From an uncultured Armatimonadia bacterium (lineage in GTDB: Bacteria; Armatimonadota; Zipacnadia; Zipacnadales; UBA11051), in contig CAZJVY010000008.1 in NCBI GenBank assembly GCA_964549395.1, positions 1,654-65,653 of the forward strand: DNA of 64,000 nucleotides, in the 5' to 3' direction. Numbering within the stretch: the stretch's first letter is position 1; every line of letters begins with the position of its first letter. A program made the translations under genes and the position numbers. Positions 1 through 64,000 of this stretch are shown piece by piece. A model generated the notes under the pieces. That model was not told the origin of the DNA and did not search any database. It worked only from the letters and a program-made list of their open reading frames with translations.

Positions 1-518
1 CTGATGACCAAGCAGTATCCGTCGGGGGGGAATCTGCGGACATACTCGATGACACCGTAGCACTGGTGGGCCGGCGTGCGCAACAAGCGGCGGAAGACAT
101 AGCTAGGATGGTGGGCGTGGACAATGTGCGGACACGTCTCACCCAGACGGAGGAGCGGGAAGTGTGCATCCAGGTGGATGGCGACAACCCGGGACTGCTG
201 ATTGGCCGTCATGGCGAAACCCTCGATGCGCTGCAACTGATAGTAGCCATCGCGGCTAACAAGGGCCTGGACGACGGGGCGCGCGTGATAGTGGATGCGG
301 AGGACTACCGCAATCGTCACACTCAGATGATAGAGAAGATGGCGCGCTCGTACGCAAGCGAGGCCAAGGAAAAGGGGCAGGAAGTAGTCATGCCGGACCT
401 CAAGGCGTACGAACGGCGCATCGTTCACATGACGCTCCGCGACGACCCCGATGTCGAGACGTATAGTGAGGGGGAGGGCGCGGAGCGCGTCCTGGTCATC
501 TCGCCCAAGGGCGGCTAG
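1..518 (+). CDS. khpB: RNA-binding protein KhpB/Jag (KH + R3H domains), 5' end outside window
   Basis: Frame open from nt 3. KH-like VCIQVDGDNPGLLIGRHGETLDALQLIV, then R3H-like DAEDYRNRHTQMIEKMA...ERRIVHMTL...VISPKG. TAG stop at 516-518. Confidence 0.6.
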   Translation, partial: DDQAVSVGGESADILDDTVALVGRRAQQAAEDIARMVGVDNVRTRLTQTEEREVCIQVDGDNPGLLIGRHGETLDALQLIVAIAANKGLDDGARVIVDAEDYRNRHTQMIEKMARSYASEAKEKGQEVVMPDLKAYERRIVHMTLRDDPDVETYSEGEGAERVLVISPKGG

Positions 519-521
519 CCG

Positions 522-1547
522 TCACAGAGGCCCTGGCGTGTGGTCTGATTGCCGGGCGCTCGACGCGTGCGTCGTCAATGCCGCTTGCAGTTCGTTCCAC
601 CTCATGAGCCCGCGCTTCGCCCCCAGATAGCGAACGACATTGGCCGCATTGAGTGCTCCGGCTCGCAATGCCTCTCGTAGGCCCAAGCCTCGGAACAAGG
701 CTGCAACACACCCGGACGCGAACGCGTCGCCTGCGCCGAGCGTTGATTTCTCCGGTACCTCAATGGCCGGCATGGTGTAGTAGGCGCTACCGTCGAACGC
801 CTCCGCGCCATTGCTGCCGTCTGTCATCACCACGATATCGCAGCCGGCCTCGTGCAGCCGCCGTAGGGCCTCCAGCTCATCGGAACGTCCCTGCTTTGGC
901 TCCACTCCCGCCAAGTGGTAGGCCTCCTGCTTGTTAACGAAGATGACGTGGGAGGCCTCGAGTGCCGCGCCCAGCCCGTCCAGACCGGAAACGATCTGAG
1001 CGCCCCCCGGGTTGATCGCGAGCTTGACACCATTATCGCGGGCATGGACTGCGATCGTCTCGAACAGCGGCGCGCTTTCTCCCGCCATGGAGGAGAGGTA
1101 TATCCATTTGGCGTCGGCCAAGGCGTCCCAATTGATCTCATCGGCCAGTAGATGCGTGCACGCTCCCCGGTGGACGAGCACGGTGCGGTCACCGGTGAAG
1201 CAGGTCAGAATAACTGAATAGCCGGTCAAGTGCTCACTCGTGCTGACGACGCTGTCAACGTCCACGTTTTCGCGGCGCAGTTTGCCCAGCACCCGCTCTG
1301 CAGCGTCATCGGTGCCGACTTTGCATATGATCCCGCTGTTCATTCCGAGCCGCGAGAAGCCCACCGCCGTATTCGTGGCGCCGCCGCCAGTGGCAATGAA
1401 GACATGCTCCACGGGGATCTTTGCCCCTTGCTCAAACGCGATGTAGGACTGCTCGTCATCAGAGTCGCGCACGGAGATGACCTTCATGTCACTTGCGCCT
1501 ACGAAAACGTCTTCGGTTGCGCTGCCAACGCTGATTATGTCGTGCAT
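522..1547 (-). CDS. PfkB-family carbohydrate kinase (ribokinase-like)
   Basis: 341 aa. N-terminal VGSATEDVFV, GG-dipeptide ATGGGATNTAVG and C-terminal anion-hole motif GAGDAFASG. TGA stop. Confidence 0.8.
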   Translation of the reverse strand: MHDIISVGSATEDVFVGASDMKVISVRDSDDEQSYIAFEQGAKIPVEHVFIATGGGATNTAVGFSRLGMNSGIICKVGTDDAAERVLGKLRRENVDVDSVVSTSEHLTGYSVILTCFTGDRTVLVHRGACTHLLADEINWDALADAKWIYLSSMAGESAPLFETIAVHARDNGVKLAINPGGAQIVSGLDGLGAALEASHVIFVNKQEAYHLAGVEPKQGRSDELEALRRLHEAGCDIVVMTDGSNGAEAFDGSAYYTMPAIEVPEKSTLGAGDAFASGCVAALFRGLGLREALRAGALNAANVVRYLGAKRGLMRWNELQAALTTHASSARQSDHTPGPL

Positions 1548-1694
1548 ACCCTCATCTCACTTGGCGGCAACTGCCTTGTAACGCCGCGGGTAACTCCAGT
1601 TTCGTCAGGAAGCTGCCTTCACCTGCTCAGGAGGTATCCGCCAAGAAACGGACGAATCTACCGGCGCAGGGAAAATGAGCGAGGAGGCGTGAAG

Positions 1695-1889
1695 ATGCCA
1701 TTTGTCGCGATAAAGATGTGGGAAGGCCGTAACCAGCAGCAGAAGGCGGACGTCATTGCGAAGGTGACGACGGCGGTCGCAGAGAGCATGGACGTCAAGC
1801 CCGAATATGTGACCGTGCTCCTGGAGGAGTATCCCAAGGGGAACTGGGGAGTAGGTGGACAACCTTCGTCAGAAGTATATCCTGACTGA
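1695..1889 (+). CDS. 4-oxalocrotonate tautomerase family protein (Pro1 tautomerase)
   Basis: 64 aa starting MPFVAIKMWEGRNQQQKADVIAKVTTAVAESMDVKPEYVTVLLEEYPKGNWGVGG, typical length and Pro1 of the 4-OT family. It is the 3' end of a long artefactual ORF (1230..1889) that runs antisense to the kinase. Confidence 0.55.
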   Translation: MPFVAIKMWEGRNQQQKADVIAKVTTAVAESMDVKPEYVTVLLEEYPKGNWGVGGQPSSEVYPD

Positions 1890-2014
1890 TGGTCAAGCTG
1901 TGGCTGGGAACAGCCGCACCACGCAGCAAGGATGACAGCCCGACATGCCCGTGTGGCCGCTAGAGGCGTCCACCGACACGGCGGCGTGTTCCGGGCCTCG
2001 GAGGAGCCAAACTG

Positions 2015-3283
2015 ATGGAGCAGAGACTGGCGGCATTGGTCGAGGAGCGCAGAGAGAGCATCTTTGAGATGCTCGCAGACCTAGTCCGCATCGAAACCAC
2101 GAACCCATATTCGGGCGACGCTGACCCGGCAGGCGAGAAAGCCGGGCAGGAGTACTTGCAGCCTGTGTTGCGCGAGATGGGTGCCGAGGTCGCGATGTTT
2201 GACTGCCCCGATGACATCTACGAACGCACTCATGTCATCGGGCCGGAGAACCGCAACTTCAGAGATCGGCCGAATCTGGTTGCCACGTGGGATTTCGGTG
2301 GCGGCCCTACCGTAATCGTCAACGGCCACATGGACACGGTGGGGATTGACACCTACAACGGAGACCCACTGAGTGCGTGCATACAGGACGGAAGGATGCT
2401 GGGGCGCGGCACGAGCGACTGCAAGGGAGGCGTCACGGCGGGCGTCAGCGCAATCAGGGCGCTGCTGGACGTTGCCGATGACCTCAATGGCAAGCTCATA
2501 TTCGAGAGCGTAGTGGATGAGGAGTGTAACGGCAGCGGCGCAGGCACTTTGGCCTGCCTGGATGCCGGCTACCTGGGCGACATGGCCGTGTTTGTGGACG
2601 GAAAAGATGACACGGTCACGGTCGGGTGCAATGGATGTCTGACTGCGGCTGTTGACGTGCGGGGACAGGCCGGACACGCAGCCCGGGGCACCGGCGTCAA
2701 CGCCATCGAGAAAGGCGTTGTCATCCAGGAAGCGGTGTACGCATTCAAGCACGCGCGCGAGGCGGAGCGACCGGAGGCACGCTTGAACCTCGGCGTGTTC
2801 CGCGGCGGCATCCATCCTGCCGTGGTGCCGGCCGAGGCGCGCCTGGAGATGAACATGGTGTACGAACTTGACGAGGCGCAGGCCGGCATGGACAAGACGG
2901 GCATCTGGGGCGGCGCAGTGGTGCGAGAGGAATACGAAAGGTACATTCGCGCCGCGGAGGAGGTGGACGATTGGCTGCGCGCGCATCCGTGCACAATCAC
3001 TTGGATCAAGGACCTTGTGCCGTTCAGTGAGGACGAAGACCAACCGCTGGTGCACGACGTCAGCGATGCCTTTGCGGGTGTGATGGGGGCCCGGCCGGTC
3101 ATTGACAGGATGGTTGCCTGGACTGACGCTTGCTGGCCGTCTGCCTATGCACACATACCGACCGTTCTGTACGGGCCTGGGGCTGGCGATGCACCGCATA
3201 CCGACGATGAGTACATTGACCTGGAGGCGCTGATCCGCTGCAGCAAGGTGTTGGGAGTATTTCTTCTGCGGCAGTTAACCTAG
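2015..3283 (+). CDS. M20-family metallopeptidase (ArgE/DapE-like deacylase)
   Basis: 422 aa. Metal-binding motifs NGHMDTV, GTSDCKGG and VVDEECNGSGAG, and the two-domain M20 layout. Confidence 0.8.
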   Translation: MEQRLAALVEERRESIFEMLADLVRIETTNPYSGDADPAGEKAGQEYLQPVLREMGAEVAMFDCPDDIYERTHVIGPENRNFRDRPNLVATWDFGGGPTVIVNGHMDTVGIDTYNGDPLSACIQDGRMLGRGTSDCKGGVTAGVSAIRALLDVADDLNGKLIFESVVDEECNGSGAGTLACLDAGYLGDMAVFVDGKDDTVTVGCNGCLTAAVDVRGQAGHAARGTGVNAIEKGVVIQEAVYAFKHAREAERPEARLNLGVFRGGIHPAVVPAEARLEMNMVYELDEAQAGMDKTGIWGGAVVREEYERYIRAAEEVDDWLRAHPCTITWIKDLVPFSEDEDQPLVHDVSDAFAGVMGARPVIDRMVAWTDACWPSAYAHIPTVLYGPGAGDAPHTDDEYIDLEALIRCSKVLGVFLLRQLT

Positions 3284-3348
3284 ATTTGCGTAGCGGCGCA
3301 GATATCGTCGTGTGAGGCGCCGAATCGTCACCCCGGCAATGTCAAAGG

Positions 3349-4299
3349 CTAAGGGGCAAGTTTGAGGTCTTCGAGTTGCTGCAGCAGACCGAGCGCGAGC
3401 GGGGTCCACGGCGAATCGAACTCCGGTGCGCTCCTGTCGTTTGTTCTAAACGTGCGCAATACAGTCCAAGCTTGCTTGTATTTCTCGGCGGCTATGAGAC
3501 AAACGCCCTGGTAGTAGCGTGCCTCAAGGAGCCGATCGCTGTCCGGGTAGCGGGCCGCATAGTCCTCGAGCTGCTGGCGAACGCGTTCCGGTTCGTCAGC
3601 GATAGCCATGATCGTGAGGTCGAGATAGGCGTTGGCGAACGCACCGGCCTGGTTGGCCGGGTCAAGTTGGAGAGCCTTCTGCAAGTGAGGCCGTGCCTCT
3701 TCGAAGCGTTCGAGTTCGACGAGCATATGGCCGACTTGGGCGTAAACTGCTGCAGTAGGCGCGACGGCAAGCTGCCGCAGACCAGCAATGAGCTGCAGGA
3801 CCTTCTGGAGGCGAATGGCAAAGGCCGCGGCGGCGAGGTCGGTCACGTCACGGGGGTGCGCCTCGCCGACAGTGGTGGGTGTGTAGCCCTGGTCGCGGAA
3901 ATACTGCGAACCGTCCTTGTCCAGGAAGATGAGCACTGGCGGGGCCGAGTAGAGTGTAACCCATTCGTCGGTCTGCTTGACAACGCCGATCTTGTACTGC
4001 TCGCAGAAGCTCTTGGTCGCTTCGTCGTCCGCATTCGCGGCGAAGAGCTCGAACTTCTTGAGATGTTCAATCACCTGCGGGTGGCGCAGGATCTTGTTGA
4101 TCAGGTTCTGGGAATGTTCATCATCGGGTGCGTAGCCGACGACGAGAATCGGTTTGGCGCTCTGTGCTGATTGCGCCTGGGCGGCGGCGAACGTGGGATG
4201 CCAGCGCACCTCGGGGGTGATTGCCAAGAGCGCGCTTGGCACGAGTGCGAACAACACCACTGACACCTGGCATGCGCGCCGCAGCATCGAACAATACAT
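3349..4299 (-). CDS. Secreted thioredoxin-fold (no CxxC) plus TPR-like domain protein
   Basis: The ORF runs to 4407 but the likely start is MYCSMLRRACQVSVVLFALVPSALLA (signal peptide), since the upstream part is Gly/Pro-rich low complexity. Thioredoxin-like ILVVGYAPD...IGVVKQTDEWVTLYSAPPVLIFLDKDG, then helical TPR-like repeats. Confidence 0.45.
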   Translation of the reverse strand: MYCSMLRRACQVSVVLFALVPSALLAITPEVRWHPTFAAAQAQSAQSAKPILVVGYAPDDEHSQNLINKILRHPQVIEHLKKFELFAANADDEATKSFCEQYKIGVVKQTDEWVTLYSAPPVLIFLDKDGSQYFRDQGYTPTTVGEAHPRDVTDLAAAAFAIRLQKVLQLIAGLRQLAVAPTAAVYAQVGHMLVELERFEEARPHLQKALQLDPANQAGAFANAYLDLTIMAIADEPERVRQQLEDYAARYPDSDRLLEARYYQGVCLIAAEKYKQAWTVLRTFRTNDRSAPEFDSPWTPLALGLLQQLEDLKLAP

Positions 4300-4523
4300 C
4301 GTAGAGCCGCCTCCAAGTTGCTGTGGTTGCGTCTGATCCGGCACAGCAAACCGCCCGGTTCCCGCCGGGGCGGTTCCGGAAAAATGCTGAGCACCAGTCT
4401 TGTCCAAGAGTATATCCTAAGTTATGCTAAGGCACAAGCATTGTGGAGGCCGGGGCCCAGGTCCTAGCCCGCAGCGTTCCATGGTCGCATCGGTCACGGT
4501 TCAGGTCGCGATAGCAGCCAGAG

Positions 4524-5807
4524 ATGCACGAGATGACAAAACCTGCAGCGGACAAAGCCACACTGAAACGATTCGCCTGCGCGTCGGCCATACTTCTCGG
4601 CGCCGATGTGGTCGTATTCCGGCTATTGCTCCCAAATCGTATCTGGCTGGCCGACTATCCGATCCCTACAATTGACGCCAGCATAGCTGACTGGCTGTCC
4701 CTCATCGCTTGGCCCGCCTTCGCCGTCGCCGGGATCACCCTGTGGTTGCTGCCGCACATGAAGCAGCGCCCCCGCGAGGACTGGACACGGGCGCGAGTCT
4801 CGCTTTGGCTGCTGTTTTTCGGCTGCCTCATTGAGGGGCTCGCACGCACGTTGCTGAACATGCCGGTAATCGGCAACGGGGTGGCCATGCTTGGTTCCGT
4901 TATGCAGTTGGGCGGCACGATGCTTTATGTCGCTGCCATCTGGGCCGGGATTTCCCGCTCTCTACATCCGGCCGCCCGAGACGTGTTGTTACAGATGGGA
5001 GCAGTGTGGTTTCTTGTCTCGGTCGGCCTGCATTTCGCGTACAACATGAGCCTGGCTTTGGAATACACCGCCAGCGCCTATCTGCGTTCAGTTGACGCCC
5101 TGTACGCGGGATTCGCGCTGGGATTCATCGGGAACACCGGCCTGTGGCTGCTGACCTCGGTTATGCCACAGTTCCTGAATACTCGCGAGCCGCGCCCTCG
5201 GGTGATCAGCGGCGTGCTGACCTACAACGTTGTCTTGCTGTTGTGGGTGCTGGGCGAGGCCTGGGCGTTGCAGTATCCGTACACTTGGGTGCGTCTGCCG
5301 TTGGCGCTGGCCGGACTGGGAACCGCAGGCGTAACGATATACCTGTTGACCGATCTGAGCGCGTTCCGCTATCTCGGCGCGCAGGTGACCGCGCCGAGGA
5401 GAGTACTGGCCAAGGTGACGGCTGGGGCTGCCGTCGTGGGCATGGTGGCCAGCGTGGCCATAGTTGCGGCCATCGGCGTGTGGCTGGGGAGCACCAGCGA
5501 CGTCTGGGTCCCCAACATCAGCCACGCGCTTCAGGAAGTGCTGCGAGTGGGCGTGGGTACTTTCCTGCTAATGGCCATGTTCATCAGCTTTCTGGGGCCT
5601 AGAGCGGGGACGGGCGCCAGAGGCGGTGTGCTCTGGCTGGCTATAGTCTTAGTGACCGGGGGGCTAGTCACACAGGCTGGTGTCAACCTTCTGGTCCCAC
5701 TAACGGCTCTGGACCTGGGCCATATACAGAACGTGGCCGGCGGGGTACTAGCTGCCGGACATCTTCTGGTCGTAATGTGGCTGCTGGTCTCCGCGCCTAC
5801 TGCATGA
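4524..5807 (+). CDS. Hypothetical polytopic integral membrane protein (about 12 TM segments)
   Basis: 427 aa with multiple long hydrophobic segments and Trp/Leu-rich helices. No recognisable family motif. Confidence 0.45.
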   Translation: MHEMTKPAADKATLKRFACASAILLGADVVVFRLLLPNRIWLADYPIPTIDASIADWLSLIAWPAFAVAGITLWLLPHMKQRPREDWTRARVSLWLLFFGCLIEGLARTLLNMPVIGNGVAMLGSVMQLGGTMLYVAAIWAGISRSLHPAARDVLLQMGAVWFLVSVGLHFAYNMSLALEYTASAYLRSVDALYAGFALGFIGNTGLWLLTSVMPQFLNTREPRPRVISGVLTYNVVLLLWVLGEAWALQYPYTWVRLPLALAGLGTAGVTIYLLTDLSAFRYLGAQVTAPRRVLAKVTAGAAVVGMVASVAIVAAIGVWLGSTSDVWVPNISHALQEVLRVGVGTFLLMAMFISFLGPRAGTGARGGVLWLAIVLVTGGLVTQAGVNLLVPLTALDLGHIQNVAGGVLAAGHLLVVMWLLVSAPTA

Positions 5808-5889
5808 GACCCCGCATCATACTGCTTGTGCAATGAACCCCAAATCTACCCTTGCATTGAGCATTCCCTCGGTCCCTCGGCAAGACCGC

Positions 5890-6729
5890 CTAGAAGGTAA
5901 GGCGGCCCTTGAGCCATACTTCGTCGGTGTGTCGGCCGTATTGAACCTGGAAGGGGCCGTATTGGGCGGCGATGAACGTGACCTTCGGGGAATGGAGCAG
6001 AGGCGAGTCGCCGTGGGCGAGCCGACGCAGCTCCTTCGCCGTATTATCGAGGCTTATCAGTCGCTCGATAGCCTCGTCCCATGTCGTGGTCAGAATGACA
6101 TGGTCTGCATGCAGCAGCCTGCGCGTGTTCCTCGCAACCCAGTCGTGGCCCACAAAGTAGCGGTTGAGCGCTGTATCGAATGCTGCAATGGGTTTCAGAG
6201 TCACAACAGCCATGAGCGGGAAGTAGAGATTGCTGGCCGCGTAGGCATCACCCCGTCGCAGGGCGGCGATGACCGCTTCAGGGCTCAGTCGTTCCGCCAT
6301 GATCGCCGAATAGGGCAGACCGACGCCCTGCGCATAGCGCGTGTAGCTGGCGTAGAGAGCGGGCTTGTCAGCCAGTTCCGGATCGTACAGGATGGTCATG
6401 GTGCGGAACAGCTCGAATAGAGGGGGCTGGATGAAGTAGCCGTCCACATTAAGCCGGCGCAGCAGGTCCATCTTCCCCAACTCGCCGGGGTGATTGAGCA
6501 ACAGCGCCCCGCCCTGCATATGGACCTCGTGGATGGTGCGCTCGAACGTCATGCCCTCGGGGACGCGGTGTTGCAGGCCCACCGCAGTGACACTGCCGCC
6601 AAGACAGTTAATCCGCTCTCCGGCTATAACCTGGAACTCGGCCGGCAGCAGGCCTTTGCGCTTAAGTTCATCCGCTATGCGAGCAGCCTCCTGTGCGCCC
6701 CCAATCTGCCCGTGATCAGCTACCACCAC
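5890..6729 (-). CDS. PHP-domain (polymerase/histidinol-phosphatase-like) phosphoesterase, C-terminal portion, in frame with the upstream ORF across a TGA
   Basis: Sequence after the stop, GIDAVVVADHGQIGGAQEAARIADELKRKGLLPAEFQVIAGERINC, aligns with the PHP pattern GxxAIAITDHDTVAG...G(I/V)EVIPG(V)EIS. Metal ligands are partly substituted (DHD to DHG, E to R). See the finding at 5890-7653. Confidence 0.5.
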   Translation of the reverse strand: MVVADHGQIGGAQEAARIADELKRKGLLPAEFQVIAGERINCLGGSVTAVGLQHRVPEGMTFERTIHEVHMQGGALLLNHPGELGKMDLLRRLNVDGYFIQPPLFELFRTMTILYDPELADKPALYASYTRYAQGVGLPYSAIMAERLSPEAVIAALRRGDAYAASNLYFPLMAVVTLKPIAAFDTALNRYFVGHDWVARNTRRLLHADHVILTTTWDEAIERLISLDNTAKELRRLAHGDSPLLHSPKVTFIAAQYGPFQVQYGRHTDEVWLKGRLTF

Positions 6730-6741
6730 GGCGTCAATGCC

Positions 6742-7653
6742 TCATTGTGCGGCCAGCCGCAGCATGCGGGACATACTGACCGCAGTATCGTAGGAGAGAG
6801 AGGACCGCACGTGCAGATCAATGGCAAATGAGGTCTCGTCAGGCGTGACCTTCCAGAGGCTTTCGGGTAGGAGCTTAAGCACCGCGTCGGTCGCTACTTC
6901 GAGGGCGATGTCGTTGCGTAGGGCATTCTCACCAGCCAGGGCCCCGATGGCGGCGCTTGAGGCGGCTTCTGAACTGCGCCCATTGACAAGGAAGTGGGCC
7001 AGTGCAAGTGCCCAACGGCGCTGGGCTGCTGCGTGGTCGTGATTGAGGTAATCAATTTCGCGCCTGGCGATGTCGAATGGATTGCTGGTCAGGTTCTGTT
7101 CCAGCGGCCAGTACCCGAAGTACTCATCAGCGCAGAAGTCTGCAAGCGTCTTGCCAGGTTGGTGCTCGGGCCAGTAGTCGGGGCAGAACTCTATCGGTAC
7201 GCGGTGCTGGATGGCCAGGTCAAGCGGGGCGACCATGGTCGTCCCGGCAGGCAAGCGCAGGGCAATGGGCACTCCGCAGAGCGCAGCCGGTTGCCCGGAG
7301 GACAATGCCGACACGTCGTCCCATGGAGGCAGAAAGAGCGCGACATAGGGGTCGGCAGTGAGGCCGAGAGAAAGCTCACCGCGGGCGAGAGCGGCAAGAT
7401 CGGCCCCGGCGGTAACGAGGTCGCGATTCACAACGCCCCCAGCGTTGCAGACCACTGAGGCAACCACAATACTGGCCGCCGCCAGAGAGAGTATCGCGAC
7501 CAGCCGCCAGAGGATATCAAACGGAGGCTGAACGGGTGAACTATGGTCCGCAGAGGGTTTCAACGAGACACTCACCCGGCATTCGCACTTGAGCGCGTCT
7601 GGTGCCACAAGCACGACCGGGATGCTGAGAGCCCGGCCGCCGTACGGTGCCAT
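6742..7653 (-). CDS. Membrane-anchored N-terminal portion of the PHP-domain protein, ending at the in-frame TGA
   Basis: TM segment ILWRLVAILSLAAASIVVASVV, an extracytoplasmic region, then the PHP motif-I equivalent IDLHVRSSLSYDTAVSMSRMLRLAAQ (consensus DLHVHSxxSDG) immediately before the stop at 6742-6744. Confidence 0.45.
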   Translation of the reverse strand: MAPYGGRALSIPVVLVAPDALKCECRVSVSLKPSADHSSPVQPPFDILWRLVAILSLAAASIVVASVVCNAGGVVNRDLVTAGADLAALARGELSLGLTADPYVALFLPPWDDVSALSSGQPAALCGVPIALRLPAGTTMVAPLDLAIQHRVPIEFCPDYWPEHQPGKTLADFCADEYFGYWPLEQNLTSNPFDIARREIDYLNHDHAAAQRRWALALAHFLVNGRSSEAASSAAIGALAGENALRNDIALEVATDAVLKLLPESLWKVTPDETSFAIDLHVRSSLSYDTAVSMSRMLRLAAQ

Positions 7654-7680
7654 GAGAAAGTGTTGGTTCGGATGGCAGAT

Positions 7681-8274
7681 CTACTTGTCTTCTGACAGCG
7701 CCAATGGCTCCGGTTTCGGAAGAACATCAACCTGTCCGGCGAGCGTCCCCATCGGGATTTCGTAGGCCCGGCCCTGCGACTGATAGCCGAGCTTCTCTAG
7801 AGCCTGCGTGCTGCATTGGCGGACAAGTGCTGCGGGTGCCGCTCCGATCTTGGCACTCGTACCGGCCAGCAGCACCGTGACGGCTTGCCTGCTGCCGATC
7901 TCACCAAGTGTCCACGCCGCCCATGCGCGGAATGGCTCCGCAAGGTGTGCGTTGCTGAGTATCTTGCCCACATCCTCCACGACCCGGTTGGGTGCCTTGG
8001 AATCCCTGCGCGCAATCTCGCGGCCCTTCTTCACGACTGCTACGGCTGCCAGGTCGGCCAGTTCGTCGTCCTTCTCCAGTACCCCCAGTAGCTGCTCGGT
8101 CGCCCGCGGATCCTTGACGTTGGCGAGCGCGTGGACGGCCTGGATTCTAGTCTGGATATCCTGGGACTGTATGTCGTTGCTGGGTTGCTCCATGGGATCC
8201 AGCGCGCACCCGCTCGCGATCAGCAACGGCAGGAGGGCACACAGGAAGGCGAGAGTCGTCAGATTGGAGCGCAT
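7681..8274 (-). CDS. HEAT-repeat (PBS-lyase type) lipoprotein
   Basis: Likely start MRSNLTTLAFLCALLPLLIASGC (lipobox LIASGC). Repeats of the type IQAVHALANVKDPRATEQL and FRAWAAWTLGEIGS. Confidence 0.55.
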   Translation of the reverse strand: MRSNLTTLAFLCALLPLLIASGCALDPMEQPSNDIQSQDIQTRIQAVHALANVKDPRATEQLLGVLEKDDELADLAAVAVVKKGREIARRDSKAPNRVVEDVGKILSNAHLAEPFRAWAAWTLGEIGSRQAVTVLLAGTSAKIGAAPAALVRQCSTQALEKLGYQSQGRAYEIPMGTLAGQVDVLPKPEPLALSEDK

Positions 8275-8326
8275 CAGTTCTCCTCCGGTACGGTAGATAT
8301 GTTGCCAGACGACGGCGCGGCCGCGC

Positions 8327-9298
8327 TTAGATGCCGAGCGGCCCAAGACTGGTCCTGGCTTCTTCGGCGGCCTCGCGTACCCAGTAGTGCTCGTCTCCCT
8401 CAGCTCTTGTTAGCACACTGTCCACCCGGTGCTTCGCGCCTTCGGGTATGAGTGAAGCCTTGCCAAGCGACTGAATGGCGGCGATGCGAACATCGCCGGC
8501 GCTGTCGTCGAAAGCGGCCAGGAGATTGTCCAGAATCACTGCCATCTGGTCTTCATTCTCGTTGTTGAGTGCGACGTCACCAAGTGCGTAGGACGCGGTC
8601 GCACGGACACGTTCGCTCGGCTCCGTATTCTCATGCACGGCGTCGCCGAGGGCTCTTATGCCATCATCAGTGCCGAGCCGGCCGAGAGCACGCGCGGCGG
8701 CGACCCGTAGGAAGAGCGAGGAGTCTTCCGGCGCTTCGGTCTCCGCGGCGGCTTCGCCTCCCTCATCGCCAGGCGGCTTTGCGGCTGGCGGCCGGGCGAC
8801 CAGTGCCTCGACCAGAGCCGCGACACTCCCCGCCTCACCCAAAATCCCCAATGACGCCGCAGCAGCGGCACGCACCAAGACGTCCTCGGACTGGTTGCGC
8901 AAGCTTTCCGTCAGGGCGGCAACCACGCCGTCGCCACCCAACTTGCCGAGTGCGATCGCGGCATCGCGCCGGACGAACTTGTCCTTATCGCTTTTCAGCA
9001 GGGGGGGAAGGAGGGCGCTGTCGGCGGCATCACCGCAAACGCCGATCAACATAACCGCCCGCGAACGGACCTGCGGGTTCAGGTTGTCGAGGGTCTCACT
9101 CAAGCGCGGCACTACCGAGCGACCGCGCGAACTGAGACCGTCCATCGCCTTGAGAACGGCGGCCGTATCGCCGCTGTCAAGGTCAACGAGGTACTCGGCG
9201 GTCTTCGCCGCTCGCTGATAGAGGGTGATGCCATAAATGGCGCCCACTATGATGACCAGAACGATGATTATCATGACCGTTCGTGCATTCACCAGCAT
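8327..9298 (-). CDS. Membrane-anchored HEAT-repeat protein
   Basis: N-terminal TM MIIIVLVIIVGAIYGI. Multiple HEAT_2-like repeats (VRSRAVMLIGVCGD, VRRDAAIALGKLG, VRAAAAASLGILG, VAAARALGRLG, VRIAAIQSLGK). Confidence 0.6.
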   Translation of the reverse strand: MLVNARTVMIIIVLVIIVGAIYGITLYQRAAKTAEYLVDLDSGDTAAVLKAMDGLSSRGRSVVPRLSETLDNLNPQVRSRAVMLIGVCGDAADSALLPPLLKSDKDKFVRRDAAIALGKLGGDGVVAALTESLRNQSEDVLVRAAAAASLGILGEAGSVAALVEALVARPPAAKPPGDEGGEAAAETEAPEDSSLFLRVAAARALGRLGTDDGIRALGDAVHENTEPSERVRATASYALGDVALNNENEDQMAVILDNLLAAFDDSAGDVRIAAIQSLGKASLIPEGAKHRVDSVLTRAEGDEHYWVREAAEEARTSLGPLGI

Positions 9299-9362
9299 TC
9301 CATCCTTGCGCAGGCCGAGCTGGCGCTCGTCGGCCTGACTTGAAGTGTCGGTCAGGGCAATG

Positions 9363-11981
9363 TCAGTACTTCTTCAGCAGGCGCAGCTTGTCCGTGAGCC
9401 GCAATGCGGCAGCGCGTCTGTCTTCGTCAGGCTTCTCGTTGTCGGGAATCTGTTTCAGGGCCTGGAGAGACTTGGCGTCGCCGATGCACTCCATGGTGAT
9501 GGCCAGCCACGCGCGCTGGTCCGGATCCTGTGCTCTCATTCGCGCGTCATAGACCGGATCAGTGGCATATCGTCCGATCCCGCCAAGGGTGGCGGCGAGC
9601 CAAGGCTTGATGTCATCCGGGGCGGCCTCAAGCTGTCCCACCAGGTCCTTGACTGGACTTGCCTGCATCATCGCCAGTCCGACCGCTGCCTGCACACGGA
9701 TACTGTCGGAGTTGTTGGGATCGGTCAGGACTGTTATGAGCGACTTGCCCGCCTCGCTGAGTTCCTCGCCCGCCTCCTTGTCCTCCTCCACGGGGGCTTT
9801 CATGCCGATCAGGGCTACAGCCTGGGCTGCATCGGCAGCGTACTCGCCACCGGCCTTCAACAGACGACTGAGAGCCTCTACGCCCTGCGTATATCCCATG
9901 GTCCCAAGCGCGTTGATGGCGCCGTGGCGCACAGGGGGCGCAGCGCCCTCATCGGCAGCGGCCTGGGACAGTAGCTGCCCGATCTTGCCCGCGAGAGTCT
10001 GGTCCAGCCCCGTCTCGCGCACGCCGCCGATCTCCGCCGCCTGGGTGTCGCCCGCACTCGTACCGCTCAGGACAAGGGCTATCGCCGCGCGGTACTGCAG
10101 GTCCTTGTCTTGCGTCTTCTCGGCCAAGCGTGCTAGCTGTGGCTGCGGGTTGCTGGCACGCCACTGGCTGAGAGCAGTCATTGCCGCGTCACGGACCTGG
10201 GGCGAAGACGCCTCGAGGCCCTTCAGCAGTAGGTCAACTCCGTCACCGGAAGCGATTTGGCCGACGGCGCCCATTATCGCGGCGGCCACAGCAGGCTCGG
10301 AACGGGAATATGCAGTCTGCAACGGTGGGAGGGCATCCTTGCTCCGAGTGCGCCCCAAGGCGTTAACTGCCGCCCGCCGAACAGCCGCCGGCTGGGCCTG
10401 ATCGGAGAGGACCTTAGCGGTCGGCTGTACCGCATAGGCACCCAGCTCGCCGAGGGCGATTGCAGCCCACTTGGCGAGGTCAGTCTGGGTTTGTGCTTGC
10501 TTGATGGCTGCGACCAGGCTGGTAACGGCCGGCCGCCCGATGCGCACCAAGGCCTGTTGCGCCATGTGAGCGGCGCGTACATCACTACTGCCCATCGCCT
10601 GCAGCAGCGCTGGTATTGCTGCAGGACCGCACTTGCCCAGAGCGTCGCGTGCGGCATAGTATACATGCCAGTCGGCATCATATAGCGCTTTGGTCAATGG
10701 CCCTATGATCGTCGCAGCGTGGGCGATCAACTGGGTGTCTGTGCGAGCGCGGAGGGCCTCCGCGGCGGCTCGCCGGACCGCCGGATCAGCAGATTTCGAG
10801 AGGGCCTGCGCCAGCGGCACAACTGGCGCTGGGCCGCCGATGTTGGCGAGCGCACGCACGGCAAGCAGTTGCACCTGACCGGACGGGTCGGCGATCGCCC
10901 CTGCAAGGGGGCCCACGGACGCCGCACCAAGCCGCTCGATGGCGCGGACCAACTCGTCCGCAATGCCCTCGCGGTTGCCTATGAGCGCCTGCACAAGCGG
11001 ACCGGCGGCGGCCGGGTCCCCCAGCTTTCCGAGGGCCTCGGCAACTGCGGCACGCACATCGGGATGCTCGTTGGGGTCCTGCAAGCGCGCGATTAGGGGG
11101 GCCGTAGCGCCATTGTCGCGGGCGTCCGGACCCAAAACGCCGATGGAGGCCGCGGCCTTGCGGCGGACTGCATAGCTAGTGTCGCTCTGGAGGCGGCCGA
11201 GCAGTGACGGAACCACGATTGCCACTTCCTCGGGGGAGAACGATCCGCCGAGCAACGTGACCCCGACCCCGCGCGTATCGGAGTTGGGGTCGGTGAGCAA
11301 TTCGCCGATGATTGCGGGGAAAGCGACGGCCTTCATCGCCTGCAGTGCGGCCTGGGCGGTAGCTCTCTGTCGGAGGTACTTCTCCGCTGCCTCCGGATCC
11401 TCACTGCCGGTGGGGGCGGGCTCCTTGATGACCGCAATGAGTTCGTCTATCGCCGGTTCGCCGACGCCGCCCAGCACGGCACTGACGCCGGCGCGTACAT
11501 AGTCATCCCAGGCGTCCATCAGGGGCAACAAATAGGGAATCACCGGCTCGCCTATGGCGATGAGGACAGCATTGACCCCTTTGCGCGTGTTAGCGTCCTT
11601 GTCTCTGAGCGCCTCCACAAGGGTCGGTATTGCGCTGTTGCCGGCACTGATGAGCAGGTCCGTGGCGCGCTGCTGCACCGGGGCGTCCAAAAGATACCAG
11701 GCAGTCAGCAACTGGTACCATGCTTGCGCCGTACCGATCTGTGCAACGGCCGCGACAGCACGTTCCTGAACCCAGCGTGGCTGGTCCTTCATAGCGTCCG
11801 CAAGAGCGCGGCCGTCAACAAGCTCCCCGGCGGCTGCTAGCTGTTGAGCCGGCGTTCCGTTGGCAAGGCGATCCTGCAGATCGGCCATGCGGTGGCTGCG
11901 ACCGACCGCCCAAACGATGACAATGACAATCACCGCAGCAGCTACTATCCAGTTTACTTGCCGTCTGATGCTTTCGTCCAC
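9363..11981 (-). CDS. Large membrane-anchored HEAT-repeat protein (872 aa, about 20 repeats)
   Basis: N-terminal TM WIVAAAVIVIVIVWAVG. Repeated AVRRAAAEALG / VRAAVAEALGKLGDP / VRRKAAASIGVLGP units. First gene of the minus-strand operon that runs to 5890. Confidence 0.65.
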   Translation of the reverse strand: MDESIRRQVNWIVAAAVIVIVIVWAVGRSHRMADLQDRLANGTPAQQLAAAGELVDGRALADAMKDQPRWVQERAVAAVAQIGTAQAWYQLLTAWYLLDAPVQQRATDLLISAGNSAIPTLVEALRDKDANTRKGVNAVLIAIGEPVIPYLLPLMDAWDDYVRAGVSAVLGGVGEPAIDELIAVIKEPAPTGSEDPEAAEKYLRQRATAQAALQAMKAVAFPAIIGELLTDPNSDTRGVGVTLLGGSFSPEEVAIVVPSLLGRLQSDTSYAVRRKAAASIGVLGPDARDNGATAPLIARLQDPNEHPDVRAAVAEALGKLGDPAAAGPLVQALIGNREGIADELVRAIERLGAASVGPLAGAIADPSGQVQLLAVRALANIGGPAPVVPLAQALSKSADPAVRRAAAEALRARTDTQLIAHAATIIGPLTKALYDADWHVYYAARDALGKCGPAAIPALLQAMGSSDVRAAHMAQQALVRIGRPAVTSLVAAIKQAQTQTDLAKWAAIALGELGAYAVQPTAKVLSDQAQPAAVRRAAVNALGRTRSKDALPPLQTAYSRSEPAVAAAIMGAVGQIASGDGVDLLLKGLEASSPQVRDAAMTALSQWRASNPQPQLARLAEKTQDKDLQYRAAIALVLSGTSAGDTQAAEIGGVRETGLDQTLAGKIGQLLSQAAADEGAAPPVRHGAINALGTMGYTQGVEALSRLLKAGGEYAADAAQAVALIGMKAPVEEDKEAGEELSEAGKSLITVLTDPNNSDSIRVQAAVGLAMMQASPVKDLVGQLEAAPDDIKPWLAATLGGIGRYATDPVYDARMRAQDPDQRAWLAITMECIGDAKSLQALKQIPDNEKPDEDRRAAALRLTDKLRLLKKY

Positions 11982-12050
11982 TTATGTCAGCTCCTCAGAA
12001 GAACGGTCAATACTGCCCGTCCGTGGACAGCAGAGATTGCCCCTGGCGCG

Positions 12051-12065
12051 GTTGGCACTGCCAAC
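12051..12065. promoter_or_regulatory. Perfect 7-bp-arm palindrome GTTGGCAcTGCCAAC in the divergent intergenic region
   Basis: Seen directly. It lies 70 nt upstream of the HEAT operon start (11981, minus strand) and 290 nt upstream of the plus-strand gene at 12352. Candidate operator. Confidence 0.25.
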
Positions 12066-12351
12066 ACCCGCCGAAGGTATGCCCTCCGGCGATAACAGAA
12101 CGTAGTTCCCCGGCGTCATGCGGAATTCCTTCTCCACGACCAAAGCTTTACCTGCCGGACCAGAGAGGAATCTGCCGATCACCAGGCAAAATAGATAGTA
12201 CCGCTGAATTATAGAGCCGATGGCGGGTGCTGGCAAGGGGCAAACGTGGCGGAGTTATAGTGCCAGAGACCTTGTGCTGCGGGCCGTACTGCGGGCTTCA
12301 GGGGCGCCGGGGCGGCGTCCTCACCGGCGCTGTCGAGAGGGTTGGTGACCT

Positions 12352-13350
12352 ATGATGAATCCAATGGCGAGTCGGTTGTTGGCTGGGGCGCGACGCATGG
12401 GATGCATTCCGCTGTTTAACCCGGCAGAAGGCGTGACGGTCCGGGAGCCACTTGGTGCGGGCTTCGGTTGGTGGGCCGGCGGATGCAGTGGCGTGTACGA
12501 CGCGGCTGGCGGCAAGTTCTACCTGTACTACAGGCTGCGCAAGCCGCGCGAACTGGGACGCGGCGTGGATTGCCGTGTGGCCACTAGCGACGACGGGAGC
12601 AGCTTCGAAGATATCTGGCGCGCCACCAAGGAAGAGATCGACACCCAGTCAATGGAAAAAGCCTGCCTGTTCAAGGCTGCGGATAGTCTATGGCGGCTGT
12701 ATCTGTCCTTTGTCGGACCGGATGGTCGCTGGCAAATAGAGATGATCGAAGCGGCCACTTTGGAGCAACTGGATGTCGGTGACCGAACGCCGATATTGAG
12801 CCCTGACGACTGCAATGCGGAGGGCGTCAAGGACCCTGCCATATACGACATCGGCGGCCTACTGCACATGATCGTCAGCTATGCGCCGAAACCGAGCGCA
12901 AACGGGCAGGACATCCAGCGGGAAATGCACGGTACGGGAGACGTGTACAATACAGGCATTGTCAAATCCCATACCGGCTTGGCGGTCAGCAGCAACGGTG
13001 TTGACTGGACGTGGGAGGGCGACATTTTGAGCCCTCCAGACACTGGCTGGGATCAGTACTGCACCCGTCTCAACTCCGTGGTTTACAGAGCGCCCGTCTA
13101 TACGGGCTTCTATGATGGCAGTGCCAGCGTAGAGGAGAACTATGAGGAGAAGGCCGGCATCTGCGTCAGCCACGATCTGCGCCACTGGGACCGGGTTACG
13201 CTCGATGGGCCGTTCGTCCTGTCGCCGCACGCGACGCGGGCTATACGGTACATTGAGGTGGTCCCGACCGAGACGCACCTACACTACTTCTACGAGTGGA
13301 CGCGGGCCGACGGGTCGCACGAACTGCGCACCAATGCCGTGGAATGGTAA
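12352..13350 (+). CDS. Beta-propeller glycosidase-like protein (GH43/GH32/GH130 superfamily-like)
   Basis: 332 aa, beta-strand rich with repeated aromatic/Asp blades (GVKDPAIYDIGGLLHMIVSY, GICVSHDLRHWDRV). Family not resolved. Confidence 0.35.
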   Translation: MMNPMASRLLAGARRMGCIPLFNPAEGVTVREPLGAGFGWWAGGCSGVYDAAGGKFYLYYRLRKPRELGRGVDCRVATSDDGSSFEDIWRATKEEIDTQSMEKACLFKAADSLWRLYLSFVGPDGRWQIEMIEAATLEQLDVGDRTPILSPDDCNAEGVKDPAIYDIGGLLHMIVSYAPKPSANGQDIQREMHGTGDVYNTGIVKSHTGLAVSSNGVDWTWEGDILSPPDTGWDQYCTRLNSVVYRAPVYTGFYDGSASVEENYEEKAGICVSHDLRHWDRVTLDGPFVLSPHATRAIRYIEVVPTETHLHYFYEWTRADGSHELRTNAVEW

Positions 13351-13366
13351 GGACGGAAGAATGTAG

Positions 13367-16300
13367 ATGGGCGAGGTCAAGGTTCTCTGCGGTCCTCCGG
13401 GCTGCGGGAAAACCGAAGAGGTCGTGCGCCGCTTTGTAGGGCAGGTACAGGCCGCCGGACTTGATTCGGCTGTGCTGCTGGTGCCGACGAGTCGCATCGT
13501 GCGTGAGATTTCGCGCCGCCTGCTCGCCGATGGTTCTCTCAGGGGGCTCGTTGACGCTCGCATTCTCACCTTCCCACAGTTAGCGGATCAGCTCCTGCGC
13601 GCCAATCATGCCCTTGCGCCGGAACTCAGTCCGCTACAACGCGAAATGTTGATGCGCCTGGTAATCAACACAATTGCGGCGCACGACGGCCTCAGGGCAC
13701 TGGCAACTTGTGCGCGCACGCCCGGGCTGGCGCGGGCGCTGCTCGGGCTTATTGATGAACTGAAGCGTGCCGCAATACGGCCGGACGAGCTTGCTGCAGG
13801 ATTGAAGAAGGTCGGCCTAAACCGGCCACTGGATCGCGAATTGCGTGCCATCTACAGGCGGTATCAGGCCCTGCTCGCCGACAGAGCGCTATACGACGCG
13901 GCAGGCAAGTTCTGGGAAGCCAGAGACCTGTTGCGGGACGGGCAGATTGCCCCATTTCAAGGTATGAGACACCTCTTTGTTGACGGGTTCGCCGACTTTA
14001 CGACTACTGAGCTTCAGGTGCTCACGCATCTGGCCTCGTTCGCTGAGGGAACAGTCATCACACTTCCATACAGCCCTGATGAGAGGAGAGATGAAGTCAG
14101 ATGGCTTCCGGAGCAGACTCTGCGGCGTATCCGGAGCGATGACATGATGCCCGCCGCAGTCTGCGAACCGGTACTGCCAGGAGAACCGTGCGATGACGCC
14201 TTGGCTTTCGTGCGCCGGCACCTCTTCGCCCTTGCTCCGCCGGCGGCGCCCGATGGCTGTGCCAAGCAGGTCCGATTGACCGTTGCCGACAGCATCCGCG
14301 CAGAGCTTCGGGCTATCGCTACTCAAGTGAAGACGCTTTTGCTGGACGGTGTGGCGCCTGCGGATATCTGCGTTTCGTTCCGGCAGCCCCACAGACACAG
14401 AGACCTGATTGGCCAGGTCTTCGGGGAATGCGGCGTGCCATACCATTTCTCTGCAGAGGATAATATCGCCGGCCAACCGCTGGTGCAATTAGTGATGAGT
14501 CTGCTCAGAATCGCTACGGGGGATTGTGACAGGAACGACATCATCAGCTTCCTGCGCAGTGAAGCAGCAGACCTGAGGTGTCTGCAAAACGAGCAGGGAG
14601 AGCCGGACAGCGATACCGTGTTTGCCGTCGCATGTCGCGCCGGAATCGTGCGCGGGCGCGACCAGTGGTCCAATGGCCTCAGGTTATACAGACAGCGCCT
14701 GCTGCGACATCTGACAGCTATCCGGCAGCGCCGTGACGTGGACGAACTGGACGACGACCTGCGCGCGATGACCGACCCGGAACGAGTGGAGGCGGAACTG
14801 CGAAGGGTGGAGGCAGTGGAGAACCTGCTGTCTCGGCTTCTCGAGCAGTTGGACAGGCTGCCTCGCGCTGCAACTCTCTCTGAGCACATCAGCGCCCTGC
14901 TGAGGTTGATGGAGAGCTTCGGCCTGTCGCCTGACAGTCTGACGGAGGGAGCAGCGGCCGTGTGGCTGAGCCGCGATAATCTGCGGGCATTTGACAGCTT
15001 CTGCGAGGCGTTGTGGGAGTGCAAGCAGATAGCGGGATGGCAATCCGGCCGGCAGCCGGTAGCCCTGGCTGAATTCATTGAGCAGCTTGCCGTCCTGGTA
15101 CGAGCAGTACGTTTCCGGCCGGATCAGCAGGAGCAGGGACGCGTCAGAGTTCTGGATGTCTATGACAATCTGCGGCAGATGCGAGTTCCTTACCTGTTCA
15201 TCGCCGACCTCGTGCAGGGGGCATTCCCGCTGGTTGACCGGGACGAGGTCTTCTACTCGGAGGATGAACGCGCCCTGCTGTCCGAGCAGGCCGGCTTTCA
15301 CTTGCGCACCAGGCCCGGCAACGAAATGGCGGAGGCATTTCTTTTCCACGAGGCTGTTTCGGCGGCTACGAAGCAACTGCATCTCAGCCATACGGCCTTC
15401 GGCAATGACGGCAACCCGGTACTGCCTTCACAGTACTTCGAGGAAGTGAAGCGGCTTCTGGGGGCGGACGCGAGTGCCGTATGTCACGCCGCAACCCGGG
15501 CCGATGATAGCATTGAGTTGGTCTGTGGCATTCGGCAACTGCGTGAGGGTGTGTTCTCGGGCATGTTTGCCGGCGACCGGCCCGGTGCCGGCGAGGAGGA
15601 GGTCCTCGCCGGCTACAACCTGCTGTGTGAGATTGACCCGGCCGTAACGCCGCGCGCAGCGCAGGCCGCACTGGCCGAAGCAGGCAGGTATAGCCGCGAC
15701 CCGTTCGACGCCTATGACGGCATCCTCGATGATAAAAGGCTAATCGCGCAACTCTCCGCGCAGTGGGGCGATCAGCACATTTACAGCGCCAGCCAACTTT
15801 CGGCCTACGGTTCGTGTCCCTTCAGGTTCTATCTGGAGCGGGTGCTGCGTCTTGAGAGTGTCACGGAGCCGGATGATGAGCCTGACCGGGCCGCCCGTGG
15901 CAGCCTGGCACATCGCATCCTGTCGAGATTCATGAATGAATGGATCAATGACGACAGTCACCCGGCGGCGCTCTTGGAGGATGACCTAGAGGAAGCGCAA
16001 GATACCCTTCGGCGGGTTGCCGATGAGGTGTTCGCGTGGTACGAACGCAGCAAGTTGGTAACCAATCAACGGCTATGGGAGATGGCGCGAGATCAACTGC
16101 GCGCAGACCTCCTGGCCCTTCCGCAGGCCGAAGCCGACGCGAATGCAGGTGCGGAAGGCGTGCAGTATGTGCCACTGATGCTGGAAGCGGAGTACGGCTA
16201 CAGAGACCAAGCGCCGGTGACGGTCACAGCAGATAGTCAGACGGTGAGGATCGGAGGTCGCATTGATCGCCTCGACCTGGTCGTTGGCGAAAGCGGCGAA

Positions 16301-16708
16301 CCGGTCGGGTTCGCGGTACTGGATTACAAGACTTCGTCTTCAGTACCCGGACGCAAGGAGCTTGAGGGCGGGCAGGATCTGCAGCTTCCCCTGTACATCA
16401 TGGGTGGAAGCGCGCTGTTGACGGATGACGGGCGGAATCTGCCGTGTCATCTGGGCTGCTATTACCAGATCCGTGGCGGCATCGCGAAGCGACGGAGCCA
16501 GATCGCGCTCGGGGCGCGCCTCGACCGCGACAGCATCGTGCAGGCGGCAGTGCGGCACGTCGTGGCCTTCGTACGGGCGATCCGGTCGGGGATATTCCCG
16601 GTAATGCCAGGCGGGGAGAAGTGGTGTGGACACTGCGATTTCGGGACCGTCTGTCGCCATGCGCCGTGGCGATGCCGGGACAAGCAGAGGGGGGCCGAGG
16701 TTGAATAG
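13367..16708 (+). CDS. addB: AddB-type helicase-nuclease subunit B (PD-(D/E)XK nuclease with Fe-S cluster)
   Basis: 1113 aa. Walker A GPPGCGKT. C-terminal nuclease LDYKTSS with Cys cluster C-x...CGHCDFGTVC...C. Confidence 0.75.
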   Translation: MGEVKVLCGPPGCGKTEEVVRRFVGQVQAAGLDSAVLLVPTSRIVREISRRLLADGSLRGLVDARILTFPQLADQLLRANHALAPELSPLQREMLMRLVINTIAAHDGLRALATCARTPGLARALLGLIDELKRAAIRPDELAAGLKKVGLNRPLDRELRAIYRRYQALLADRALYDAAGKFWEARDLLRDGQIAPFQGMRHLFVDGFADFTTTELQVLTHLASFAEGTVITLPYSPDERRDEVRWLPEQTLRRIRSDDMMPAAVCEPVLPGEPCDDALAFVRRHLFALAPPAAPDGCAKQVRLTVADSIRAELRAIATQVKTLLLDGVAPADICVSFRQPHRHRDLIGQVFGECGVPYHFSAEDNIAGQPLVQLVMSLLRIATGDCDRNDIISFLRSEAADLRCLQNEQGEPDSDTVFAVACRAGIVRGRDQWSNGLRLYRQRLLRHLTAIRQRRDVDELDDDLRAMTDPERVEAELRRVEAVENLLSRLLEQLDRLPRAATLSEHISALLRLMESFGLSPDSLTEGAAAVWLSRDNLRAFDSFCEALWECKQIAGWQSGRQPVALAEFIEQLAVLVRAVRFRPDQQEQGRVRVLDVYDNLRQMRVPYLFIADLVQGAFPLVDRDEVFYSEDERALLSEQAGFHLRTRPGNEMAEAFLFHEAVSAATKQLHLSHTAFGNDGNPVLPSQYFEEVKRLLGADASAVCHAATRADDSIELVCGIRQLREGVFSGMFAGDRPGAGEEEVLAGYNLLCEIDPAVTPRAAQAALAEAGRYSRDPFDAYDGILDDKRLIAQLSAQWGDQHIYSASQLSAYGSCPFRFYLERVLRLESVTEPDDEPDRAARGSLAHRILSRFMNEWINDDSHPAALLEDDLEEAQDTLRRVADEVFAWYERSKLVTNQRLWEMARDQLRADLLALPQAEADANAGAEGVQYVPLMLEAEYGYRDQAPVTVTADSQTVRIGGRIDRLDLVVGESGEPVGFAVLDYKTSSSVPGRKELEGGQDLQLPLYIMGGSALLTDDGRNLPCHLGCYYQIRGGIAKRRSQIALGARLDRDSIVQAAVRHVVAFVRAIRSGIFPVMPGGEKWCGHCDFGTVCRHAPWRCRDKQRGAEVE

Positions 16709-19700
16709 GCGATTGCCCCCTGACCAGAGCGTCCGCGACCAGGCGGTGCAGTTGGGGCGGGACGTGTTCCTTGCTGCGGGGGCCGGCACCGGCAAGACGA
16801 CCGTTCTCGTTGGCCGCTATATGGCCGCGTTGGAGGCTGGAATCAGGCCGCATGAGATCGTGGCCGTGACCTATACGGTTAAGGCCGCGGCGGAGATGCG
16901 CCAGCGGCTTCGCGAGAAGTGTGCGGAGAGTGTCGCTGCCGGAAACCCGGAGGAGGCCCGCCGTTGGCGACAGACTGCAAATGAGCTGGAGACAGCGCCG
17001 ATTTCCACGATTCACGGGTTCTGCGGCTCACTGCTCCGTGATTTCGCAGTCGAGGCCGGCCTGGACCCACATTACTCCATCATCGAGGAGCGGGCCACAT
17101 GGCTGCTGCGTCGCGGAATCGTCAGGCAGACGCTGCTGCAACGTCTAACAGATGGCGAGGAAAGCGCCGTCGCAGTGGTTGCTGAGTACGGTCGCCGCAA
17201 TGCGGAAGACCTGTTAGACGGCATACTACAGGGCCGCGAGCACCATGTGCGCCGGCTCGAAGCGCCCCCCTCGGTGGAAGACCTGCTCGCATACTGGAAC
17301 CAGATCCGGCCGATGCTTGTGGATGAATGCCTGCGAGATGTGCTGGATTCCGGCAAGGTCCGGGCCGCTTTGAACATTCTGGAAACGCACCCCCCTCATG
17401 TGGCTAGTGCTAAGTTCGCGGCTGAACGCCAGGCGGTGATGGCGGAAATAGAGCGGGCGCGCAGCGAAGCAGACGCCATGCGCCGCATTGCTGCGGCGAG
17501 AGCGGCGCAAGCGGCTGCGGCCGTACACAAGCGGGGCGGACGTGCCGACGACTGGGGTGCGGAGGAGACATTCAAGGCCGTCAAAGACGCGCTGAATGTG
17601 GTCAAGAAGCAGTTGGGCGATTTCTACGGCGAGCTTGACGAGCTTGAGGAGGCCGACTTCTCTCTGGCGGCGGAGAATACGGTCGCTTTCTGGCGCGAAG
17701 CGGCTGCGTGCTCCGATGCGTTTCAGGCCGCCAAGGCCGCCCAATCGCTGCTTGACTTCACCGACCTGCAACTCCAAATCGCACGGCTTCTGCAGGAGAA
17801 TGCGGAGGTGCGGAAGCGGTGCCGGCAACGGTACAAGCAGGTGATGGTTGATGAGTTCCAGGACACCAACGATCTGCAGCGCCAGATCATCTGGGCGGTC
17901 ACTGGGTTCGACAGCCAGAATGCCGAGCGCGAGGGACCACGTTTGTTCGTAGTAGGCGACGCCAAACAGTCCATCTACGGCTTCCGCAACGCCGACGTTG
18001 CGGTGTTTCGCCGAGTTCGCGTGGATTTCCGCGGTGGCTGCGATGGCGTGGATGAGCTGTTGCTGAAGGCCAGCTTCAGGAGCACGGACAGCCTGACATG
18101 CTTCCACAACTGGCTGTTCTCCCATGATGCGGTAATGGGCACGGGGGACAAGCCGGACTACGCGGCGCAGTTCGAGCCCGTGGAGACGCAGCGAGCGGCC
18201 AGAGAGGACGGGCTGGCGGGCGAGGTGCTCATCACCAACGTCCGCACCGGGGAGAATGCCGATGATGAGTTCAGCGCCGAGCGAAGGCGGGAGGCGGAGG
18301 CCGCCAATCTCGCGGCACGTCTCAGGGAGATGCTTGACCGCGGCTTCACCGTGACAGGCGAAGACGGTGAGCCGCGTCCGCTGGCCGGCAAGGACATTGC
18401 CATTCTGTTCCGCGCTACGACCAACATCAACCTGTACGAGCGAGCACTGCGTCGCCACGGCATAGATTTTCATACGGTTGTCGGCAGGGGATTCTGGTAT
18501 CGGCCCGAGGTCAGCGATCTTCTCAACATGATACGCGTGCTGGACAATTTCGGCGACGCGATAGCATTGGCCGGCGTGCTTCGTTCGCCTCTCTTTGGCT
18601 TCGACGACAATGAGCTGTACCGTGCTGCGAAGGCGGCAGATACTCTATACGCAGGCCTGTGCAGGCAGGGCGAGGGGGAGGACGGTGCGGAGCGGTCGAT
18701 GGGAGTGGTCGAGAAGGCATGGTGGGCTTGGCGGAAGCTGCAGGAGTTCCGGAGCCAATCGGCGGCGCTGCCGCTATCCGTGCTCCTGAGCCGGATCGTG
18801 GATGAGACCGGTTACTCAGCAGCGATGGCCGCACAGTTCGGGGGCCAGCGCCGAGTAGCGAACATCGAGAAGCTGATAGACGTGGCGCGCGGCTTCGAGC
18901 GCGAGGGCAGCTACAGCCTGCGTGACTTCGTCTCCTATGTCGAAACACTGCGTGAGATGGACGACCGCGAGGGAGAAGCGCCACCCGAGCAGACCGAAGG
19001 CGGCGCCGTCCAATTGCTGACCGTTCATCAAGCCAAGGGTCTAGAGTGGCCCGTGGTCGTCATACCGGACTTCGGCCGCGGGCCACGATCGGGGGGAGAG
19101 GCGTTGGTCACCTCAACCGTGTACGGCATCTGCGCACGCGTAGCAGAGGAGGACGGCGGCAGCACACAATGCGCCATTGGTCGGCTGATCAGGCAGGCTG
19201 AGGCCCACAGACAGCAGGCCGAAGAACAGCGTCTGCTCTATGTCGCCGCCACGCGTGCCCGCGACTACCTGATAATCTCAGCGGGAGTTGACCCCGACAA
19301 GAGCGGCCCGCACAGTGGCATGTGCGGATGGTTCGGTTGCCTCGCCGAGGCGGCCGGTTGGGATGCGGCAAGCATTGAGTGCGACGAGCTGGGCGATGGC
19401 CCCTGGCGCATGGCGGTCACCGTGGCTCCACCCGGCGAGTTGCCTCCGATGCAGGCCGCCGGCCAATCGCTGGCACAGCGGCACAAGGCCGCTTTTCTGT
19501 CTGGCACGCCGGTAGGCGAATACGCTGTCGGAGTGGCCACCCGCAGGCGGGTCGCGGCAATCCCAGTCATGACCACCGACTTCGCGAGAATGCCGGTCAC
19601 TGCCCTGGCGCAGTACCGACGCTGTCCGTTCTCGTATTGCCAGCGATTCGTCCGCGATATGCCCGAACTGGATGCAGGCTGGGGTCTCGGTCGTCTTGAG

Positions 19701-20318
19701 GAGGGCGCGTCAGGGGTGACGGTGGGCACATTCGCTCATCTTGTCTTGGAGCTCATCGGCAGAGAGGGAGTCGGCGCGATTGATCAGGCACTTGCGGACG
19801 CACAGAGCTCGCCCGCTGTCGGCGGGCCGCTTGCCCAACGGCAGGTCGAGGAAGTCCGAAAATGGCTCGAGACCTATCTGAACACGACGACTTATGATAG
19901 AATTATCGGCACAGCCAAGTACCTGCGCTCGGAAGTGCCGGCGGCGTTCGTCCTCGATGGCGTGATGATCGAAGGCAAGATTGATGCTCTGGCCCAGACA
20001 ACTGAGGGCTGCATGCATGTACTTGATTATAAGACCGGCAGGCCGGAGGACGCAGAGCAGCTTGGCTATGAGTTCCAGATGGGGCTGTACTGCGAAGCGG
20101 TGCGCCGAGTTCACGGCCAGTTGCCGGTATCGGCAACACTGATCCACCTGAGTGCCGGTGTCACCAATGAGCTGCCGGTAGCTGATGTGGTCGAGCAGTC
20201 GCTGAGCGAGGCCAAGCAGATCATTCACGCCATCCGAGCAGGGCAGTTTGGACACCGATGCGGGCCGCCATGCCAGTATTGCGGCTATGGGCTTATGTGC
20301 GAGTACCGTTGCGGCTAG
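16701..20318 (+). CDS. addA: AddA-type UvrD-family helicase-nuclease subunit A
   Basis: UvrD motifs GAGTGKTT and VMVDEFQDTNDLQ. C-terminal PD-(D/E)XK VLDYKTG followed by the Cys-rich tail CGPPCQYCGYGLMCEYRCG. The ORF is open from 16626, but the TTG at 16701 overlapping the addB stop is the likely start. Confidence 0.75.
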   Translation: MNRRLPPDQSVRDQAVQLGRDVFLAAGAGTGKTTVLVGRYMAALEAGIRPHEIVAVTYTVKAAAEMRQRLREKCAESVAAGNPEEARRWRQTANELETAPISTIHGFCGSLLRDFAVEAGLDPHYSIIEERATWLLRRGIVRQTLLQRLTDGEESAVAVVAEYGRRNAEDLLDGILQGREHHVRRLEAPPSVEDLLAYWNQIRPMLVDECLRDVLDSGKVRAALNILETHPPHVASAKFAAERQAVMAEIERARSEADAMRRIAAARAAQAAAAVHKRGGRADDWGAEETFKAVKDALNVVKKQLGDFYGELDELEEADFSLAAENTVAFWREAAACSDAFQAAKAAQSLLDFTDLQLQIARLLQENAEVRKRCRQRYKQVMVDEFQDTNDLQRQIIWAVTGFDSQNAEREGPRLFVVGDAKQSIYGFRNADVAVFRRVRVDFRGGCDGVDELLLKASFRSTDSLTCFHNWLFSHDAVMGTGDKPDYAAQFEPVETQRAAREDGLAGEVLITNVRTGENADDEFSAERRREAEAANLAARLREMLDRGFTVTGEDGEPRPLAGKDIAILFRATTNINLYERALRRHGIDFHTVVGRGFWYRPEVSDLLNMIRVLDNFGDAIALAGVLRSPLFGFDDNELYRAAKAADTLYAGLCRQGEGEDGAERSMGVVEKAWWAWRKLQEFRSQSAALPLSVLLSRIVDETGYSAAMAAQFGGQRRVANIEKLIDVARGFEREGSYSLRDFVSYVETLREMDDREGEAPPEQTEGGAVQLLTVHQAKGLEWPVVVIPDFGRGPRSGGEALVTSTVYGICARVAEEDGGSTQCAIGRLIRQAEAHRQQAEEQRLLYVAATRARDYLIISAGVDPDKSGPHSGMCGWFGCLAEAAGWDAASIECDELGDGPWRMAVTVAPPGELPPMQAAGQSLAQRHKAAFLSGTPVGEYAVGVATRRRVAAIPVMTTDFARMPVTALAQYRRCPFSYCQRFVRDMPELDAGWGLGRLEEGASGVTVGTFAHLVLELIGREGVGAIDQALADAQSSPAVGGPLAQRQVEEVRKWLETYLNTTTYDRIIGTAKYLRSEVPAAFVLDGVMIEGKIDALAQTTEGCMHVLDYKTGRPEDAEQLGYEFQMGLYCEAVRRVHGQLPVSATLIHLSAGVTNELPVADVVEQSLSEAKQIIHAIRAGQFGHRCGPPCQYCGYGLMCEYRCG

Positions 20319-20418
20319 ATGAGCGTGGTAGGTATTCGGCCTAACGGTGGCGAATCTGAAGATGTGCGCAGATTCCGTGCAGTTCTCAGCATTATTCCGA
20401 CGACAGGAACAGGTGACA

Positions 20419-21408
20419 ATGGGACGCCTCTCGGCTCTAGCAGCCTGCACTGCATTATTGCCTATGATGTGCTCAGTCTTGGGCTGCCGGCATGCGCGAC
20501 AGGGCACAGACGCAGGTAACGTGAACGCGGCCGTCAAGGCCGAGTTAGTGGCTGAACTGAAGGCCAAGGGCAAGGAATTCCTGGATGCCGAGCAGTACAA
20601 CGACGCTTATGCGACCCTCAAACGCGCCTCGGGACTGGTCAAGGACGACTACGATGTGGCGTGGGGTATGGCTCAGGCCAGCGCCAGCCTGCGCAATGAC
20701 GTTGAGGCCCTCGACTGGGTGGACATGGCGCTGCGGGCGAAACCGGATTCGGCCGATGCGATGGAGTTGAGGGGGCGTCTGTACCTGCGGATGGGACGGA
20801 CCGATGACGGCATAGCTACTCTGAGACGGACGGTGAAGGAGCATCCCGAGCATACCCTGGCCTGGCTGAACCTATCGGCGGCATATAGGGTCGGCGGTGA
20901 CCGGCAGAAGGCACTGGAAGCGGCCAAGGCGGCCAGTAACAGCGATCCCAAGGATGCCACGCCACACCTGGCGATGGGCGATCTGTATGCGGAAGGCAAG
21001 CAGTTTGATGCCGCGGAGAAGCAGTACCGTCTGGCCATGCAGAAGAACCCTAAGGAGGCATGGGCTTACCTGCGCCTTGTAGATATTTATATTCGGCAGA
21101 AGAAGAACCTGGATCAGGCGCGCAAATGGGCCTTGCAGGCTGACCAGCTCGAGGCTGGCGATGGAACCGCCGCCTCGGCGGCAGCGTGGGTGCTGTTCCT
21201 GCAGGGCGAGAAGGCGGAGGCCGTGACGGAGATGGCAAAGGCGGCCGAAGACCATCCGCAAAACTACCATATCTGGATGCGGCTGGGCGTGATCCTGGAG
21301 GACATGGGCGAGAAGGAGAAGGCACAGAAGGCATACAAGACTGCGGCCCAGTTCGCTCCGCGGGCACGGGTGAAGAGGAACGATTCACAGAAAGGGCCCG
21401 GCCAATGA
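20419..21408 (+). CDS. TPR-repeat lipoprotein
   Basis: Start MGRLSALAACTALLPMMCSVLGC (lipobox). About seven TPR units (YNDAYATLKRA, AWLNLSAAYRVGGD, AWAYLRLVDIYIRQ, and others). Confidence 0.6.
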   Translation: MGRLSALAACTALLPMMCSVLGCRHARQGTDAGNVNAAVKAELVAELKAKGKEFLDAEQYNDAYATLKRASGLVKDDYDVAWGMAQASASLRNDVEALDWVDMALRAKPDSADAMELRGRLYLRMGRTDDGIATLRRTVKEHPEHTLAWLNLSAAYRVGGDRQKALEAAKAASNSDPKDATPHLAMGDLYAEGKQFDAAEKQYRLAMQKNPKEAWAYLRLVDIYIRQKKNLDQARKWALQADQLEAGDGTAASAAAWVLFLQGEKAEAVTEMAKAAEDHPQNYHIWMRLGVILEDMGEKEKAQKAYKTAAQFAPRARVKRNDSQKGPGQ

Positions 21409-22382
21409 CGTCGAGTATCAGGTACCTGAGCCGCGGCGATGTCGAGAGCCTCGGCATCTCCATGGCTGAGGTGATTGAGGTCGTTGAGGAGGGCTTTCGT
21501 CGGAAGGGCATGGGGGAGACCCAAATGCCCCCGAAGACTGCCATACACCCGCGGCCCGGCGAGACATTCCTGCACGCAATGCCGGCTTACGTGGGTGGAT
21601 TGGATACCGCGGCCATAAAGTGGGTGGGCGGCAACGATGAGAACCGCAGCCGCGGTCTTCCCAACATCTCTGGGCTGATCATTCTGAACGATCCCGAGAC
21701 CATGGTCCCTGTCTGCATCATGGACGCGAGTTGGGTCACGATGATGCGCACCGGAGCGGCAAATGCTGTCGCGATGAAGTACCTGGGACCGGAGCGTGCC
21801 GACAGCGTGGCTGTGATAGGCTGTGGCGTGCAGGGCCGCAGCAACGCTCTGGCAATGCACACGCAGTATCCCGGCCTCAGGGAGTTGCGGTGCTATGACC
21901 CGTCGGAGGTCGCACTGGAGCTGTTTGTGGAGGAGGCCGCCCAAGCCTACGACTTTGAGGTCATAGCTGTATCAGGGCCACAGGAAGCCGTGCAAGGTGC
22001 CGATGTGGTGGTGACCGCCGGGCCGAGCCCAAAGGAGCCGACCCCCTACCTGAAAGAGGAGTGGCTCAAGCCCGGAGCCATGGCGGCGCCGGTGGACTAC
22101 ATGGGCGCCTGGGAAGGCAAGCTGGCCGCGATGGTTGACAAGCTGATAACCGACGATCACGCCCAGATGGATTACTATCGCTCGAAGGGCTACTTCAAGG
22201 ACGTACCCAAGCCCTACGCCGATCTTGGCGAGATCGTGGCAGGTAAGAAACCCGGCCGTGAGAGCCCCGAAGAGCGCACCATGTCCATACTGATGGGAAT
22301 CGCCATTGATGACGCGGTAACGGCACAGCTCATTCACGCCAGGGCTGTAGCCGGGAATGTGGGCATGATGTTGCCGTCGTAG
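21405..22382 (+). CDS. Ornithine cyclodeaminase / mu-crystallin family protein
   Basis: MTSSIRYLSRGDVESL...; Rossmann motif VAVIGCGVQG. The ATGA overlap with the upstream TPR gene suggests translational coupling. Confidence 0.65.
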   Translation: MTSSIRYLSRGDVESLGISMAEVIEVVEEGFRRKGMGETQMPPKTAIHPRPGETFLHAMPAYVGGLDTAAIKWVGGNDENRSRGLPNISGLIILNDPETMVPVCIMDASWVTMMRTGAANAVAMKYLGPERADSVAVIGCGVQGRSNALAMHTQYPGLRELRCYDPSEVALELFVEEAAQAYDFEVIAVSGPQEAVQGADVVVTAGPSPKEPTPYLKEEWLKPGAMAAPVDYMGAWEGKLAAMVDKLITDDHAQMDYYRSKGYFKDVPKPYADLGEIVAGKKPGRESPEERTMSILMGIAIDDAVTAQLIHARAVAGNVGMMLPS

Positions 22383-22501
22383 TATGATGCAGGGCGGTGC
22401 ACGTGGCGTTGCGGCACAAGTGTGGACGGTGACATTGGCAGGCCGAGTCTGGCCCGAGTGGGATCGGACCATCTCATCGGTGCATGGGAGGTCATCATCA
22501 G

Positions 22502-23905
22502 ATGAGCGAGGACAGCGGCAAGCTGCAGGTCCTGGAGGCCGAGCTTGCGGAACGGGACGCGCAAATCGAGGCTGTGCGTACTATCAGCGCCGCGCTTAGT
22601 CAGGTGACGATGGTTGAGGAACTGGTGCAACGGGCTTTGGATGTCTCGCTTGAGTGCGTGGGCGCGGAAGCGGGCTCGGTCATCCTGTACGATCCGGACA
22701 AGAACAAGCTGGTCTTCAAGTATGTCGTGGGCGAGGCCGCGCCGACACTGACCGGAATGGAAATGGAGCCCGACCAGGGGCTTGCCGGTGCGGTATTCCA
22801 GAGCGGCCAGATAGACGTCAGTGAGGATGTCTTCTCCAGGAAAGAGCATTCCCGGAAAGTCGGCGAAGAGATCAACTACGTGACCAAGAACATGGTTACC
22901 GTGCCGCTCAAGAGCGCCGAGGGCAAGTCAACGGGGGTCATGCAGGTCCTTAACAAGACCGATGGGGTGTTCGAGCAGGCCGATGTCGCGATCCTCGATA
23001 TTCTGGCCTCACAGATCGCCGCCGCTCTTGAGACGGCAAGGCTCAATGAGGAGGCGCGGCTCGGAGAGATCGTGCGGTTCATTGGGAACCTGAGCCACGA
23101 TGTCAAGAACATGATGACACCGGTGCAGACCGGCGCCGAGACGTTGGAATTCATAGCTGACGACACGTGGACGGCGCTTGACGAGACGATTGCCGAATGG
23201 CCCGACAAACCCAAGCAGGTCCTGGCTGACCAGTTGACCAGCCTGCGCGAGCTGCTGCCGGAGATGACCGAGATGATCAAGAGCGGATGTGACGCGGTGC
23301 AGGTGCAAATGGCCGAGGTCTCAGCCGCGGTCAAAGGGATGGTCAGCGAGCCAAGCTTCCATGAAGAGGACATCAACACGGTTGTTGACATGGTCCTGCC
23401 GATGCTGAAGGTCATGGCCGAGAAGCAGCAGGTAACACTGGTCAAGGACGTGCATGAGGACATTGCGCCGGCAGTGATGGATGCCAAGCTGCTCTACAAC
23501 GCCGTGTATAATCTCATTAACAATGCTCTCGGCGCATGCCCCGAAGGTGCCACCATTACCACACATGCGCGCACTGTGTCGGAGGGGGACTTCCCGGACG
23601 GAGGCTATCTGGAGGTAGCAGTCGCCGATACCGGATCTGGCATGCCGGAGGAAGTGCGGCGCAAGCTGTTCACCGATGATGCGGTCAGCACCAAGGCAAT
23701 GGGTACAGGGCTGGGCACGCGCATCGTGAAGAATGCCGTGGATGCACATGGCGGCACGGTCTGGGTCGAAAGCGTCGAGGGCAAAGGCACCACGATTACG
23801 TTCAGGGTGCCAATTGCGGGCTCGCCGGAAGCGCAGGAGAGCATGAAGCAAGCGGCGGCCCGAGAAGCTGAAGAAGCGGCTGCAGAAGCTGACGACAACC
23901 AATAG
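22502..23905 (+). CDS. GAF-domain sensor histidine kinase
   Basis: GAF region (GSVILYDPDKNKLVFKYVVG), H-box IGNLSHDVKNMMTPV, and HATPase_c with N box NLINNALGA, G1 box DTGSGMP and G2 box GTGLGTRIV. Confidence 0.7.
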   Translation: MSEDSGKLQVLEAELAERDAQIEAVRTISAALSQVTMVEELVQRALDVSLECVGAEAGSVILYDPDKNKLVFKYVVGEAAPTLTGMEMEPDQGLAGAVFQSGQIDVSEDVFSRKEHSRKVGEEINYVTKNMVTVPLKSAEGKSTGVMQVLNKTDGVFEQADVAILDILASQIAAALETARLNEEARLGEIVRFIGNLSHDVKNMMTPVQTGAETLEFIADDTWTALDETIAEWPDKPKQVLADQLTSLRELLPEMTEMIKSGCDAVQVQMAEVSAAVKGMVSEPSFHEEDINTVVDMVLPMLKVMAEKQQVTLVKDVHEDIAPAVMDAKLLYNAVYNLINNALGACPEGATITTHARTVSEGDFPDGGYLEVAVADTGSGMPEEVRRKLFTDDAVSTKAMGTGLGTRIVKNAVDAHGGTVWVESVEGKGTTITFRVPIAGSPEAQESMKQAAAREAEEAAAEADDNQ

Positions 23906-23918
23906 GAGCAACGCCGGC

Positions 23919-25088
23919 ATGGAGTTTTCGTACCACAACCCCGCCAAGCTCATTTTCGGCGAGGGGAGCGTTTCCCGGCTCGGAGATTTCGCGAGCTCTC
24001 TGGGCGGACATGCGCTGCTGGTGACCGGCCGGTCGGCCATGGCGAAGGCAGGTTACCTCCAGAAGGCGACCGACCTGCTGAGGAGCGCAGGCCTGCAGGT
24101 AAGCCCGTTCAGTGAGATCCCACCCAACCCGACACTTGATGTGGTGGTGAGAGGCGGCGAGATTGCCAGACGCGCAGGCTGCGACATGGTAGTTGGTCTC
24201 GGCGGCGGCAGCGCGATGGATGGTGCAAAGGCGATTGCCGTTGCCGCCACGCATGACTGCCCAATGACGGACTTTCTCCTGCCCGACGAGACCGGGGCCA
24301 AGCGGCAACCCGGCGAGGCGACGCTGCCCATCATACTGGTTACATCTACCGCCGGCACCTCCTCCGAACTGACACCATTCGCCGTCATATCCTTACCGGA
24401 GACGTGCGAGAAGCCGGCCATGGCCAGCCCGCACATCTACGCGAAGGTGGCGATAGAAGACCCTGAGTTGACATACACCGCACCCCGGCACGTCACCGCC
24501 TCCACCGGTGTGGACGTATTCTGCCATGCCGCCGAGGGCTTCATATCGACGGTCTGTAACCCGATCACGGACGCTATGGCGCTGCGGGCGATGGAACTGG
24601 TCGTTGCGCATCTGCCGCAAGCCGTGAATGACGGGCATGACCGCGAGGCCCGCCGTGGGATGATGCTGGCTAACACGTTTGCCGGTTACGTGCTAGCTCA
24701 GGCCGGAGGCAACGTGATGCACGCTCTTGAACACCCCATGAGCGGCCACCATTCCGACCTTGCTCACGGGGCCGGGCTGGCGGCTGTGGTGGTGGCCTGG
24801 GCGGAGCTGATGTGGCGGCGCATGACGCAGAAGTTCGCAGCCGTCGCACGGACATTCGGAGTTAGTGAGCCGATTGATGAGGAAGCAGCCCCACAGGCAG
24901 CGGGCGCGCTGAAGCTGTTCCTGGGCAAAGTCGGCATGGATGTGAGGCTCCGCGAGCTGGGCATTGAGCGGAACATGCTTGATACCCTCGCCGATGATGC
25001 GATGCGGTATATGAATCACGCGGTCGCCAAGACGCCCGGCGGGGCGAGCCGTGAAGACCTGATGCAGATTCTGCAGGCGAGCTACTGA
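23919..25088 (+). CDS. Iron-containing alcohol dehydrogenase family protein
   Basis: GGGSAMDGAKAIA motif, His-rich metal site (HALEHPMSGHH), about 390 aa. Confidence 0.8.
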   Translation: MEFSYHNPAKLIFGEGSVSRLGDFASSLGGHALLVTGRSAMAKAGYLQKATDLLRSAGLQVSPFSEIPPNPTLDVVVRGGEIARRAGCDMVVGLGGGSAMDGAKAIAVAATHDCPMTDFLLPDETGAKRQPGEATLPIILVTSTAGTSSELTPFAVISLPETCEKPAMASPHIYAKVAIEDPELTYTAPRHVTASTGVDVFCHAAEGFISTVCNPITDAMALRAMELVVAHLPQAVNDGHDREARRGMMLANTFAGYVLAQAGGNVMHALEHPMSGHHSDLAHGAGLAAVVVAWAELMWRRMTQKFAAVARTFGVSEPIDEEAAPQAAGALKLFLGKVGMDVRLRELGIERNMLDTLADDAMRYMNHAVAKTPGGASREDLMQILQASY

Positions 25089-25099
25089 GGGCCTGATGG

Positions 25100-25930
25100 A
25101 TGGTGAGGCAGACGCATCTTCAGCGTCGTACGATCGCCAGGGAAGCAACCATCTCAGGCCTCGGCGTTCGTAGTGGCAAGCAGATTACGGTGCGGCTTCT
25201 GCCTGCGAACGGTGAAGCGGGAATCACGGTCACCCGCACAGACCTCGGCATGACGTGGCCCGTTGACTTGAACCATACGATGGCCGTGCCGAACTGCACC
25301 TGCATTGGGGATGAGCGCGGCTCAGTCGCCTTCGTGGAGCATCTGATGGCGGTGCTGTGGGCGGCGGGAATCACGGACATGCAGGTGCATGTTGACGGGC
25401 CGGAGATTCCGCTGCTGGACGGCAGCGCACTCCCGCTGTGGCGTGCAATCGAGGCGGCCGGGACGCGCAAGCTGGGGGAAACGTGCGATGTGATTATTCC
25501 GGTGGAGCCGATCCTCATTGTCGAGGACGACAAGGCGCTGATGGTGCTGCCCAGCGACCGGCCGCGTTTCTCGTACTCGCTTGTCCATCCACACCCGATG
25601 ATCGGGCACCAGTTCGCTGATTTCGATTCTGCGACCGACAGCTTTGCCGAGAGCATTGCTCCGGCGCGGACGTTCGCCACTGATGATGAATTGCAGTCGC
25701 TGAAGCAAACAGGGCTGATTGCCACCGGCGGCGAAGACAACTGCCTGGTCATCTACAGCGACCACTACTCGGCTCCTCTCTTTGCGGGTAATGCGTTCGC
25801 CCGGCATAAGCTGATGGACCTGTTGGGGGATTTGTATCTCCTGGGGCGGCCGCTGTGCGCGCATGTCCTGGCATATCGCACGGGCCATGCGGACAATCAG
25901 GCTCTGGCGCGCCGGATAGCCGGCGCCTAG
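25100..25930 (+). CDS. lpxC: UDP-3-O-acyl-N-acetylglucosamine deacetylase
   Basis: N-terminal TIAREATISGLGVRSG (consensus ISGIGLHSG), HKLMDLLGDL near the C-terminus, about 276 aa. Confidence 0.8.
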   Translation: MVRQTHLQRRTIAREATISGLGVRSGKQITVRLLPANGEAGITVTRTDLGMTWPVDLNHTMAVPNCTCIGDERGSVAFVEHLMAVLWAAGITDMQVHVDGPEIPLLDGSALPLWRAIEAAGTRKLGETCDVIIPVEPILIVEDDKALMVLPSDRPRFSYSLVHPHPMIGHQFADFDSATDSFAESIAPARTFATDDELQSLKQTGLIATGGEDNCLVIYSDHYSAPLFAGNAFARHKLMDLLGDLYLLGRPLCAHVLAYRTGHADNQALARRIAGA

Positions 25931-26009
25931 TGACAGCGTAACACGGACACACGGTGCGGCCCTTGCCAGCAACGGGCCGCGAATGAGCAATGACAGGGAG
26001 GTATTGCAG

Positions 26010-27272
26010 ATGTCAGAGGAACTTGCAGTCAACGGCGGCCCTAAGACGGCGACCGAACCGTTTCCGAGCACGGGTGTCGCCGCAGGCCGTGACCTGGGAG
26101 ATGAGGAGATCGCTCTGGTCACGGAGGTCATACGCAGCGGCAAGATGTTCCGCTACGGCGGCTGCATGGTGGAGCAGTTCGAGAAGGAATATGCCGAGTT
26201 TCTGGGTATCGAGCACGTTCTGGCGGTCACTTCCGGGACGGCGTCCTTGCACACCGCCGTGGCGGCCCTGGAACTGAATCCCGGAGATGAGATCATCACG
26301 ACTCCGGTGACGGACATGGGCACCTACATAGGCATTGTCCAGAGCTGCTGTATCCCTATCTTCGCCGATTGCGACCGGCTGACCCTCAACATGAGCCCCG
26401 AGGCGGTGGAGCAGCAGATCACAGAGCGGACGCGGGCGATACTGGCAGTCCACCTCTTCGGCCAGCCGTGCCGGATGGACGAGATTATGGACATTGCCCG
26501 CCGCCACGACCTGTATGTCATCGAGGACTGCGCGCAGGCGCACGGAGCTACCTATGATGGGCAGCCGGTGGGCACCTTCGGGGACATCGGTTGCTTCTCC
26601 CTCCAGCAGAGCAAGCAGATTACGGCCGGCGACGGCGGAATCGTGGCGACCAACAACGATGAGTTCTACGTGCGCGCCCGTGACTTCCATGACAAGTACT
26701 ACGACCGCACGGGACGATCATCCGACCGCAGCGCCGTAGCGCGGATCGGTATCAACTACCGCATGAACGAAGTCACGGGCGCCGTGGCTTTGGCACAGAC
26801 CCGCAAGCTGCCCGGCATCCTGGAGAGGCGCCGCAAATCGGCCTCACGCTTGGTGGAGCTGATTGAGGACATCGAGGGCGTCAATGCACCTTACATGTAC
26901 CCGAAAACCACGGCCCATTCGTGGTGGCGCTTTAGTTTCACCATAGACGAGGATGTCCTGGGTGTGGACAAGCCCACCTTCGCAAAGGCGATTCAGGCGG
27001 AGGGGATGCCGTTTGGTTTGGGGTATGTCGGGAACCTGATGGTGAGAACGAAGTGCATCGCCGAGCACATCGCTTACGGCGATTCAGAGTTCCCCTGGGA
27101 GGCGCCATACGGGCGCGACCCGGGCTACGACATTGAGGACTACCCCGGCGCCATCTGGGGCGATAGCGACCTTTTCACATCCGGCTGGACTGAAGGCCAC
27201 ACTATCGAGCACGCCGAGATCATCGCCAGGGGCCTGCGCAAGGTAGCGGACTACTACCGGAGCAGGAAGTAG
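26010..27272 (+). CDS. DegT/DnrJ/EryC1/StrS-family PLP-dependent sugar aminotransferase (GnnB-like)
   Basis: GDEIITTPVTDMGTYIGIV...FADCD and the PLP-Lys region FSLQQSKQITAGDGG. SD-like agggagg precedes the ATG at 26010. Confidence 0.7.
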   Translation: MSEELAVNGGPKTATEPFPSTGVAAGRDLGDEEIALVTEVIRSGKMFRYGGCMVEQFEKEYAEFLGIEHVLAVTSGTASLHTAVAALELNPGDEIITTPVTDMGTYIGIVQSCCIPIFADCDRLTLNMSPEAVEQQITERTRAILAVHLFGQPCRMDEIMDIARRHDLYVIEDCAQAHGATYDGQPVGTFGDIGCFSLQQSKQITAGDGGIVATNNDEFYVRARDFHDKYYDRTGRSSDRSAVARIGINYRMNEVTGAVALAQTRKLPGILERRRKSASRLVELIEDIEGVNAPYMYPKTTAHSWWRFSFTIDEDVLGVDKPTFAKAIQAEGMPFGLGYVGNLMVRTKCIAEHIAYGDSEFPWEAPYGRDPGYDIEDYPGAIWGDSDLFTSGWTEGHTIEHAEIIARGLRKVADYYRSRK

Positions 27273-27426
27273 GTTCTGCCATAGCTATCACACCATGCAG
27301 GCGGGGGTCGGTGAGCCTCCGCCTGTGTGTGTTCCCAGCACCAGCAGCAGGCATGGACGTCTCGACGGCGAAATCTTTTACGGTCTCAGCAACAGCCAGG
27401 ATGTCGAGTTCAGGGTGAGTAGGACG

Positions 27427-28575
27427 ATGAACGAGCGAATCGGCATAGGGATTGTGGGCTTCGGCTTCATCGGCAAGGTTCATACCTACAGCTACCAGAG
27501 CTTGCCGCTGTTCTTCGAGCCGTGCCCGTTGAAACCGGGGCTGGTCGGGGTCTGCACCAGTCGTCCCGAGACCGCGGAGAGGGCGGCAGAGCAGGGCCGC
27601 TTCGCCTTCGGTACCACGAATATTGATGATCTGCTGCAGCACGACGGGATTGACGTCATTGACATTTGCACCCCAAACCATCTGCACAAGGAACAGATTG
27701 TCGCCGCCCTGGAGGCCGGAAAGCACATTTACTGCGATAAGCCGCTAACGGTCACTCTTGCGGACGCTGAGGAGATTGTGGCGGCGGCACAAGCGCGGCC
27801 GGACCTGTGCCACGGCATGGCCTTCCACTGCCGCTTCATTCCGGCCACGATGCGTGCGAAGCAGATGATAGAGCAAGGCTTTCTGGGGCAGGTCTATCAC
27901 TTCCGCGCCACCTACTACCACGCGGGATACACGGACCCTTCGCGGCCGCTTTCATGGCGCTTGAGTAAGGAAGCCGGGGGCGGAGCGCTGAGCGATCTGG
28001 GCAGCCATATCATTGACATGATGCAGTACCTGCTGGGGGACGTGAGCAGACTTCGCAGCTCAATGGACACCTACATAAGGCAGCGGCCCGTCGCCAAGGG
28101 TTCCGCGCAGATGGCGCCGGTCGAGGTGGATGACTACGCGTGTCTGGAGGTCGAGATGGCGAGTGGCGGCCGCGGCTTCATCGAGGCATCGCGCTTCGCC
28201 ACCGGCACTCAAGACGGCTTCACATTCGAGATCTACGGTGAGAACGGCTCGCTGAAGTTCAATATGATGGACCCCAACTTCCTTTACGCCTACGACGCAC
28301 GCGATGCAGAGGGCGAACTCGGTGGAAACAGGGGCTACAAGCAGATAGAGTGCGTCCAGCGCTATCCCAAGCCGGCAGCCCTGCCGTCGCCGAAACTTCC
28401 CGTGGGCTGGATGCGTTTCCACATGCAGAGCATATTTGACTTTCTGCAGGCATTGAGCGAGGGGCGACTTGGAGTGGCTACTCTCTATGACGGAGCCAGG
28501 ACGCAAGCAGTGGATGAGGCCGTAAGGGAAAGCGCCCGCGATGGGGGATGGGTTGAGGTCGGCTATCCCGTCTGA
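27427..28575 (+). CDS. Gfo/Idh/MocA-family NAD(P)-dependent oxidoreductase (GnnA-like)
   Basis: IGIGIVGFGFIGKVH Rossmann start and the EKP equivalent CDKPLT. Typical about 380 aa. Confidence 0.7.
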   Translation: MNERIGIGIVGFGFIGKVHTYSYQSLPLFFEPCPLKPGLVGVCTSRPETAERAAEQGRFAFGTTNIDDLLQHDGIDVIDICTPNHLHKEQIVAALEAGKHIYCDKPLTVTLADAEEIVAAAQARPDLCHGMAFHCRFIPATMRAKQMIEQGFLGQVYHFRATYYHAGYTDPSRPLSWRLSKEAGGGALSDLGSHIIDMMQYLLGDVSRLRSSMDTYIRQRPVAKGSAQMAPVEVDDYACLEVEMASGGRGFIEASRFATGTQDGFTFEIYGENGSLKFNMMDPNFLYAYDARDAEGELGGNRGYKQIECVQRYPKPAALPSPKLPVGWMRFHMQSIFDFLQALSEGRLGVATLYDGARTQAVDEAVRESARDGGWVEVGYPV

Positions 28576-28606
28576 GCAGGACTGCAGTGGGACGGCGAGG
28601 CAAGCG

Positions 28607-29389
28607 ATGAAAGACGTTGCATCCGAGGCGGACAACCGAGGCATCACCATAGACAGGGTGGGAATACGCGACCTCCACCTGCCGGTCAGGATTAAGGAGA
28701 AGGATGGCGGGTACGCGCGCGTGCTGGGCCAGATCGAGGCCAGCGTCGAACTACCCCATGTGAGGCGCGGCACCCACATGAGCCGTTTTGTGGAGATCCT
28801 GTCTTCGTGGAGCAAGCAGGCGGTATCGGTGGCGGAGATAGAGGCAACTCTCGAGCGGATGATAAATGAGTTTGCGGCTCCCGCAGCCCATGTGGCGCTC
28901 AGGTTCAAGTACTTCTTGCCGAAGCAAGCGCCCGCTTCGGGCGAGACAAGCGAGCTGGACTACGACTGCAGCTTCGAAGGAACACTGAGAGCAAGTGAAT
29001 TTCGCTTTCTACTGCAGGTGACGGTGCCGATTATCACGCTGTGTCCCTGTTCCAAGGAGATAGCGGAGCGCGGGGCCCACAGTCAGCGCGCCATGCTGTC
29101 GGCGCGAGTGAACTGCCGGAGCGGCGAGATTCTATGGATCGAGGATCTGATTCCGCTGCTGGAAATGCGGGGCAGTTGCGACATATTCCCACTGCTGAAG
29201 CGCGCTGACGAGAAGATCGTCACCGAGAGGTCATACGACAACCCCAAGTTCGTGGAGGATGTGGTGCGGGACACCATCGTCGCACTGAGAGCACAGCCAC
29301 AGGTCATCGGCTGCTCGGCGGAGTGTGAAAGTCTCGAATCAATACACAATCATGTCGCGTACGCGTATGCGGAGTATGGTGAAATCTAG
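28607..29389 (+). CDS. folE2: GTP cyclohydrolase FolE2/MptA (type 2 GTP cyclohydrolase I)
   Basis: RRGTHMSRF and CPCSKEIAERGAHSQRA signature motifs. Confidence 0.7.
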   Translation: MKDVASEADNRGITIDRVGIRDLHLPVRIKEKDGGYARVLGQIEASVELPHVRRGTHMSRFVEILSSWSKQAVSVAEIEATLERMINEFAAPAAHVALRFKYFLPKQAPASGETSELDYDCSFEGTLRASEFRFLLQVTVPIITLCPCSKEIAERGAHSQRAMLSARVNCRSGEILWIEDLIPLLEMRGSCDIFPLLKRADEKIVTERSYDNPKFVEDVVRDTIVALRAQPQVIGCSAECESLESIHNHVAYAYAEYGEI

Positions 29390-30385
29390 ATGGTTGAGGC
29401 CGCGATAGGTCTGATACTGGCGGGAGTTGGCGTTTGGGCATTCTGGTCGCTGGTGAGGATGCTGCAGGGCATTGGCCGGCCGCGGCCGGTTCCGGAGCCG
29501 TCTGCAGACGGCATGGAAACAGAGATAGTGCGCCCGGAAGGTCAAATCGCCGATGATGGCATCGTGTACATGTTCGCCGATCGGTTTGTGCAGCAAGCCC
29601 CTCGGCGCGCTCTCGGCTCGCTTCCTCGTGACCGTGCGTTCGATCTGACAAGCGGTATCGAACTCGATACCCGCGACTTCGCCCAGCAGCTAGTCTACGC
29701 AACGTTCATTGACCTCTACACCAAGAGCCTATTGAGGTTCAAACTGGTGCCGCGTGACGCCAGCTTCATGCCGCCCTTCCCCAACAAGTCGTGGGCGTTG
29801 CACCTGCAGCAACTGGAGCGCTTCCCGACAAGTCCGCTCTGCGACAGCCTGAATGTCGCCTTTGAGATGATCTACAAGCAGCGGCTGAAGAAGAAACAGG
29901 CTTCCGACGGTGACGACAGCCCCGACGATGTGTGGGTCAGCTTGGAGGACGTACTTGAGACGGCGCTGAAGGCGATGCGGCAGGAGATGAGCTTCTGGGA
30001 ACGTGGATGCATCTACTCGGACCTGCGCAACTATGTGGGCATCGGCCTGACGGCGCAGGGCTATCTGCTGGCCTCGCCGCAGGACACGTGGCTGGATCGC
30101 ATCCGGCGCAAGCCCCCGGTGCCGAACCCCGTGGCCCTGGAAGAGCATGACCTGAAGGGCGACACGGAGCGGCTCTTGAAGCGCATCGAAGCATTCCGCA
30201 CGCGCTTCGGGTCTGCATCTGCATCCGCGGACCCGGGATGGCCGACAGGCGATGTTGATCCCGCCTTGTTGCAGCCTCAATGCCCGCTGGAGGACCTGCC
30301 TTTGGATGACTGCCTGCGCGTGAGCATATACGAGGCCTTGATCTCGATTCGCCAGCTCGAGCCGAGCGGAGAGGCGGGCGTCTGA
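29390..30385 (+). CDS. Hypothetical membrane-anchored protein
   Basis: N-terminal TM AIGLILAGVGVWAFWSLV, then a roughly 300-aa soluble region with no recognised motif. Starts one nt after the folE2 stop. Confidence 0.4.
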   Translation: MVEAAIGLILAGVGVWAFWSLVRMLQGIGRPRPVPEPSADGMETEIVRPEGQIADDGIVYMFADRFVQQAPRRALGSLPRDRAFDLTSGIELDTRDFAQQLVYATFIDLYTKSLLRFKLVPRDASFMPPFPNKSWALHLQQLERFPTSPLCDSLNVAFEMIYKQRLKKKQASDGDDSPDDVWVSLEDVLETALKAMRQEMSFWERGCIYSDLRNYVGIGLTAQGYLLASPQDTWLDRIRRKPPVPNPVALEEHDLKGDTERLLKRIEAFRTRFGSASASADPGWPTGDVDPALLQPQCPLEDLPLDDCLRVSIYEALISIRQLEPSGEAGV

Positions 30386-30388
30386 GCC

Positions 30389-30682
30389 ATGAGCAGACGA
30401 GAACTTGTTGAGTGGATCATCATGCTGGCCCTGATCGTGGCCTGGTGGCCGCGCATATTTGTCGGCTATGACCCGGCCTGGTATCACATATTGCTGTTCT
30501 ATGTATCGCCGATTGTGCTGATCTTCATAGCCGTGCGGCGCTTCCGCGACATGCAGGAGGGCTTCAAGCACAGCGAGCGCATGATCAAAGGCCAACACCT
30601 GATGCAGCCGCCCGACCCCGCCGCCAAACAAGGGCCGCCCGCTACTCCGTCTGGCCCTCTTGATGACGAGGACGGCCGATAG
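30389..30682 (+). CDS. Hypothetical small two-TM membrane protein
   Basis: 97 aa. Two hydrophobic helices (WIIMLALIVAWW; ILLFYVSPIVLIFIAV) and a Pro-rich tail. Starts 3 nt after the upstream gene. Confidence 0.35.
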   Translation: MSRRELVEWIIMLALIVAWWPRIFVGYDPAWYHILLFYVSPIVLIFIAVRRFRDMQEGFKHSERMIKGQHLMQPPDPAAKQGPPATPSGPLDDEDGR

Positions 30683-30719
30683 CACCCGACCTGACCTACG
30701 CCCGTGAGACTGGACACCT

Positions 30720-31583
30720 ATGCCGGAACTCCCTGAAGCAGAGACCATTCGCCGCGAGTTGGAAGCGGATGTAGTCGGCGAGCGCATAGCCTCCGTTGCG
30801 GTTCTGCGGAATGACGTGGTCTGCGGCGATGCCGACGACTTCGTCGCTGCAATCATGGGGAAGATGGTGACCGGCACAGGCCGCCGTGGGAAGGCCCTGT
30901 GGCTGTGTCTGCAGGGCAATGTCGGCATAGGCGTGCACCTGCGCATGAGCGGCCGTCTGCTTCTGGATAGCGCGCAGAAAGAGACCCCGCCACACACGCA
31001 TGTGCTCCTGGAGACGGCAAGTAGCCTGCGCTTGCTGTATGTGGATCCACGGCGGTTCGGGCGTGTCGAACTTCTCAACTTGGGGCGACTTGGGGAATCA
31101 ATCCTGTTGCGGAACATCGGGCCGGATGCTCTGTCCGAAGACCTGTCAGTCGAGGAACTACGGCGTGCCGCAAGTCACCACGGCATCGGTATCAAGGAAT
31201 TCCTGCTGTGTCAGGAACATCTGAGCGGGATCGGGAACATCTATGCCAGCGAAATACTGCACCGCGGCCGCCTACATCCCGCGACCCCGGCCAACCGCGT
31301 CACTGCGGAGGAAATGGGGAGGCTATTGGCCGCCACGCGAGAAGTCCTGATCGCAGCCATCGCCGCAAAGGGTACGACACTTGCCGACGCTTCGTACCAG
31401 ACCGCACTATGCGCCAGCGGCGGGTATCAACATCGCCTCTCGGTTTACGGTAGAGAGGGCGAGAACTGCCGGGTCGCTGGCTGCAGGGGGGTCGTGAAGC
31501 GGGTGAAAGCGGCCGGCCGCAGCACATACTTCTGCCCGGTGTGCCAGGCCAAAAGCAGGAGGCAGCGGGGCAGAGCGTCATAG
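30720..31583 (+). CDS. mutM: Formamidopyrimidine-DNA glycosylase (Fpg/Nei family)
   Basis: MPELPEAETIRR N-terminus with catalytic Pro2 and Glu3, H2TH region, and C-terminal zinc finger C-x2-C...C-x2-C (YFCPVCQ). Confidence 0.8.
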   Translation: MPELPEAETIRRELEADVVGERIASVAVLRNDVVCGDADDFVAAIMGKMVTGTGRRGKALWLCLQGNVGIGVHLRMSGRLLLDSAQKETPPHTHVLLETASSLRLLYVDPRRFGRVELLNLGRLGESILLRNIGPDALSEDLSVEELRRAASHHGIGIKEFLLCQEHLSGIGNIYASEILHRGRLHPATPANRVTAEEMGRLLAATREVLIAAIAAKGTTLADASYQTALCASGGYQHRLSVYGREGENCRVAGCRGVVKRVKAAGRSTYFCPVCQAKSRRQRGRAS

Positions 31584-31709
31584 TCCATCCCCATACATGG
31601 AAGACCGCCATCGCACTGATTGCGGTTCCCTATCGCAGTTGCCGACCGCCATCCGCAAGCGTTCGTCTCCGAGGCTGGCGACACCGTCCCCGACTTGCGG
31701 TCCGCGTAC

Positions 31710-33674
31710 CTACCCGAACTGGACGAGGTAGCCGGCGGTGATGTCGGGACCCAGTATCGCCATGAAGACCCAGCTTATGCCGCCGGCCAGCAGATCGCCG
31801 AAGACAAGCCCCAGGAAGAATGGCATAAGCTGGCGGTAGAGACGCGCCCCACCAAGGCGGTGCACTATCGCCTTGATGATCCAAGTGAGGAAGAACGGTC
31901 CCCACAGGCAGTACCCGTACTGGATGCACGCGACGTACCCGATTGGGTTGAGGGGGATGCGCAGCCAGCGCCAGCGGGCCGCGACCAGACCGATGGTGAA
32001 GACTGTCGCGACCATCATGGCGATGCCTGACGGGGTGTCGGGCGTGCTGCCGCTATTGATCATCATCGAGGCTTCGGTCCAGTTGCTGACGGCGTTGCTG
32101 ACGTTGTAGCCGCCCTTGGTGGTGCCCCCGTGCAAGACGAGAGCGCCGAATCTGTAGTAGGAGTCGAGATTGAGTTTGTAGGCCCACACGCAAGCGAGCA
32201 CAAAGGCGATCATCATGGCCGGGGCGATGATGCGGGGCTTGAGCTTGATATCGAAGGCGAGCTTTTCGTTCTCCGCCTGATAGCCGGCCTGGGCCGCGAA
32301 GTAGCCGTCGGTGAGCCAATCGAAGTTGGTGAGCACCGCGAAGCTCTTAATGCCACCCCTCGGCATCAACTGACGCGAGCCCAGGAAGTATCTCAGCACC
32401 GTCGTATGGCCGCCGAAGTAGCCCCACATGGTCGGCAGGCCGGCTTCCGCCCGCAGCCGAGCATAGACCAGCCCGAAACCGATGAACATGAAGAAGTAGG
32501 CGGATGCGTGGGACGGGTATGCGCCCATGTACACGACCCAGAAAACGATGGCGGCGAAGCCGAGCAGCGTGCCGACCAACGCGGTGCGGTGCCCAAGCGC
32601 GGCCTGGGAGTCATCTATCTCCCGATCGCCGGTGAAGGTTTTGCGTGCGATGACTGCCAGCTCATGGCGCCCGACCCAGAAGAGAACGAGCATCATGCCA
32701 AGGTATGCGCCGGCCGACTGCGCCAGAGTGTGCGGGAAGCCGGGCGTAGCGGTGACGCCGAAAAGGTCGGACAGCAGCCGCAGTGTCGGCTGCAAGAGAA
32801 AGAAGAACCAGCCCGAGAAAAGAATGTCCAGCGGGACGAACCACGCAAGGCCGATCACCTGCGGGCGATGGAAGAAAGTGACGCCCCGGTATGCGGTCCA
32901 GGGGTACTCGGTGAAAATCTGCTGCCCGAGGTAATAGCGGTCCATTAGGGCCGTAACGGCCGGGTTGTACGAATGCGCGACATTCAGAACGTGGTGGAAC
33001 AGTACAATCATGACGCCGACCCACACCATGACGTTCTTGAAGAAGGGCTTCGTGCTGCCCGGGGCCTCCTTTTCCACTATGCTCAGTGGAATGAAGAGCA
33101 GTGGAAAGCGGAGGCGTTCGTTCTCGGTCCATTGCTTGCGGAACAGCGTGAGCAGACATAAGCTGGTAAAGAAGAGCAAGCCCATGAATAGCGTCCACAT
33201 CAGCAGCGGGTAGGACCACGCCCGCCAGGGCACGGAGCCGTCATCGCTCCCCTCGTACATCGTGCGGATGGCCTCGGGGTCCTGTGGGGCAAACCACTTC
33301 GGGACGGCCTCCGCGAGCATGGCGTAATTGTTGTCCGGGCCGGCGAAGTACGTGGCCGCCGTTGCCGAAGGCAGCATGCTTTCGGTTACGCCAAAGCTTA
33401 CCGGCGGGATCGCAATGACAAGCACCATGTAGACAAATAGAAGTTCCTGCTTGGTCAATGCTCTCGCCTTGCCGATGAGGCGGCCTATCAGGGGAGCCAC
33501 CGCCACAAGCAACAGAAGGCAGAAGACCGCAGGAACCGGTGGGACGGAGAGCAGATAGACCGGCGCGTACAACAGCCCGGGAGCCTGTACGAGACTTGCC
33601 TGATGCATCCACCAGACTGCGACCAGAGACAGCAAGACTGCCAGGATGACGGCGCGCAGACTCAAATACCACAC
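31710..33674 (-). CDS. Hypothetical large polytopic membrane protein (654 aa)
   Basis: More than 12 hydrophobic segments, rich in Trp/Phe/Tyr. Divergent from the ECF transporter gene. No family assigned. Confidence 0.5.
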   Translation of the reverse strand: MWYLSLRAVILAVLLSLVAVWWMHQASLVQAPGLLYAPVYLLSVPPVPAVFCLLLLVAVAPLIGRLIGKARALTKQELLFVYMVLVIAIPPVSFGVTESMLPSATAATYFAGPDNNYAMLAEAVPKWFAPQDPEAIRTMYEGSDDGSVPWRAWSYPLLMWTLFMGLLFFTSLCLLTLFRKQWTENERLRFPLLFIPLSIVEKEAPGSTKPFFKNVMVWVGVMIVLFHHVLNVAHSYNPAVTALMDRYYLGQQIFTEYPWTAYRGVTFFHRPQVIGLAWFVPLDILFSGWFFFLLQPTLRLLSDLFGVTATPGFPHTLAQSAGAYLGMMLVLFWVGRHELAVIARKTFTGDREIDDSQAALGHRTALVGTLLGFAAIVFWVVYMGAYPSHASAYFFMFIGFGLVYARLRAEAGLPTMWGYFGGHTTVLRYFLGSRQLMPRGGIKSFAVLTNFDWLTDGYFAAQAGYQAENEKLAFDIKLKPRIIAPAMMIAFVLACVWAYKLNLDSYYRFGALVLHGGTTKGGYNVSNAVSNWTEASMMINSGSTPDTPSGIAMMVATVFTIGLVAARWRWLRIPLNPIGYVACIQYGYCLWGPFFLTWIIKAIVHRLGGARLYRQLMPFFLGLVFGDLLAGGISWVFMAILGPDITAGYLVQFG

Positions 33675-33836
33675 CTGCCTCGATGATGTGTAAGGTCACT
33701 TGCGGTGGACGATCTCAGGTTCGTCGTCCTGCCGGCCTTTCCCTTTGCGCACGGGCGTGAAGTGGCAGGCAAGTATGGGCAAGTCAACAGCCAGCGGCAG
33801 ACAGGGATATGCTTGCCAGTGGTGGAATAGTGCACG

Positions 33837-36452
33837 TTGACGACACACAGAAGCCGGCAGCGAGAGGAAGCAAGGTTGATGCGAGACGTTTTCGTGATGT
33901 GGCGCAATACCCGGATGGTGGTACTGGTGGCACTGTCAGCCGCCATATATGCCGCCATTCTGATCCCCTTCAAGATCATCCCAATCATCCCCGGCTTCAC
34001 GGAACTGCGACCGGGAAACGCGATACCGGTTGTCTGCGGGCTGCTTTTCGGCCCGGCGGCTGCGTGGGGATGTGCAATCGGGAACCTGATTGCCGACTTC
34101 TTCGGGACCGTCGGGCCGGGGAGCCTGTTCGGTCTGCTTGGCAACTTCCTGTTCGCGTACCTGCCGTACCGGGTGTGGGTGATGGTAAAGGGGTTCGAGC
34201 CGCCCCGCGGCTCATGGGCCGAGGTGCCGCTGCTGATTCTGGCAGTGTTCATTGGGAGCGCGGCATGTGCGGTAGTCATCGGCTTCGGCTTGGACCTTCT
34301 CGGCCTCGTACCATACATGATTCTCACCACCGTCATCGTGATCAACAATACCGTCATTGGCATCGTGCTCGGTATACCTCTGGTGACGCTGCTGTACCCT
34401 CGGGCGCGACGGTGGCACCTGACGTTCAGCCAGGTGATGCGAGAGGAGGATCTGCGCGGAACACGGCTGACTCCATTGGCTGGGACGCTGGTGTTAGCCG
34501 CCTGCCTGGTCGGCGTCTTCGCCGCTCTCGACAAAACGGGAACGCTGGCGAGCTGGGCGATGAGACTGGGGGCGCTGCAGATCGAGCCGAGCATGGGGGC
34601 GGATGGCAAGCCTCTGCCTATGTCGCTGCTGATACCGCACGACATGTCGCTCCTGCAGTTGGGGGGCTGGTGCAGCCTGGCAATGATGGTCGGGACCATT
34701 CTGATGGGCAGAGTCGGGCTTGGGAAGCGAGATGTCCCTGCCAGTGCCCGCGCCGCCGCCCGTGGTGCTGCCGCCGGGAGTATTGACGTCCGCGAGCTCA
34801 GGGTCGTCTATCAGGACGCGGCCGAGGCCGCCTTGCGGGGCATCAGCTTCACGCAAACAGGCGGCGAGACAAAGTGCATCATGGGACGCACCGGCGCCGG
34901 CAAGTCCACACTGTGTCTATGCTTGAACGGCGTCATCCCGCAGATGGAGGCGGGAGAGTTCTCAGGCAGTGTGCAAGTCGGAGGGCTTGATACAAGCCGA
35001 TGGACCGTTGACGAGCTCTCGCAGGTGGTGGGGCTGGTGTTCCAGGATTTCGAAACGCAGCTATTCTGCAGCGACGTGGAGTTGGAGATAGCGTTCGGTC
35101 TAGAGAACCGGGGTGCGAGCAGGGAGTTGATGCGTGAGCGAGTTGACTATTGGCTGGATAGGCTGGGGCTGCGGGAACTGGTGGGACGGGATCCGAGCAC
35201 GCTTTCGGGCGGTGAGAAACAACGGCTGGCGCTGGCGGCAATCATGGCATCCGACCCCCCGGTGGTCGTGTTGGATGAACCCACGACAGACCTTGACCCC
35301 GTAGGCCGTAGGGAAGTCATGGAGGCGATCCGTGAATTGGCTTACCAGGGCCGCACAGTCGTGATGGCGACCAGCGAATCAGTGGAAGCGATGCAAAGCG
35401 ACGGGCTTGTGGTGCTGCGAGACGGAGCCATCGCTTTCGAGGGTGTCCCCACGGACCTGCTGCAGGATGTGCCCGAGGTTAAGACTGTGGGGCTGCGTCC
35501 CGAGCCGCTGGCCGAGCTGGCGGATGCCGTCGGTCTGCAACGGGCCCCTGAAGACGTGCGCGAAGCCGTCGCGATGTTGCGGGAACGCAACGCATCAGTT
35601 GATGAACAGGCATTGGTGGCAACGGACGCCGCTAGCCGGCTTGGGACAACCGGGGATGTTGCCATCGAGCTAGATGGCGTCTCCTTCAGCTATAGTGACG
35701 ACGCGGCACTAGCTGAGGTATCACTGCAGGTCAGCCACGGGGAATTCCTCGCAATTCTGGGGCCTAACGGTTCTGGGAAGAGCACGATGTGCAAGCTCAT
35801 GATGGGGCTTTTAAGACCGCAGAATGGCCGTGTGGAGGTAAACGGCCGAGATATCGGCATCATGCGTGCAAGCGAAATCGCCGGACAGATCGGGTATCTT
35901 TACCAGAACCCGGACAGCCAGATATTCGCCGATACGGTGTTTGACGAGGTCGCCTTCGGGCCGCGAAATCTGGGTAGAACGGCTGGCGAAATCGAGAAGC
36001 TCGTCACCGAAGCGCTGGCGATTACCGAGCTTACAGGAAGCGAAGGCAAGGACCCCTTCGCGCTAACGCGCGGGGAACGCCAACGCGTAGCACTGGCGGC
36101 GGTATTGGCGTGCCAGCCGGATATCATCGTGTTTGACGAGCCGACCACCGGCTTGGACGTGCCTCAGCAAGAGGCGATGATGCAGTTGCTCAAACGCCTG
36201 CGGACGGAGGGGCGCACAGTCATCGTCGTGACCCACCACACCGAGATAGCGCTACGCTACGCAGACAGACTGGTGCTGCTAACAGATGGCGAGATAGCAG
36301 CAGATGGGCCGGTGCGTGCTGTCGTCGCTGACAGCAACAGCTTCCGGAATGCAGCCCAGGTTGTGCCGCCGCTGGTAGAGGTCTCGCAGGCGCTGTTCGG
36401 TGTTCCGCTCCTGAGTGCCGACGAATTCAGAAGCTACGTTCGTCTGGCCTGA
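33837..36452 (+). CDS. ECF transporter fusion protein: S component + EcfA + EcfA' (tandem ABC ATPases)
   Basis: An N-terminal membrane domain of about 230 aa with 5-6 TM segments, then two complete ABC ATPase domains: Walker A GRTGAGKST, signature LSGGEKQRLA, Walker B VVVLDEPT, and again GPNGSGKST, LTRGERQRVA, IIVFDEPT. Confidence 0.7.
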   Translation: MTTHRSRQREEARLMRDVFVMWRNTRMVVLVALSAAIYAAILIPFKIIPIIPGFTELRPGNAIPVVCGLLFGPAAAWGCAIGNLIADFFGTVGPGSLFGLLGNFLFAYLPYRVWVMVKGFEPPRGSWAEVPLLILAVFIGSAACAVVIGFGLDLLGLVPYMILTTVIVINNTVIGIVLGIPLVTLLYPRARRWHLTFSQVMREEDLRGTRLTPLAGTLVLAACLVGVFAALDKTGTLASWAMRLGALQIEPSMGADGKPLPMSLLIPHDMSLLQLGGWCSLAMMVGTILMGRVGLGKRDVPASARAAARGAAAGSIDVRELRVVYQDAAEAALRGISFTQTGGETKCIMGRTGAGKSTLCLCLNGVIPQMEAGEFSGSVQVGGLDTSRWTVDELSQVVGLVFQDFETQLFCSDVELEIAFGLENRGASRELMRERVDYWLDRLGLRELVGRDPSTLSGGEKQRLALAAIMASDPPVVVLDEPTTDLDPVGRREVMEAIRELAYQGRTVVMATSESVEAMQSDGLVVLRDGAIAFEGVPTDLLQDVPEVKTVGLRPEPLAELADAVGLQRAPEDVREAVAMLRERNASVDEQALVATDAASRLGTTGDVAIELDGVSFSYSDDAALAEVSLQVSHGEFLAILGPNGSGKSTMCKLMMGLLRPQNGRVEVNGRDIGIMRASEIAGQIGYLYQNPDSQIFADTVFDEVAFGPRNLGRTAGEIEKLVTEALAITELTGSEGKDPFALTRGERQRVALAAVLACQPDIIVFDEPTTGLDVPQQEAMMQLLKRLRTEGRTVIVVTHHTEIALRYADRLVLLTDGEIAADGPVRAVVADSNSFRNAAQVVPPLVEVSQALFGVPLLSADEFRSYVRLA

Positions 36453-36480
36453 TGGGGCCGGACGAAGTGAGGGATGGCAG

Positions 36481-37281
36481 ATGCAGACGAGCTTCCTGTT
36501 CATCGCGGCGAGTACCGCCCTGCACCGGCTGCATCCGGTGGTGAAGGTGGTGGGGCTGGTACTGCTCTTCCTGCCCGCGCTGGCCTTCAACCACCCCGCG
36601 TGGGAGGCGGCGGTGCTGGGGCTGAGTATTCTCCTGCTGCTGCTGGCGCACGGGGGTGCGAACTTGCGGCGGCTGGGGTGGTTCCTGCTACTGCTCTTCG
36701 TTATGAGCGCGCTGATGTGGTCGCTCTTCCTCTTGGATGTGAAGGAGCCGCACGTGCTCTTTGAGATCGGGGCACTGACTGTGTCGCGCCAGTCGTTGTT
36801 GTACGGCCTGGCGATGGGCTGTCGGATTACTTCGCTGTTGCTGTTCGGGCTGACATTTGTGACTACGACCCGGCCTGAGGAGTTCACGTTTGCGCTCCGC
36901 AGAATGGGGCTGCCGGGGACGGTGTCGGTTGCCCTATCGCTTTCGTTCCGGCTGCTGCCTGCGTTCCTGGGCACAGTACAAACCGTAAAGGATGCGCAAC
37001 GGGCGCGAGGTCTCGATTTGAACAGAGGAAGCGTGCTATCGAGATTGAGGCGCTACCTGAGCCTGGCCGCGCCGGTGTTTGGCTATGCGCTACGCCAGGC
37101 TGATAACCTCTCGCGCGCGCTGGAGGCGCGCGGGGTGATGGCGCAGGGGAGACGTACGGAGTTGCGGCAGTTCACAATGAGGTGGAGTGATGTGGCGGTG
37201 ATGGTTGCGATAGTCATTGTGGCCGCGGGAAGCGTGTACCTGCGCCTGTGCGGCTATGGCGAGGTACTGCCCCGGCTCTGA
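36481..37281 (+). CDS. ecfT: ECF transporter transmembrane T component (EcfT/CbiQ family)
   Basis: About 265 aa with 5-6 TM segments and the coupling motifs ALRRMGLP...ALSLSFRLLP. Immediately downstream of the fused S-AA' gene. Confidence 0.6.
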   Translation: MQTSFLFIAASTALHRLHPVVKVVGLVLLFLPALAFNHPAWEAAVLGLSILLLLLAHGGANLRRLGWFLLLLFVMSALMWSLFLLDVKEPHVLFEIGALTVSRQSLLYGLAMGCRITSLLLFGLTFVTTTRPEEFTFALRRMGLPGTVSVALSLSFRLLPAFLGTVQTVKDAQRARGLDLNRGSVLSRLRRYLSLAAPVFGYALRQADNLSRALEARGVMAQGRRTELRQFTMRWSDVAVMVAIVIVAAGSVYLRLCGYGEVLPRL

Positions 37282-38297
37282 CGGCGCGTCGCGATCATGC
37301 CCGCCACCAGCAGGTATGTGATGATGACACACGCGAGGCCTGCAACAGCCAGGACTGTGATGAGCGCCAATGCCTGCAAGTGCAGGAATGCGTTGAGAAC
37401 GACCGAGATGGCGGCGCCCAGTGCAGCGACGGCGAACAGCCCGCGGATGAATATGCCCGAGACATAGCGAGTGGCAAGCGAGCCCAACTGGGCGCCACAT
37501 GCTGAACCGGCGAAGAGAAAGAACGCCATCAGCAGGTCAACATTGCCCTTGAGAGCATGCGAGAAAGTGCCGTAGCCTGCAGCGATGACGATAGTGAATA
37601 TGATGGTGCCGACGGCGACGCGAGTAGGGCAGCCGATAACGTACACGAGCATCGGCAGCCCAATCAGCCCACCACCTATGCCCAGCAGGCCCGTGAACAG
37701 GCCCATGACGACGGCGACCAGCAGCACGGCCCATACCGAGACCGAATCAATCCCGGAGACGGGGCACGACATGCACGGGCGAAGCCTGATGCTCTGTATG
37801 CGCCTGGGGAGCGGGCGTAGGGGAGTTGTGTGGTGTTGGTGGATTGAGTCGCCCGGGTGGCGGGCTGCCTCCTGCTTTGCCTTGATGTAATCGCGCCTCG
37901 CATCGAAGAAGGTGAGAACCGATATTCCGACAAGCAGGAATATGTAGATGGTGCTGATGCTGACATCCATGCGCGCTCTGCCGAGTGATTTGAGGAACTC
38001 GATGAGGCCGGCGCCGATTTCGACGCCGATGATGCTCCCGGGAATCATGATGGCGACGAGCCGGAGGGCGACGTTTCCGAACTGCCAGTGCCGCATTGCG
38101 GAGACAATTGAAGAGCCGAGCATCTGAGCCAACGAGGTGCCGACAGCGATATTGAGAGGAGTGCTGACGGCGCTGAGGGCCGGGATGAGCATCCAGCCGC
38201 CGCCCATGCCCATGAAGCCACCCGATACGCCGACCACAAAGCCGATGGAGAAGAGGTACCAGAGGCTGATAGTCACTTCGGCTATCGGGAAGTGCAA
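37254..38297 (-). CDS. TauE/SafE-family (DUF81) sulfite/anion exporter-like membrane protein
   Basis: Two homologous 4-TM halves, each with a Gly-rich segment (VVGVSGGFMGMGGG and LFTGLLGIGGGLIGLP). Confidence 0.6.
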   Translation of the reverse strand: MHFPIAEVTISLWYLFSIGFVVGVSGGFMGMGGGWMLIPALSAVSTPLNIAVGTSLAQMLGSSIVSAMRHWQFGNVALRLVAIMIPGSIIGVEIGAGLIEFLKSLGRARMDVSISTIYIFLLVGISVLTFFDARRDYIKAKQEAARHPGDSIHQHHTTPLRPLPRRIQSIRLRPCMSCPVSGIDSVSVWAVLLVAVVMGLFTGLLGIGGGLIGLPMLVYVIGCPTRVAVGTIIFTIVIAAGYGTFSHALKGNVDLLMAFFLFAGSACGAQLGSLATRYVSGIFIRGLFAVAALGAAISVVLNAFLHLQALALITVLAVAGLACVIITYLLVAGMIATRRQSRGSTSP

Positions 38298-38675
38298 GGC
38301 CTAATGCACCTCGTTCCCGTGTTTGCGGAGGCGAGCGGCCACGCGCGGAAGCAACGTGACCCAGCGCGCCACGAAACTGAACGCCAGACCCAGCACTACC
38401 ATTGACACAACAGCGAGAACAGCATACAAGTGCCGCTGCTGGTCACATAGTGCTTGTAGCCCGTCAATGACAGCTTTCACCGAGATAGGCCTCTTGGGCA
38501 AGATATGCCGAAGACAACGGGGGCCTGCGCAACAACGCAAGCCGAATCCAGGAACAAGTAACGCACCGCAGAGATGATACCACGGGATACGAACATACTC
38601 AAGCAGGCACCGACCGCACCGACGTGCAACATGGAGCGACACGACACGGACGCCACAGGGAGATGAACGCCGGAA

Positions 38676-39734
38676 ATGCCAAGAGATGACATGACCTCGA
38701 GGGAACGATGGTTGGCGGTTCTGCAACGCAGGAAGCCGGATCGGATTCCCACTGACTACTGGGCGACTCCGGAAGCGCACTGCAAGTTGAGGGAGTACAC
38801 CGGCTGCGAAAGCGATGACGATCTGTATGCGCACTTGCACATTGACAGGCCGGCGCATGTGGGCGGGCGCTATGTCGGGCCGGAACTGCCGGCCGGGGAG
38901 AACGTGTTCGGCTGCCGTCACAAGACGGTGGACTACGGAACAGGCGTGTACGATGAGCTTGTGAATAGTCCGCTGGCGGAATACGAGACCGTCCGAGAGA
39001 TCGAGGCGAGCTACCGGTGGCCGGACCCCGACTGGTGGGACTACTCGCACCTGCCTGCCGAGGCTGCGAAGTATCCTGATCGGCCGATCCAGGGCGGCGG
39101 CTCGGAGCCGATGCTGACGTACAAGGCGCTCCGGGGCGAGGCCCAAGCGTTCATGGACTTGATACTGCACCCCGACGTCGTCCACTACTGTCTGGACAAG
39201 CTCTTCGACCTCGCATACAAGAATACCGAACGGATATACGACCAGATACCGGGGCAAGTGATGGTCAGCTATGTGGCGGAGGACTTGGGGTCGCAGGAAG
39301 GCTTGATGTACTCCCCGGCGCACATACGCGAGTACCTACTGCCGAGGATGAAGCGCATGATGACCCTGGTGCATGATGCCGGGGCTTACGTGTTTCATCA
39401 CAGCGACGGGGCCGTTCGTGAGATTCTGCCGGACATGATAGAAATTGGGATTGACGTGTTGAACCCGGTGCAGTGGCGGTGCAAGGGCATGGAGCGCGAG
39501 GACCTGAAGCGGGATTTCGGCGACAGGCTGGTTTTCCATGGCGCAATGGACAACCAGTACACGCTGCCGTTCGGGACCGTCGAGGAGGTGCGGCAGGAGG
39601 TAATTGACAACATCGCCATTCTTGGGTGTGGCGGCGGCTACATCCTGGCACCGTGCCACAATATCCAGGCCGTAGGACCCGCGGAAAACGTAGTAGCCAT
39701 GTACGAAGCGGCGTATGAGGTGGGCGGCGGGTAG
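38676..39734 (+). CDS. Uroporphyrinogen decarboxylase (URO-D) family protein (MtaA/CmuA-like)
   Basis: 352 aa, URO-D fold-like sequence (RIPTDYWATPEAHCKL, GGYILAPCHNIQ). The antisense 340-aa ORF at 38301..39323 is rejected as a shadow ORF. Confidence 0.55.
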   Translation: MPRDDMTSRERWLAVLQRRKPDRIPTDYWATPEAHCKLREYTGCESDDDLYAHLHIDRPAHVGGRYVGPELPAGENVFGCRHKTVDYGTGVYDELVNSPLAEYETVREIEASYRWPDPDWWDYSHLPAEAAKYPDRPIQGGGSEPMLTYKALRGEAQAFMDLILHPDVVHYCLDKLFDLAYKNTERIYDQIPGQVMVSYVAEDLGSQEGLMYSPAHIREYLLPRMKRMMTLVHDAGAYVFHHSDGAVREILPDMIEIGIDVLNPVQWRCKGMEREDLKRDFGDRLVFHGAMDNQYTLPFGTVEEVRQEVIDNIAILGCGGGYILAPCHNIQAVGPAENVVAMYEAAYEVGGG

Positions 39735-39809
39735 AAGCGGGCCGGTGTTGCGGCGCGGAGGCCGGACGTGGTAAGATTGTGTGCACCGGCCACAAAGAAA
39801 GGGAACTAG

Positions 39810-40352
39810 ATGATAGGCGACAGGTACTCACCCAACACGGAAGCGAGTTGGGGACTCCTATGGCTGGGAATGGCACTGCTGCTAGCGGTGGTGGGCACGA
39901 TAGCGTTGTCGGGATGTCCGTCTCGCGACGACACTGCCTACGTGAGTACGGAGACTGAGGTAGCTGAGACGACGGCCGAGCCGACACCCGAGGATGTTAC
40001 AGACGAAAAGGAGAACAAGGCAATGACTATTGATGTGACAAACGCAGACTTCCAGGCACAAGTGATTGAGGCAGACAAGCCCGTGCTGGTGGATTTCTGG
40101 GCGCCTTGGTGCGGCCCGTGCCAGATGATGCATCCGGTTCTGGACAGCCTCGGCGAGAAGTATGACGGGAAGGCCGTCATCGCCAGGGTCAACATAGACG
40201 AGGCGGACAACCAGCAGTTGGCCATGCAATACCAGATCCGCGCCATTCCGTATATGGCGATCTTCAAGAACGGTCAAATCGTGGAGGAGATCATCGGTGT
40301 GCGACCGGAAGAAGACCTGGCCGCGGCCCTGGATAAGGCTCTTGGGAGTTAA
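39810..40352 (+). CDS. Thioredoxin with N-terminal lipoprotein signal
   Basis: WAPWCGPCQ active site. Signal and lipobox LLLAVVGTIALSGC, then an acidic linker before the Trx domain. Confidence 0.75.
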   Translation: MIGDRYSPNTEASWGLLWLGMALLLAVVGTIALSGCPSRDDTAYVSTETEVAETTAEPTPEDVTDEKENKAMTIDVTNADFQAQVIEADKPVLVDFWAPWCGPCQMMHPVLDSLGEKYDGKAVIARVNIDEADNQQLAMQYQIRAIPYMAIFKNGQIVEEIIGVRPEEDLAAALDKALGS

Positions 40353-40417
40353 GCGCTGAGTTGGCACGCGGCCGCTCCAGCTTCGGCGGGGCGATGGTCG
40401 CGTGCCGGAGGAAGTGC

Positions 40418-42802
40418 ATGCCCGAAGTGGGACAGGTGGCACAGCAAGAGCCCCGAACCGAGCTCAGTCGGGATTTGGGGCTTTTTGACGTTACCATGGT
40501 GGGCGTCGCCGGCATGATCGGCGCCGGCATTTTCGTGCTCACCGGCATCGCGGCGGGCACGGCAGGCCCCGCCTTGCTGCTGGCGTTTGCACTCAACGGC
40601 ATAGTGACACTGCTTACAGGTATGGTCTACGCGGAGTTGGGGTCGGCGATACCGGAGGCCGGCGGCGGCTACCTGTGGGTGAAGGAGGGGCTTCCCGGCG
40701 CCAATGCCTTCCTGGCAGGATGGATGAGCTGGTTCGCCCATACCGTGGTGGGCAGCGTGTACGCGCTCGGTTTTGCGGCATATCTGGAGATATTCCTCGA
40801 GTACATGCACCTGGGGGTGCCCGGGCTTCAGGGGCCCGCGTTCCACAAGGTGTTTGCCGCCGCAATTGCGCTGGTCTTCATCTCCATCAACTACCGTGGC
40901 GCGTCCGAGACAGGCAGGGCCGGCAACATCGTGACCGTGGGGAAGTTGGTCATCATCTGGATCTTTGCGTTCATGGGCCTGTGGGCGATCGCCAATAATC
41001 CGCACTTCATGAGCAACTTTTCGAACCTCGACGTGCCGGGCCTGGCGTCGCACCTGAAGGGGTTCGCGCCGATGGGCCCCACGGGGATTCTGACGGCGAT
41101 GGGCCTTACATTCATCGCGTTCGAGGGGTACGAGATAATCGCCCAGGCAGGCGAGGAGGTAAGACACCCACGGCGCAATATCCCGAAGGCCGTATTCCTG
41201 GCCATGCTCATCGTCATCCCGACGTATATCGCGGTCGCCTTTGTCGCGCTGGGGGCGGTTCAGATCCCGGCCGGAGACCATGCGCTGACGACGTGGCAGT
41301 GGCTCAGCGCCGAGAATCCGGAGGTCGCACTGGCCAGGGCGGCGCGGACGTTCATGGGCTCGGCGGCGGTGCTTCTCTTGATCGGTGCCCTGTTGTCGAC
41401 AATGAGCGCGCTGAATGCGACGACGTACTCCTCGACACGGGTTTCCTTTGCGATGGGCAGAGACGGGAATCTGCCGGATGCATTCGCGGCGGTCCACCCG
41501 AAGAGCCGCATCCCCTACATCGCGCTCCTGCTCAGCGGCAGCCTGATCATATTCATGGCCGTGGCGATACCGCTAGAGGCGGTGGCGGCGGCGGCGGACA
41601 TCATGTTTCTGATGCTCTTTCTGCAGGTCAACGTGGCCTGCATCACGATTCGGAAGAAGTACGGCGAGAAGCTGCGCTACGGCTACATGTCTCCATTCTT
41701 CCCGTACGTGCAGATAACGGCAATCGTGATACAACTGGCGCTCGTCGGCTTTATGTTCGTGTTCTCACCGCTGGCCGCTCTGGTGACGATGGGATGGGTC
41801 GCCGGCGGGATGCTGATCTACCATTTCTACGCCTCCAAGCGCGAGCGTGAGAAGGAGGTCACTCCTGTAGTCGCTGCGGCCACGCCCGTGGTTGACAGGC
41901 GGCACTTCTCGGTGCTGCTACCGGTCGCCAATCCAGAGACTGCGAGAAAGCTGCTAAACGTGGCCAGCCGACTGCTGCGGCTCGAGCCGGGGAATCTGAT
42001 GCTACTGCATGTGATAACGGTGCCCGATCAGTTGCCGGTCAGTGTCGGACGCGATTTCATAGACGAGACGCGTCCGCTGCTGGACGCAGTGGCGGAGCAG
42101 GCCGAAGGCCTCGGCATGATCCCCAACAGCATTGTGCGCGTTGGCCACCGAGCCGCCGACGCCATTGTGGACACGGTGGAGGACACCCATGCCAATTTCG
42201 TCGTCATGGGCTGGGCCGGACACAGCCGGGATCCACGGACGGTCGTCGGGAGCACGATTGACAAGATTGTGAAGGACGCCAACGCGAACGTGGTGGTTGT
42301 ACGGGGTGACGCGAGCATCCCGGCCCGTCGCATATTGGTGCCCGTTCAGCACCCACTGCACGGCAACCTGGTTGCCCAGTTTGCGGCGGTCATGGCTGAC
42401 GAAACCGCCAGCTACATCCGCTTGCTGCACGTGGTTGACCGCGACACTTCGAGTATTGAACGCGCCCAGGCAGCCGCCGACCTGCGTGAGGCGGTGAGCC
42501 GGCATGCGCGCGGCAACGGCACTAGCGCCAGGGACGTGCAGGATGAGCGGCGGTTCCACATTCGCATCGAGGCAGGCGATGTCGTTGACACGATTGTGAA
42601 ACACTCTGCCGACTTCGATCTGGTCATCATCGGTGCATCGCGGGAGAGTTGGCTGCGCAGAAAGGTATGGGGCGATAAGACGAGGCGGTTTGCCAGGGAT
42701 ATGAAGGCCCCGCTGATGCTGGTGAACCTGGGGAGCGGACTGGTGAAATTCAGTGTATCGCAATTCTTTCAGTTCTTCTGGGATATTGAGCAAGAGCAGT
42801 AA
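40418..42802 (+). CDS. APC-family amino-acid permease fused to two C-terminal universal stress protein (UspA) domains
   Basis: APC N-terminus LGLFDVTMVGVAGMIGAGIFV and 12 TM segments. Two Usp modules (VLLPVANPETARK... and ILVPVQHP...). The ORF is open from 40361. Confidence 0.65.
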   Translation: MPEVGQVAQQEPRTELSRDLGLFDVTMVGVAGMIGAGIFVLTGIAAGTAGPALLLAFALNGIVTLLTGMVYAELGSAIPEAGGGYLWVKEGLPGANAFLAGWMSWFAHTVVGSVYALGFAAYLEIFLEYMHLGVPGLQGPAFHKVFAAAIALVFISINYRGASETGRAGNIVTVGKLVIIWIFAFMGLWAIANNPHFMSNFSNLDVPGLASHLKGFAPMGPTGILTAMGLTFIAFEGYEIIAQAGEEVRHPRRNIPKAVFLAMLIVIPTYIAVAFVALGAVQIPAGDHALTTWQWLSAENPEVALARAARTFMGSAAVLLLIGALLSTMSALNATTYSSTRVSFAMGRDGNLPDAFAAVHPKSRIPYIALLLSGSLIIFMAVAIPLEAVAAAADIMFLMLFLQVNVACITIRKKYGEKLRYGYMSPFFPYVQITAIVIQLALVGFMFVFSPLAALVTMGWVAGGMLIYHFYASKREREKEVTPVVAAATPVVDRRHFSVLLPVANPETARKLLNVASRLLRLEPGNLMLLHVITVPDQLPVSVGRDFIDETRPLLDAVAEQAEGLGMIPNSIVRVGHRAADAIVDTVEDTHANFVVMGWAGHSRDPRTVVGSTIDKIVKDANANVVVVRGDASIPARRILVPVQHPLHGNLVAQFAAVMADETASYIRLLHVVDRDTSSIERAQAAADLREAVSRHARGNGTSARDVQDERRFHIRIEAGDVVDTIVKHSADFDLVIIGASRESWLRRKVWGDKTRRFARDMKAPLMLVNLGSGLVKFSVSQFFQFFWDIEQEQ

Positions 42803-42814
42803 GGAGCGACCAGG

Positions 42815-43135
42815 TTGTCACTGCGTGACCTAGAACGCGCCGGACTGATACTGCCGAAGGAGCAGTGGGGACGGCACGACATGCAGAGTAAGGTAAACCG
42901 CGCGAGCCTCGCCGCCGCGTGGATCATGGCGGGTGTGTCGGCCGTGCTGATGTATGCGGGGAACGGTCTTGCTCTCACCTGGGTCGGCCTGGCCGGGATG
43001 CTGGCGTTCATGGCGTGGTTCACGTATCTGTCCATACAAGCAATCAACAAGCGCAACCGCGAGGAGAGCGAACTGTGGGACAAGCCGGAGGATGAGAACA
43101 ACGGCGATGAGGTGGCGGCGTCCGGCAGCCGGTAG
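42815..43135 (+). CDS. Hypothetical small membrane protein
   Basis: TTG start 8 nt after the SD-like aaggag. Two TM helices (AAAWIMAGVSAVLMYAG; WVGLAGMLAFMAWFTYL). Confidence 0.35.
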   Translation: MSLRDLERAGLILPKEQWGRHDMQSKVNRASLAAAWIMAGVSAVLMYAGNGLALTWVGLAGMLAFMAWFTYLSIQAINKRNREESELWDKPEDENNGDEVAASGSR

Positions 43136-43175
43136 CGATGCGAGCGACCCGCCCCGACAGTGAGAGGTTACCACT

Positions 43176-43574
43176 ATGGCTCGAAAGGCAATCAACCCGC
43201 AGACGGTCTGCCGTCCCGTATCCCCGACGTATTCCCACGCCACCATAGCGGAGGGGAAGCGCCTGGTGTTCATCGCCGGGCAAGTGGCCACCGATGTGGA
43301 CGGCAACACTGTGGGCGATGACATCCAGACCCAGACCCGGCAGGCGTATGAGAATATCCGCCTGATCCTGGAAGCGGTCGGCGGCAGCATGAACGATATC
43401 CTCCACACCGACGTTTTCATGCTGAACGTGCAGCGCGACCTCCAGGGCTACCTGAGTGTGCGTAGAGAGTTCTTCCCCGACAATCCGCCGGCCAGCACCC
43501 TCGTCCAGGTGCAGGCGCTGGTGTCCCCGGAATACCTCGTTGAGGTGAAGGCCGTAGCGGAACTGGCCGGCTGA
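43176..43574 (+). CDS. ridA: RidA/YjgF/L-PSP family enamine/imine deaminase
   Basis: 132 aa. ...AGQVATD...YENIRLILEA...DILHTDVFM... follows the RidA-family pattern. Confidence 0.7.
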   Translation: MARKAINPQTVCRPVSPTYSHATIAEGKRLVFIAGQVATDVDGNTVGDDIQTQTRQAYENIRLILEAVGGSMNDILHTDVFMLNVQRDLQGYLSVRREFFPDNPPASTLVQVQALVSPEYLVEVKAVAELAG

Positions 43575-43916
43575 CGCAAGTCCCAGTGCCCCGTTTGCGT
43601 TCCGTCAGATGCCTTCGAAGCGCTTCACTATCCACCTCACGTATGACCTGTCCAGCCCGATCATGCAAAAGCCGCGGTGGTGTCCGGCATCTGAGGCAGC
43701 GCGTCGCGTGCACCGGCCAGAATGACCGTGTTGCGTAGGCACTTACCGGAAATGGATTTGGGCAGTTGCGTGACCTGCATGGATGTTCGCCATCACGGGT
43801 TACCATGAGCCGCCAAGGTCGGCAAGCAGGACGCGGGGATCTGATGGCGAAGCTCTAGGCCGCTAGGTCGTACCTCGGCACGGACGGTACTGCAAGAGAC
43901 TGCACGGAGGCGAAGT

Positions 43917-44918
43917 ATGAGCGATTACTCGATTCTCCCCATGCTGCAGAGGCGCATGGCTGAAAGCCTTGCACGGCGGCAGCCTTTCCCTGCGAACAGG
44001 GACGCACTGCTACGGCGTCTGAGCGAAACGCGAGAGCAGTTGGCTGAATGTCTCGGCACGATGCCCGAACGCATTGTTGACCCGCAACTGCGAAAGCAGG
44101 CCGAGTTCCGACTGGGCGGCACAGGCGTAGTCCAGGAACGGATCGTGTACAGGACCGAAGAAGATGTCTGGGTGCCGGCTCACATATATCGCCCTGCAAG
44201 CCCTCCATCGCAGAAGCTGCCGGGGGTACTGCTCATTCAGGGCTGGGATCTGGACAAACACAGTATGCCTGAGTTCAAGGTGAAGCTGGCGGAAGCGGGC
44301 TTCGTCGTCCTATTCCCGGACAACCGCTTTAGTGGAGAGCGCAAGCGTCCCGTGACGGGGCAGGTGGAGCAGCAGAACCTTCTGCCGGTAAGCGAGCTGT
44401 TCGGGCTGACATTCATGGGCATGAATACCTGGGACAACCAGCGTGCTCTCGATGTGCTGGCGGCCAGAGATGATGTTGATGGCAAACGGCTCGCGGCTGT
44501 CGGCTTGTGTTGGGGTGGAATGCAGACGTGGACACTTGCAGCGATGGACGAACGGGTGAAGGCCGCTTGCCCGGTGTGCTCGGTGTCAACCTATGAAGCA
44601 TTGGTGAATGAGTATGTGGCCTTCACAACCGGGCATACTTGCTATGGCACGTATATACACAAGTGGGCACAATACGGGGACACTCAGGACATCATCGCCT
44701 GCATCGCACCGAGGCCGCTCCTGATCCAGAACAACGTCAACGACACCTGGTTCCCGATTGGCGGCTATCACCGCGTCGTCAGCGAGGTGAGCCAGGTGTA
44801 CCACACATTAGGAGTCCCGGGCAACTTCCAGTACGAAGCACGCATCGCCGAGCATGACATAACGGAGACCTTCGGCGGGCGCGTCATTGACTGGCTCATC
44901 ACGCATCTGCAGCCCTGA
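43917..44918 (+). CDS. Alpha/beta hydrolase (dienelactone-hydrolase / acetyl-xylan-esterase-like) with Cys in the nucleophile elbow
   Basis: Nucleophile elbow GLCWGG (the G-x-Nuc-x-G position is Cys). VLLIQGWDLD region and C-terminal His (AEHDITE). Confidence 0.55.
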   Translation: MSDYSILPMLQRRMAESLARRQPFPANRDALLRRLSETREQLAECLGTMPERIVDPQLRKQAEFRLGGTGVVQERIVYRTEEDVWVPAHIYRPASPPSQKLPGVLLIQGWDLDKHSMPEFKVKLAEAGFVVLFPDNRFSGERKRPVTGQVEQQNLLPVSELFGLTFMGMNTWDNQRALDVLAARDDVDGKRLAAVGLCWGGMQTWTLAAMDERVKAACPVCSVSTYEALVNEYVAFTTGHTCYGTYIHKWAQYGDTQDIIACIAPRPLLIQNNVNDTWFPIGGYHRVVSEVSQVYHTLGVPGNFQYEARIAEHDITETFGGRVIDWLITHLQP

Positions 44919-45017
44919 TGGACGTTCAGACGGCCATGCCCGCAGAGTGGTTCAGCCGCCGTAGACGGGGCTACATCGTAATGCGACAGCATTCTCCGCC
45001 AAGCGCCATGCCAGCGT

Positions 45018-45308
45018 CTACCATGCCGGCCCATCTTCATCGGCCTCAAGGAAGTAGACCTCCGGCGGAGCAGTCAGAATGTTCTCGTGGATTTCCCTCA
45101 GCTTGGCCGATTGTGCGTGTCGCCGGGCGTTATCCAGGTTGTCCCATTCCAGAAGCACCAGAGCCGTGGACGGGTCATCCTGAGCTCTGAAGATGCGGTA
45201 CTTGCCAGCGCCATCGCTCTTTCGCCATGCCACGCTCTCTTCCGCAACAAATCCGGCCCTCCACGCCTCGAAGTCCTTGACTCTGAATAGGCCCAGAACA
45301 TACGGCAT
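45018..45308 (-). CDS. ABM-domain (antibiotic-biosynthesis-monooxygenase-like / Dabb) alpha+beta barrel protein
   Basis: 96 aa. The pattern FRVKD.EAW...F......R.S.GA..YRIFR..DDP....LLEW.NL..A..H..S follows the ferredoxin-like ABM signature. Confidence 0.5.
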   Translation of the reverse strand: MPYVLGLFRVKDFEAWRAGFVAEESVAWRKSDGAGKYRIFRAQDDPSTALVLLEWDNLDNARRHAQSAKLREIHENILTAPPEVYFLEADEDGPAW

Positions 45309-45545
45309 GGGTCATCCCCTCCTTGATGCTTGTCGCCTCACAGACACCCCCAACGCCGGCGCTGCTGAGATTGCGCCTAGCAGAGCGTGTTGTGTGTGAG
45401 CATAGATTCGTCTGCTGCCACATTCGCACCTGCCAGACCTATGCGCCTACGTGGTAGTACCGCTCGACCGGCTCTCAGGTAGGGGAAGCCACGCCGAAGG
45501 CGAATACGGCACCAAGGGTATCAAGCTCGTACGGAGGGTGTCGGA

Positions 45546-48500
45546 ATGTCCAGACAGACAATGACTTATCTGACCGCAATCAGTGTGTTTGTGGCGATCT
45601 CCATGGCTTGCGCCGAAGGTGAGCTCAGATGCATTCAGCAGCCGACATTCTGGATAGTCGGACAGCAGACACGGATCATGATCCAAACACCAGAGGATTG
45701 CGGGAAACTCGAGGTCACCCATCCGGATGGGCTCGAGCTTTTCGACCGCTGGCCCTACAAGGCAGGAGATACCACCCAGCGGTTCTACTTTCGCGCGCAG
45801 AAGCCGCTGGAGGCGGGGGAGATCCGGTTCAAGTCGGGAGGATACGAGCTATCTCTGCCGGTGCGGGTCCTATCCTGGGAGCAGGCGCTGACGGACGAGT
45901 TTGAGAGCGGGGGCTTCAAGCTGCCCCGCGTATTCCCTCTGGAGGGAAAGGACGAGCATAGGAGCGGACTGAGCTTTCTGACGCAAGAGTATGTTGATCG
46001 GTTCCGGCGCAGCGGCATAGGCGGAGCCGGCGGCGAAGAAGTCGTCTCGAAGCGGCTCGCAGAAGCCGAAGACATGGAGAAAGTATTCTACGCCTTGCCG
46101 GAGACGACGGTACCGCGCAGCGTGTATGTGAACCGCTACCCGATGACGGGCTGCCCGATATGCGGGAAGAAGGTGTTTGAGGGGCGTTCAGGGTTCTACC
46201 CGTGGACCTTGGACTACGAGAATCACCCGTATCAACTGCAGTGCCCCGAATGTGGGCGCTGGTTCCCTACGAACGACTTCGCCTCCGGCGACATGGCAAG
46301 CGGCGAATTTCCCGACGACGGCTGGTGCTACTTTGCGGACGATGGCACACCGTATGGTTTCGTGGCCTACTATTGCTGCTGGTACTACATGAACCGCTTC
46401 AGGAACCTGCCTTATGTCTACGCGAATATGTACGCGTGTACGGGCGACAGGCGCTTGGGGCGGGCGGCGGCATTGACGCTTTTCCGTCTGGCCGAGCAGT
46501 ACCTGAATCTCGCACTTAATGTCAATCAGCGCAAGGCCTACACCCGCGAGGCCCTGTGGCGAGGCGGAATTGTGCCGCAGGGCACACCTGCGGTGGACGG
46601 AGGATGGTACTACGTTGAGGGCAACTGGGAAGTTCCTCTGGTGGGACTGTACGCGCCCGCGTTCGAGTGGATATGGGACTACTTCGACGAAGATGACCCG
46701 GAACTGATCCACTTCTTGCAGCAACATCACCACCCCGAGATCAAGACGATGCAGGACGTGCGGCAGTTCATCGAGACCGGCTACTTCCGCGTTGTGGCCC
46801 AAGGCTGCCTGGACCGCACCATCGTGGGCAATCATCCCCAGGGCCAGCGCGCCGCGATGGAGCTGGCACTCGTCCTCAACAGCTCACGCTCGCACGAGAT
46901 CGTGGACTGGACCTTCAATGGCGCAGGGGGGATGCGCTACTTCCTCACGAACGAGTTCTTCATAGATGGTTCGGCCTTCGAGGCTCCCGGATACAACCGC
47001 GGCCACTACATCAATACGCAGGAGATTGCGGATTTGATGGATAGAATCCGCGGCATGCGACCTGACGATTACGAGCATGCCGGATTCCCCTTGCTGGCAG
47101 ACGATCCGAAGTACAAGTACATGTATGACTTCAACATCAACTACAGCCTGATTGGCCGCACTTGCGCTCATGTGGGCGATTCCGGTGATGTCGCTCCGAC
47201 GGAGCCATGGCCGCTCCACCCCTGCTCGACCCTGTCGCGTCAAGACTACATCAAGCCTTTTCAGAAGTGCCCTGATAACGTCAACTTCGCGCGAGTGCTC
47301 TGGGACCCCGAAACCAATCAGCCCATCAAACAGCTTGCCGACGAGAAGCTGCGTGCAAAGGTGACCGAACTTGTCGAGAAGCACGGAGCAGAACTTGATC
47401 TGCCCAGCAACGTACTGGACGGCTACAAGCACGTCATATTGCGCAGCGGAGAGGGCGAGGACAAGCGCGCCTTGTGGATGCGGTACGGGCAGGCGTTCGG
47501 CCATGTGCACTACGATCAACTGAGCATCGGCTATGAGGCGCTGAAGCGAACACTGCTGCCGGAGCTGGGCTACTACAGGGGGGAAGACTACCGCACCGAA
47601 TGGGACATGAACTGGTGCATCCACTACAATGCGCGGATCGTCGGAGAGGATGTGAAGCCGGCGACCAGAGGCAACGGTGCTCTGAAGATGTTTGCCGACG
47701 GCGGCTGGGCGAAGATGGCGACCGCCATGGACCGCAAGCATGTAGTCGTGGACCCGCCGCAGCTCTACCAGATGCTCCCGGAGCAGATTAGGGAGCGCAC
47801 CATCGCGCTGGTGGACATATCACCCCAGCACTCCTACGCGGTGAGCATCTTCCAACTACATGGCGGCACAGATCATTACTGGAGCTTCCACGGGCCGCGC
47901 GGGACTGCCGAGTGCAGCGGCCTGAAGCTAACGGCACAGAATGGCGGGACGCTGGCCGGGCCGGATATCCCGTATGGTATTAAATGGGATTCAGAATGGA
48001 GCAAGGCAAACTGGGAGATCATGTGCTTTCCGTTCCTCTATGACGTGTACCGAGGCACGGCCGAGGGTATCTGGAGCATGGACTGGACGCTGGAGAACTA
48101 CCCGGACGTGCACATGCGGATGCACGCGATACAGCCCAGCGGAGCGGATGTGGGATTGGCAAAGGGCAAACCACCAGGCGGTGGCAAGCCCTACGAGCTC
48201 CAGTGGGCGGTGCAGCACACGAGGGGCGAGTTCCCGCTGAGCAGTTGCTTTGCCACAGTCATCGAGGCATACGAAGGCGAACCACTGATAACGGATGTGC
48301 AGCACCTGAATGTCAGCACGCAGGTCGCAGGTCAGCATTCCCCCGTTGCGTTCCGGATCACGTGCGGCGACCGGGTGGACACGATTATCTACTGCCGCGA
48401 TCCCGACGGACCTGTAACAACCGGCAATGGGATTACCATGCAGGGATCTCTTGGCATTTGGGCTGAGGTCGGGAACCAGGTCAAGGGTGTATTCCTCGCC

Positions 48501-49073
48501 AACGGAACCCGCATAGCTAAGGGGGAGAAGCAGTACACGCTTCCGACAGCCGCATGGTCCGGACAGATCGTGTCGGCGGACTTCACGGAACGCAAGCTAG
48601 TGGTGGCACCGCCTCACCCACAGCCCGAGGCGCTTGTGGGCCGTTACGCGCACATCACCAACGAGCAAGGAAATGATGTCACTCACTTGATAGTCGGGGC
48701 TCAGACGGTAGCTGAAGGCACGGAACTGACATTGGAGCTCGACCCTCGCATCGGCGAGGGTCCGGTGGTCGAGATACACGAGGACGGCATCACCTCCGGC
48801 ATGCAGCTCGTGTTCGGCGGCTATTTGTACTACCACGGGAAGACACTGAGCAATGAGGATGCTTCGGCGCTATACAAGATTAACGGGGTGAGGAGCTCGC
48901 GAGCATACATCAACACTCAGGTGCACCCGGACGCAGGCAAGGAGAAGCTGGGGATCGAATTCACGGATAGGGAGAACGACGGCAACGTGCGGTTCACCAT
49001 CTACGACTACGGCCCTGGCGATGCCGTTACGGTTCCCAACTTCATTTCTGTAGGCAACGCGAGCGGCGGCTAG
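45546..49073 (+). CDS. Secreted heparinase II/III-like (polysaccharide-lyase fold) protein with N-terminal Cys module and C4 zinc-ribbon-like insert, paralog 1
   Basis: Signal peptide MTYLTAISVFVAISMACA. Conserved LRCIQQPTFWIVGQQTRI...DCGKLEV; CPICGKKVFEGRSGFYPWTLDYENHPYQLQCPECGRWFP; heparinase-type GHVHYDQLS (HxHxDxxS); beta-rich C-terminal region of about 300 aa. Confidence 0.6.
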   Translation: MSRQTMTYLTAISVFVAISMACAEGELRCIQQPTFWIVGQQTRIMIQTPEDCGKLEVTHPDGLELFDRWPYKAGDTTQRFYFRAQKPLEAGEIRFKSGGYELSLPVRVLSWEQALTDEFESGGFKLPRVFPLEGKDEHRSGLSFLTQEYVDRFRRSGIGGAGGEEVVSKRLAEAEDMEKVFYALPETTVPRSVYVNRYPMTGCPICGKKVFEGRSGFYPWTLDYENHPYQLQCPECGRWFPTNDFASGDMASGEFPDDGWCYFADDGTPYGFVAYYCCWYYMNRFRNLPYVYANMYACTGDRRLGRAAALTLFRLAEQYLNLALNVNQRKAYTREALWRGGIVPQGTPAVDGGWYYVEGNWEVPLVGLYAPAFEWIWDYFDEDDPELIHFLQQHHHPEIKTMQDVRQFIETGYFRVVAQGCLDRTIVGNHPQGQRAAMELALVLNSSRSHEIVDWTFNGAGGMRYFLTNEFFIDGSAFEAPGYNRGHYINTQEIADLMDRIRGMRPDDYEHAGFPLLADDPKYKYMYDFNINYSLIGRTCAHVGDSGDVAPTEPWPLHPCSTLSRQDYIKPFQKCPDNVNFARVLWDPETNQPIKQLADEKLRAKVTELVEKHGAELDLPSNVLDGYKHVILRSGEGEDKRALWMRYGQAFGHVHYDQLSIGYEALKRTLLPELGYYRGEDYRTEWDMNWCIHYNARIVGEDVKPATRGNGALKMFADGGWAKMATAMDRKHVVVDPPQLYQMLPEQIRERTIALVDISPQHSYAVSIFQLHGGTDHYWSFHGPRGTAECSGLKLTAQNGGTLAGPDIPYGIKWDSEWSKANWEIMCFPFLYDVYRGTAEGIWSMDWTLENYPDVHMRMHAIQPSGADVGLAKGKPPGGGKPYELQWAVQHTRGEFPLSSCFATVIEAYEGEPLITDVQHLNVSTQVAGQHSPVAFRITCGDRVDTIIYCRDPDGPVTTGNGITMQGSLGIWAEVGNQVKGVFLANGTRIAKGEKQYTLPTAAWSGQIVSADFTERKLVVAPPHPQPEALVGRYAHITNEQGNDVTHLIVGAQTVAEGTELTLELDPRIGEGPVVEIHEDGITSGMQLVFGGYLYYHGKTLSNEDASALYKINGVRSSRAYINTQVHPDAGKEKLGIEFTDRENDGNVRFTIYDYGPGDAVTVPNFISVGNASGG

Positions 49074-49101
49074 AAAGGGACGGCACTAAGGCAGTTCCGT
49101 G

Positions 49102-49133
49102 GCCCCCTCTTGGACGTGGTGAGAGGGGGCTTT
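49102..49133 (+). terminator. Rho-independent terminator-like hairpin after paralog 1
   Basis: GCCCCCTCT-tggacgtggtg-AGAGGGGGC followed by TTT: a 9-bp GC-rich stem and 11-nt loop, 29 nt after the stop. Confidence 0.5.
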
Positions 49134-49247
49134 GCCGCATTTACGGGCCGAGCGTCGCCGCCCACCAACGCTCGCCGACAAGGAACAGGGACGGTTGGCG
49201 GCCAATAGTGTGTAGAGAATACCGCATGAGAGAACGCGAAACCAGAA

Positions 49248-52200
49248 ATGCGAAAAGGGGTAGGCATCATGCGAATACAACACCATTTGTGCCTGTTGGC
49301 GATAATCAGCTTGACGCTGGCGATGGCGGCTTGGGGTGACGGGGATCTGAAGTGCATCCAGAAGCCGCTATTCTGGCTGGATGGCCAGCAGACCAGGATA
49401 GTCATCGAGACTCCTGCGGATTGCGGGAAGCTGGAGGTGGCGTATCCCGATGCGCTGAAGCTGTTTGACCGCTGGCCGTACAAGGCAGGGGACACCACGC
49501 AGCGATTCTATTTCCGTGCCATGCGGCCTTTGGAGGCGGGGGAGATTGCATTCAAATTCGGCAATTACGAGCTCAAGCTGCCGGTGCAGGTGCTACCGTG
49601 GGCTGAGGCGTTGAGGGCGGGAAGTCGCGAGTTCGAGGGACTGGCGGTACCACGGATATTCCCGATGGAGGGGGACGACGAGCACAAGAGCGGTCCGACA
49701 TTCCTGAAACAAGCCGAGGTCGAAGCATTGCGAGCGGGCCGCGAGGCGCACCGGGAAGAGGGAGAGAAGATAGCGGCGGCCCTGCCCGACGCCCGTAAGC
49801 TGTTCTACGACCTCCCGGAAAGCACCATCCCGCGTGCGGTTTTCGTCCAGTACAAGAACCCGAAGGGCTGTCCCATATGCGGCCGGAAGATATTCGAGGG
49901 CCGTTCCCCGTTTTACCCGTGGGTATTGGACTACAAGGACCACCCATATCAGGTGCAGTGCCCCGAGTGCAAGCGATGGTTCCCGGACAACAACTTCGCC
50001 GCCGATGACATGACCAGCGGCGAATACGCGGATGACGGCTGGGCCTACATAGACAAGACTGGCGACCCATACTGCTTTGTGTCATATTACACTCAGTACT
50101 ACTACCGAGGTTCTTACGGACCCAACATGCGCAACTATGCCGTGGCTTACGCACGTACCGGAAATCAACACGTGGGGCGCGCGGCAGCGCTGATGATGTT
50201 CCGCATCGCCGAGCAGTACCTCAACCTTGCGCTCAACATCAACCAGCGCAAGGCATACATGCGCAGCGCGGTGTGGAGCGCCTCCATCATCCCACAGACC
50301 AACGTCAGGATGTACAACACCTGGTTCTACATAGAGCATAACTGGGAGTGCCCGCTTGTACCTCAGTACGCAGTGGCGTTTGACCAGCTATGGGATTACT
50401 TCGACACGGAGGACCCGGAGTTCCTCAAGTTCCTGCAGGAGAACCATCATCCGGAGATACAGACGATGGCGGATGCGCGGAATTTCCTCGAGACAGGATA
50501 TTTGCGTGTGGTGGCGCAAGGATGTCTGGACAAGACGCTCATTGGCAACCATCCCCAGTCCCAGCGTGCCGCCATGGAGGCGGCGCTGGCGCTGAATACG
50601 CCACGCTCCTACGACATCGTGGAATGGACCTTCAACCGCGAGGGCGGAATGAGGTATTTCCTCACCAACGAGTTTTTCATAGACGGCTCAGCCTTTGAAT
50701 CACCCGGCTACAACCGGGGCCACTACATCAACACGCAGTCCGTCGCCGATGTGCTGAACCGGATCGTGGAGCTGAATCCGGACAGGTACAAGGATGCCGG
50801 CTTCCCGCTCTTGACACAGGATCCCAAGTACAAGTACATGTACGACCTGAACATCAAGTACGGTCTGCTTGGCCGCACCTGCGCCCTTGTCGGCGATGCA
50901 GGAGATGTCGCTTCCACCGAGCCGCATAGCCCAAGTCCCTGCTCAACTCTGGGCCGAGCCGATTACGTCGCGCCGTTTACCCTCTTCCCGGATGATGTCA
51001 ACTTCGCAAAGGTGCTATGGGACCCCGGGGCCAGTGCACCTATTCCGCAGTTGCAGGATGAACAGTTACGCACGAAGGTGACAGACATAGTACAGCGCGA
51101 GGGCTCCGAAATCGAGTTGCCCAGCACATTCCTGAACGGCTACGAACATGCGATCCTACGCAGCGGCAGCGGCGATGACAGGCGGACGCTGTGGGTGCGT
51201 TGGGGCGAGTTGTACGGTCACAGGCATGATGATCTGCTGACAATGGGCTTCGAGGCCAAGCAGCGCACACTACTCCCCGAGTTAGGCTACCCGCACAGTT
51301 GGACGTTCCGCGTGCCGTGGGAGGGGAACCGGCTCACACACTACAGCGCCGAGATCGTGGGGGAGCCGGAGGGCACCTTGCGTATCGGAGGCGGCGTGTT
51401 GGAGCTGTTCGCGGATGGCGGTTGGGCGAAGATGGCCTGTGCCGCAGCGCGGTCGTACAAGTCCGCAGCCGCTCCCCAGATCTACGAGATGCTGCAGGGT
51501 CCTGTGATGGCGCGAACCATCGCGCTGGTGGACATCAATGACACCGATTCCTATGCAGTGGATATCTTCCGCCTCGGCGGCGGCACCGATCACTACGTCA
51601 GCTTTCACGGCCCCAGGGGCGAGGGTTCACCCGAAGGGCTCAACCTGACACCCCAGCCGCACGGCACCATGGCGGGGCCTGACGTCGAGTATGCCAAGGG
51701 GCAGGCGTGGACTAAGGCCAACCCGCAGTTGGCGGCGTTCCCCTACCTGTACGACGTCCAGAGAGCCACCTCACAGGGCGTGTGGGACATTGACTGGACG
51801 CTGGACAACTACCCGGACCTACACCTCCGCGTGTATGCGGTACAACCGCAGGGATCTGACGTGGGGCTCGCCAAGGGCAAGCCACCGGGCGGCGGCAATC
51901 CATACGAGCTACTTTGGGTCATTGAGCACCGCAGCAACGACGCCGCGCCACTGAGCAGTCAGTTCGTCAAGGTTTTGGAGGCGTACGAGGGCGAACCGGC
52001 GATTTCTGAAGTCCGCCGCCTCGGAGTGATGACCGAGAGCCAGGGAGACCAGCCGCCTGTGGCGTTCGAGGTGGCAATCGGGAATCGCGTGGACACCGTG
52101 ATTCACTGCTATGACCCGACTGTAGCCGTAACCACAAAGAGCGGCGTGAGCATGCTCGGGTCATTCGGCGTTTGGTCCGAGGTCGGGGGGCAGATGCAGA

Positions 52201-52787
52201 AGGCGCTGCTCGTCAACGGTGGGTACATCGCGAAGGGCAACGCGCGAGTGGCGGCGGAGAACCCATCCTGGACCGGCGAAATCGTCTCAGCGGATTTCGC
52301 GGAGCGGAAAGTGCTGGTGAAGCCGGCGGTTCCCAGGCCGGAAGCGGTGGTCGGCCGCCAGGTGCGGATAACGAACGATTCGGGCAATGACTGTTCGCAC
52401 ATCATTGTGGCGGCCACAAACGTCGGGGATGCCACGGAGCTGACGCTGGAATACGATCCACGGATCGGCGAGGGGCCGGTGGAAGGTGTCGGCGACGGCT
52501 TCGTGGCCTGCGGGGCAGACCTTATCTTCGGACGCTGGCTGTACTACCACGGCAAGACACTGGCAAACGAAGACGCATCTGGGCTCTACAAGACAAGCGC
52601 CGTCGTCGGCACGCACAACGTGTACCTTGACCCGGCGCGGCACGCCGACGTGAAGGCCGCGGAATTGGGCGCCGCATTTGTGGATAAGGACGGAGACGAC
52701 ATAGCGCGCCTGGTCATCTACGACTACGGGCCTGGGGACACGGTGACCGTGCCCAATGTCACCTCTGTTGACGCGACCAAGCAGTGA
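49248..52787 (+). CDS. Secreted heparinase II/III-like protein with Cys module and zinc-ribbon insert, paralog 2
   Basis: Signal peptide (MRIQHHLCLLAIISLTLAMA). LKCIQKPLFWLDGQQTRIVIETPADCGKLEV; CPICGRKIFEGRSPFYPWVLDYKDHPYQVQCPECKRWFP; GHRHDDLLT. Co-linear with paralogs 1 and 3 throughout. Confidence 0.6.
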   Translation: MRKGVGIMRIQHHLCLLAIISLTLAMAAWGDGDLKCIQKPLFWLDGQQTRIVIETPADCGKLEVAYPDALKLFDRWPYKAGDTTQRFYFRAMRPLEAGEIAFKFGNYELKLPVQVLPWAEALRAGSREFEGLAVPRIFPMEGDDEHKSGPTFLKQAEVEALRAGREAHREEGEKIAAALPDARKLFYDLPESTIPRAVFVQYKNPKGCPICGRKIFEGRSPFYPWVLDYKDHPYQVQCPECKRWFPDNNFAADDMTSGEYADDGWAYIDKTGDPYCFVSYYTQYYYRGSYGPNMRNYAVAYARTGNQHVGRAAALMMFRIAEQYLNLALNINQRKAYMRSAVWSASIIPQTNVRMYNTWFYIEHNWECPLVPQYAVAFDQLWDYFDTEDPEFLKFLQENHHPEIQTMADARNFLETGYLRVVAQGCLDKTLIGNHPQSQRAAMEAALALNTPRSYDIVEWTFNREGGMRYFLTNEFFIDGSAFESPGYNRGHYINTQSVADVLNRIVELNPDRYKDAGFPLLTQDPKYKYMYDLNIKYGLLGRTCALVGDAGDVASTEPHSPSPCSTLGRADYVAPFTLFPDDVNFAKVLWDPGASAPIPQLQDEQLRTKVTDIVQREGSEIELPSTFLNGYEHAILRSGSGDDRRTLWVRWGELYGHRHDDLLTMGFEAKQRTLLPELGYPHSWTFRVPWEGNRLTHYSAEIVGEPEGTLRIGGGVLELFADGGWAKMACAAARSYKSAAAPQIYEMLQGPVMARTIALVDINDTDSYAVDIFRLGGGTDHYVSFHGPRGEGSPEGLNLTPQPHGTMAGPDVEYAKGQAWTKANPQLAAFPYLYDVQRATSQGVWDIDWTLDNYPDLHLRVYAVQPQGSDVGLAKGKPPGGGNPYELLWVIEHRSNDAAPLSSQFVKVLEAYEGEPAISEVRRLGVMTESQGDQPPVAFEVAIGNRVDTVIHCYDPTVAVTTKSGVSMLGSFGVWSEVGGQMQKALLVNGGYIAKGNARVAAENPSWTGEIVSADFAERKVLVKPAVPRPEAVVGRQVRITNDSGNDCSHIIVAATNVGDATELTLEYDPRIGEGPVEGVGDGFVACGADLIFGRWLYYHGKTLANEDASGLYKTSAVVGTHNVYLDPARHADVKAAELGAAFVDKDGDDIARLVIYDYGPGDTVTVPNVTSVDATKQ

Positions 52788-52795
52788 CAAGGTTC

Positions 52796-52818
52796 CGCGT
52801 CAGATGGGGACTGACGCG
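52796..52818 (+). other. Perfect 8-bp stem hairpin (CGCGTCAG-atgggga-CTGACGCG) in the 34-nt spacer between paralogs 2 and 3
   Basis: Seen directly. No U-tract follows, so it is more likely an attenuator or processing/stability element than an efficient terminator. Confidence 0.3.
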
Positions 52819-52856
52819 ACGTGAAAACCGATACTGGCAATCTGAGGTGTTACGAG

Positions 52857-55800
52857 ATGCGAAACGGGATCGCGGGCGTCGTGCTCGTGTTGGTGGCGCT
52901 TGAGTGGGTATCGCTGGGCATGGCCGCAGACGAGTTGAAGTGCATCCAGAAGCCGATGTTCTGGTTGCTCGGGCAGCAGACGCGTATAGTCATCGAGACT
53001 CCTGGGGATTGCGGAAAGCTGGACGTAAAGTACCCCGATGCGCTGAAGCTCTTTGATCGGTGGCCGCATAAGACGGGGGACACGATTCAGCGCTTCTACT
53101 TCCGGGCGCTGCAACCTCTGGAGACAGGGGAGATTCTGTTCTCGTCCGGCGCCTACTCGCTTTCACTGCCTGTACAGGTGATTCCATGGGAACAGGCGCT
53201 CAAGCCGGGAAGCCTGGAGTTCGAGGGCCGACGGGTGCCGCTCATCTTCCCGATGGAGGGTGGGGACGAGCACAAGAGCGACATCAGCTTCCTCACGCGA
53301 CAGCAGCTTGACGAAATGCGCGCGGCCGGCGCCGGCGGTCCCGAGGCGGTGGCCAAGACGGTGGCCGCCCTGCCCGCCGATGAGGATGTGTTCTCCTGGT
53401 TGCCGGAGACGACGCTCCCACGCGCCGTATTTGTGCAGCGGACCAGCCCGAAAGGCTGCCCCATCTGCGGGCGCAAGATCTACGAAGGCCGCAGCCCCTT
53501 CTACCCGTGGGTGTTCGATTACGAGAACCATCCGTATCAGGTGCAGTGTCCCGAATGTAAGCGATGGTTCCCGGACAACAACTTCGCGGCTGGAGACATG
53601 ACAAACGGGCAGTACCCTGACGACGGATGGGGTTACATTGACCCGCAAGGGGACCCCTATTGCTTTGTTTCTTACTACAACTGCTGGCACTACCTCAACC
53701 GCTATATTCCGTTGGTGGACCGATACTGCGATCTGTACGCGCGCACCGGCAACCAGCGGATTGGTCGCACTGCGGCCCTGGCAATGTTCCGTGTGGCCGA
53801 GCAGTACCTGAACCTGGCGCTCAACATCAATCAGCGGAAGGCCTATACGCGCGAGGCGGTCTGGAGAGGCAAGATCATCCCTCAGACCGGCATGAAGCCC
53901 TACCAGACGTGGTTCTATGTCGAGGACAATTGGGAAGTACCCAGGCTAACCGGGTATGCCAAGGCGTTCGAGTGCATCTGGGACTACTTCGACACCGAGG
54001 ACCCGGAGTTTATCAAGTTCCTGCAAGACAACTACCACCCCGAGATCAGAACAATGGAGGATGCCCGCAGCTTCATCGAGACCGGCTACTTTCGGGTGAT
54101 GGCCCAGGGCTGCCTGGATGGCACGATCATCGGCAACCATCCGCAGGGCCAGCGATGCGCCATGGAGACTGCGTTGGTCCTTAACACCCCGCGCGCCAGG
54201 GAGATAGTGGAATGGACTTTCAACCAGGGCGGGATGCGCTACTTTCTCACCAACGAGTACTTCATTGACGGCGCGCCGTTTGAGTCGCCGTCCTACAACC
54301 GGGGACATGTCACCAACCTGCAAGCTGTTGCCGATGTACTGAACCGCATTGTGGAGTTGCGCCCGGAGCAATACAAGGATGCCAAGTTCCCGCTGCTGAC
54401 GAAAGACCCCAAGTACAAGACCATGTACGACTTCCACGTCAACTACAGCATGATCAACCGCACCTGGGCCGATGTCGGAGACTCCGGGGATGTGGAACGC
54501 ACGGATGCTCGACCTCTCGACATCTGCTCCTCACTGGGGCCGGAAGACTATGTGGCGCCCTTCGCGGTATATCCTGATTGCACCAACTTCGCCAGAGTGC
54601 TCTGGGACCCCAACGTCAGTGCCCCGATCCCAGCGCTGCGGGATGAGAGACTGCGGGCACAAGTCGAGGCCTTAATTGCTCGTGAGGGCGCGGAGCTGCA
54701 GCTTCCCAGCAATTTCCTGGACGGCTACGGCCAGGCCACACTGCGCAGCGGCAGTGGCAGCGACCAGCGGGCGCTATGGCTGCGCTGGGGTGAGTGTTAC
54801 GGGCATCGCCACGACGACATGCTAACAATGGGGTTTGAGGCGAAGCAGCGGACGCTGCTTCCAGAACTGGGTTATCCACATAGCTGGACGTTCCGCGTGC
54901 CGTGGGAGGGCAATCGCCTGACGCACTACAGCGCACAGATCGTCGGCGAAGACCCCGCCATTCGGCGGATAGGGGGCGGCGTTCTCGAACTCTTCGCCGA
55001 TGGCGGATGGGCAAAGATGGCCTGTGTGGGCACGCGTGCATACCGCGATGTGCCGGCGTGGCGCATCTACGAGATGGTACCCGGCCCGCTGATGGCCCGA
55101 AGTATAGCTCTGGTGGACATAAACGAGCGGGATTCCTATGGGATCAGCATCCTCCGACTGCGAGGCGGAACGCATCACTACGTGAGCTTTCACGGGCCTC
55201 GGGGAAGCGCTGCCGCGAGCGGCCTGCAACTCGTATCCCAGGCTGCCGGCACCCTCGCCGGGCCCGATGTCGAGTATGGCAAGGGTGACGAATGGACGAA
55301 GGCAAACCCCCTCCTATCGGCCTTCCCGTACATGTACGACGTACGGAAGGCGAGTGCCGACAGGCCGTGGCAAATGGAATGGACGCTGGAGAACTACCCC
55401 GATCTGCACCTGCGCATGTATGAGGTGCAGCCCCAGCCTTCGGATGTCAGCCTCGCAAAGGGCAAGCCGCCGGGAGGTGGTAACCCGTATCAACTGCAAT
55501 GGGTCATGCAGCACCGGGGTGGGAAAGAGGGACTGAGCAGCCAGTTCGCGACCGTCATCGAGCCGTACCAGGGGGAGCCTGCCATTTCCGAGGTCAGACA
55601 CATTCATGTAAGCAGCGACGATCAGAGCGACCAGCCGGCGGTGGCTTTCCAGGTCGTGCTGGGGGATCGTGTGGACACCATCATCCAGTGCTACGACCCG
55701 TCCATACCCGTGCGTACGGGCGACGGGGTGGAAATGCTTGGCTTTTTCGGGATATGGTCGGAGGTCAACGGCCGCATGGACAAGGCATTCCTGGTGAATG

Positions 55801-56375
55801 GCACGTACATAAGCAAGGGAGATGCCCGCGTTGAGGCGGAGGCGGCCTCGTACACGGGCAGAATAGTCACGGCGAACTTTCCGGCCCGTAAGATTGTGGT
55901 GGAGCCGACCCCGACGCCGCCGCAACTGCTCGTGGGCCGGCAATTGCGAATAACCAACGAGGCGGGGAACGACTGCTCGCATCTGATAGTCGGAGCCAGG
56001 AGCGTACCGGACGGCGTGGAACTGACCTTGGAGTTGGACCCACGGATCGGTGAGGGACCTGTCACCTCGGTCTTCGCCAGCTACATCGGCTGCGGGGCCG
56101 ACCTGATCTTCGGCCGATGGCTGTACTATCACGGAAAGACCCTAGCCAATGAGGACGGCTCAGCCACGTACAAGATTACCGGAGTGTCCGGGAACCACAA
56201 CGCGTTCCTTGACCAGACACAGCACCCGGGGCTGACACAGGAACAGCATGCGAGCGAATTCGTGGACAAGGACGGTGACGGTGTCGCACGCATGCTGATC
56301 TATGACTATGGGCCGGGCGACACCGTCACGGTGCCCAATTCCGTCGCGGTTGACATGGGCAGCGACGTGAAGTGA
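52857..56375 (+). CDS. Secreted heparinase II/III-like protein with Cys module and zinc-ribbon insert, paralog 3
   Basis: Signal peptide MRNGIAGVVLVLVALEWVSLGMA. LKCIQKPMFWLLGQQTRIVIETPGDCGKLDV; CPICGRKIYEGRSPFYPWVFDYENHPYQVQCPECKRWFP; GHRHDDMLT. Roughly 75% identical to paralog 2 by eye. Confidence 0.6.
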   Translation: MRNGIAGVVLVLVALEWVSLGMAADELKCIQKPMFWLLGQQTRIVIETPGDCGKLDVKYPDALKLFDRWPHKTGDTIQRFYFRALQPLETGEILFSSGAYSLSLPVQVIPWEQALKPGSLEFEGRRVPLIFPMEGGDEHKSDISFLTRQQLDEMRAAGAGGPEAVAKTVAALPADEDVFSWLPETTLPRAVFVQRTSPKGCPICGRKIYEGRSPFYPWVFDYENHPYQVQCPECKRWFPDNNFAAGDMTNGQYPDDGWGYIDPQGDPYCFVSYYNCWHYLNRYIPLVDRYCDLYARTGNQRIGRTAALAMFRVAEQYLNLALNINQRKAYTREAVWRGKIIPQTGMKPYQTWFYVEDNWEVPRLTGYAKAFECIWDYFDTEDPEFIKFLQDNYHPEIRTMEDARSFIETGYFRVMAQGCLDGTIIGNHPQGQRCAMETALVLNTPRAREIVEWTFNQGGMRYFLTNEYFIDGAPFESPSYNRGHVTNLQAVADVLNRIVELRPEQYKDAKFPLLTKDPKYKTMYDFHVNYSMINRTWADVGDSGDVERTDARPLDICSSLGPEDYVAPFAVYPDCTNFARVLWDPNVSAPIPALRDERLRAQVEALIAREGAELQLPSNFLDGYGQATLRSGSGSDQRALWLRWGECYGHRHDDMLTMGFEAKQRTLLPELGYPHSWTFRVPWEGNRLTHYSAQIVGEDPAIRRIGGGVLELFADGGWAKMACVGTRAYRDVPAWRIYEMVPGPLMARSIALVDINERDSYGISILRLRGGTHHYVSFHGPRGSAAASGLQLVSQAAGTLAGPDVEYGKGDEWTKANPLLSAFPYMYDVRKASADRPWQMEWTLENYPDLHLRMYEVQPQPSDVSLAKGKPPGGGNPYQLQWVMQHRGGKEGLSSQFATVIEPYQGEPAISEVRHIHVSSDDQSDQPAVAFQVVLGDRVDTIIQCYDPSIPVRTGDGVEMLGFFGIWSEVNGRMDKAFLVNGTYISKGDARVEAEAASYTGRIVTANFPARKIVVEPTPTPPQLLVGRQLRITNEAGNDCSHLIVGARSVPDGVELTLELDPRIGEGPVTSVFASYIGCGADLIFGRWLYYHGKTLANEDGSATYKITGVSGNHNAFLDQTQHPGLTQEQHASEFVDKDGDGVARMLIYDYGPGDTVTVPNSVAVDMGSDVK

Positions 56376-56421
56376 TAGCATCAGCTAGAACCGCGAAGCG
56401 GAGCAGATCCCGGGAGTGGGG

Positions 56422-58254
56422 CTAGAGGAGCTTGAGTACTCGCCAGCCTCCGGCGGGGACTGTCACCTCGAGCCTCGCGGGGCCACCGAGTCTCCCCAGA
56501 TTGTCGCCGCTAAGCATATCGGTGACCTCATGCGAACCGGCGGAGGTGATGGTAGCCTCCGTCGGAGCGTCAAGGTCCCAGTTTGCGATCATCAGCAGTA
56601 GCTCGTCACCGACGTCGTAGAGCTTGCTGATGCCCATGCGGGATGAAACTGTGACCGGCGGCTGTGCGGCCCCGCGGACCAGAGGCAGGAGTTCCTTCTC
56701 GGCGTCGGCGTACTGAGCATTGAGGTACTTGGTCTGGCGGTATCCGGCCTGAATGCGACGGTGCCAGTAGGTAACGTCGTACTTGACGTCCTGAGCGCGC
56801 GCGATGCCGACGCAGTCCCCGGCAGTGTACACCCGCAGTCCCGCCGCAACGGCTTGCTGAATGGCGCTGTGAGCACTCTTCGACAGGAAGCGGGCTGCAG
56901 GAATGATGAGTACCTTCAGACCGTCCAGCCCTCCCTCAGCGATCTCGTCCTCCATCACGATGCGGAACCATACATTGCCTCTCAGCAGGGCGAATGCAGT
57001 ACCCTCGAAACTGTGCAAGTGCACCCAGCGCTCATTCAGGTTGAGCTCCCAGGGCTGTTCGAGCACCTCGGTGGTGGTCGAGTAGAGAAGGCCGACCTGC
57101 GCGGGGTACGGATTGCGCGCAGCCAATGTCTCCTGCATAGCTGATACGTCCGCGTAGGCCTCGCCCATGCCATCATAGCCTTCGGGATAGTACGCCGTAT
57201 AGGCGCCGGATTGCCAGTAGCATATCGCGTTGGCACCCTCAGTCACCGTGATTCTGGCCATCTGCGCGATCTCATCAGGGCCCATCATCTGCATGCGGTT
57301 GTAGTGCTGGAGAAAGGGCCCTTCGGTGCTGAGGATGAGCTTTGGCGAGTTGGCGGTGACGTGCTCGCCGACCCCCCAGTGCTGCAGACCTTCTTCATCG
57401 GCCTCAGGCAGGCGCGGGAATGGGAATGCCTGATACAGGTACCAATCCTTCACCTGGATGCGGTCAATGCGCTGGATGAGCGCTCCCGAATCCCGTCGCA
57501 ACTCATCACGCGTCATGTTGGCATTGAGTAATCGTCCATAGTAGTACGAGTCGGACGGGATGGTCACCATCAGCAGATCCCTTGAGACGCTGCGCACGGC
57601 CTCTGCCTGCGCCTTCACGTAGCGGTTGTAGGCCTTGCGCTGGAACTGCTCCCACTGCAGCAGCGCGTCGTCGTCGGGGATGACACCCGTGCCGTGGTGA
57701 ACCTCGAACGGCGGCGGCTCCTTGCCGTATTGCTCCTTGAACAGGCGCCTGCAGGTGTCGCAATAGCAGCAATCCACTCGCATTCCCCATCCGTCGTCGA
57801 ACATGAACCCGCCGAACACATCGAATTCACTGTAGGCCTTGGCCTGAGCGACTATCGTGTCCCGCATCCAGTCGTAGAACTTATCCTGGTACAAGCAGGC
57901 CATCTCGATCTTGTGGCCGTCCACGTTTACCGCGTCGGTACCTTCGGGGTTGTTGGTGTAGTACTGGCCCATGATCAGGACCTTGATGCCGGTGCCCCTG
58001 TATTCCTTCTCAAGTTTCTCCCACCCCTTCCGGTGGCTGTCGGGGATGCGCGGTTGCCCGTCGGCTGTTTGCTCCATTTTGAGCGGGGCGCCGGTGTAAA
58101 CGTAGTCAATGCCTGCCTTCTGGAGCCATTCGGCCGGCACCGGGTTGTTCGCGTCAACGAGCGTCACGGCATGGTATTGCGTATTTGCCATTATCATACT
58201 CCCTCCCAGCAGCAGCGACAGAGCCATATGAGTCAGGAAGCGTAGGGGCGGCAT
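56422..58254 (-). CDS. Secreted GH42-like glycoside hydrolase (beta-galactosidase-like, Zn-binding Cys cluster)
   Basis: Likely start MPPLRFLTHMALSLLLGGSMIMA (signal peptide; SD-like ggagaa upstream); the ORF is open to 58443. The Cys cluster DCCYCDTC matches the GH42 CxCxxC zinc site. TIM-barrel-like segments and a C-terminal beta domain. Confidence 0.5.
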   Translation of the reverse strand: MPPLRFLTHMALSLLLGGSMIMANTQYHAVTLVDANNPVPAEWLQKAGIDYVYTGAPLKMEQTADGQPRIPDSHRKGWEKLEKEYRGTGIKVLIMGQYYTNNPEGTDAVNVDGHKIEMACLYQDKFYDWMRDTIVAQAKAYSEFDVFGGFMFDDGWGMRVDCCYCDTCRRLFKEQYGKEPPPFEVHHGTGVIPDDDALLQWEQFQRKAYNRYVKAQAEAVRSVSRDLLMVTIPSDSYYYGRLLNANMTRDELRRDSGALIQRIDRIQVKDWYLYQAFPFPRLPEADEEGLQHWGVGEHVTANSPKLILSTEGPFLQHYNRMQMMGPDEIAQMARITVTEGANAICYWQSGAYTAYYPEGYDGMGEAYADVSAMQETLAARNPYPAQVGLLYSTTTEVLEQPWELNLNERWVHLHSFEGTAFALLRGNVWFRIVMEDEIAEGGLDGLKVLIIPAARFLSKSAHSAIQQAVAAGLRVYTAGDCVGIARAQDVKYDVTYWHRRIQAGYRQTKYLNAQYADAEKELLPLVRGAAQPPVTVSSRMGISKLYDVGDELLLMIANWDLDAPTEATITSAGSHEVTDMLSGDNLGRLGGPARLEVTVPAGGWRVLKLL

Positions 58255-58387
58255 GTGCTCTTCTCCATAAAGGAAGGTATCGTGGACTGAATTCTCCCAA
58301 TTGACTCTTCGCCGCGCGTCCCTGGTGTCCTTCTGCAATGAGCAGCATCCGAGGTCCTTCATACTGGCGGTTGCACCTTGAAACTGC

Positions 58388-60985
58388 CTATACTTCGATG
58401 ACCTCACCCGGTTGCAGGGATATGGTGCGGCTCTCTCCCTCAACCGTCAAGCCGGTCTCAACGGGACTACCTCCGAGCGATCTGATGAAGATACGCCCAC
58501 TGGGCGCTACGGTGGCCTCCCAGTGAGCATCGGCCGAGATATGGAGCCGGCAGCGACGGTAGTCAGCGGAGAAGTTGGGCAAGGTGGCCTGGCAAGTGTA
58601 ACTTCCATCCCAGATGACTGTGCAACCGTCAGGCACCGGCAGCGTCTCCCATCCGCCCATGTCGAATTGCAGTGCGCAGGTCCGTGGGGCATCGGCGATG
58701 TTGAAGACGGCCAGATACGCCGGTGTGAGCAGGGCATCCACCAAGTCGCGGCCCAACGCGCGAACGACCGTTTCCGCTCGCGAGGCGGTCTGCGAAGCCT
58801 GTTGGTTTGGGTGGATTGCGACCGCAAGACCAGAGATTACATCCCCCGGCGCGTAGTCGTGTGCTTGGTTGTCATACGACAGAATGAGGAAATCCTCCAT
58901 GCCGGTGTACTTGGGATAGACGTGCTTGGCCTGGTACGCCAGCCCCTTGCTCCCGAAGATAACATAACCGACCGCGTCGTCCAGGTTGGCCCAGCCTGCC
59001 CGATCCGTGCGGAACCATTCATCATGCTGAGAAACAGCGGAGATGGCCGTGAATTCAGTTCCCTGGGTGTAAAGCGTGCGGCGTCCGGGGGCTAGCTGCC
59101 TGAGTTGCGAATAGTCCTCGTTGCGGACCCCGATCTCGCCGGAGCGCTGCTCGAGCACTCGGACAGACTGCTCAGCTACCGTGCGATCGAAAAAGAAGGC
59201 GACCTCGTCATCGGGGACAACGAGGGCGATGTTCTGCAAGATGCGCCCCTCTTCGCGCTCCCACTGGACTGCCGCGCTGAAACCGATACCGTCTTCATTG
59301 ACACTGTAGCGACGCTTGCGTCCTCCGCCGGGGAATTCGGGCCGGGGGTCGCAGACATAGCTGCCAGACAGGCTGTGGCTGTGCGGAGTGATGAGCCACG
59401 ACCCCTCCTCGGGCTGGACGAACACGACCGGCCGGTTGCGCCACGAGAAACCGGCGGTGGTTCTGTCGGCTTTGCGCAGGATGAAACCCCCGTGGGGGAA
59501 GACGTGCACGCCGCGCTGCCACGCCTTGAATTCCGCCTCGCTGCAGGGCTGGGCGCCATCGCCCAACACCCAGTGTAGGAGAAACGCCTCGGCATAGCCC
59601 ATCATGGCCCCTCGCTCGGCGCCCCGCATCGTCTGTTCGGAGTTGAGGCGGTACGATTCGGGGTCGGGAGTGTAGAGGTGCCCTCCGGGGAGGCCGTCCA
59701 TGATGCGCTTGCCCTGCTCTAGGCACCTGCGTTCCAGATAGGCCGCGTGACAATCGTTGAGGAGCACGCTCATGCCCGCGTGAGACATCGTGTCTCCGTA
59801 GTGATTGAGGTACCACCAGTCCTGGCTTTGTATCGCGGCGAGCAGGCCGTCATCCTCCGCCATGCGCTTGAGTGTGTTGTAGAGCGGCTGTCGGTTGAAA
59901 CGAAGGACCTCTGGAACTTCCAGACCCGCGAGATGGTGCATCAGGGCCATGCTGGTCGCATAGCGCAGGCCGCTGGCCATGTAATTGGGGTGCACGAAGT
60001 CGTGGTTTTCCGCAGTGAAGTCAGGATGGGTGGTGGCGCCGACGGTCCAAGATCGCACTTCCTTGCCCTGAAGCAGGTCCGTGTTGCGCCTGCAGTCATA
60101 CGGGGTGACGCAGATGTTCGCTGTCCACCAATCTGCGGCCTGACGCCATTTCTCGGCACGAGGATGACCGTGCAGGAAGCAGGCAGCAAAGGCCATACCG
60201 TGTGCGGTCCAGCCGTTCTCCTCGGTCTGGGTGTTGTGATATGTGCCCACGCGAGGCTCTTCCTCGCACCAGCGGTCGGCATACCACGCGGCCACGTTGG
60301 CGGCCAATTGGCGCGTTTCCTCGTCTAGGTGCTCCCACAGCAGCCATGCAGCCAACCCCATGGCGACGACCGTGCCGCCCGTTTGGCTGGACATGAAGAA
60401 GCGACTCATCCAGTCTATCCCCGGCGTTATCCCGCCCCACTTGCATCCCGAACTCCAACGGCTCTTGCTTTGCACCCGCACGCATTCCGGCGGGCCGGAT
60501 TCGTGCGTGAAGCCGAGGTAGCGGATTGCCCCGACGGCTCTCTGCAGCAGCGTGTCGGCCGCGACGGAAGGGGTCACACCCAATATCTCCGCTGCACCCC
60601 GCGCCACAGCGTAGACCAGCGTCGTATACCCGGTCTCCAGGCCGTACCAGTAAGCGCCACCGAAGAAATGACCGCAATTCGGACGCTCCGGCCAGTCTTG
60701 ATATGTAGCATCTGCCACTGGTAGCCAGCGATATACTGCATCCAGGTAGTACTGCTTCCAGATGTCTGATACGTCTGGAGGCAGTTCTATAGGTCTGACC
60801 AGACCGATTACTGCCTCATCAATCTGAATCTCACTCACCCTAATTCCTCCATCATCAAGCGAATCGTGTGAATGCCACAGGGCCGCATCTGCAATTCCAG
60901 GCTGTCGCACGTTGCCGCCTTCCGCGTCGTTGTGGCTTTCGGCCCGCGTTTGCACGGGCAACGGCGTGGCGGGTGTGATGAACAT
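58388..60985 (-). CDS. Large heparinase II/III-like / alginate-lyase-fold-like protein, probably cytoplasmic (no signal peptide)
   Basis: About 865 aa from the ATG at 60985; the ORF is open to 61105, but that extension reads through an AT-rich promoter-like island. Helical toroid-like N-terminal half with many Trp/His (NHDFVHPNYMASG, NHYGDTMSH) and a beta-rich C-terminal half. Confidence 0.4.
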   Translation of the reverse strand: MFITPATPLPVQTRAESHNDAEGGNVRQPGIADAALWHSHDSLDDGGIRVSEIQIDEAVIGLVRPIELPPDVSDIWKQYYLDAVYRWLPVADATYQDWPERPNCGHFFGGAYWYGLETGYTTLVYAVARGAAEILGVTPSVAADTLLQRAVGAIRYLGFTHESGPPECVRVQSKSRWSSGCKWGGITPGIDWMSRFFMSSQTGGTVVAMGLAAWLLWEHLDEETRQLAANVAAWYADRWCEEEPRVGTYHNTQTEENGWTAHGMAFAACFLHGHPRAEKWRQAADWWTANICVTPYDCRRNTDLLQGKEVRSWTVGATTHPDFTAENHDFVHPNYMASGLRYATSMALMHHLAGLEVPEVLRFNRQPLYNTLKRMAEDDGLLAAIQSQDWWYLNHYGDTMSHAGMSVLLNDCHAAYLERRCLEQGKRIMDGLPGGHLYTPDPESYRLNSEQTMRGAERGAMMGYAEAFLLHWVLGDGAQPCSEAEFKAWQRGVHVFPHGGFILRKADRTTAGFSWRNRPVVFVQPEEGSWLITPHSHSLSGSYVCDPRPEFPGGGRKRRYSVNEDGIGFSAAVQWEREEGRILQNIALVVPDDEVAFFFDRTVAEQSVRVLEQRSGEIGVRNEDYSQLRQLAPGRRTLYTQGTEFTAISAVSQHDEWFRTDRAGWANLDDAVGYVIFGSKGLAYQAKHVYPKYTGMEDFLILSYDNQAHDYAPGDVISGLAVAIHPNQQASQTASRAETVVRALGRDLVDALLTPAYLAVFNIADAPRTCALQFDMGGWETLPVPDGCTVIWDGSYTCQATLPNFSADYRRCRLHISADAHWEATVAPSGRIFIRSLGGSPVETGLTVEGESRTISLQPGEVIEV

Positions 60986-61003
60986 AATAAATAATATAAT
61001 AGA
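60986..61003 (-). promoter_or_regulatory. AT-rich island (ATAATAAATAATATAATAG) immediately upstream of the putative start of the 58388..60985 gene
   Basis: Seen directly: an 18-nt run of A/T in an otherwise >60% GC context. Candidate -10/UP element. Confidence 0.3.
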
Positions 61004-61138
61004 TTGCGCACTGCGCCCCGCTTCATGTGCTGCGTAGGCGCCCCGTGCACGCGACAACGCCTGCACTGCCGCCTGTCTGCGCGAGAAAGAGGGGAGGCCT
61101 GGCAAGGCCTCCCCTCGTGTTGGTTGCCTATTGACCGT

Positions 61139-62170
61139 CTAACGCTGAACGCGCCCCGACCCTCCAGATTTGATCAGGTGCTCCACCTCAGCCACGCTAA
61201 CCATGTTGGGGTCGCCGTGGATGGTGTGCTTCAGGCAACTTGCAGCGACCGCAAAGTCCAGGCTCTCCTGCGGCCCTTTGCCGGAGAGCATCGAGTAGAT
61301 AATCCCTGCAGCGAAGCTGTCGCCGCCCCCGACGCGGTCCACGATGTGGGTAATGTCGTATTCTGCGCCCACATACATCTCCTTACCGTCGTAGAGCACG
61401 CCGCTCCACGTATTGTGCGACGCGCTGACGGAGCCGCGCAACGTGATGCAGACCGTCTGGAGGCTGGGAAAGCGCTCGACAAGCTTCTCACAGACATAAC
61501 GGTAGGCGTCGGCTTGCACATGACCGCCCTCTACATCGGCTCCGGGCGCTGCAATGCCGAATACCTTGTCGGCGTCCTCCTCGTTCCCGATTGCCACATC
61601 CACGTGCTGTACGAGCTCCGGCATTACGTCGCTGGCGCTCTTGCCCCATTTCCACAGGTTCTTGCGGTAATTCAGGTCGGCCGATATCTTGAGGCCCTTC
61701 TGCTTGGCTGCCTCGATGGCCTCAAGGCACACATCGGCCGCGCCTTCGGAAATGGCCGGAGTTATGCCTGTCCAGTGGAACCAATCCGCGTTCTCGAAGG
61801 CGGCATCCCAGTTGATGTCACCGCGCTTCACCTCAGATACTGAGGACATGGCGCGGTCATAGACCACCTTGGAGGGGCGCTGTACGGCACCGGCCTCCAG
61901 ATAGTAAATACCCAGGCGCTCGCCCTGTCGGACGATGTAACTGGTATCAACGCCGTACTGGCGCAGTGAATTGAGGCAGGCATCCCCGATGGGGTTGTCC
62001 GGTAAGGCGGTTACGAAGCGAGCATCAATACCGAAGTTCGACAGGCTAACGGCCACATTCGCCTCGCCTCCACCATACGTGGCCTCAAACACATCGGTCT
62101 GATTGAAGCGCAAGAACTCAGGCGGCTTGAGACGCAGCATTATCTCCCCGAAGGTTACTGCCGTAGGCAT
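61139..62170 (-). CDS. kdgK: 2-dehydro-3-deoxygluconokinase (PfkB family)
   Basis: N-terminal VTFGEIMLRLKPP, typical of KdgK. GG motif TYGGGEANVAV. C-terminal DRVGGGDSFAAG. Confidence 0.7.
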   Translation of the reverse strand: MPTAVTFGEIMLRLKPPEFLRFNQTDVFEATYGGGEANVAVSLSNFGIDARFVTALPDNPIGDACLNSLRQYGVDTSYIVRQGERLGIYYLEAGAVQRPSKVVYDRAMSSVSEVKRGDINWDAAFENADWFHWTGITPAISEGAADVCLEAIEAAKQKGLKISADLNYRKNLWKWGKSASDVMPELVQHVDVAIGNEEDADKVFGIAAPGADVEGGHVQADAYRYVCEKLVERFPSLQTVCITLRGSVSASHNTWSGVLYDGKEMYVGAEYDITHIVDRVGGGDSFAAGIIYSMLSGKGPQESLDFAVAASCLKHTIHGDPNMVSVAEVEHLIKSGGSGRVQR

Positions 62171-62251
62171 GTTCCCACTCCTCTTCTCGCGGCGACAGCC
62201 GCATTTAGTCTGATGCACAGGCCCTCGGCTGCGTGCCGGCGCGTCGGTTGC

Positions 62252-63295
62252 TCATTCCACGTCAATCATGCATCCCGCTTTCGCCGACTCGTAGCAGGCT
62301 TCGATGACCTTGTGGCTCCAGATGCCATCCTCACCCGAGATGGGGGGATCGGTATCGTTTCCGATGGCCTCGCAGAACGCCGTGACATGTGCGGCGTAGA
62401 TGTTGACCGGCTCGGGCTCGATGGTCTCTGCACCGGCCGCCTCGCGGGCCTGCTGAGCATCGTATCCCTTCTCGCCTCTCTCGATGACGGCCGTGAGGGA
62501 ACCGCCCGACTCCTGGCCGATGGTGCCGAATGACACGACTGACCCCTTGGAGCCGTATACCTCAAGAGCCTGGCGTGACGCCGCATCCGGAACGTTGAAC
62601 AACGCGTCCACGACGCCCTTGGCTCCACTCTCGAACTCCAACAGGGCGACAGCAGTGTCCTCCGCGGGGTAGTCCTGCACGAGATTGCCGGTGAAGCAAC
62701 TCACAGCCCTGGTGGGGCCGAAGAACATTTCGAGCAGGTCCACGCAATGGTTCCCCATGTCGGCAAACGCTCCGCCACCACCCAGCGCCGGGTCCTGGCG
62801 AAAGGCTCCGGGAATCGGCGGATACCAGCAGGTAAGTTCGGCCCGGCCCATCACCGGCGTGCCCAAATCACCTGCGTCAACGAGTTCCTTGATTTTCACA
62901 TGGCAGGCGTGGAACCGCATCATGAAGTTGATCCCCAGCTTCACGCCTGCATCGCGGCACGCTTCGACCATCTCTTCACAATCAGGAAGCGTCAGGGCCA
63001 GCGGCTTTTCGCACAGTACGTGCTTGCCGGCAGCCGCGGCCGCCAGCACCTGCCCGTGGTGAAGATGGTTGGGAGTGGCGATATATACCGCCTCGACATT
63101 GGGGTCGTTGAGCAGATCGTATTCCGTTTCATACTTGACCACGCCATACTTGTCGGCGACGGCCTGTATCCGCGCCGGGTCTATATCCTGAACCGCTACC
63201 AATTCCGCCATAGGTGAGCCGACTATGCCCTCAGGGATAGTCCGGCGGTCAGCGATGCCGCCTGCACCGATCACACCCCACTTTACGCTCATCAT
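62252..63295 (-). CDS. Gfo/Idh/MocA-family oxidoreductase
   Basis: MMSVKWGVIGAGGIADRR Rossmann N-terminus with SD ggaggtg 6 nt upstream; CEKPLA motif. Confidence 0.7.
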   Translation of the reverse strand: MMSVKWGVIGAGGIADRRTIPEGIVGSPMAELVAVQDIDPARIQAVADKYGVVKYETEYDLLNDPNVEAVYIATPNHLHHGQVLAAAAAGKHVLCEKPLALTLPDCEEMVEACRDAGVKLGINFMMRFHACHVKIKELVDAGDLGTPVMGRAELTCWYPPIPGAFRQDPALGGGGAFADMGNHCVDLLEMFFGPTRAVSCFTGNLVQDYPAEDTAVALLEFESGAKGVVDALFNVPDAASRQALEVYGSKGSVVSFGTIGQESGGSLTAVIERGEKGYDAQQAREAAGAETIEPEPVNIYAAHVTAFCEAIGNDTDPPISGEDGIWSHKVIEACYESAKAGCMIDVE

Positions 63296-63410
63296 GAACA
63301 CCTCCGAATGATTGGAATACCACATCGCATCCCCTATGCAACGACCGGGCACACATCTGCGCATGCCCGCAGCAGGTCACTATTCGCCGGAACAATGCCG
63401 ATCTCCTGCC

Positions 63411-64000
63411 TCAGGGCGCAGACGTAGCGGTTCTCTGGCGGGAACTGACCAGCTTGAGACCATACCATGGGCCGATGGCCCATGCCGGCTCCGCTGAGCA
63501 GCCGTGTAGCAGCCTCTGCCACTGGTCCTCGCCTTCGAGCAGTACTAGCAAGTCTCCCGGCTGAAGTCGTTCTGCGACCGTTCTGTCCGGTTTCACGTCC
63601 GGCAGGACGCTGATGGCGCTTGTACTGCCGGAGTAGAGGGCTATCGCGAACCCCGGCCAGCCGGCGATGGCCACATGGGCTCCGCGCGCGGTCTCGCTTG
63701 CCACCAGATGCGCCACCTGCTGTTCCGCCTTGGCAGACTGAGCAAATGCCACATAGCCCCGGAGCACATCCGCCGTCTTTGCCGGTAGCACGCCTCCGAT
63801 GGGCCGCATCATAGCCAATACGACAACACCGGCGACGCCGAGTAGGACCGTCCCCGCAACCGGCCCTCGCACTCGGGATCTGCTGGGTGATGAGGTGAAG
63901 TAGCCTGCCGCCACCATCATCGCCAGTACGAGGCTCGTTGCCAACACCGTTGTACTCAAGCCGGCGAGAGCCGACCAGTACAGAGGCCCGTTACCGTGGC
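63411..64000 (-). CDS. Hypothetical membrane protein, 5' end outside window
   Basis: The frame stays open to the window end (…PLYWSALAGLSTTVLATSLVLAMMVAAGYF). Two TM helices, then a soluble domain. Confidence 0.35.
   Translation of the reverse strand, partial: HGNGPLYWSALAGLSTTVLATSLVLAMMVAAGYFTSSPSRSRVRGPVAGTVLLGVAGVVVLAMMRPIGGVLPAKTADVLRGYVAFAQSAKAEQQVAHLVASETARGAHVAIAGWPGFAIALYSGSTSAISVLPDVKPDRTVAERLQPGDLLVLLEGEDQWQRLLHGCSAEPAWAIGPWYGLKLVSSRQRTATSAP

Follow-up and report, generated by a model that had tools for sequence, protein, structure and literature searches.

We identified a single in-frame TGA codon that cuts a PHP-like gene in two in an uncultured Armatimonadota population, and it is very probable that this TGA is a real, recent nonsense mutation that inactivates the gene or severely reduces its output. 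The gene lies on the minus strand at 5890-7653 of the analyzed window, a 64,000-nucleotide stretch of one metagenome-assembled contig, where it follows three genes for HEAT-repeat proteins. We infer both the loss of function and the recency of the event indirectly, from the reading frame, the orthologs, the repeated occurrence of the stop and the state of the sequence behind it. The features of the gene are as follows.

5890-7653, minus strand: whole ancestral PHP-like reading frame, 587 codons including the internal TGA, followed by the terminal TAG (5892-5890).
6742-6744, minus strand: in-frame TGA, codon 304, at a position that is an invariant Arg in orthologs.
6745-7653, minus strand: upstream half, 303 aa, ATG start, with a hydrophobic helix, a family-specific helical domain, and strand beta1 and helix alpha1 of the PHP fold.
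5890-6729, minus strand: downstream ORF, 279 aa from GTG 6729, with strands beta2 to beta7 of the PHP barrel and a C-terminal beta domain.
6064-6831, minus strand: PHP-fold domain, residues about 275-530, spanning the stop, as placed by Pfam, NCBIfam and Foldseek.
7444-7521, minus strand: hydrophobic N-terminal helix, residues about 45-70 (helix 45-70 in the AlphaFold2 model), a signal peptide or signal anchor.
6740-6743, minus strand: GAGG, a Shine-Dalgarno-like motif that overlaps the TGA and lies 10 nt upstream of GTG 6729; putative re-initiation signal.

Read from 7653 to 5890 on the minus strand, the sequence consists of 303 sense codons, the TGA (6744-6742), 283 sense codons and a TAG, with no frameshift. 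The list of open reading frames reports two pieces instead, 6742-7653 (303 aa, ATG) and 5890-6729 (279 aa, GTG), and NCBI and JGI alike annotate the 279-aa downstream half as a separate gene. A preliminary description of this DNA had proposed one ancestral frame cut by a single TGA, quoting peptides that match the minus-strand translation exactly, and both the translation and the uninterrupted orthologs bear this proposal out. Its alignment of the PHP N-terminus across the stop was likewise sound: it is only on the fused protein that the Pfam PHP model (PF02811) passes its cutoff of 26.4 bits (score 28.0, E-value 3.2e-6), with a match at residues 279-343, which straddle codon 304, and neither half alone gave a match to the PHP models.

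The orthologs reveal what stood at the site of the stop. One of the two outcomes that the preliminary description had named as speaking against its reading was orthologs made of two genuinely separate genes. A search of 5.8 billion proteins instead returned 17 orthologs (424-581 aa, 41-65% identity), all from Armatimonadota MAGs, each of them one uninterrupted protein spanning both halves. Their alignment is gapless at the stop column, and all 17 carry Arg there. At the nucleotide level, a scan of one genome per species gave 11 ortholog loci, all in Armatimonadota MAGs (Armatimonadia and Candidatus Zipacnadia). The preliminary description had also asked for a sense codon at this site, and automatic placement of the codon, which succeeded in nine loci, gave CGC, CGT or CGA each time, CGA being the codon of three (L005, L008 and L009). 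Since the orthologs include CGA, a single C-to-T transition separates the TGA of the window from an Arg codon in actual use in the family. One locus (L006) appeared at first to be a second disrupted ortholog, with a frameshift and three stops at about 9401-9413 of its record, and was rejected as such because the stored record carries a masked run of N there. The event cannot be dated against a close relative, since the nearest intact ortholog of the PHP-like protein is only 65% identical. Precomputed Pfam annotation was present for none of the 17 orthologs; the gene family is restricted to Armatimonadota and unannotated.

The preliminary description had left three explanations side by side: recent pseudogenization, a sequencing or assembly error, and programmed readthrough. 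An error, in which the true base would give a sense codon, is very unlikely, because the TGA recurs across different assemblies at a site that is not a homopolymer. Occasional base errors do occur in MAG and metagenome assemblies; however, the same TGA is present in three records, one NCBI contig (68,898 nt) and two JGI metagenome contigs (L012 and L013), which represent one near-clonal population and at least two separate metagenome assemblies, as the NCBI contig may share reads with one of the JGI contigs. All three encode the exact 303-aa upstream half, followed by the same stop. Identity to the window is 100% for L013 (2058 nt) and 99.95% for L012 (6266 nt), both with CAATGAGGC at the site, and the three mismatches of L012 all fall outside the PHP-like gene, within which the three assemblies show no polymorphism. 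A search of metagenome contigs for an intact allele returned a single match, L014, from a third JGI sample; it belongs to the same population (99.88% identical) and covers the last 97 residues only, ending short of the stop. As is expected of a nonsense pseudogene, the orthologs are intact single ORFs with a sense codon at the site, and the lesion is reproduced in three records. The in-frame TGA taken alone would also be compatible with selenocysteine insertion or a reassigned TGA codon, a reading that we consider extremely improbable. Selenocysteine is disfavored because the orthologs have Arg at the position, not Cys or Sec. The preliminary description had judged global recoding unlikely, and rightly so: in a greedy non-overlapping set of 42 ORFs from the window, about 18 end with TGA, 20 with TAG and 4 with TAA, and the genes closed by TGA include complete, well-characterized domains. 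One of them is the 872-aa HEAT-repeat gene of the same operon, whose C-terminus matches that of its orthologs. Every point in the window at which two long ORFs meet in the same frame was scanned, and only one more TGA between real genes came up, at 62252; it was rejected as a second interrupted gene or a sign of recoding, because it parts two complete and unrelated genes, one for a Gfo/Idh/MocA oxidoreductase and the other for a PfkB kinase. TGA is a normal terminator in this window and is not reassigned. The SECIS-like stem-loop that had been suggested as a check was also sought and not found, as the 111-nt segment 6760-6650, which contains the TGA and sequence downstream of it, folds less stably than shuffled controls (z = +1.69; minimum free energy -33.4 kcal/mol, shuffle mean -38.9), with 193 of 200 shuffles at least as stable. 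An Rfam scan of 5700-7900 gave one chance-level match and nothing meaningful.

Pseudogenization remains the best supported of the three original explanations, and the alternatives that deserve most weight are those in which the gene survives its stop, either through low-level UGA readthrough or as two pieces made by re-initiation at GAGG and GTG; taken together, we regard such survival as unlikely. The sequence behind the stop is where these readings meet. No second lesion occurs in the 283 codons after the TGA, and the window retains 52 of the 54 family-invariant residues downstream of it. The orthologs themselves deviate at 0-7% of invariant columns in a leave-one-out comparison, so the window, with 2 of 54, is no outlier. 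The replacements in the window are conservative, E493D and M533I after the stop and W221F before it, and third-position GC is 0.74 in the downstream half and 0.70 in the upstream half, with most neighboring ORFs at roughly 0.70-0.80. This undecayed downstream half fits a very recent inactivation or, equally, continued use. Continued use as a functional split, in which ribosomes would terminate at the TGA, re-initiate at GTG 6729 via GAGG and yield two pieces that reassemble, is suggested by the position of the motif (overlapping the stop, with the GTG 12 nt past the TGA), by the presence of Shine-Dalgarno-like motifs upstream of about 20 of 34 genes in the window, and by the call of a 279-aa gene from this GTG in both public annotations. 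We nevertheless hold it to be quite unlikely. The GAGG is a mere by-product of the CGA-GG sequence, and none of the orthologs is split. In the structural model, the break falls inside the barrel, between alpha1 (294-302) and beta2 (308-314), and since the sole export or anchor signal lies on the upstream half, a separate downstream half would presumably stay in the cytoplasm. Among bacterial stop codons, UGA generally allows the most readthrough, and with the downstream frame fully open and undecayed, a near-cognate tRNA or a suppressor encoded elsewhere in the genome could give enough full-length protein. This leaky reading appears decidedly unlikely to us. The stop occurs at this site in none of the orthologs, whose codons, where read, are all CGN, and therefore there is no conserved programmed signal of the family; programmed readthrough, the third original option, accordingly loses its footing. 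Nor was there a stimulatory structure at the TGA, a meaningful Rfam match in 5700-7900 or a tRNA gene in the window, and TGA terminates normally within the same operon.

Under the nonsense mutation that we favor, Arg codon 304 (CGA, or another CGN codon by way of CGA) would have become TGA through a C-to-T change in this Armatimonadota population. Ribosomes stopping at the TGA would release a 303-aa product in which the export signal and the N-terminal domain are followed by no more of the PHP fold than beta1 and alpha1, whereas the remaining six-sevenths of the barrel would not be made, or would be made in trace amounts only. A conserved envelope operon of four genes would then have its last gene inactivated or severely reduced in this lineage. 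Ordinary CGA-to-TGA nonsense pseudogenes and split genes likewise arise by one point change, keep their halves in frame and are annotated as two genes. The present case does not differ from them in kind; it is notable only in that the lost gene belongs to a phylum-conserved operon.

To characterize the protein, we built an AlphaFold2 model of the fused sequence from an 18-sequence alignment. The mean pLDDT is 62, and the core residues 275-470 score 70-92. The top 15 Foldseek matches in the PDB are all PHP proteins. The best of them is TM0559 (2anu), with an E-value of 6.5e-7 and a TM-score of 0.66 normalized to the target, and others include BVU_3505 (3e38), RNase AM (7ug9 and 9etk) and the PHP domain of PolC (3f2b). 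At the level of the predicted structure, the PHP fold of the protein is thus confirmed, and it is the same fold as that of the PHP superfamily (PF02811), in which the closest structures, 2anu and 3e38, are predicted metal-dependent phosphoesterases. Matches of the PHP region to designed-PPR proteins, returned by phmmer against the PDB, were discarded as spurious, since they sum matches of about 4 bits each to one 28-residue stretch. The best NCBIfam match is the CehA/McbA family (NF038032; 30.3 bits, E-value 2.7e-7, residues 277-393), and weaker matches are to other PHP families. The family cutoff is 80 bits, which the protein misses by a wide margin; it is therefore not a member, and we saw no sign of carbamate hydrolysis here. 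In comparison with the PHP superfamily, the protein carries an additional N-terminal export signal, a domain of about 170 aa with two conserved cysteines (Cys157 and Cys174, in the family-specific helical domain of the upstream half) and a C-terminal beta domain.

The metal site of this family departs from that of its superfamily. When the metal-ligand positions were mapped by motif, three residues were seen to be retained: the conserved Asp that precedes motif I, H388 as the His of the 'HP' motif, and D517, the late Asp. D279, D313, H388 and D517 are invariant in the family, a set of invariants that differs from the canonical PHP ligand set. In contrast, the HxH position (within residues 279-283, 6813-6821, minus strand) reads H281-V-R283 in the window, and the family mostly has R-x-S there; of the 17 orthologs, two have His at the first position and none at the second. 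The window does have H314, E346 and H518, but these positions vary across the family. The alignment also contains other invariants: GAQ (319-321), GLPY (445-448) and W525-D526. The preliminary description had listed three ligand substitutions, of which only the change of HxH to HVR is robust. In PHP motifs the residue after 'DH' is not a ligand, so the proposed change of DHD to DHG does not touch the site, and the proposed change of E to R hinges on shifting the alignment by one residue, as E346 is present beside R347. Judging from the aligned sequences, the lack of HxH suggests a family of pseudoenzymes or of proteins with a remodeled active site. This degeneracy predates the stop, because it is common to the whole family.

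The N-terminus is where the protein would be directed to the envelope. The preliminary description had proposed a transmembrane anchor, and a hydrophobic N-terminal helix is indeed found, but it need not be an anchor and may instead serve as a cleavable signal peptide. Where the N-terminus of an ortholog is complete, it carries in most cases a hydrophobic segment at the equivalent position, and several orthologs have short, classic signal-like N-termini. A membrane-tethered PHP protein had also been regarded as an unusual architecture, which it is not: McbA is periplasmic, with an N-terminal transmembrane domain and a signal peptide (PMC11302072), and provides a precedent for an exported protein of this fold. 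Additionally, the start codon of the gene is uncertain within 7563-7653 (minus strand). ATG 7653 has no Shine-Dalgarno-like motif, and one ortholog (P0002) starts with Leu, probably encoded by TTG, aligned to a TTG at codon 31 of the window (7563-7561). A start at this codon would give the PHP-like protein a shorter and more signal-peptide-like N-terminus.

The gene takes its place in a cluster with the following upstream features.

7681-8274, minus strand: HEAT-repeat gene 3, 197 aa from ATG 8274, with a lipobox-like LLIASGC.
8327-9298, minus strand: HEAT-repeat gene 2, 323 aa, with an N-terminal transmembrane helix.
9363-11981, minus strand: HEAT-repeat gene 1, 872 aa, with an N-terminal transmembrane helix, ending with TGA as in its orthologs.
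12208-12236, minus strand: sigma-70-like promoter match upstream of the cluster, TTGCCA-17-TATAAT, 11 of 12 positions (a consensus match only).

The preliminary description had placed the PHP-like gene last in a HEAT-repeat operon, and this placement stands. The three upstream genes match HEAT_2 with E-values of 8e-61, 1e-25 and 1e-9 and are intact in the window, and the PHP-like gene closes the minus-strand cluster because the next gene (4524-5807, plus strand) is convergent. The order HEAT872, HEAT323, HEAT221, PHP-like is kept in all 10 ortholog loci with enough upstream flank (L002-L011), and this conserved cluster spans MAGs of Armatimonadia and Candidatus Zipacnadia. An N-terminal signal, hydrophobic or of the lipobox type, is present in each of the four products. 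Terminator-like matches numbered 6 against 3.2 ± 1.8 in shuffles, which is not clearly above expectation, and none lies between the genes. A search of the literature returned no description of the four-gene cluster. The convergent ORF at 4524-5807 (427 aa) has no Pfam match, and its homologs (35-52% identity) occupy the same place on the opposite strand in five of the ortholog loci (L001, L003, L004, L006 and L007). It may be functionally linked to the cluster.

Several other regions of the window were recorded along the way. On the plus strand, 13367-16708 encodes a 1113-aa AddB-like helicase-nuclease with ADDB_N and PD-(D/E)XK nuclease domains, and the 1230-aa ORF that follows it (16626-20318, plus strand) is probably the AddA partner. 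Three consecutive plus-strand ORFs of 1175, 1179 and 1184 aa (45546-49073, 49248-52787 and 52821-56375) are candidate tandem paralogs. A 129-aa ORF at 43417-43806 (minus strand) has a third-position GC of 0.46 against roughly 0.70-0.80 in most neighboring ORFs, and is either not a real gene or compositionally foreign. At 58388-63364 (minus strand), the 370-aa Gfo/Idh/MocA oxidoreductase, the 359-aa PfkB kinase and a 905-aa protein without a Pfam match follow one another in one frame, parted by single stops and short gaps. Their shared frame is coincidental, because Pfam shows the first two genes to be complete and separate.

In summary, the finding is mainly a correction of annotation, in that two 'hypothetical proteins' of NCBI and JGI are the halves of one gene, and the event itself is ordinary, one more nonsense allele in an environmental genome. 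Its context is of slightly greater interest: a PHP-fold family whose metal site is largely lost and which always follows three genes for envelope-anchored HEAT-repeat proteins. Should the gene after all survive its stop, HEAT-repeat and PHP-like proteins would make up an envelope system found across Armatimonadota, its PHP subunit would be a pseudoenzyme without an HxH site, and in this population that subunit would naturally occur in two pieces or in reduced amount. If, as we consider very probable, the gene is inactivated or severely reduced, its loss in one natural population suggests that the PHP-like subunit is dispensable under some conditions.

What the first reader, a model, noticed from the sequence alone, without database searches (positions are those of the whole stretch)
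45546..56375. Tandem triplicated ~1180-aa secreted lyase-like proteins carrying an unrecognised N-terminal Cys module with a C4 zinc-ribbon-like insert
Three consecutive same-strand genes encode co-linear paralogs of 1175, 1179 and 1184 aa. Each has a signal peptide and an invariant N-terminal block, (D/E)L(K/R)CIQ(K/Q)PxFW(L/I)xGQQTRI(V/M)I(E/Q)TPxDCGKL(E/D)VxYPDxLxLFDRWP(Y/H)KxGDTxQRFYFRA. About 200 aa in, there is a strictly conserved 4-Cys zinc-ribbon-like segment, CPICG(R/K)K(I/V)(F/Y)EGRSxFYPWxxDY(E/K)(N/D)HPYQ(V/L)QCPEC(K/G)RWFP. After that comes a region with the HxHxDxxS signature I associate with the Hepar_II_III polysaccharide-lyase family (GHVHYDQLS / GHRHDDLLT / GHRHDDMLT), and then a beta-rich C-terminus. 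I do not recognise the Cys module or ribbon from characterised heparinase, alginate or ulvan lyases. Paralogs 2 and 3 are much closer to each other than either is to paralog 1, which suggests successive duplications and substrate sub-specialisation. A strong terminator follows paralog 1, while paralogs 2 and 3 are separated only by a perfect 8-bp hairpin, so the three are probably not expressed identically.
Basis: partly seen in the sequence, partly recalled or inferred. Interest (0 to 1): 0.75.

Follow-up and report, generated by a model that had tools for sequence, protein, structure and literature searches.

The report
Three secreted lyase-like enzymes with metal ribbon
Three adjacent genes encode secreted enzymes from a large, unnamed branch of the heparinase/alginate-lyase fold superfamily; they keep the full lyase catalytic residue set and carry an extra N-terminal metal-binding ribbon not seen in any solved lyase, and their sugar substrate is unknown.

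Summary
Three same-strand ORFs (1175, 1179 and 1184 aa) are co-linear paralogs at 58–66% identity. The lyase idea is supported. A confident AlphaFold model (pLDDT 89) shows an (α/α)-toroid plus β-sandwich. Its closest solved structures are PL40, PL17, PL39, PL12 and PL21 lyases, at 10–13% identity. A diverse family profile aligns N429, Y483, D545, H653 and H655 to the mutationally validated catalytic residues of PL40 Uly1040, and H655/E673/H693 to the Alg17c zinc triad. Pfam, NCBIfam and single-sequence PDB searches find nothing.

- The "N-terminal Cys module" is a generic Ig-like domain whose two Cys are lineage-specific.
- The C4 ribbon is not universal. It alternates with Cys2-His-Gly-x-Glu (47 of 47 coupled), which argues for a metal site.
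- The array is not a recent triplication. Paralog 2 is the resident ortholog in related Armatimonadota genomes, which carry one copy there. Paralog 1's orthologs lie on other contigs.

The terminator and hairpin claims are weak. The ribbon scaffold marks about 800 clusters at 50% identity, mainly in MAGs of Armatimonadota, Planctomycetota and Lentisphaerota. This is probably an unclassified polysaccharide-lyase family. Substrate and metal content are untested.

The parts
45546..49073 (+). Paralog 1 gene (1175 aa). Layout: signal peptide 1-23, Ig-like domain 26-126, helical linker, ribbon 200-245, toroid ~255-613, beta-sandwich ~620-1000, C-terminal beta domains 1003-1170.
   Evidence: ORF. AlphaFold model pLDDT 89.2, pTM 0.85. 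Orthologs L003/L004 at 64% identity.
49248..52787 (+). Paralog 2 gene (1179 aa). It is the ortholog of the single family gene at the syntenic locus in related genomes.
   Evidence: 70-76% identity to L022, L005, L020, L009 and L010, and it falls inside that clade in the tree.
52821..56375 (+). Paralog 3 gene (1184 aa from the GTG; the more likely start is the ATG at 52857, giving 1172 aa). It is sister to the clade of paralog 2 plus its orthologs.
45621..45923 (+). Paralog 1 N-terminal Ig-like/E-set beta-sandwich, containing the lineage-specific Cys29/Cys52 pair. Equivalents: 49344-49649 in paralog 2 and 52932-53237 in paralog 3.
46143..46280 (+). Paralog 1 ribbon segment, CPICG-x26-CPEC (Cys203, 206, 233, 236), followed by the invariant FPTND motif.
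   Evidence: The four Cys are invariant in 32 close homologs. Ligand-swap pattern. pLDDT 71-94.
49860..49997 (+). Paralog 2 ribbon segment (Cys208, 211, 238, 241).
53448..53585 (+). Paralog 3 ribbon segment (Cys213, 216, 243, 246).
46308..47384 (+). Paralog 1 (alpha/alpha) toroid domain carrying Asn429-His430 (predicted neutraliser), Tyr483 (predicted catalytic acid) and Asp545 (tetrad Asp). Equivalents: 50025-51101 in paralog 2 and 53613-54686 in paralog 3.
   Evidence: Secondary structure. Alignment to Uly1040 N245/W246, Y305 and D358 and to Alg17c Y258. Roles from PMC12915356.
47403..48545 (+). Paralog 1 antiparallel beta-sandwich domain (Hepar_II_III_C-like). Equivalents: 51120-52259 in paralog 2 and 54705-55841 in paralog 3.
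47502..47516 (+). Paralog 1 H653-V-H655-Y-D657 motif: predicted catalytic base His653 and metal ligand His655. Equivalents: 51219-51233 in paralog 2 and 54804-54818 in paralog 3.
   Evidence: H653 is present in 87 of 87 family members. It aligns to Uly1040 H485/H487.
48552..49055 (+). Paralog 1 C-terminal beta-rich extension (~170 aa) ending in the conserved IYDYGPGD motif. It has no counterpart in the solved PL17/PL40 chains. Equivalents: 52266-52772 in paralog 2 and 55848-56354 in paralog 3.
   Evidence: strands 1003-1170, pLDDT >90. PDB alignments end at about profile position 945.
49101..49131 (+). GC-rich hairpin after paralog 1 (12-bp stem, UUU tail). It is a possible weak terminator or RNA-stability element.
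   Evidence: z = -1.94. Not called by the terminator scan.
52796..52818 (+). Perfect 8-bp hairpin between paralogs 2 and 3, with no U tail.
   Evidence: z = -0.70, chance level.
43917..44918 (+). Conserved cluster partner: alpha/beta-hydrolase esterase (DLH family, with a near-threshold match to glucuronoyl esterase).
   Evidence: Syntenic in L022 and L005 at 80-84% identity.
56422..58443 (-). Conserved cluster partner: 673-aa protein with only a weak GH42-like match. The real start is probably about 60-80 codons downstream of the listed one.
   Evidence: E = 0.006. Syntenic at 75-77% identity in L022, L020 and L005, with matches starting at residues 80-85.
58388..61105 (-). Conserved cluster partner: 905-aa protein with no recognisable family.
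   Evidence: No hit in Pfam, NCBIfam or PDB, and no hhalign match to the lyase family. Syntenic at 63-64% identity.
61139..62218 (-). Conserved cluster partner: PfkB sugar kinase resembling 2-dehydro-3-deoxygluconate/galactonate kinase.
   Evidence: 544 bits to the kinase half of NF041633; 230 bits to NF041332; both below the equivalog cut-offs. Syntenic in L022 and L020.
62252..63364 (-). Conserved cluster partner: Gfo/Idh/MocA NAD(P) oxidoreductase.

Best explanation
The three genes encode Sec-exported enzymes of an unnamed family within the heparinase II/III-alginate lyase fold superfamily, that is, an (alpha/alpha) toroid followed by an antiparallel beta-sandwich.

The most likely activity is beta-elimination of a uronate-containing polysaccharide or oligosaccharide, by the metal-assisted His/Tyr mechanism described for PL39 and PL40:
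- Asn429 (with His430) neutralises the C6 carboxylate.
- His653 abstracts the C5 proton. It is activated through Asp545 and the metal-bound His655.
- The metal site is His655/Glu673/His693.
- Tyr483 protonates the leaving glycosidic oxygen.

The unsaturated products would then feed a KDG-type pathway. The conserved neighbouring esterase, the GH42-like protein and the KDG-kinase-like PfkB fit a small catabolic cluster.

Compared with solved lyases, the family has three additions:
- An N-terminal Ig-like domain.
- A roughly 45-residue two-knuckle ribbon that most likely holds a structural metal. The ligands are Cys4 here and Cys2-His-Glu in a sister subfamily. The ribbon positions the invariant FP(S/T)ND...PDDG stretch against the toroid.
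- A roughly 170-residue C-terminal beta extension.

The three copies are old paralogs brought side by side in this genome. Each keeps the complete catalytic set but has lineage-stable differences next to the catalytic motifs, so they probably act on different linkages or substituents.

Shown here: genes, homology, fold, residue equivalences, ligand covariation, synteny and phylogeny. Inferred: lyase chemistry, metal occupancy, export and substrate.
For: - Fold: the model has pLDDT 89.2 and pTM 0.85. Foldseek top hits are PL40 9vtk (E = 1e-18, TM 0.60), PL17 Alg17c (TM 0.64), PL39, PL12, PL21, PL33 and PL35.
- Homology: the A7 profile against the PDB gives AlgL17 E = 1.4e-26, Uly1040 6e-25, Alg17c 3e-17, PL39 9e-12, PL12 3e-9 and PL15 2e-7, spanning both toroid and beta domain. 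The distant homologs P0054, P0068 and P0069 pass the PF07940 gathering score.
- Catalytic equivalence, counted in the alignments: N429 = N245, H430 = W246, Y483 = Y305 = Alg17c Y258, D545 = D358, H653 = H485, H655 = H487 = Alg17c H415, E673 = D433, H693 = H464. The roles of the Uly1040 residues were validated by mutagenesis (PMC12915356).
- Conservation: Y483 86/86, D545 86/86, H653 87/87 and N429 84/87. Y483 is invariant in 91 sequences down to 22% identity. All three paralogs keep all of these residues.
- Ribbon as a metal site: of 146 independent representatives, 83 are CCCC and 47 are CHCG, and 47 of 47 of the latter have Glu at +2, a position that is variable in the CCCC form. There are also CHCE and CHCD variants.
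- Context: the order permease-esterase-[family gene]-GH42-like-905 aa-PfkB-Gfo is conserved in three related genomes, and the PfkB is KDG-kinase-like.
- Paralog-specific motifs are shared with their orthologs: GHVHYD/GYYRGED in paralog 1 and L003, against GHRHDD/GYPHSWTF in paralogs 2 and 3 and L022.
Against: - No activity, substrate or metal has been measured for any member, and all homologs come from MAGs.
- Pfam and NCBIfam do not recognise the window proteins, and identity to characterised lyases is only 10-13%.
- The same fold and a similar His/Tyr site occur in dermatan-sulfate epimerase (rank 15), so elimination versus epimerisation is not settled by residues alone.
- The alignment of Alg17c N201/H202 is shifted relative to N429 in the two PL17 alignments, so the neutraliser assignment rests on the PL40 alignment.
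- The family-wide neighbourhood census shows no consistent uronate-pathway partner.
- A Cys4 zinc site is unusual in a Sec-exported protein.
Confidence: 0.68

Rival explanations
1. The fold and active site are the same, but the chemistry is different. The enzymes would be uronate C5-epimerases, as in dermatan-sulfate epimerase, or would act only on oligosaccharides or non-polymeric uronate conjugates, and would not be polysaccharide lyases.
For: Human DS-epimerase 1 (6hzn) is a significant structural match (E = 1.6e-10). Epimerases and lyases share the C5 proton-abstraction step (established knowledge). The family-wide gene context is not uniformly catabolic.
Against: The best sequence and structure matches are all lyases. 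The proteins carry signal peptides, and paralog 2 orthologs sit in a conserved cluster with an esterase, a GH-like protein and a KDG-kinase-like PfkB, which fits catabolism of elimination products. All five residues of the PL40 lyase mechanism are conserved.
Confidence: 0.12
2. The four ribbon cysteines form two disulfides that staple an extracytoplasmic loop, and do not bind a metal.
For: The proteins are predicted to be Sec-exported (inferred from the sequence), and Cys4 zinc sites are uncommon outside the cytoplasm. Positions 206 and 236 are lost together in subfamily B, as expected for a disulfide pair. No zinc-ribbon Pfam model reaches threshold.
Against: The losses are not random. Cys206 always becomes His (37 of 37), and the loss of Cys236 is always accompanied by Glu at +2 (47 of 47 representatives). 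CHCE and CHCD variants also exist. That is a ligand-replacement pattern. CPxCG is the canonical zinc-knuckle motif (established knowledge).
Confidence: 0.2
3. One reading: a recent in-situ tandem triplication followed by sub-specialisation, with differential expression set by the intergenic hairpins.
For: The three co-linear paralogs are adjacent on one strand. Paralogs 2 and 3 are closer to each other (66%) than either is to paralog 1 (58%). Active-site-proximal motifs differ between paralog 1 and paralogs 2 and 3.
Against: Related genomes with the same synteny have a single copy there, orthologous to paralog 2 at 70-72% identity, which is higher than paralog 2 versus paralog 3. Paralog 1's orthologs (64%) lie on other contigs of those same genomes. 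Paralog 3 branches outside the paralog 2 ortholog clade. All the splits therefore predate these species. DNA identity is only 64-68%. The hairpins are weak or at chance level.
Confidence: 0.1

Closest known systems
CAZy PL40 ulvan lyase Uly1040 (PDB 9vtk; PMC12915356)
   Same: It has an (alpha/alpha)6 toroid plus an antiparallel beta-sandwich. It is the best Foldseek hit (E = 1e-18) and has a profile E of 6e-25. All five mutationally validated residues (N245, Y305, D358, H485, H487) align to family-invariant N429, Y483, D545, H653 and H655. The His430 next to Asn429 matches the Trp-to-His variant noted for PL40.
   Different: Identity is 12%, and there is no pairwise sequence hit. Uly1040 has two domains (856 aa) and lacks the ~250-aa N-terminal Ig-like domain, linker and ribbon, and the ~170-aa C-terminal extension. 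PL40 is mostly marine Bacteroidota, whereas this family is mainly Armatimonadota, Planctomycetota and Lentisphaerota. The substrate here is unknown.
CAZy PL17 alginate/oligoalginate lyases (Alg17c 4nei, AlgL17 9irq)
   Same: It gives the best profile hit (E = 1.4e-26 over profile positions 249-912) and the best target TM-score (0.64). The catalytic Tyr258 aligns to Y483. The Zn triad H415/D433/H464 aligns to H655/E673/H693.
   Different: Identity is 12-13%. The N201/H202 neutraliser pair does not align cleanly. PL17 has no ribbon, Ig-like domain or C-terminal extension. Pfam Alginate_lyase and Hepar_II_III_C do not hit the window proteins.
Pfam PF07940 Hepar_II_III_C / heparinase II-III superfamily (PL12, PL15, PL21, PL33, PL35, PL39)
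   Same: The GHxHxD motif opens the beta-sandwich domain. Distant family members (P0054, P0068, P0069) pass the PF07940 gathering score. Structural matches to PL12, PL21, PL33, PL35 and PL39 have E between 1e-9 and 1e-15.
   Different: The three window proteins and their close relatives score nothing against PF07940. They form a separate clade defined by the ribbon scaffold: 798 clusters at 50% identity.
Classical C4 zinc ribbons / zinc knuckles (e.g. Pfam Zn_ribbon_3, Trm112p)
   Same: There are two CPxC(G) knuckles about 26 residues apart on short beta hairpins. There are weak sub-threshold Pfam matches (Trm112p E = 0.017, Zn_ribbon_3 E = 0.73).
   Different: No match reaches threshold. The segment is embedded in an exported glycan-active enzyme, not in a cytoplasmic nucleic-acid or translation protein. 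The ligand set alternates with Cys2-His-Glu within one family.

Membership tests
Heparinase II/III-like lyase fold superfamily (toroid plus beta-sandwich) | An (alpha/alpha)n toroid followed by an antiparallel beta-sandwich | tested here: met
   AlphaFold model pLDDT 89.2. There are 18 PDB hits with E <= 1e-3, all from this superfamily.
Heparinase II/III-like lyase fold superfamily (toroid plus beta-sandwich) | Pfam PF07940 Hepar_II_III_C match above the gathering score | tested here: not met
   There is no PF07940 hit for any of the three paralogs even at E <= 1. The criterion is met only by the distant homologs P0054, P0068 and P0069.
Heparinase II/III-like lyase fold superfamily (toroid plus beta-sandwich) | Conserved catalytic Tyr (toroid), His (beta domain) and Asn neutraliser at equivalent positions | tested here: met
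   The profile alignment maps Y483, H653 and N429 to Uly1040 Y305, H485 and N245, and Y483 to Alg17c Y258. They are invariant or nearly invariant in 87-91 sequences.
Heparinase II/III-like lyase fold superfamily (toroid plus beta-sandwich) | Beta-domain metal site (His/Asp-or-Glu/His) | tested here: met
   H655, E673 and H693 align to the Alg17c Zn ligands H415, D433 and H464. This is a sequence equivalence only; occupancy is untested.
Heparinase II/III-like lyase fold superfamily (toroid plus beta-sandwich) | Beta-eliminative cleavage giving 4,5-unsaturated uronates | not testable with these tools
   This requires an enzyme assay.
CAZy PL40 | Significant direct sequence similarity to characterised PL40 members over the catalytic module | tested here: not met
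   phmmer of paralog 1 against all PDB sequences finds no lyase at E <= 10. Identity in the structural alignment is 12%. dbCAN/CAZy HMMs were not available.
CAZy PL40 | His-Asp-His-metal tetrad plus Tyr acid | tested here: met
   alignment, with roles taken.
CAZy PL17 | Significant direct sequence similarity, and the Pfam Alginate_lyase plus Hepar_II_III_C architecture | tested here: not met
   Searches find no hits. Only the 91-sequence profile detects PL17.
CAZy PL17 | Asn201-His202 neutraliser pair | tested here: inconclusive
   In the AlgL17 alignment N429 lies 4 residues before the NH pair. In the Alg17c alignment it lies about 18 residues after it.
C4 zinc ribbon | Two CxxC knuckles on beta hairpins | tested here: met
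   CPICG-x26-CPEC is present in all three paralogs. Short strands flank both knuckles in the model.
C4 zinc ribbon | Match to a curated zinc-ribbon model | tested here: not met
   The best matches are Trm112p E = 0.017 (15.5 bits against a cut-off of 22) and Zn_ribbon_3 E = 0.73.
C4 zinc ribbon | Four ligands converge on one metal; metal present | not testable with these tools
   No model coordinates are exposed. Indirect support comes from the Cys4 to Cys2-His-Glu ligand covariation.
Ig-like / E-set accessory domain | Seven-to-eight-stranded beta-sandwich of ~90-100 residues | tested here: met
Dermatan-sulfate epimerase-like | Same fold with C5-epimerase activity | tested here: inconclusive
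   The fold match to 6hzn has E = 1.6e-10. Activity is not testable.

The most novel reading that the evidence does not exclude
These proteins are founding members of an unclassified polysaccharide-lyase family of about 800 clusters at 50% identity, heavily expanded in Armatimonadota, Planctomycetota and Lentisphaerota. The family would act on a uronate polymer not covered by current PL families. Its N-terminal ribbon would be a true extracytoplasmic metal site, Cys4 or Cys2-His-Glu, that is required for activity. It could be required either because it shapes the substrate cleft through the invariant ND...DDG stretch, or because it acts as a redox- or metal-sensitive switch.
Probability: 0.3. 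Interest if true: 0.65.

Novelty: new variant of a known kind. Interest (0 to 1): 0.45.

Why it matters
Standard annotation (Pfam, NCBIfam, single-sequence PDB search) returns nothing for these roughly 1200-aa secreted proteins. Yet they form a large, multi-copy family in poorly studied, uncultured glycan degraders from Armatimonadota, Planctomycetota, Lentisphaerota and WS1. Single genomes carry 5-7 or more copies. This work shows they are lyase-fold enzymes with an intact His/Tyr/metal catalytic set. That turns a block of hypothetical proteins into testable CAZyme candidates and points to a probable new PL family. The alternation of the ribbon between Cys4 and Cys2-His-Glu is a neat natural experiment on a metal site in exported enzymes. 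The practical value is better CAZyme annotation of these phyla, and possibly a new substrate specificity. It does not reveal a new kind of biology.

Tried and rejected
- Pfam and NCBIfam on all three paralogs gave only sub-threshold zinc-finger noise.
- phmmer of paralog 1 against PDB sequences found nothing relevant.
- A toroid-only profile (A3) against the PDB gave only E ~0.1 hits to PL38 and PL17, too weak to map residues. This was superseded by the 91-sequence full-length profile.
- A look-up of the contig encoding P0001, the 100% match, found no record.
- AFDB50 fold search is not installed.
- Model coordinates are not exposed in the sandbox, so Cys-Cys distances and the ribbon's position relative to the cleft could not be measured.
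- A Pfam census of 115 flanking ORFs across about 60 loci was diffuse. No family occurred more than 3 times, so it gave no substrate clue.
- hhalign of the 905-aa neighbour against the family profile found no relationship. PDB sequence searches with both neighbours found nothing.
- Literature searches for polysaccharide lyase plus zinc ribbon, Armatimonadota plus heparinase, and new PL families found no prior description.
- The idea that the N-terminal block is a novel Cys module was rejected. It is a generic Ig-like fold, and its Cys are not conserved.
- The idea of a recent tandem triplication was rejected on the tree and the synteny.
- The 8-bp hairpin as a meaningful regulatory signal was rejected. 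It is at chance level.

Full report
**Observation**

The window contains three consecutive + strand ORFs at 45546-49073 (1175 aa), 49248-52787 (1179 aa) and 52821-56375 (1184 aa).
- Global pairwise identities are 57.9% (1 vs 2), 58.4% (1 vs 3) and 66.0% (2 vs 3). DNA identities are 64-68%.
- Paralog 3 probably starts at the ATG at 52857, which has GAGGTG 7 nt upstream. That gives a typical signal peptide and 1172 aa.
- The N-termini have a basic n-region, a 15-20-residue hydrophobic core and small residues before the mature (D/E)L(K/R)C. The model shows a low-confidence helix over residues 2-23. Sec export is therefore inferred, not tested.

**Are they recognisable?**

Not by standard means.
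- Pfam and NCBIfam give no significant hit for any paralog. There are only sub-threshold zinc-finger matches over residues 200-245.
- phmmer against all PDB sequences finds nothing relevant. In particular, PF07940 (Hepar_II_III_C) is not detected.

**Homologs**

- A search of 5.8 billion proteins gives 53 full-length relatives at 36-64% identity. All are unnamed or 'hypothetical', and they come from Armatimonadota or Pirellulales MAGs.
- A shell at 22-29% identity follows. Some of its members carry PF07940, and one is named 'heparinase II/III family protein'.
- A scan of species-representative genomes finds 129 confirmed loci, all MAGs:
  - Armatimonadota: Ca. Zipacnadia (best match, 64%), Armatimonadia, Abditibacteriales and Fimbriimonadaceae.
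  - Planctomycetota.
  - Lentisphaerota/Victivallales, including rumen MAGs.
  - WS1.
- Single genomes hold 5-7 or more copies.

**Structure**

With a 32-sequence alignment, AlphaFold2 gives a confident model (pLDDT 89.2, pTM 0.85):

| Residues | Element |
|---|---|
| 1-23 | signal peptide |
| 28-126 | beta-sandwich |
| 147-181 | helical linker |
| ~200-245 | short-strand ribbon segment |
| 272-613 | all-alpha region |
| 622-~1000 | large beta region |
| 1003-1170 | further beta domains |

- Foldseek against the PDB returns 18 hits with E <= 1e-3. All are toroid plus beta-sandwich enzymes at 10-13% identity: PL40 Uly1040 (E = 1e-18, TM 0.60), PL17 Alg17c (TM 0.64), PL39 Dp0100, PL12 heparinase III, PL21 heparinase II, DS-epimerase 1, PL33 and PL35.

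**Catalytic residues**

- A 13-sequence profile first linked the beta domain to PL40, PL17 and PL15 (E from 2e-11 to 1e-2). It aligned the family GH653xH655xD to Uly1040 IH485GH487.
- The Uly1040 paper shows by mutagenesis that (PMC12915356):
  - His485 is the base.
  - His487 binds Mn and, through Asp358, activates His485.
  - Tyr305 is the acid.
  - Asn245 and Trp246 neutralise the carboxylate.
- A 91-sequence profile (22-64% identity to paralog 1) then aligned across both domains:

| PDB target | Family | E-value |
|---|---|---|
| AlgL17 | PL17 | 1.4e-26 (profile 249-912) |
| Uly1040 | PL40 | 6e-25 |
| Alg17c | PL17 | 3e-17 |
| 6jp4 (Dp0100) | PL39 | 9e-12 |
| 4mmh | PL12 | 3e-9 |
| 3a0o | PL15 | 2e-7 |
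| 8r73 | PL33 | 3.5e-5 |
| 8khw | PL35 | 2e-3 |

- Counting residues in those alignments gives these equivalences:

| Family residue | Uly1040 (PL40) | Alg17c (PL17) | Role |
|---|---|---|---|
| N429 | N245 | – | neutraliser |
| H430 | W246 | – | neutraliser partner |
| Y483 | Y305 | Y258 | catalytic Tyr |
| D545 | D358 | – | tetrad Asp |
| H653 | H485 | – | catalytic base |
| H655 | H487 | H415 | metal ligand |
| E673 | – | D433 | Zn ligand |
| H693 | – | H464 | Zn ligand |

- The Alg17c N201/H202 pair aligns inconsistently, which I mark as inconclusive.
- Conservation is very high: H653 87/87, Y483 86/86, D545 86/86 and N429 84/87. Y483 is invariant in the 91-sequence set.
- All three paralogs keep every one of these residues, so none looks like a decayed copy.

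**The N-terminal 'Cys module'**

- Its two Cys (C29, C52) occur in only 16 and 20 of 87 relatives, and are absent from P0046 and P0053. They are probably a lineage-specific disulfide (inference).
- The module as a fold is absent from some distant members (P0054, P0068, P0069). It is present without Cys in others (P0055-P0063).
- It is an ordinary accessory domain, not a novel module.

**The ribbon**

- C203, C206, C233 and C236 are invariant in the 32 close homologs.
- Across 87 family ORFs from the fetched loci, position 206 is Cys in 46 and His in 37. Position 236 is Cys in 48 and Gly in 36. C203 and C233 are always kept.
- Subfamily B also has Glu at position 238 in 97% of members, where subfamily A is mostly Arg.
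- A 77-position profile of the segment was searched against 1.84 billion representatives. It finds 798 proteins at E <= 1e-3 and 343 at E <= 1e-10. Most are 1000-1400 aa, and a few are multidomain giants of up to 4066 aa.
- The ligand patterns among 146 independent representatives are:

| Pattern | Count | Note |
|---|---|---|
| CCCC | 83 | the +2 residue is variable |
| CHCG | 47 | all 47 have Glu at +2 |
| CHCE | 2 | acid placed directly at ligand position 4 |
| CHCD | 1 | acid placed directly at ligand position 4 |
| SHDD, STDS and similar | a few | Cys lost |

- Replacement of Cys by His, together with recruitment of a carboxylate, is what a preserved metal site looks like. It is not what a lost disulfide looks like. 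I therefore favour a metal site (about 0.7).
- The caveat is that a Cys4 site in a Sec-exported protein is unusual, and that I could not measure the geometry because coordinates are not exposed.
- PDB alignments of the profile begin at position 249. The Ig domain, linker and ribbon are therefore an N-terminal addition with no counterpart in any solved relative.
- The residues just after the ribbon (N243, D244, D257, D258, G259) are more conserved than the Cys themselves. N243 and D257 are invariant in 91 sequences. They persist even in members that have lost all four Cys (P0068).
- This suggests that the ribbon's job is to position that stretch (inference).

**Evolution of the array**

- Three related genomes share the order permease-esterase-[family gene]-GH42-like-905 aa-PfkB-Gfo, at 63-84% protein identity: L022 (CSMAG_1176), L005 (Ca. 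Zipacnadia Meg22_1012_Bin_300) and L020 (uncultured Armatimonadia). L022 and L005 show the upstream part of that order. L020 starts at the family gene and shows only the downstream part. Each has only one family gene there.
- That gene is the ortholog of paralog 2: 70-72% identity, with fragments L009 and L010 at 74-76%.
- Paralog 1 groups with L003 and L004 (64%), which lie on other contigs of the same two genomes.
- Paralog 3 branches outside the clade of paralog 2 and its orthologs.
- All three lineages therefore predate the divergence of these genomes. The tandem arrangement here results either from bringing old paralogs together or from loss or relocation in the relatives. It is not a recent in-situ triplication.
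- Motifs next to the catalytic residues differ between lineages and are shared with the respective orthologs: GHVHYD and GYYRGED(Y/F) in paralog 1 and L003, against GHRHDD and GYPHSWTF in paralogs 2 and 3 and L022. This supports stable functional differentiation.

**Expression signals**

- The hairpin after paralog 1 (49101-49131) has a 12-bp GC-rich stem but only a UUU tail. It folds at z = -1.94, and 8 of 200 shuffles fold as well. The terminator scan did not call it.
- The 8-bp hairpin between paralogs 2 and 3 (52796-52818) has z = -0.70, and 46 of 200 shuffles fold as well. At 60% GC that is chance level.
- No promoter-like site lies in either spacer. Co-transcription is untested.

**Context and substrate**

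- The conserved local cluster contains:
  - A DLH-type esterase with a near-threshold glucuronoyl-esterase match.
  - A weakly GH42-like protein.
  - An orphan 905-aa protein.
  - A PfkB kinase resembling KDG/KDGal kinases (544 and 230 bits, below the equivalog cut-offs).
  - A Gfo/Idh/MocA oxidoreductase.
- This fits catabolism of an esterified uronate-containing glycan through unsaturated uronates to KDG. That is an inference.
- Family-wide, the neighbourhoods are heterogeneous. Among 115 flanking ORFs, none of the 107 Pfam families hit occurs more than 3 times. Sulfatase, DLH and xylose-isomerase-like TIM occur 3 times each; Gfo, BNR and GH20b occur twice each.
- One homolog (P0009) sits among GH123, BNR, peptidase S8 and DUF4855 genes.
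- The substrate cannot be named from the available evidence.

**Comparison and novelty**

- The proteins work like PL39/PL40/PL17-type His/Tyr metal-assisted lyases and belong to that fold superfamily.
- They are not members of PL40, PL17 or any other structurally characterised PL family by direct sequence similarity.
- CAZy/dbCAN membership in families without structures could not be tested. Literature searches found no description.
- I rate this a new variant of a known kind. The catalytic core is known. The additions are an undescribed, family-defining N-terminal metal ribbon, an Ig-like domain and a C-terminal extension. The clade is large and invisible to Pfam.
- Interest is moderate. It is useful for CAZyme annotation and is a plausible new PL family, but it is not conceptually surprising.

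Noticed in passing
window 58388-61105 (-): A 905-aa protein with no Pfam, NCBIfam or PDB-sequence match and no hhalign relation to the lyase family. It is conserved at 63-64% identity in the same syntenic position in three related genomes. It is an orphan partner of the cluster, and its true start is probably about 80 codons downstream of the listed TTG.
   Followed up: partly
window 56422-58443 (-): A 673-aa protein with only a weak partial GH42 match (E = 0.006) and no PDB sequence hit. It is conserved at 75-77% identity next to the paralog 2 orthologs. The listed ORF overlaps the 905-aa ORF by 56 nt, probably because the listed start of the 673-aa ORF (at 58443) lies too far upstream.
   Followed up: partly
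window 45018-45308 (-): A small 96-aa ORF (MPYVLGLFRVKDFEAW...) with an AGGAGG-like ribosome-binding site lies between the esterase and paralog 1. It has no counterpart in the fetched related loci. In L022 the esterase is directly followed by the family gene.
   Followed up: partly
related loci and proteins (e.g. L032, L043-L048, P0054, P0077): A sister subfamily replaces the Cys4 ribbon by Cys-His-Cys-Gly-x-Glu. It often also changes H655 to Gln, E673 to His and P784 to Gln. Ligand changes at the ribbon and at the beta-domain metal site are therefore partly correlated.
   Followed up: partly
P0078 (4066 aa), P0212 (3628 aa), P0208 (2723 aa): The ribbon scaffold also occurs deep inside giant multidomain proteins, for example at residues 2741-2873 of a 4066-aa protein. 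The lyase-like unit is therefore also used as a module in very large proteins.
   Followed up: no
L032, L048, L056, L064, L066: Other genomes also carry two family genes within about 10 kb of each other, some on the same strand and adjacent. Local clustering of paralogs recurs in the family.
   Followed up: no
window 31710-33674 (-): A 654-aa protein matches DUF6785 (E = 8e-110) and DUF6784, a pair of domains of unknown function.
   Followed up: no
window 13367-20318 (+): An AddB-like/AddA-like helicase-nuclease pair (PDDEXK_1, ADDB_N, UvrD-helicase). The two listed ORFs overlap by about 80 nt.
   Followed up: no
window 33837-36452 (+): An 871-aa ORF combines a QueT/ECF S-component-like N-terminus with two ABC ATPase domains. 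This is either an unusual fusion or an over-extended ORF call.
   Followed up: no
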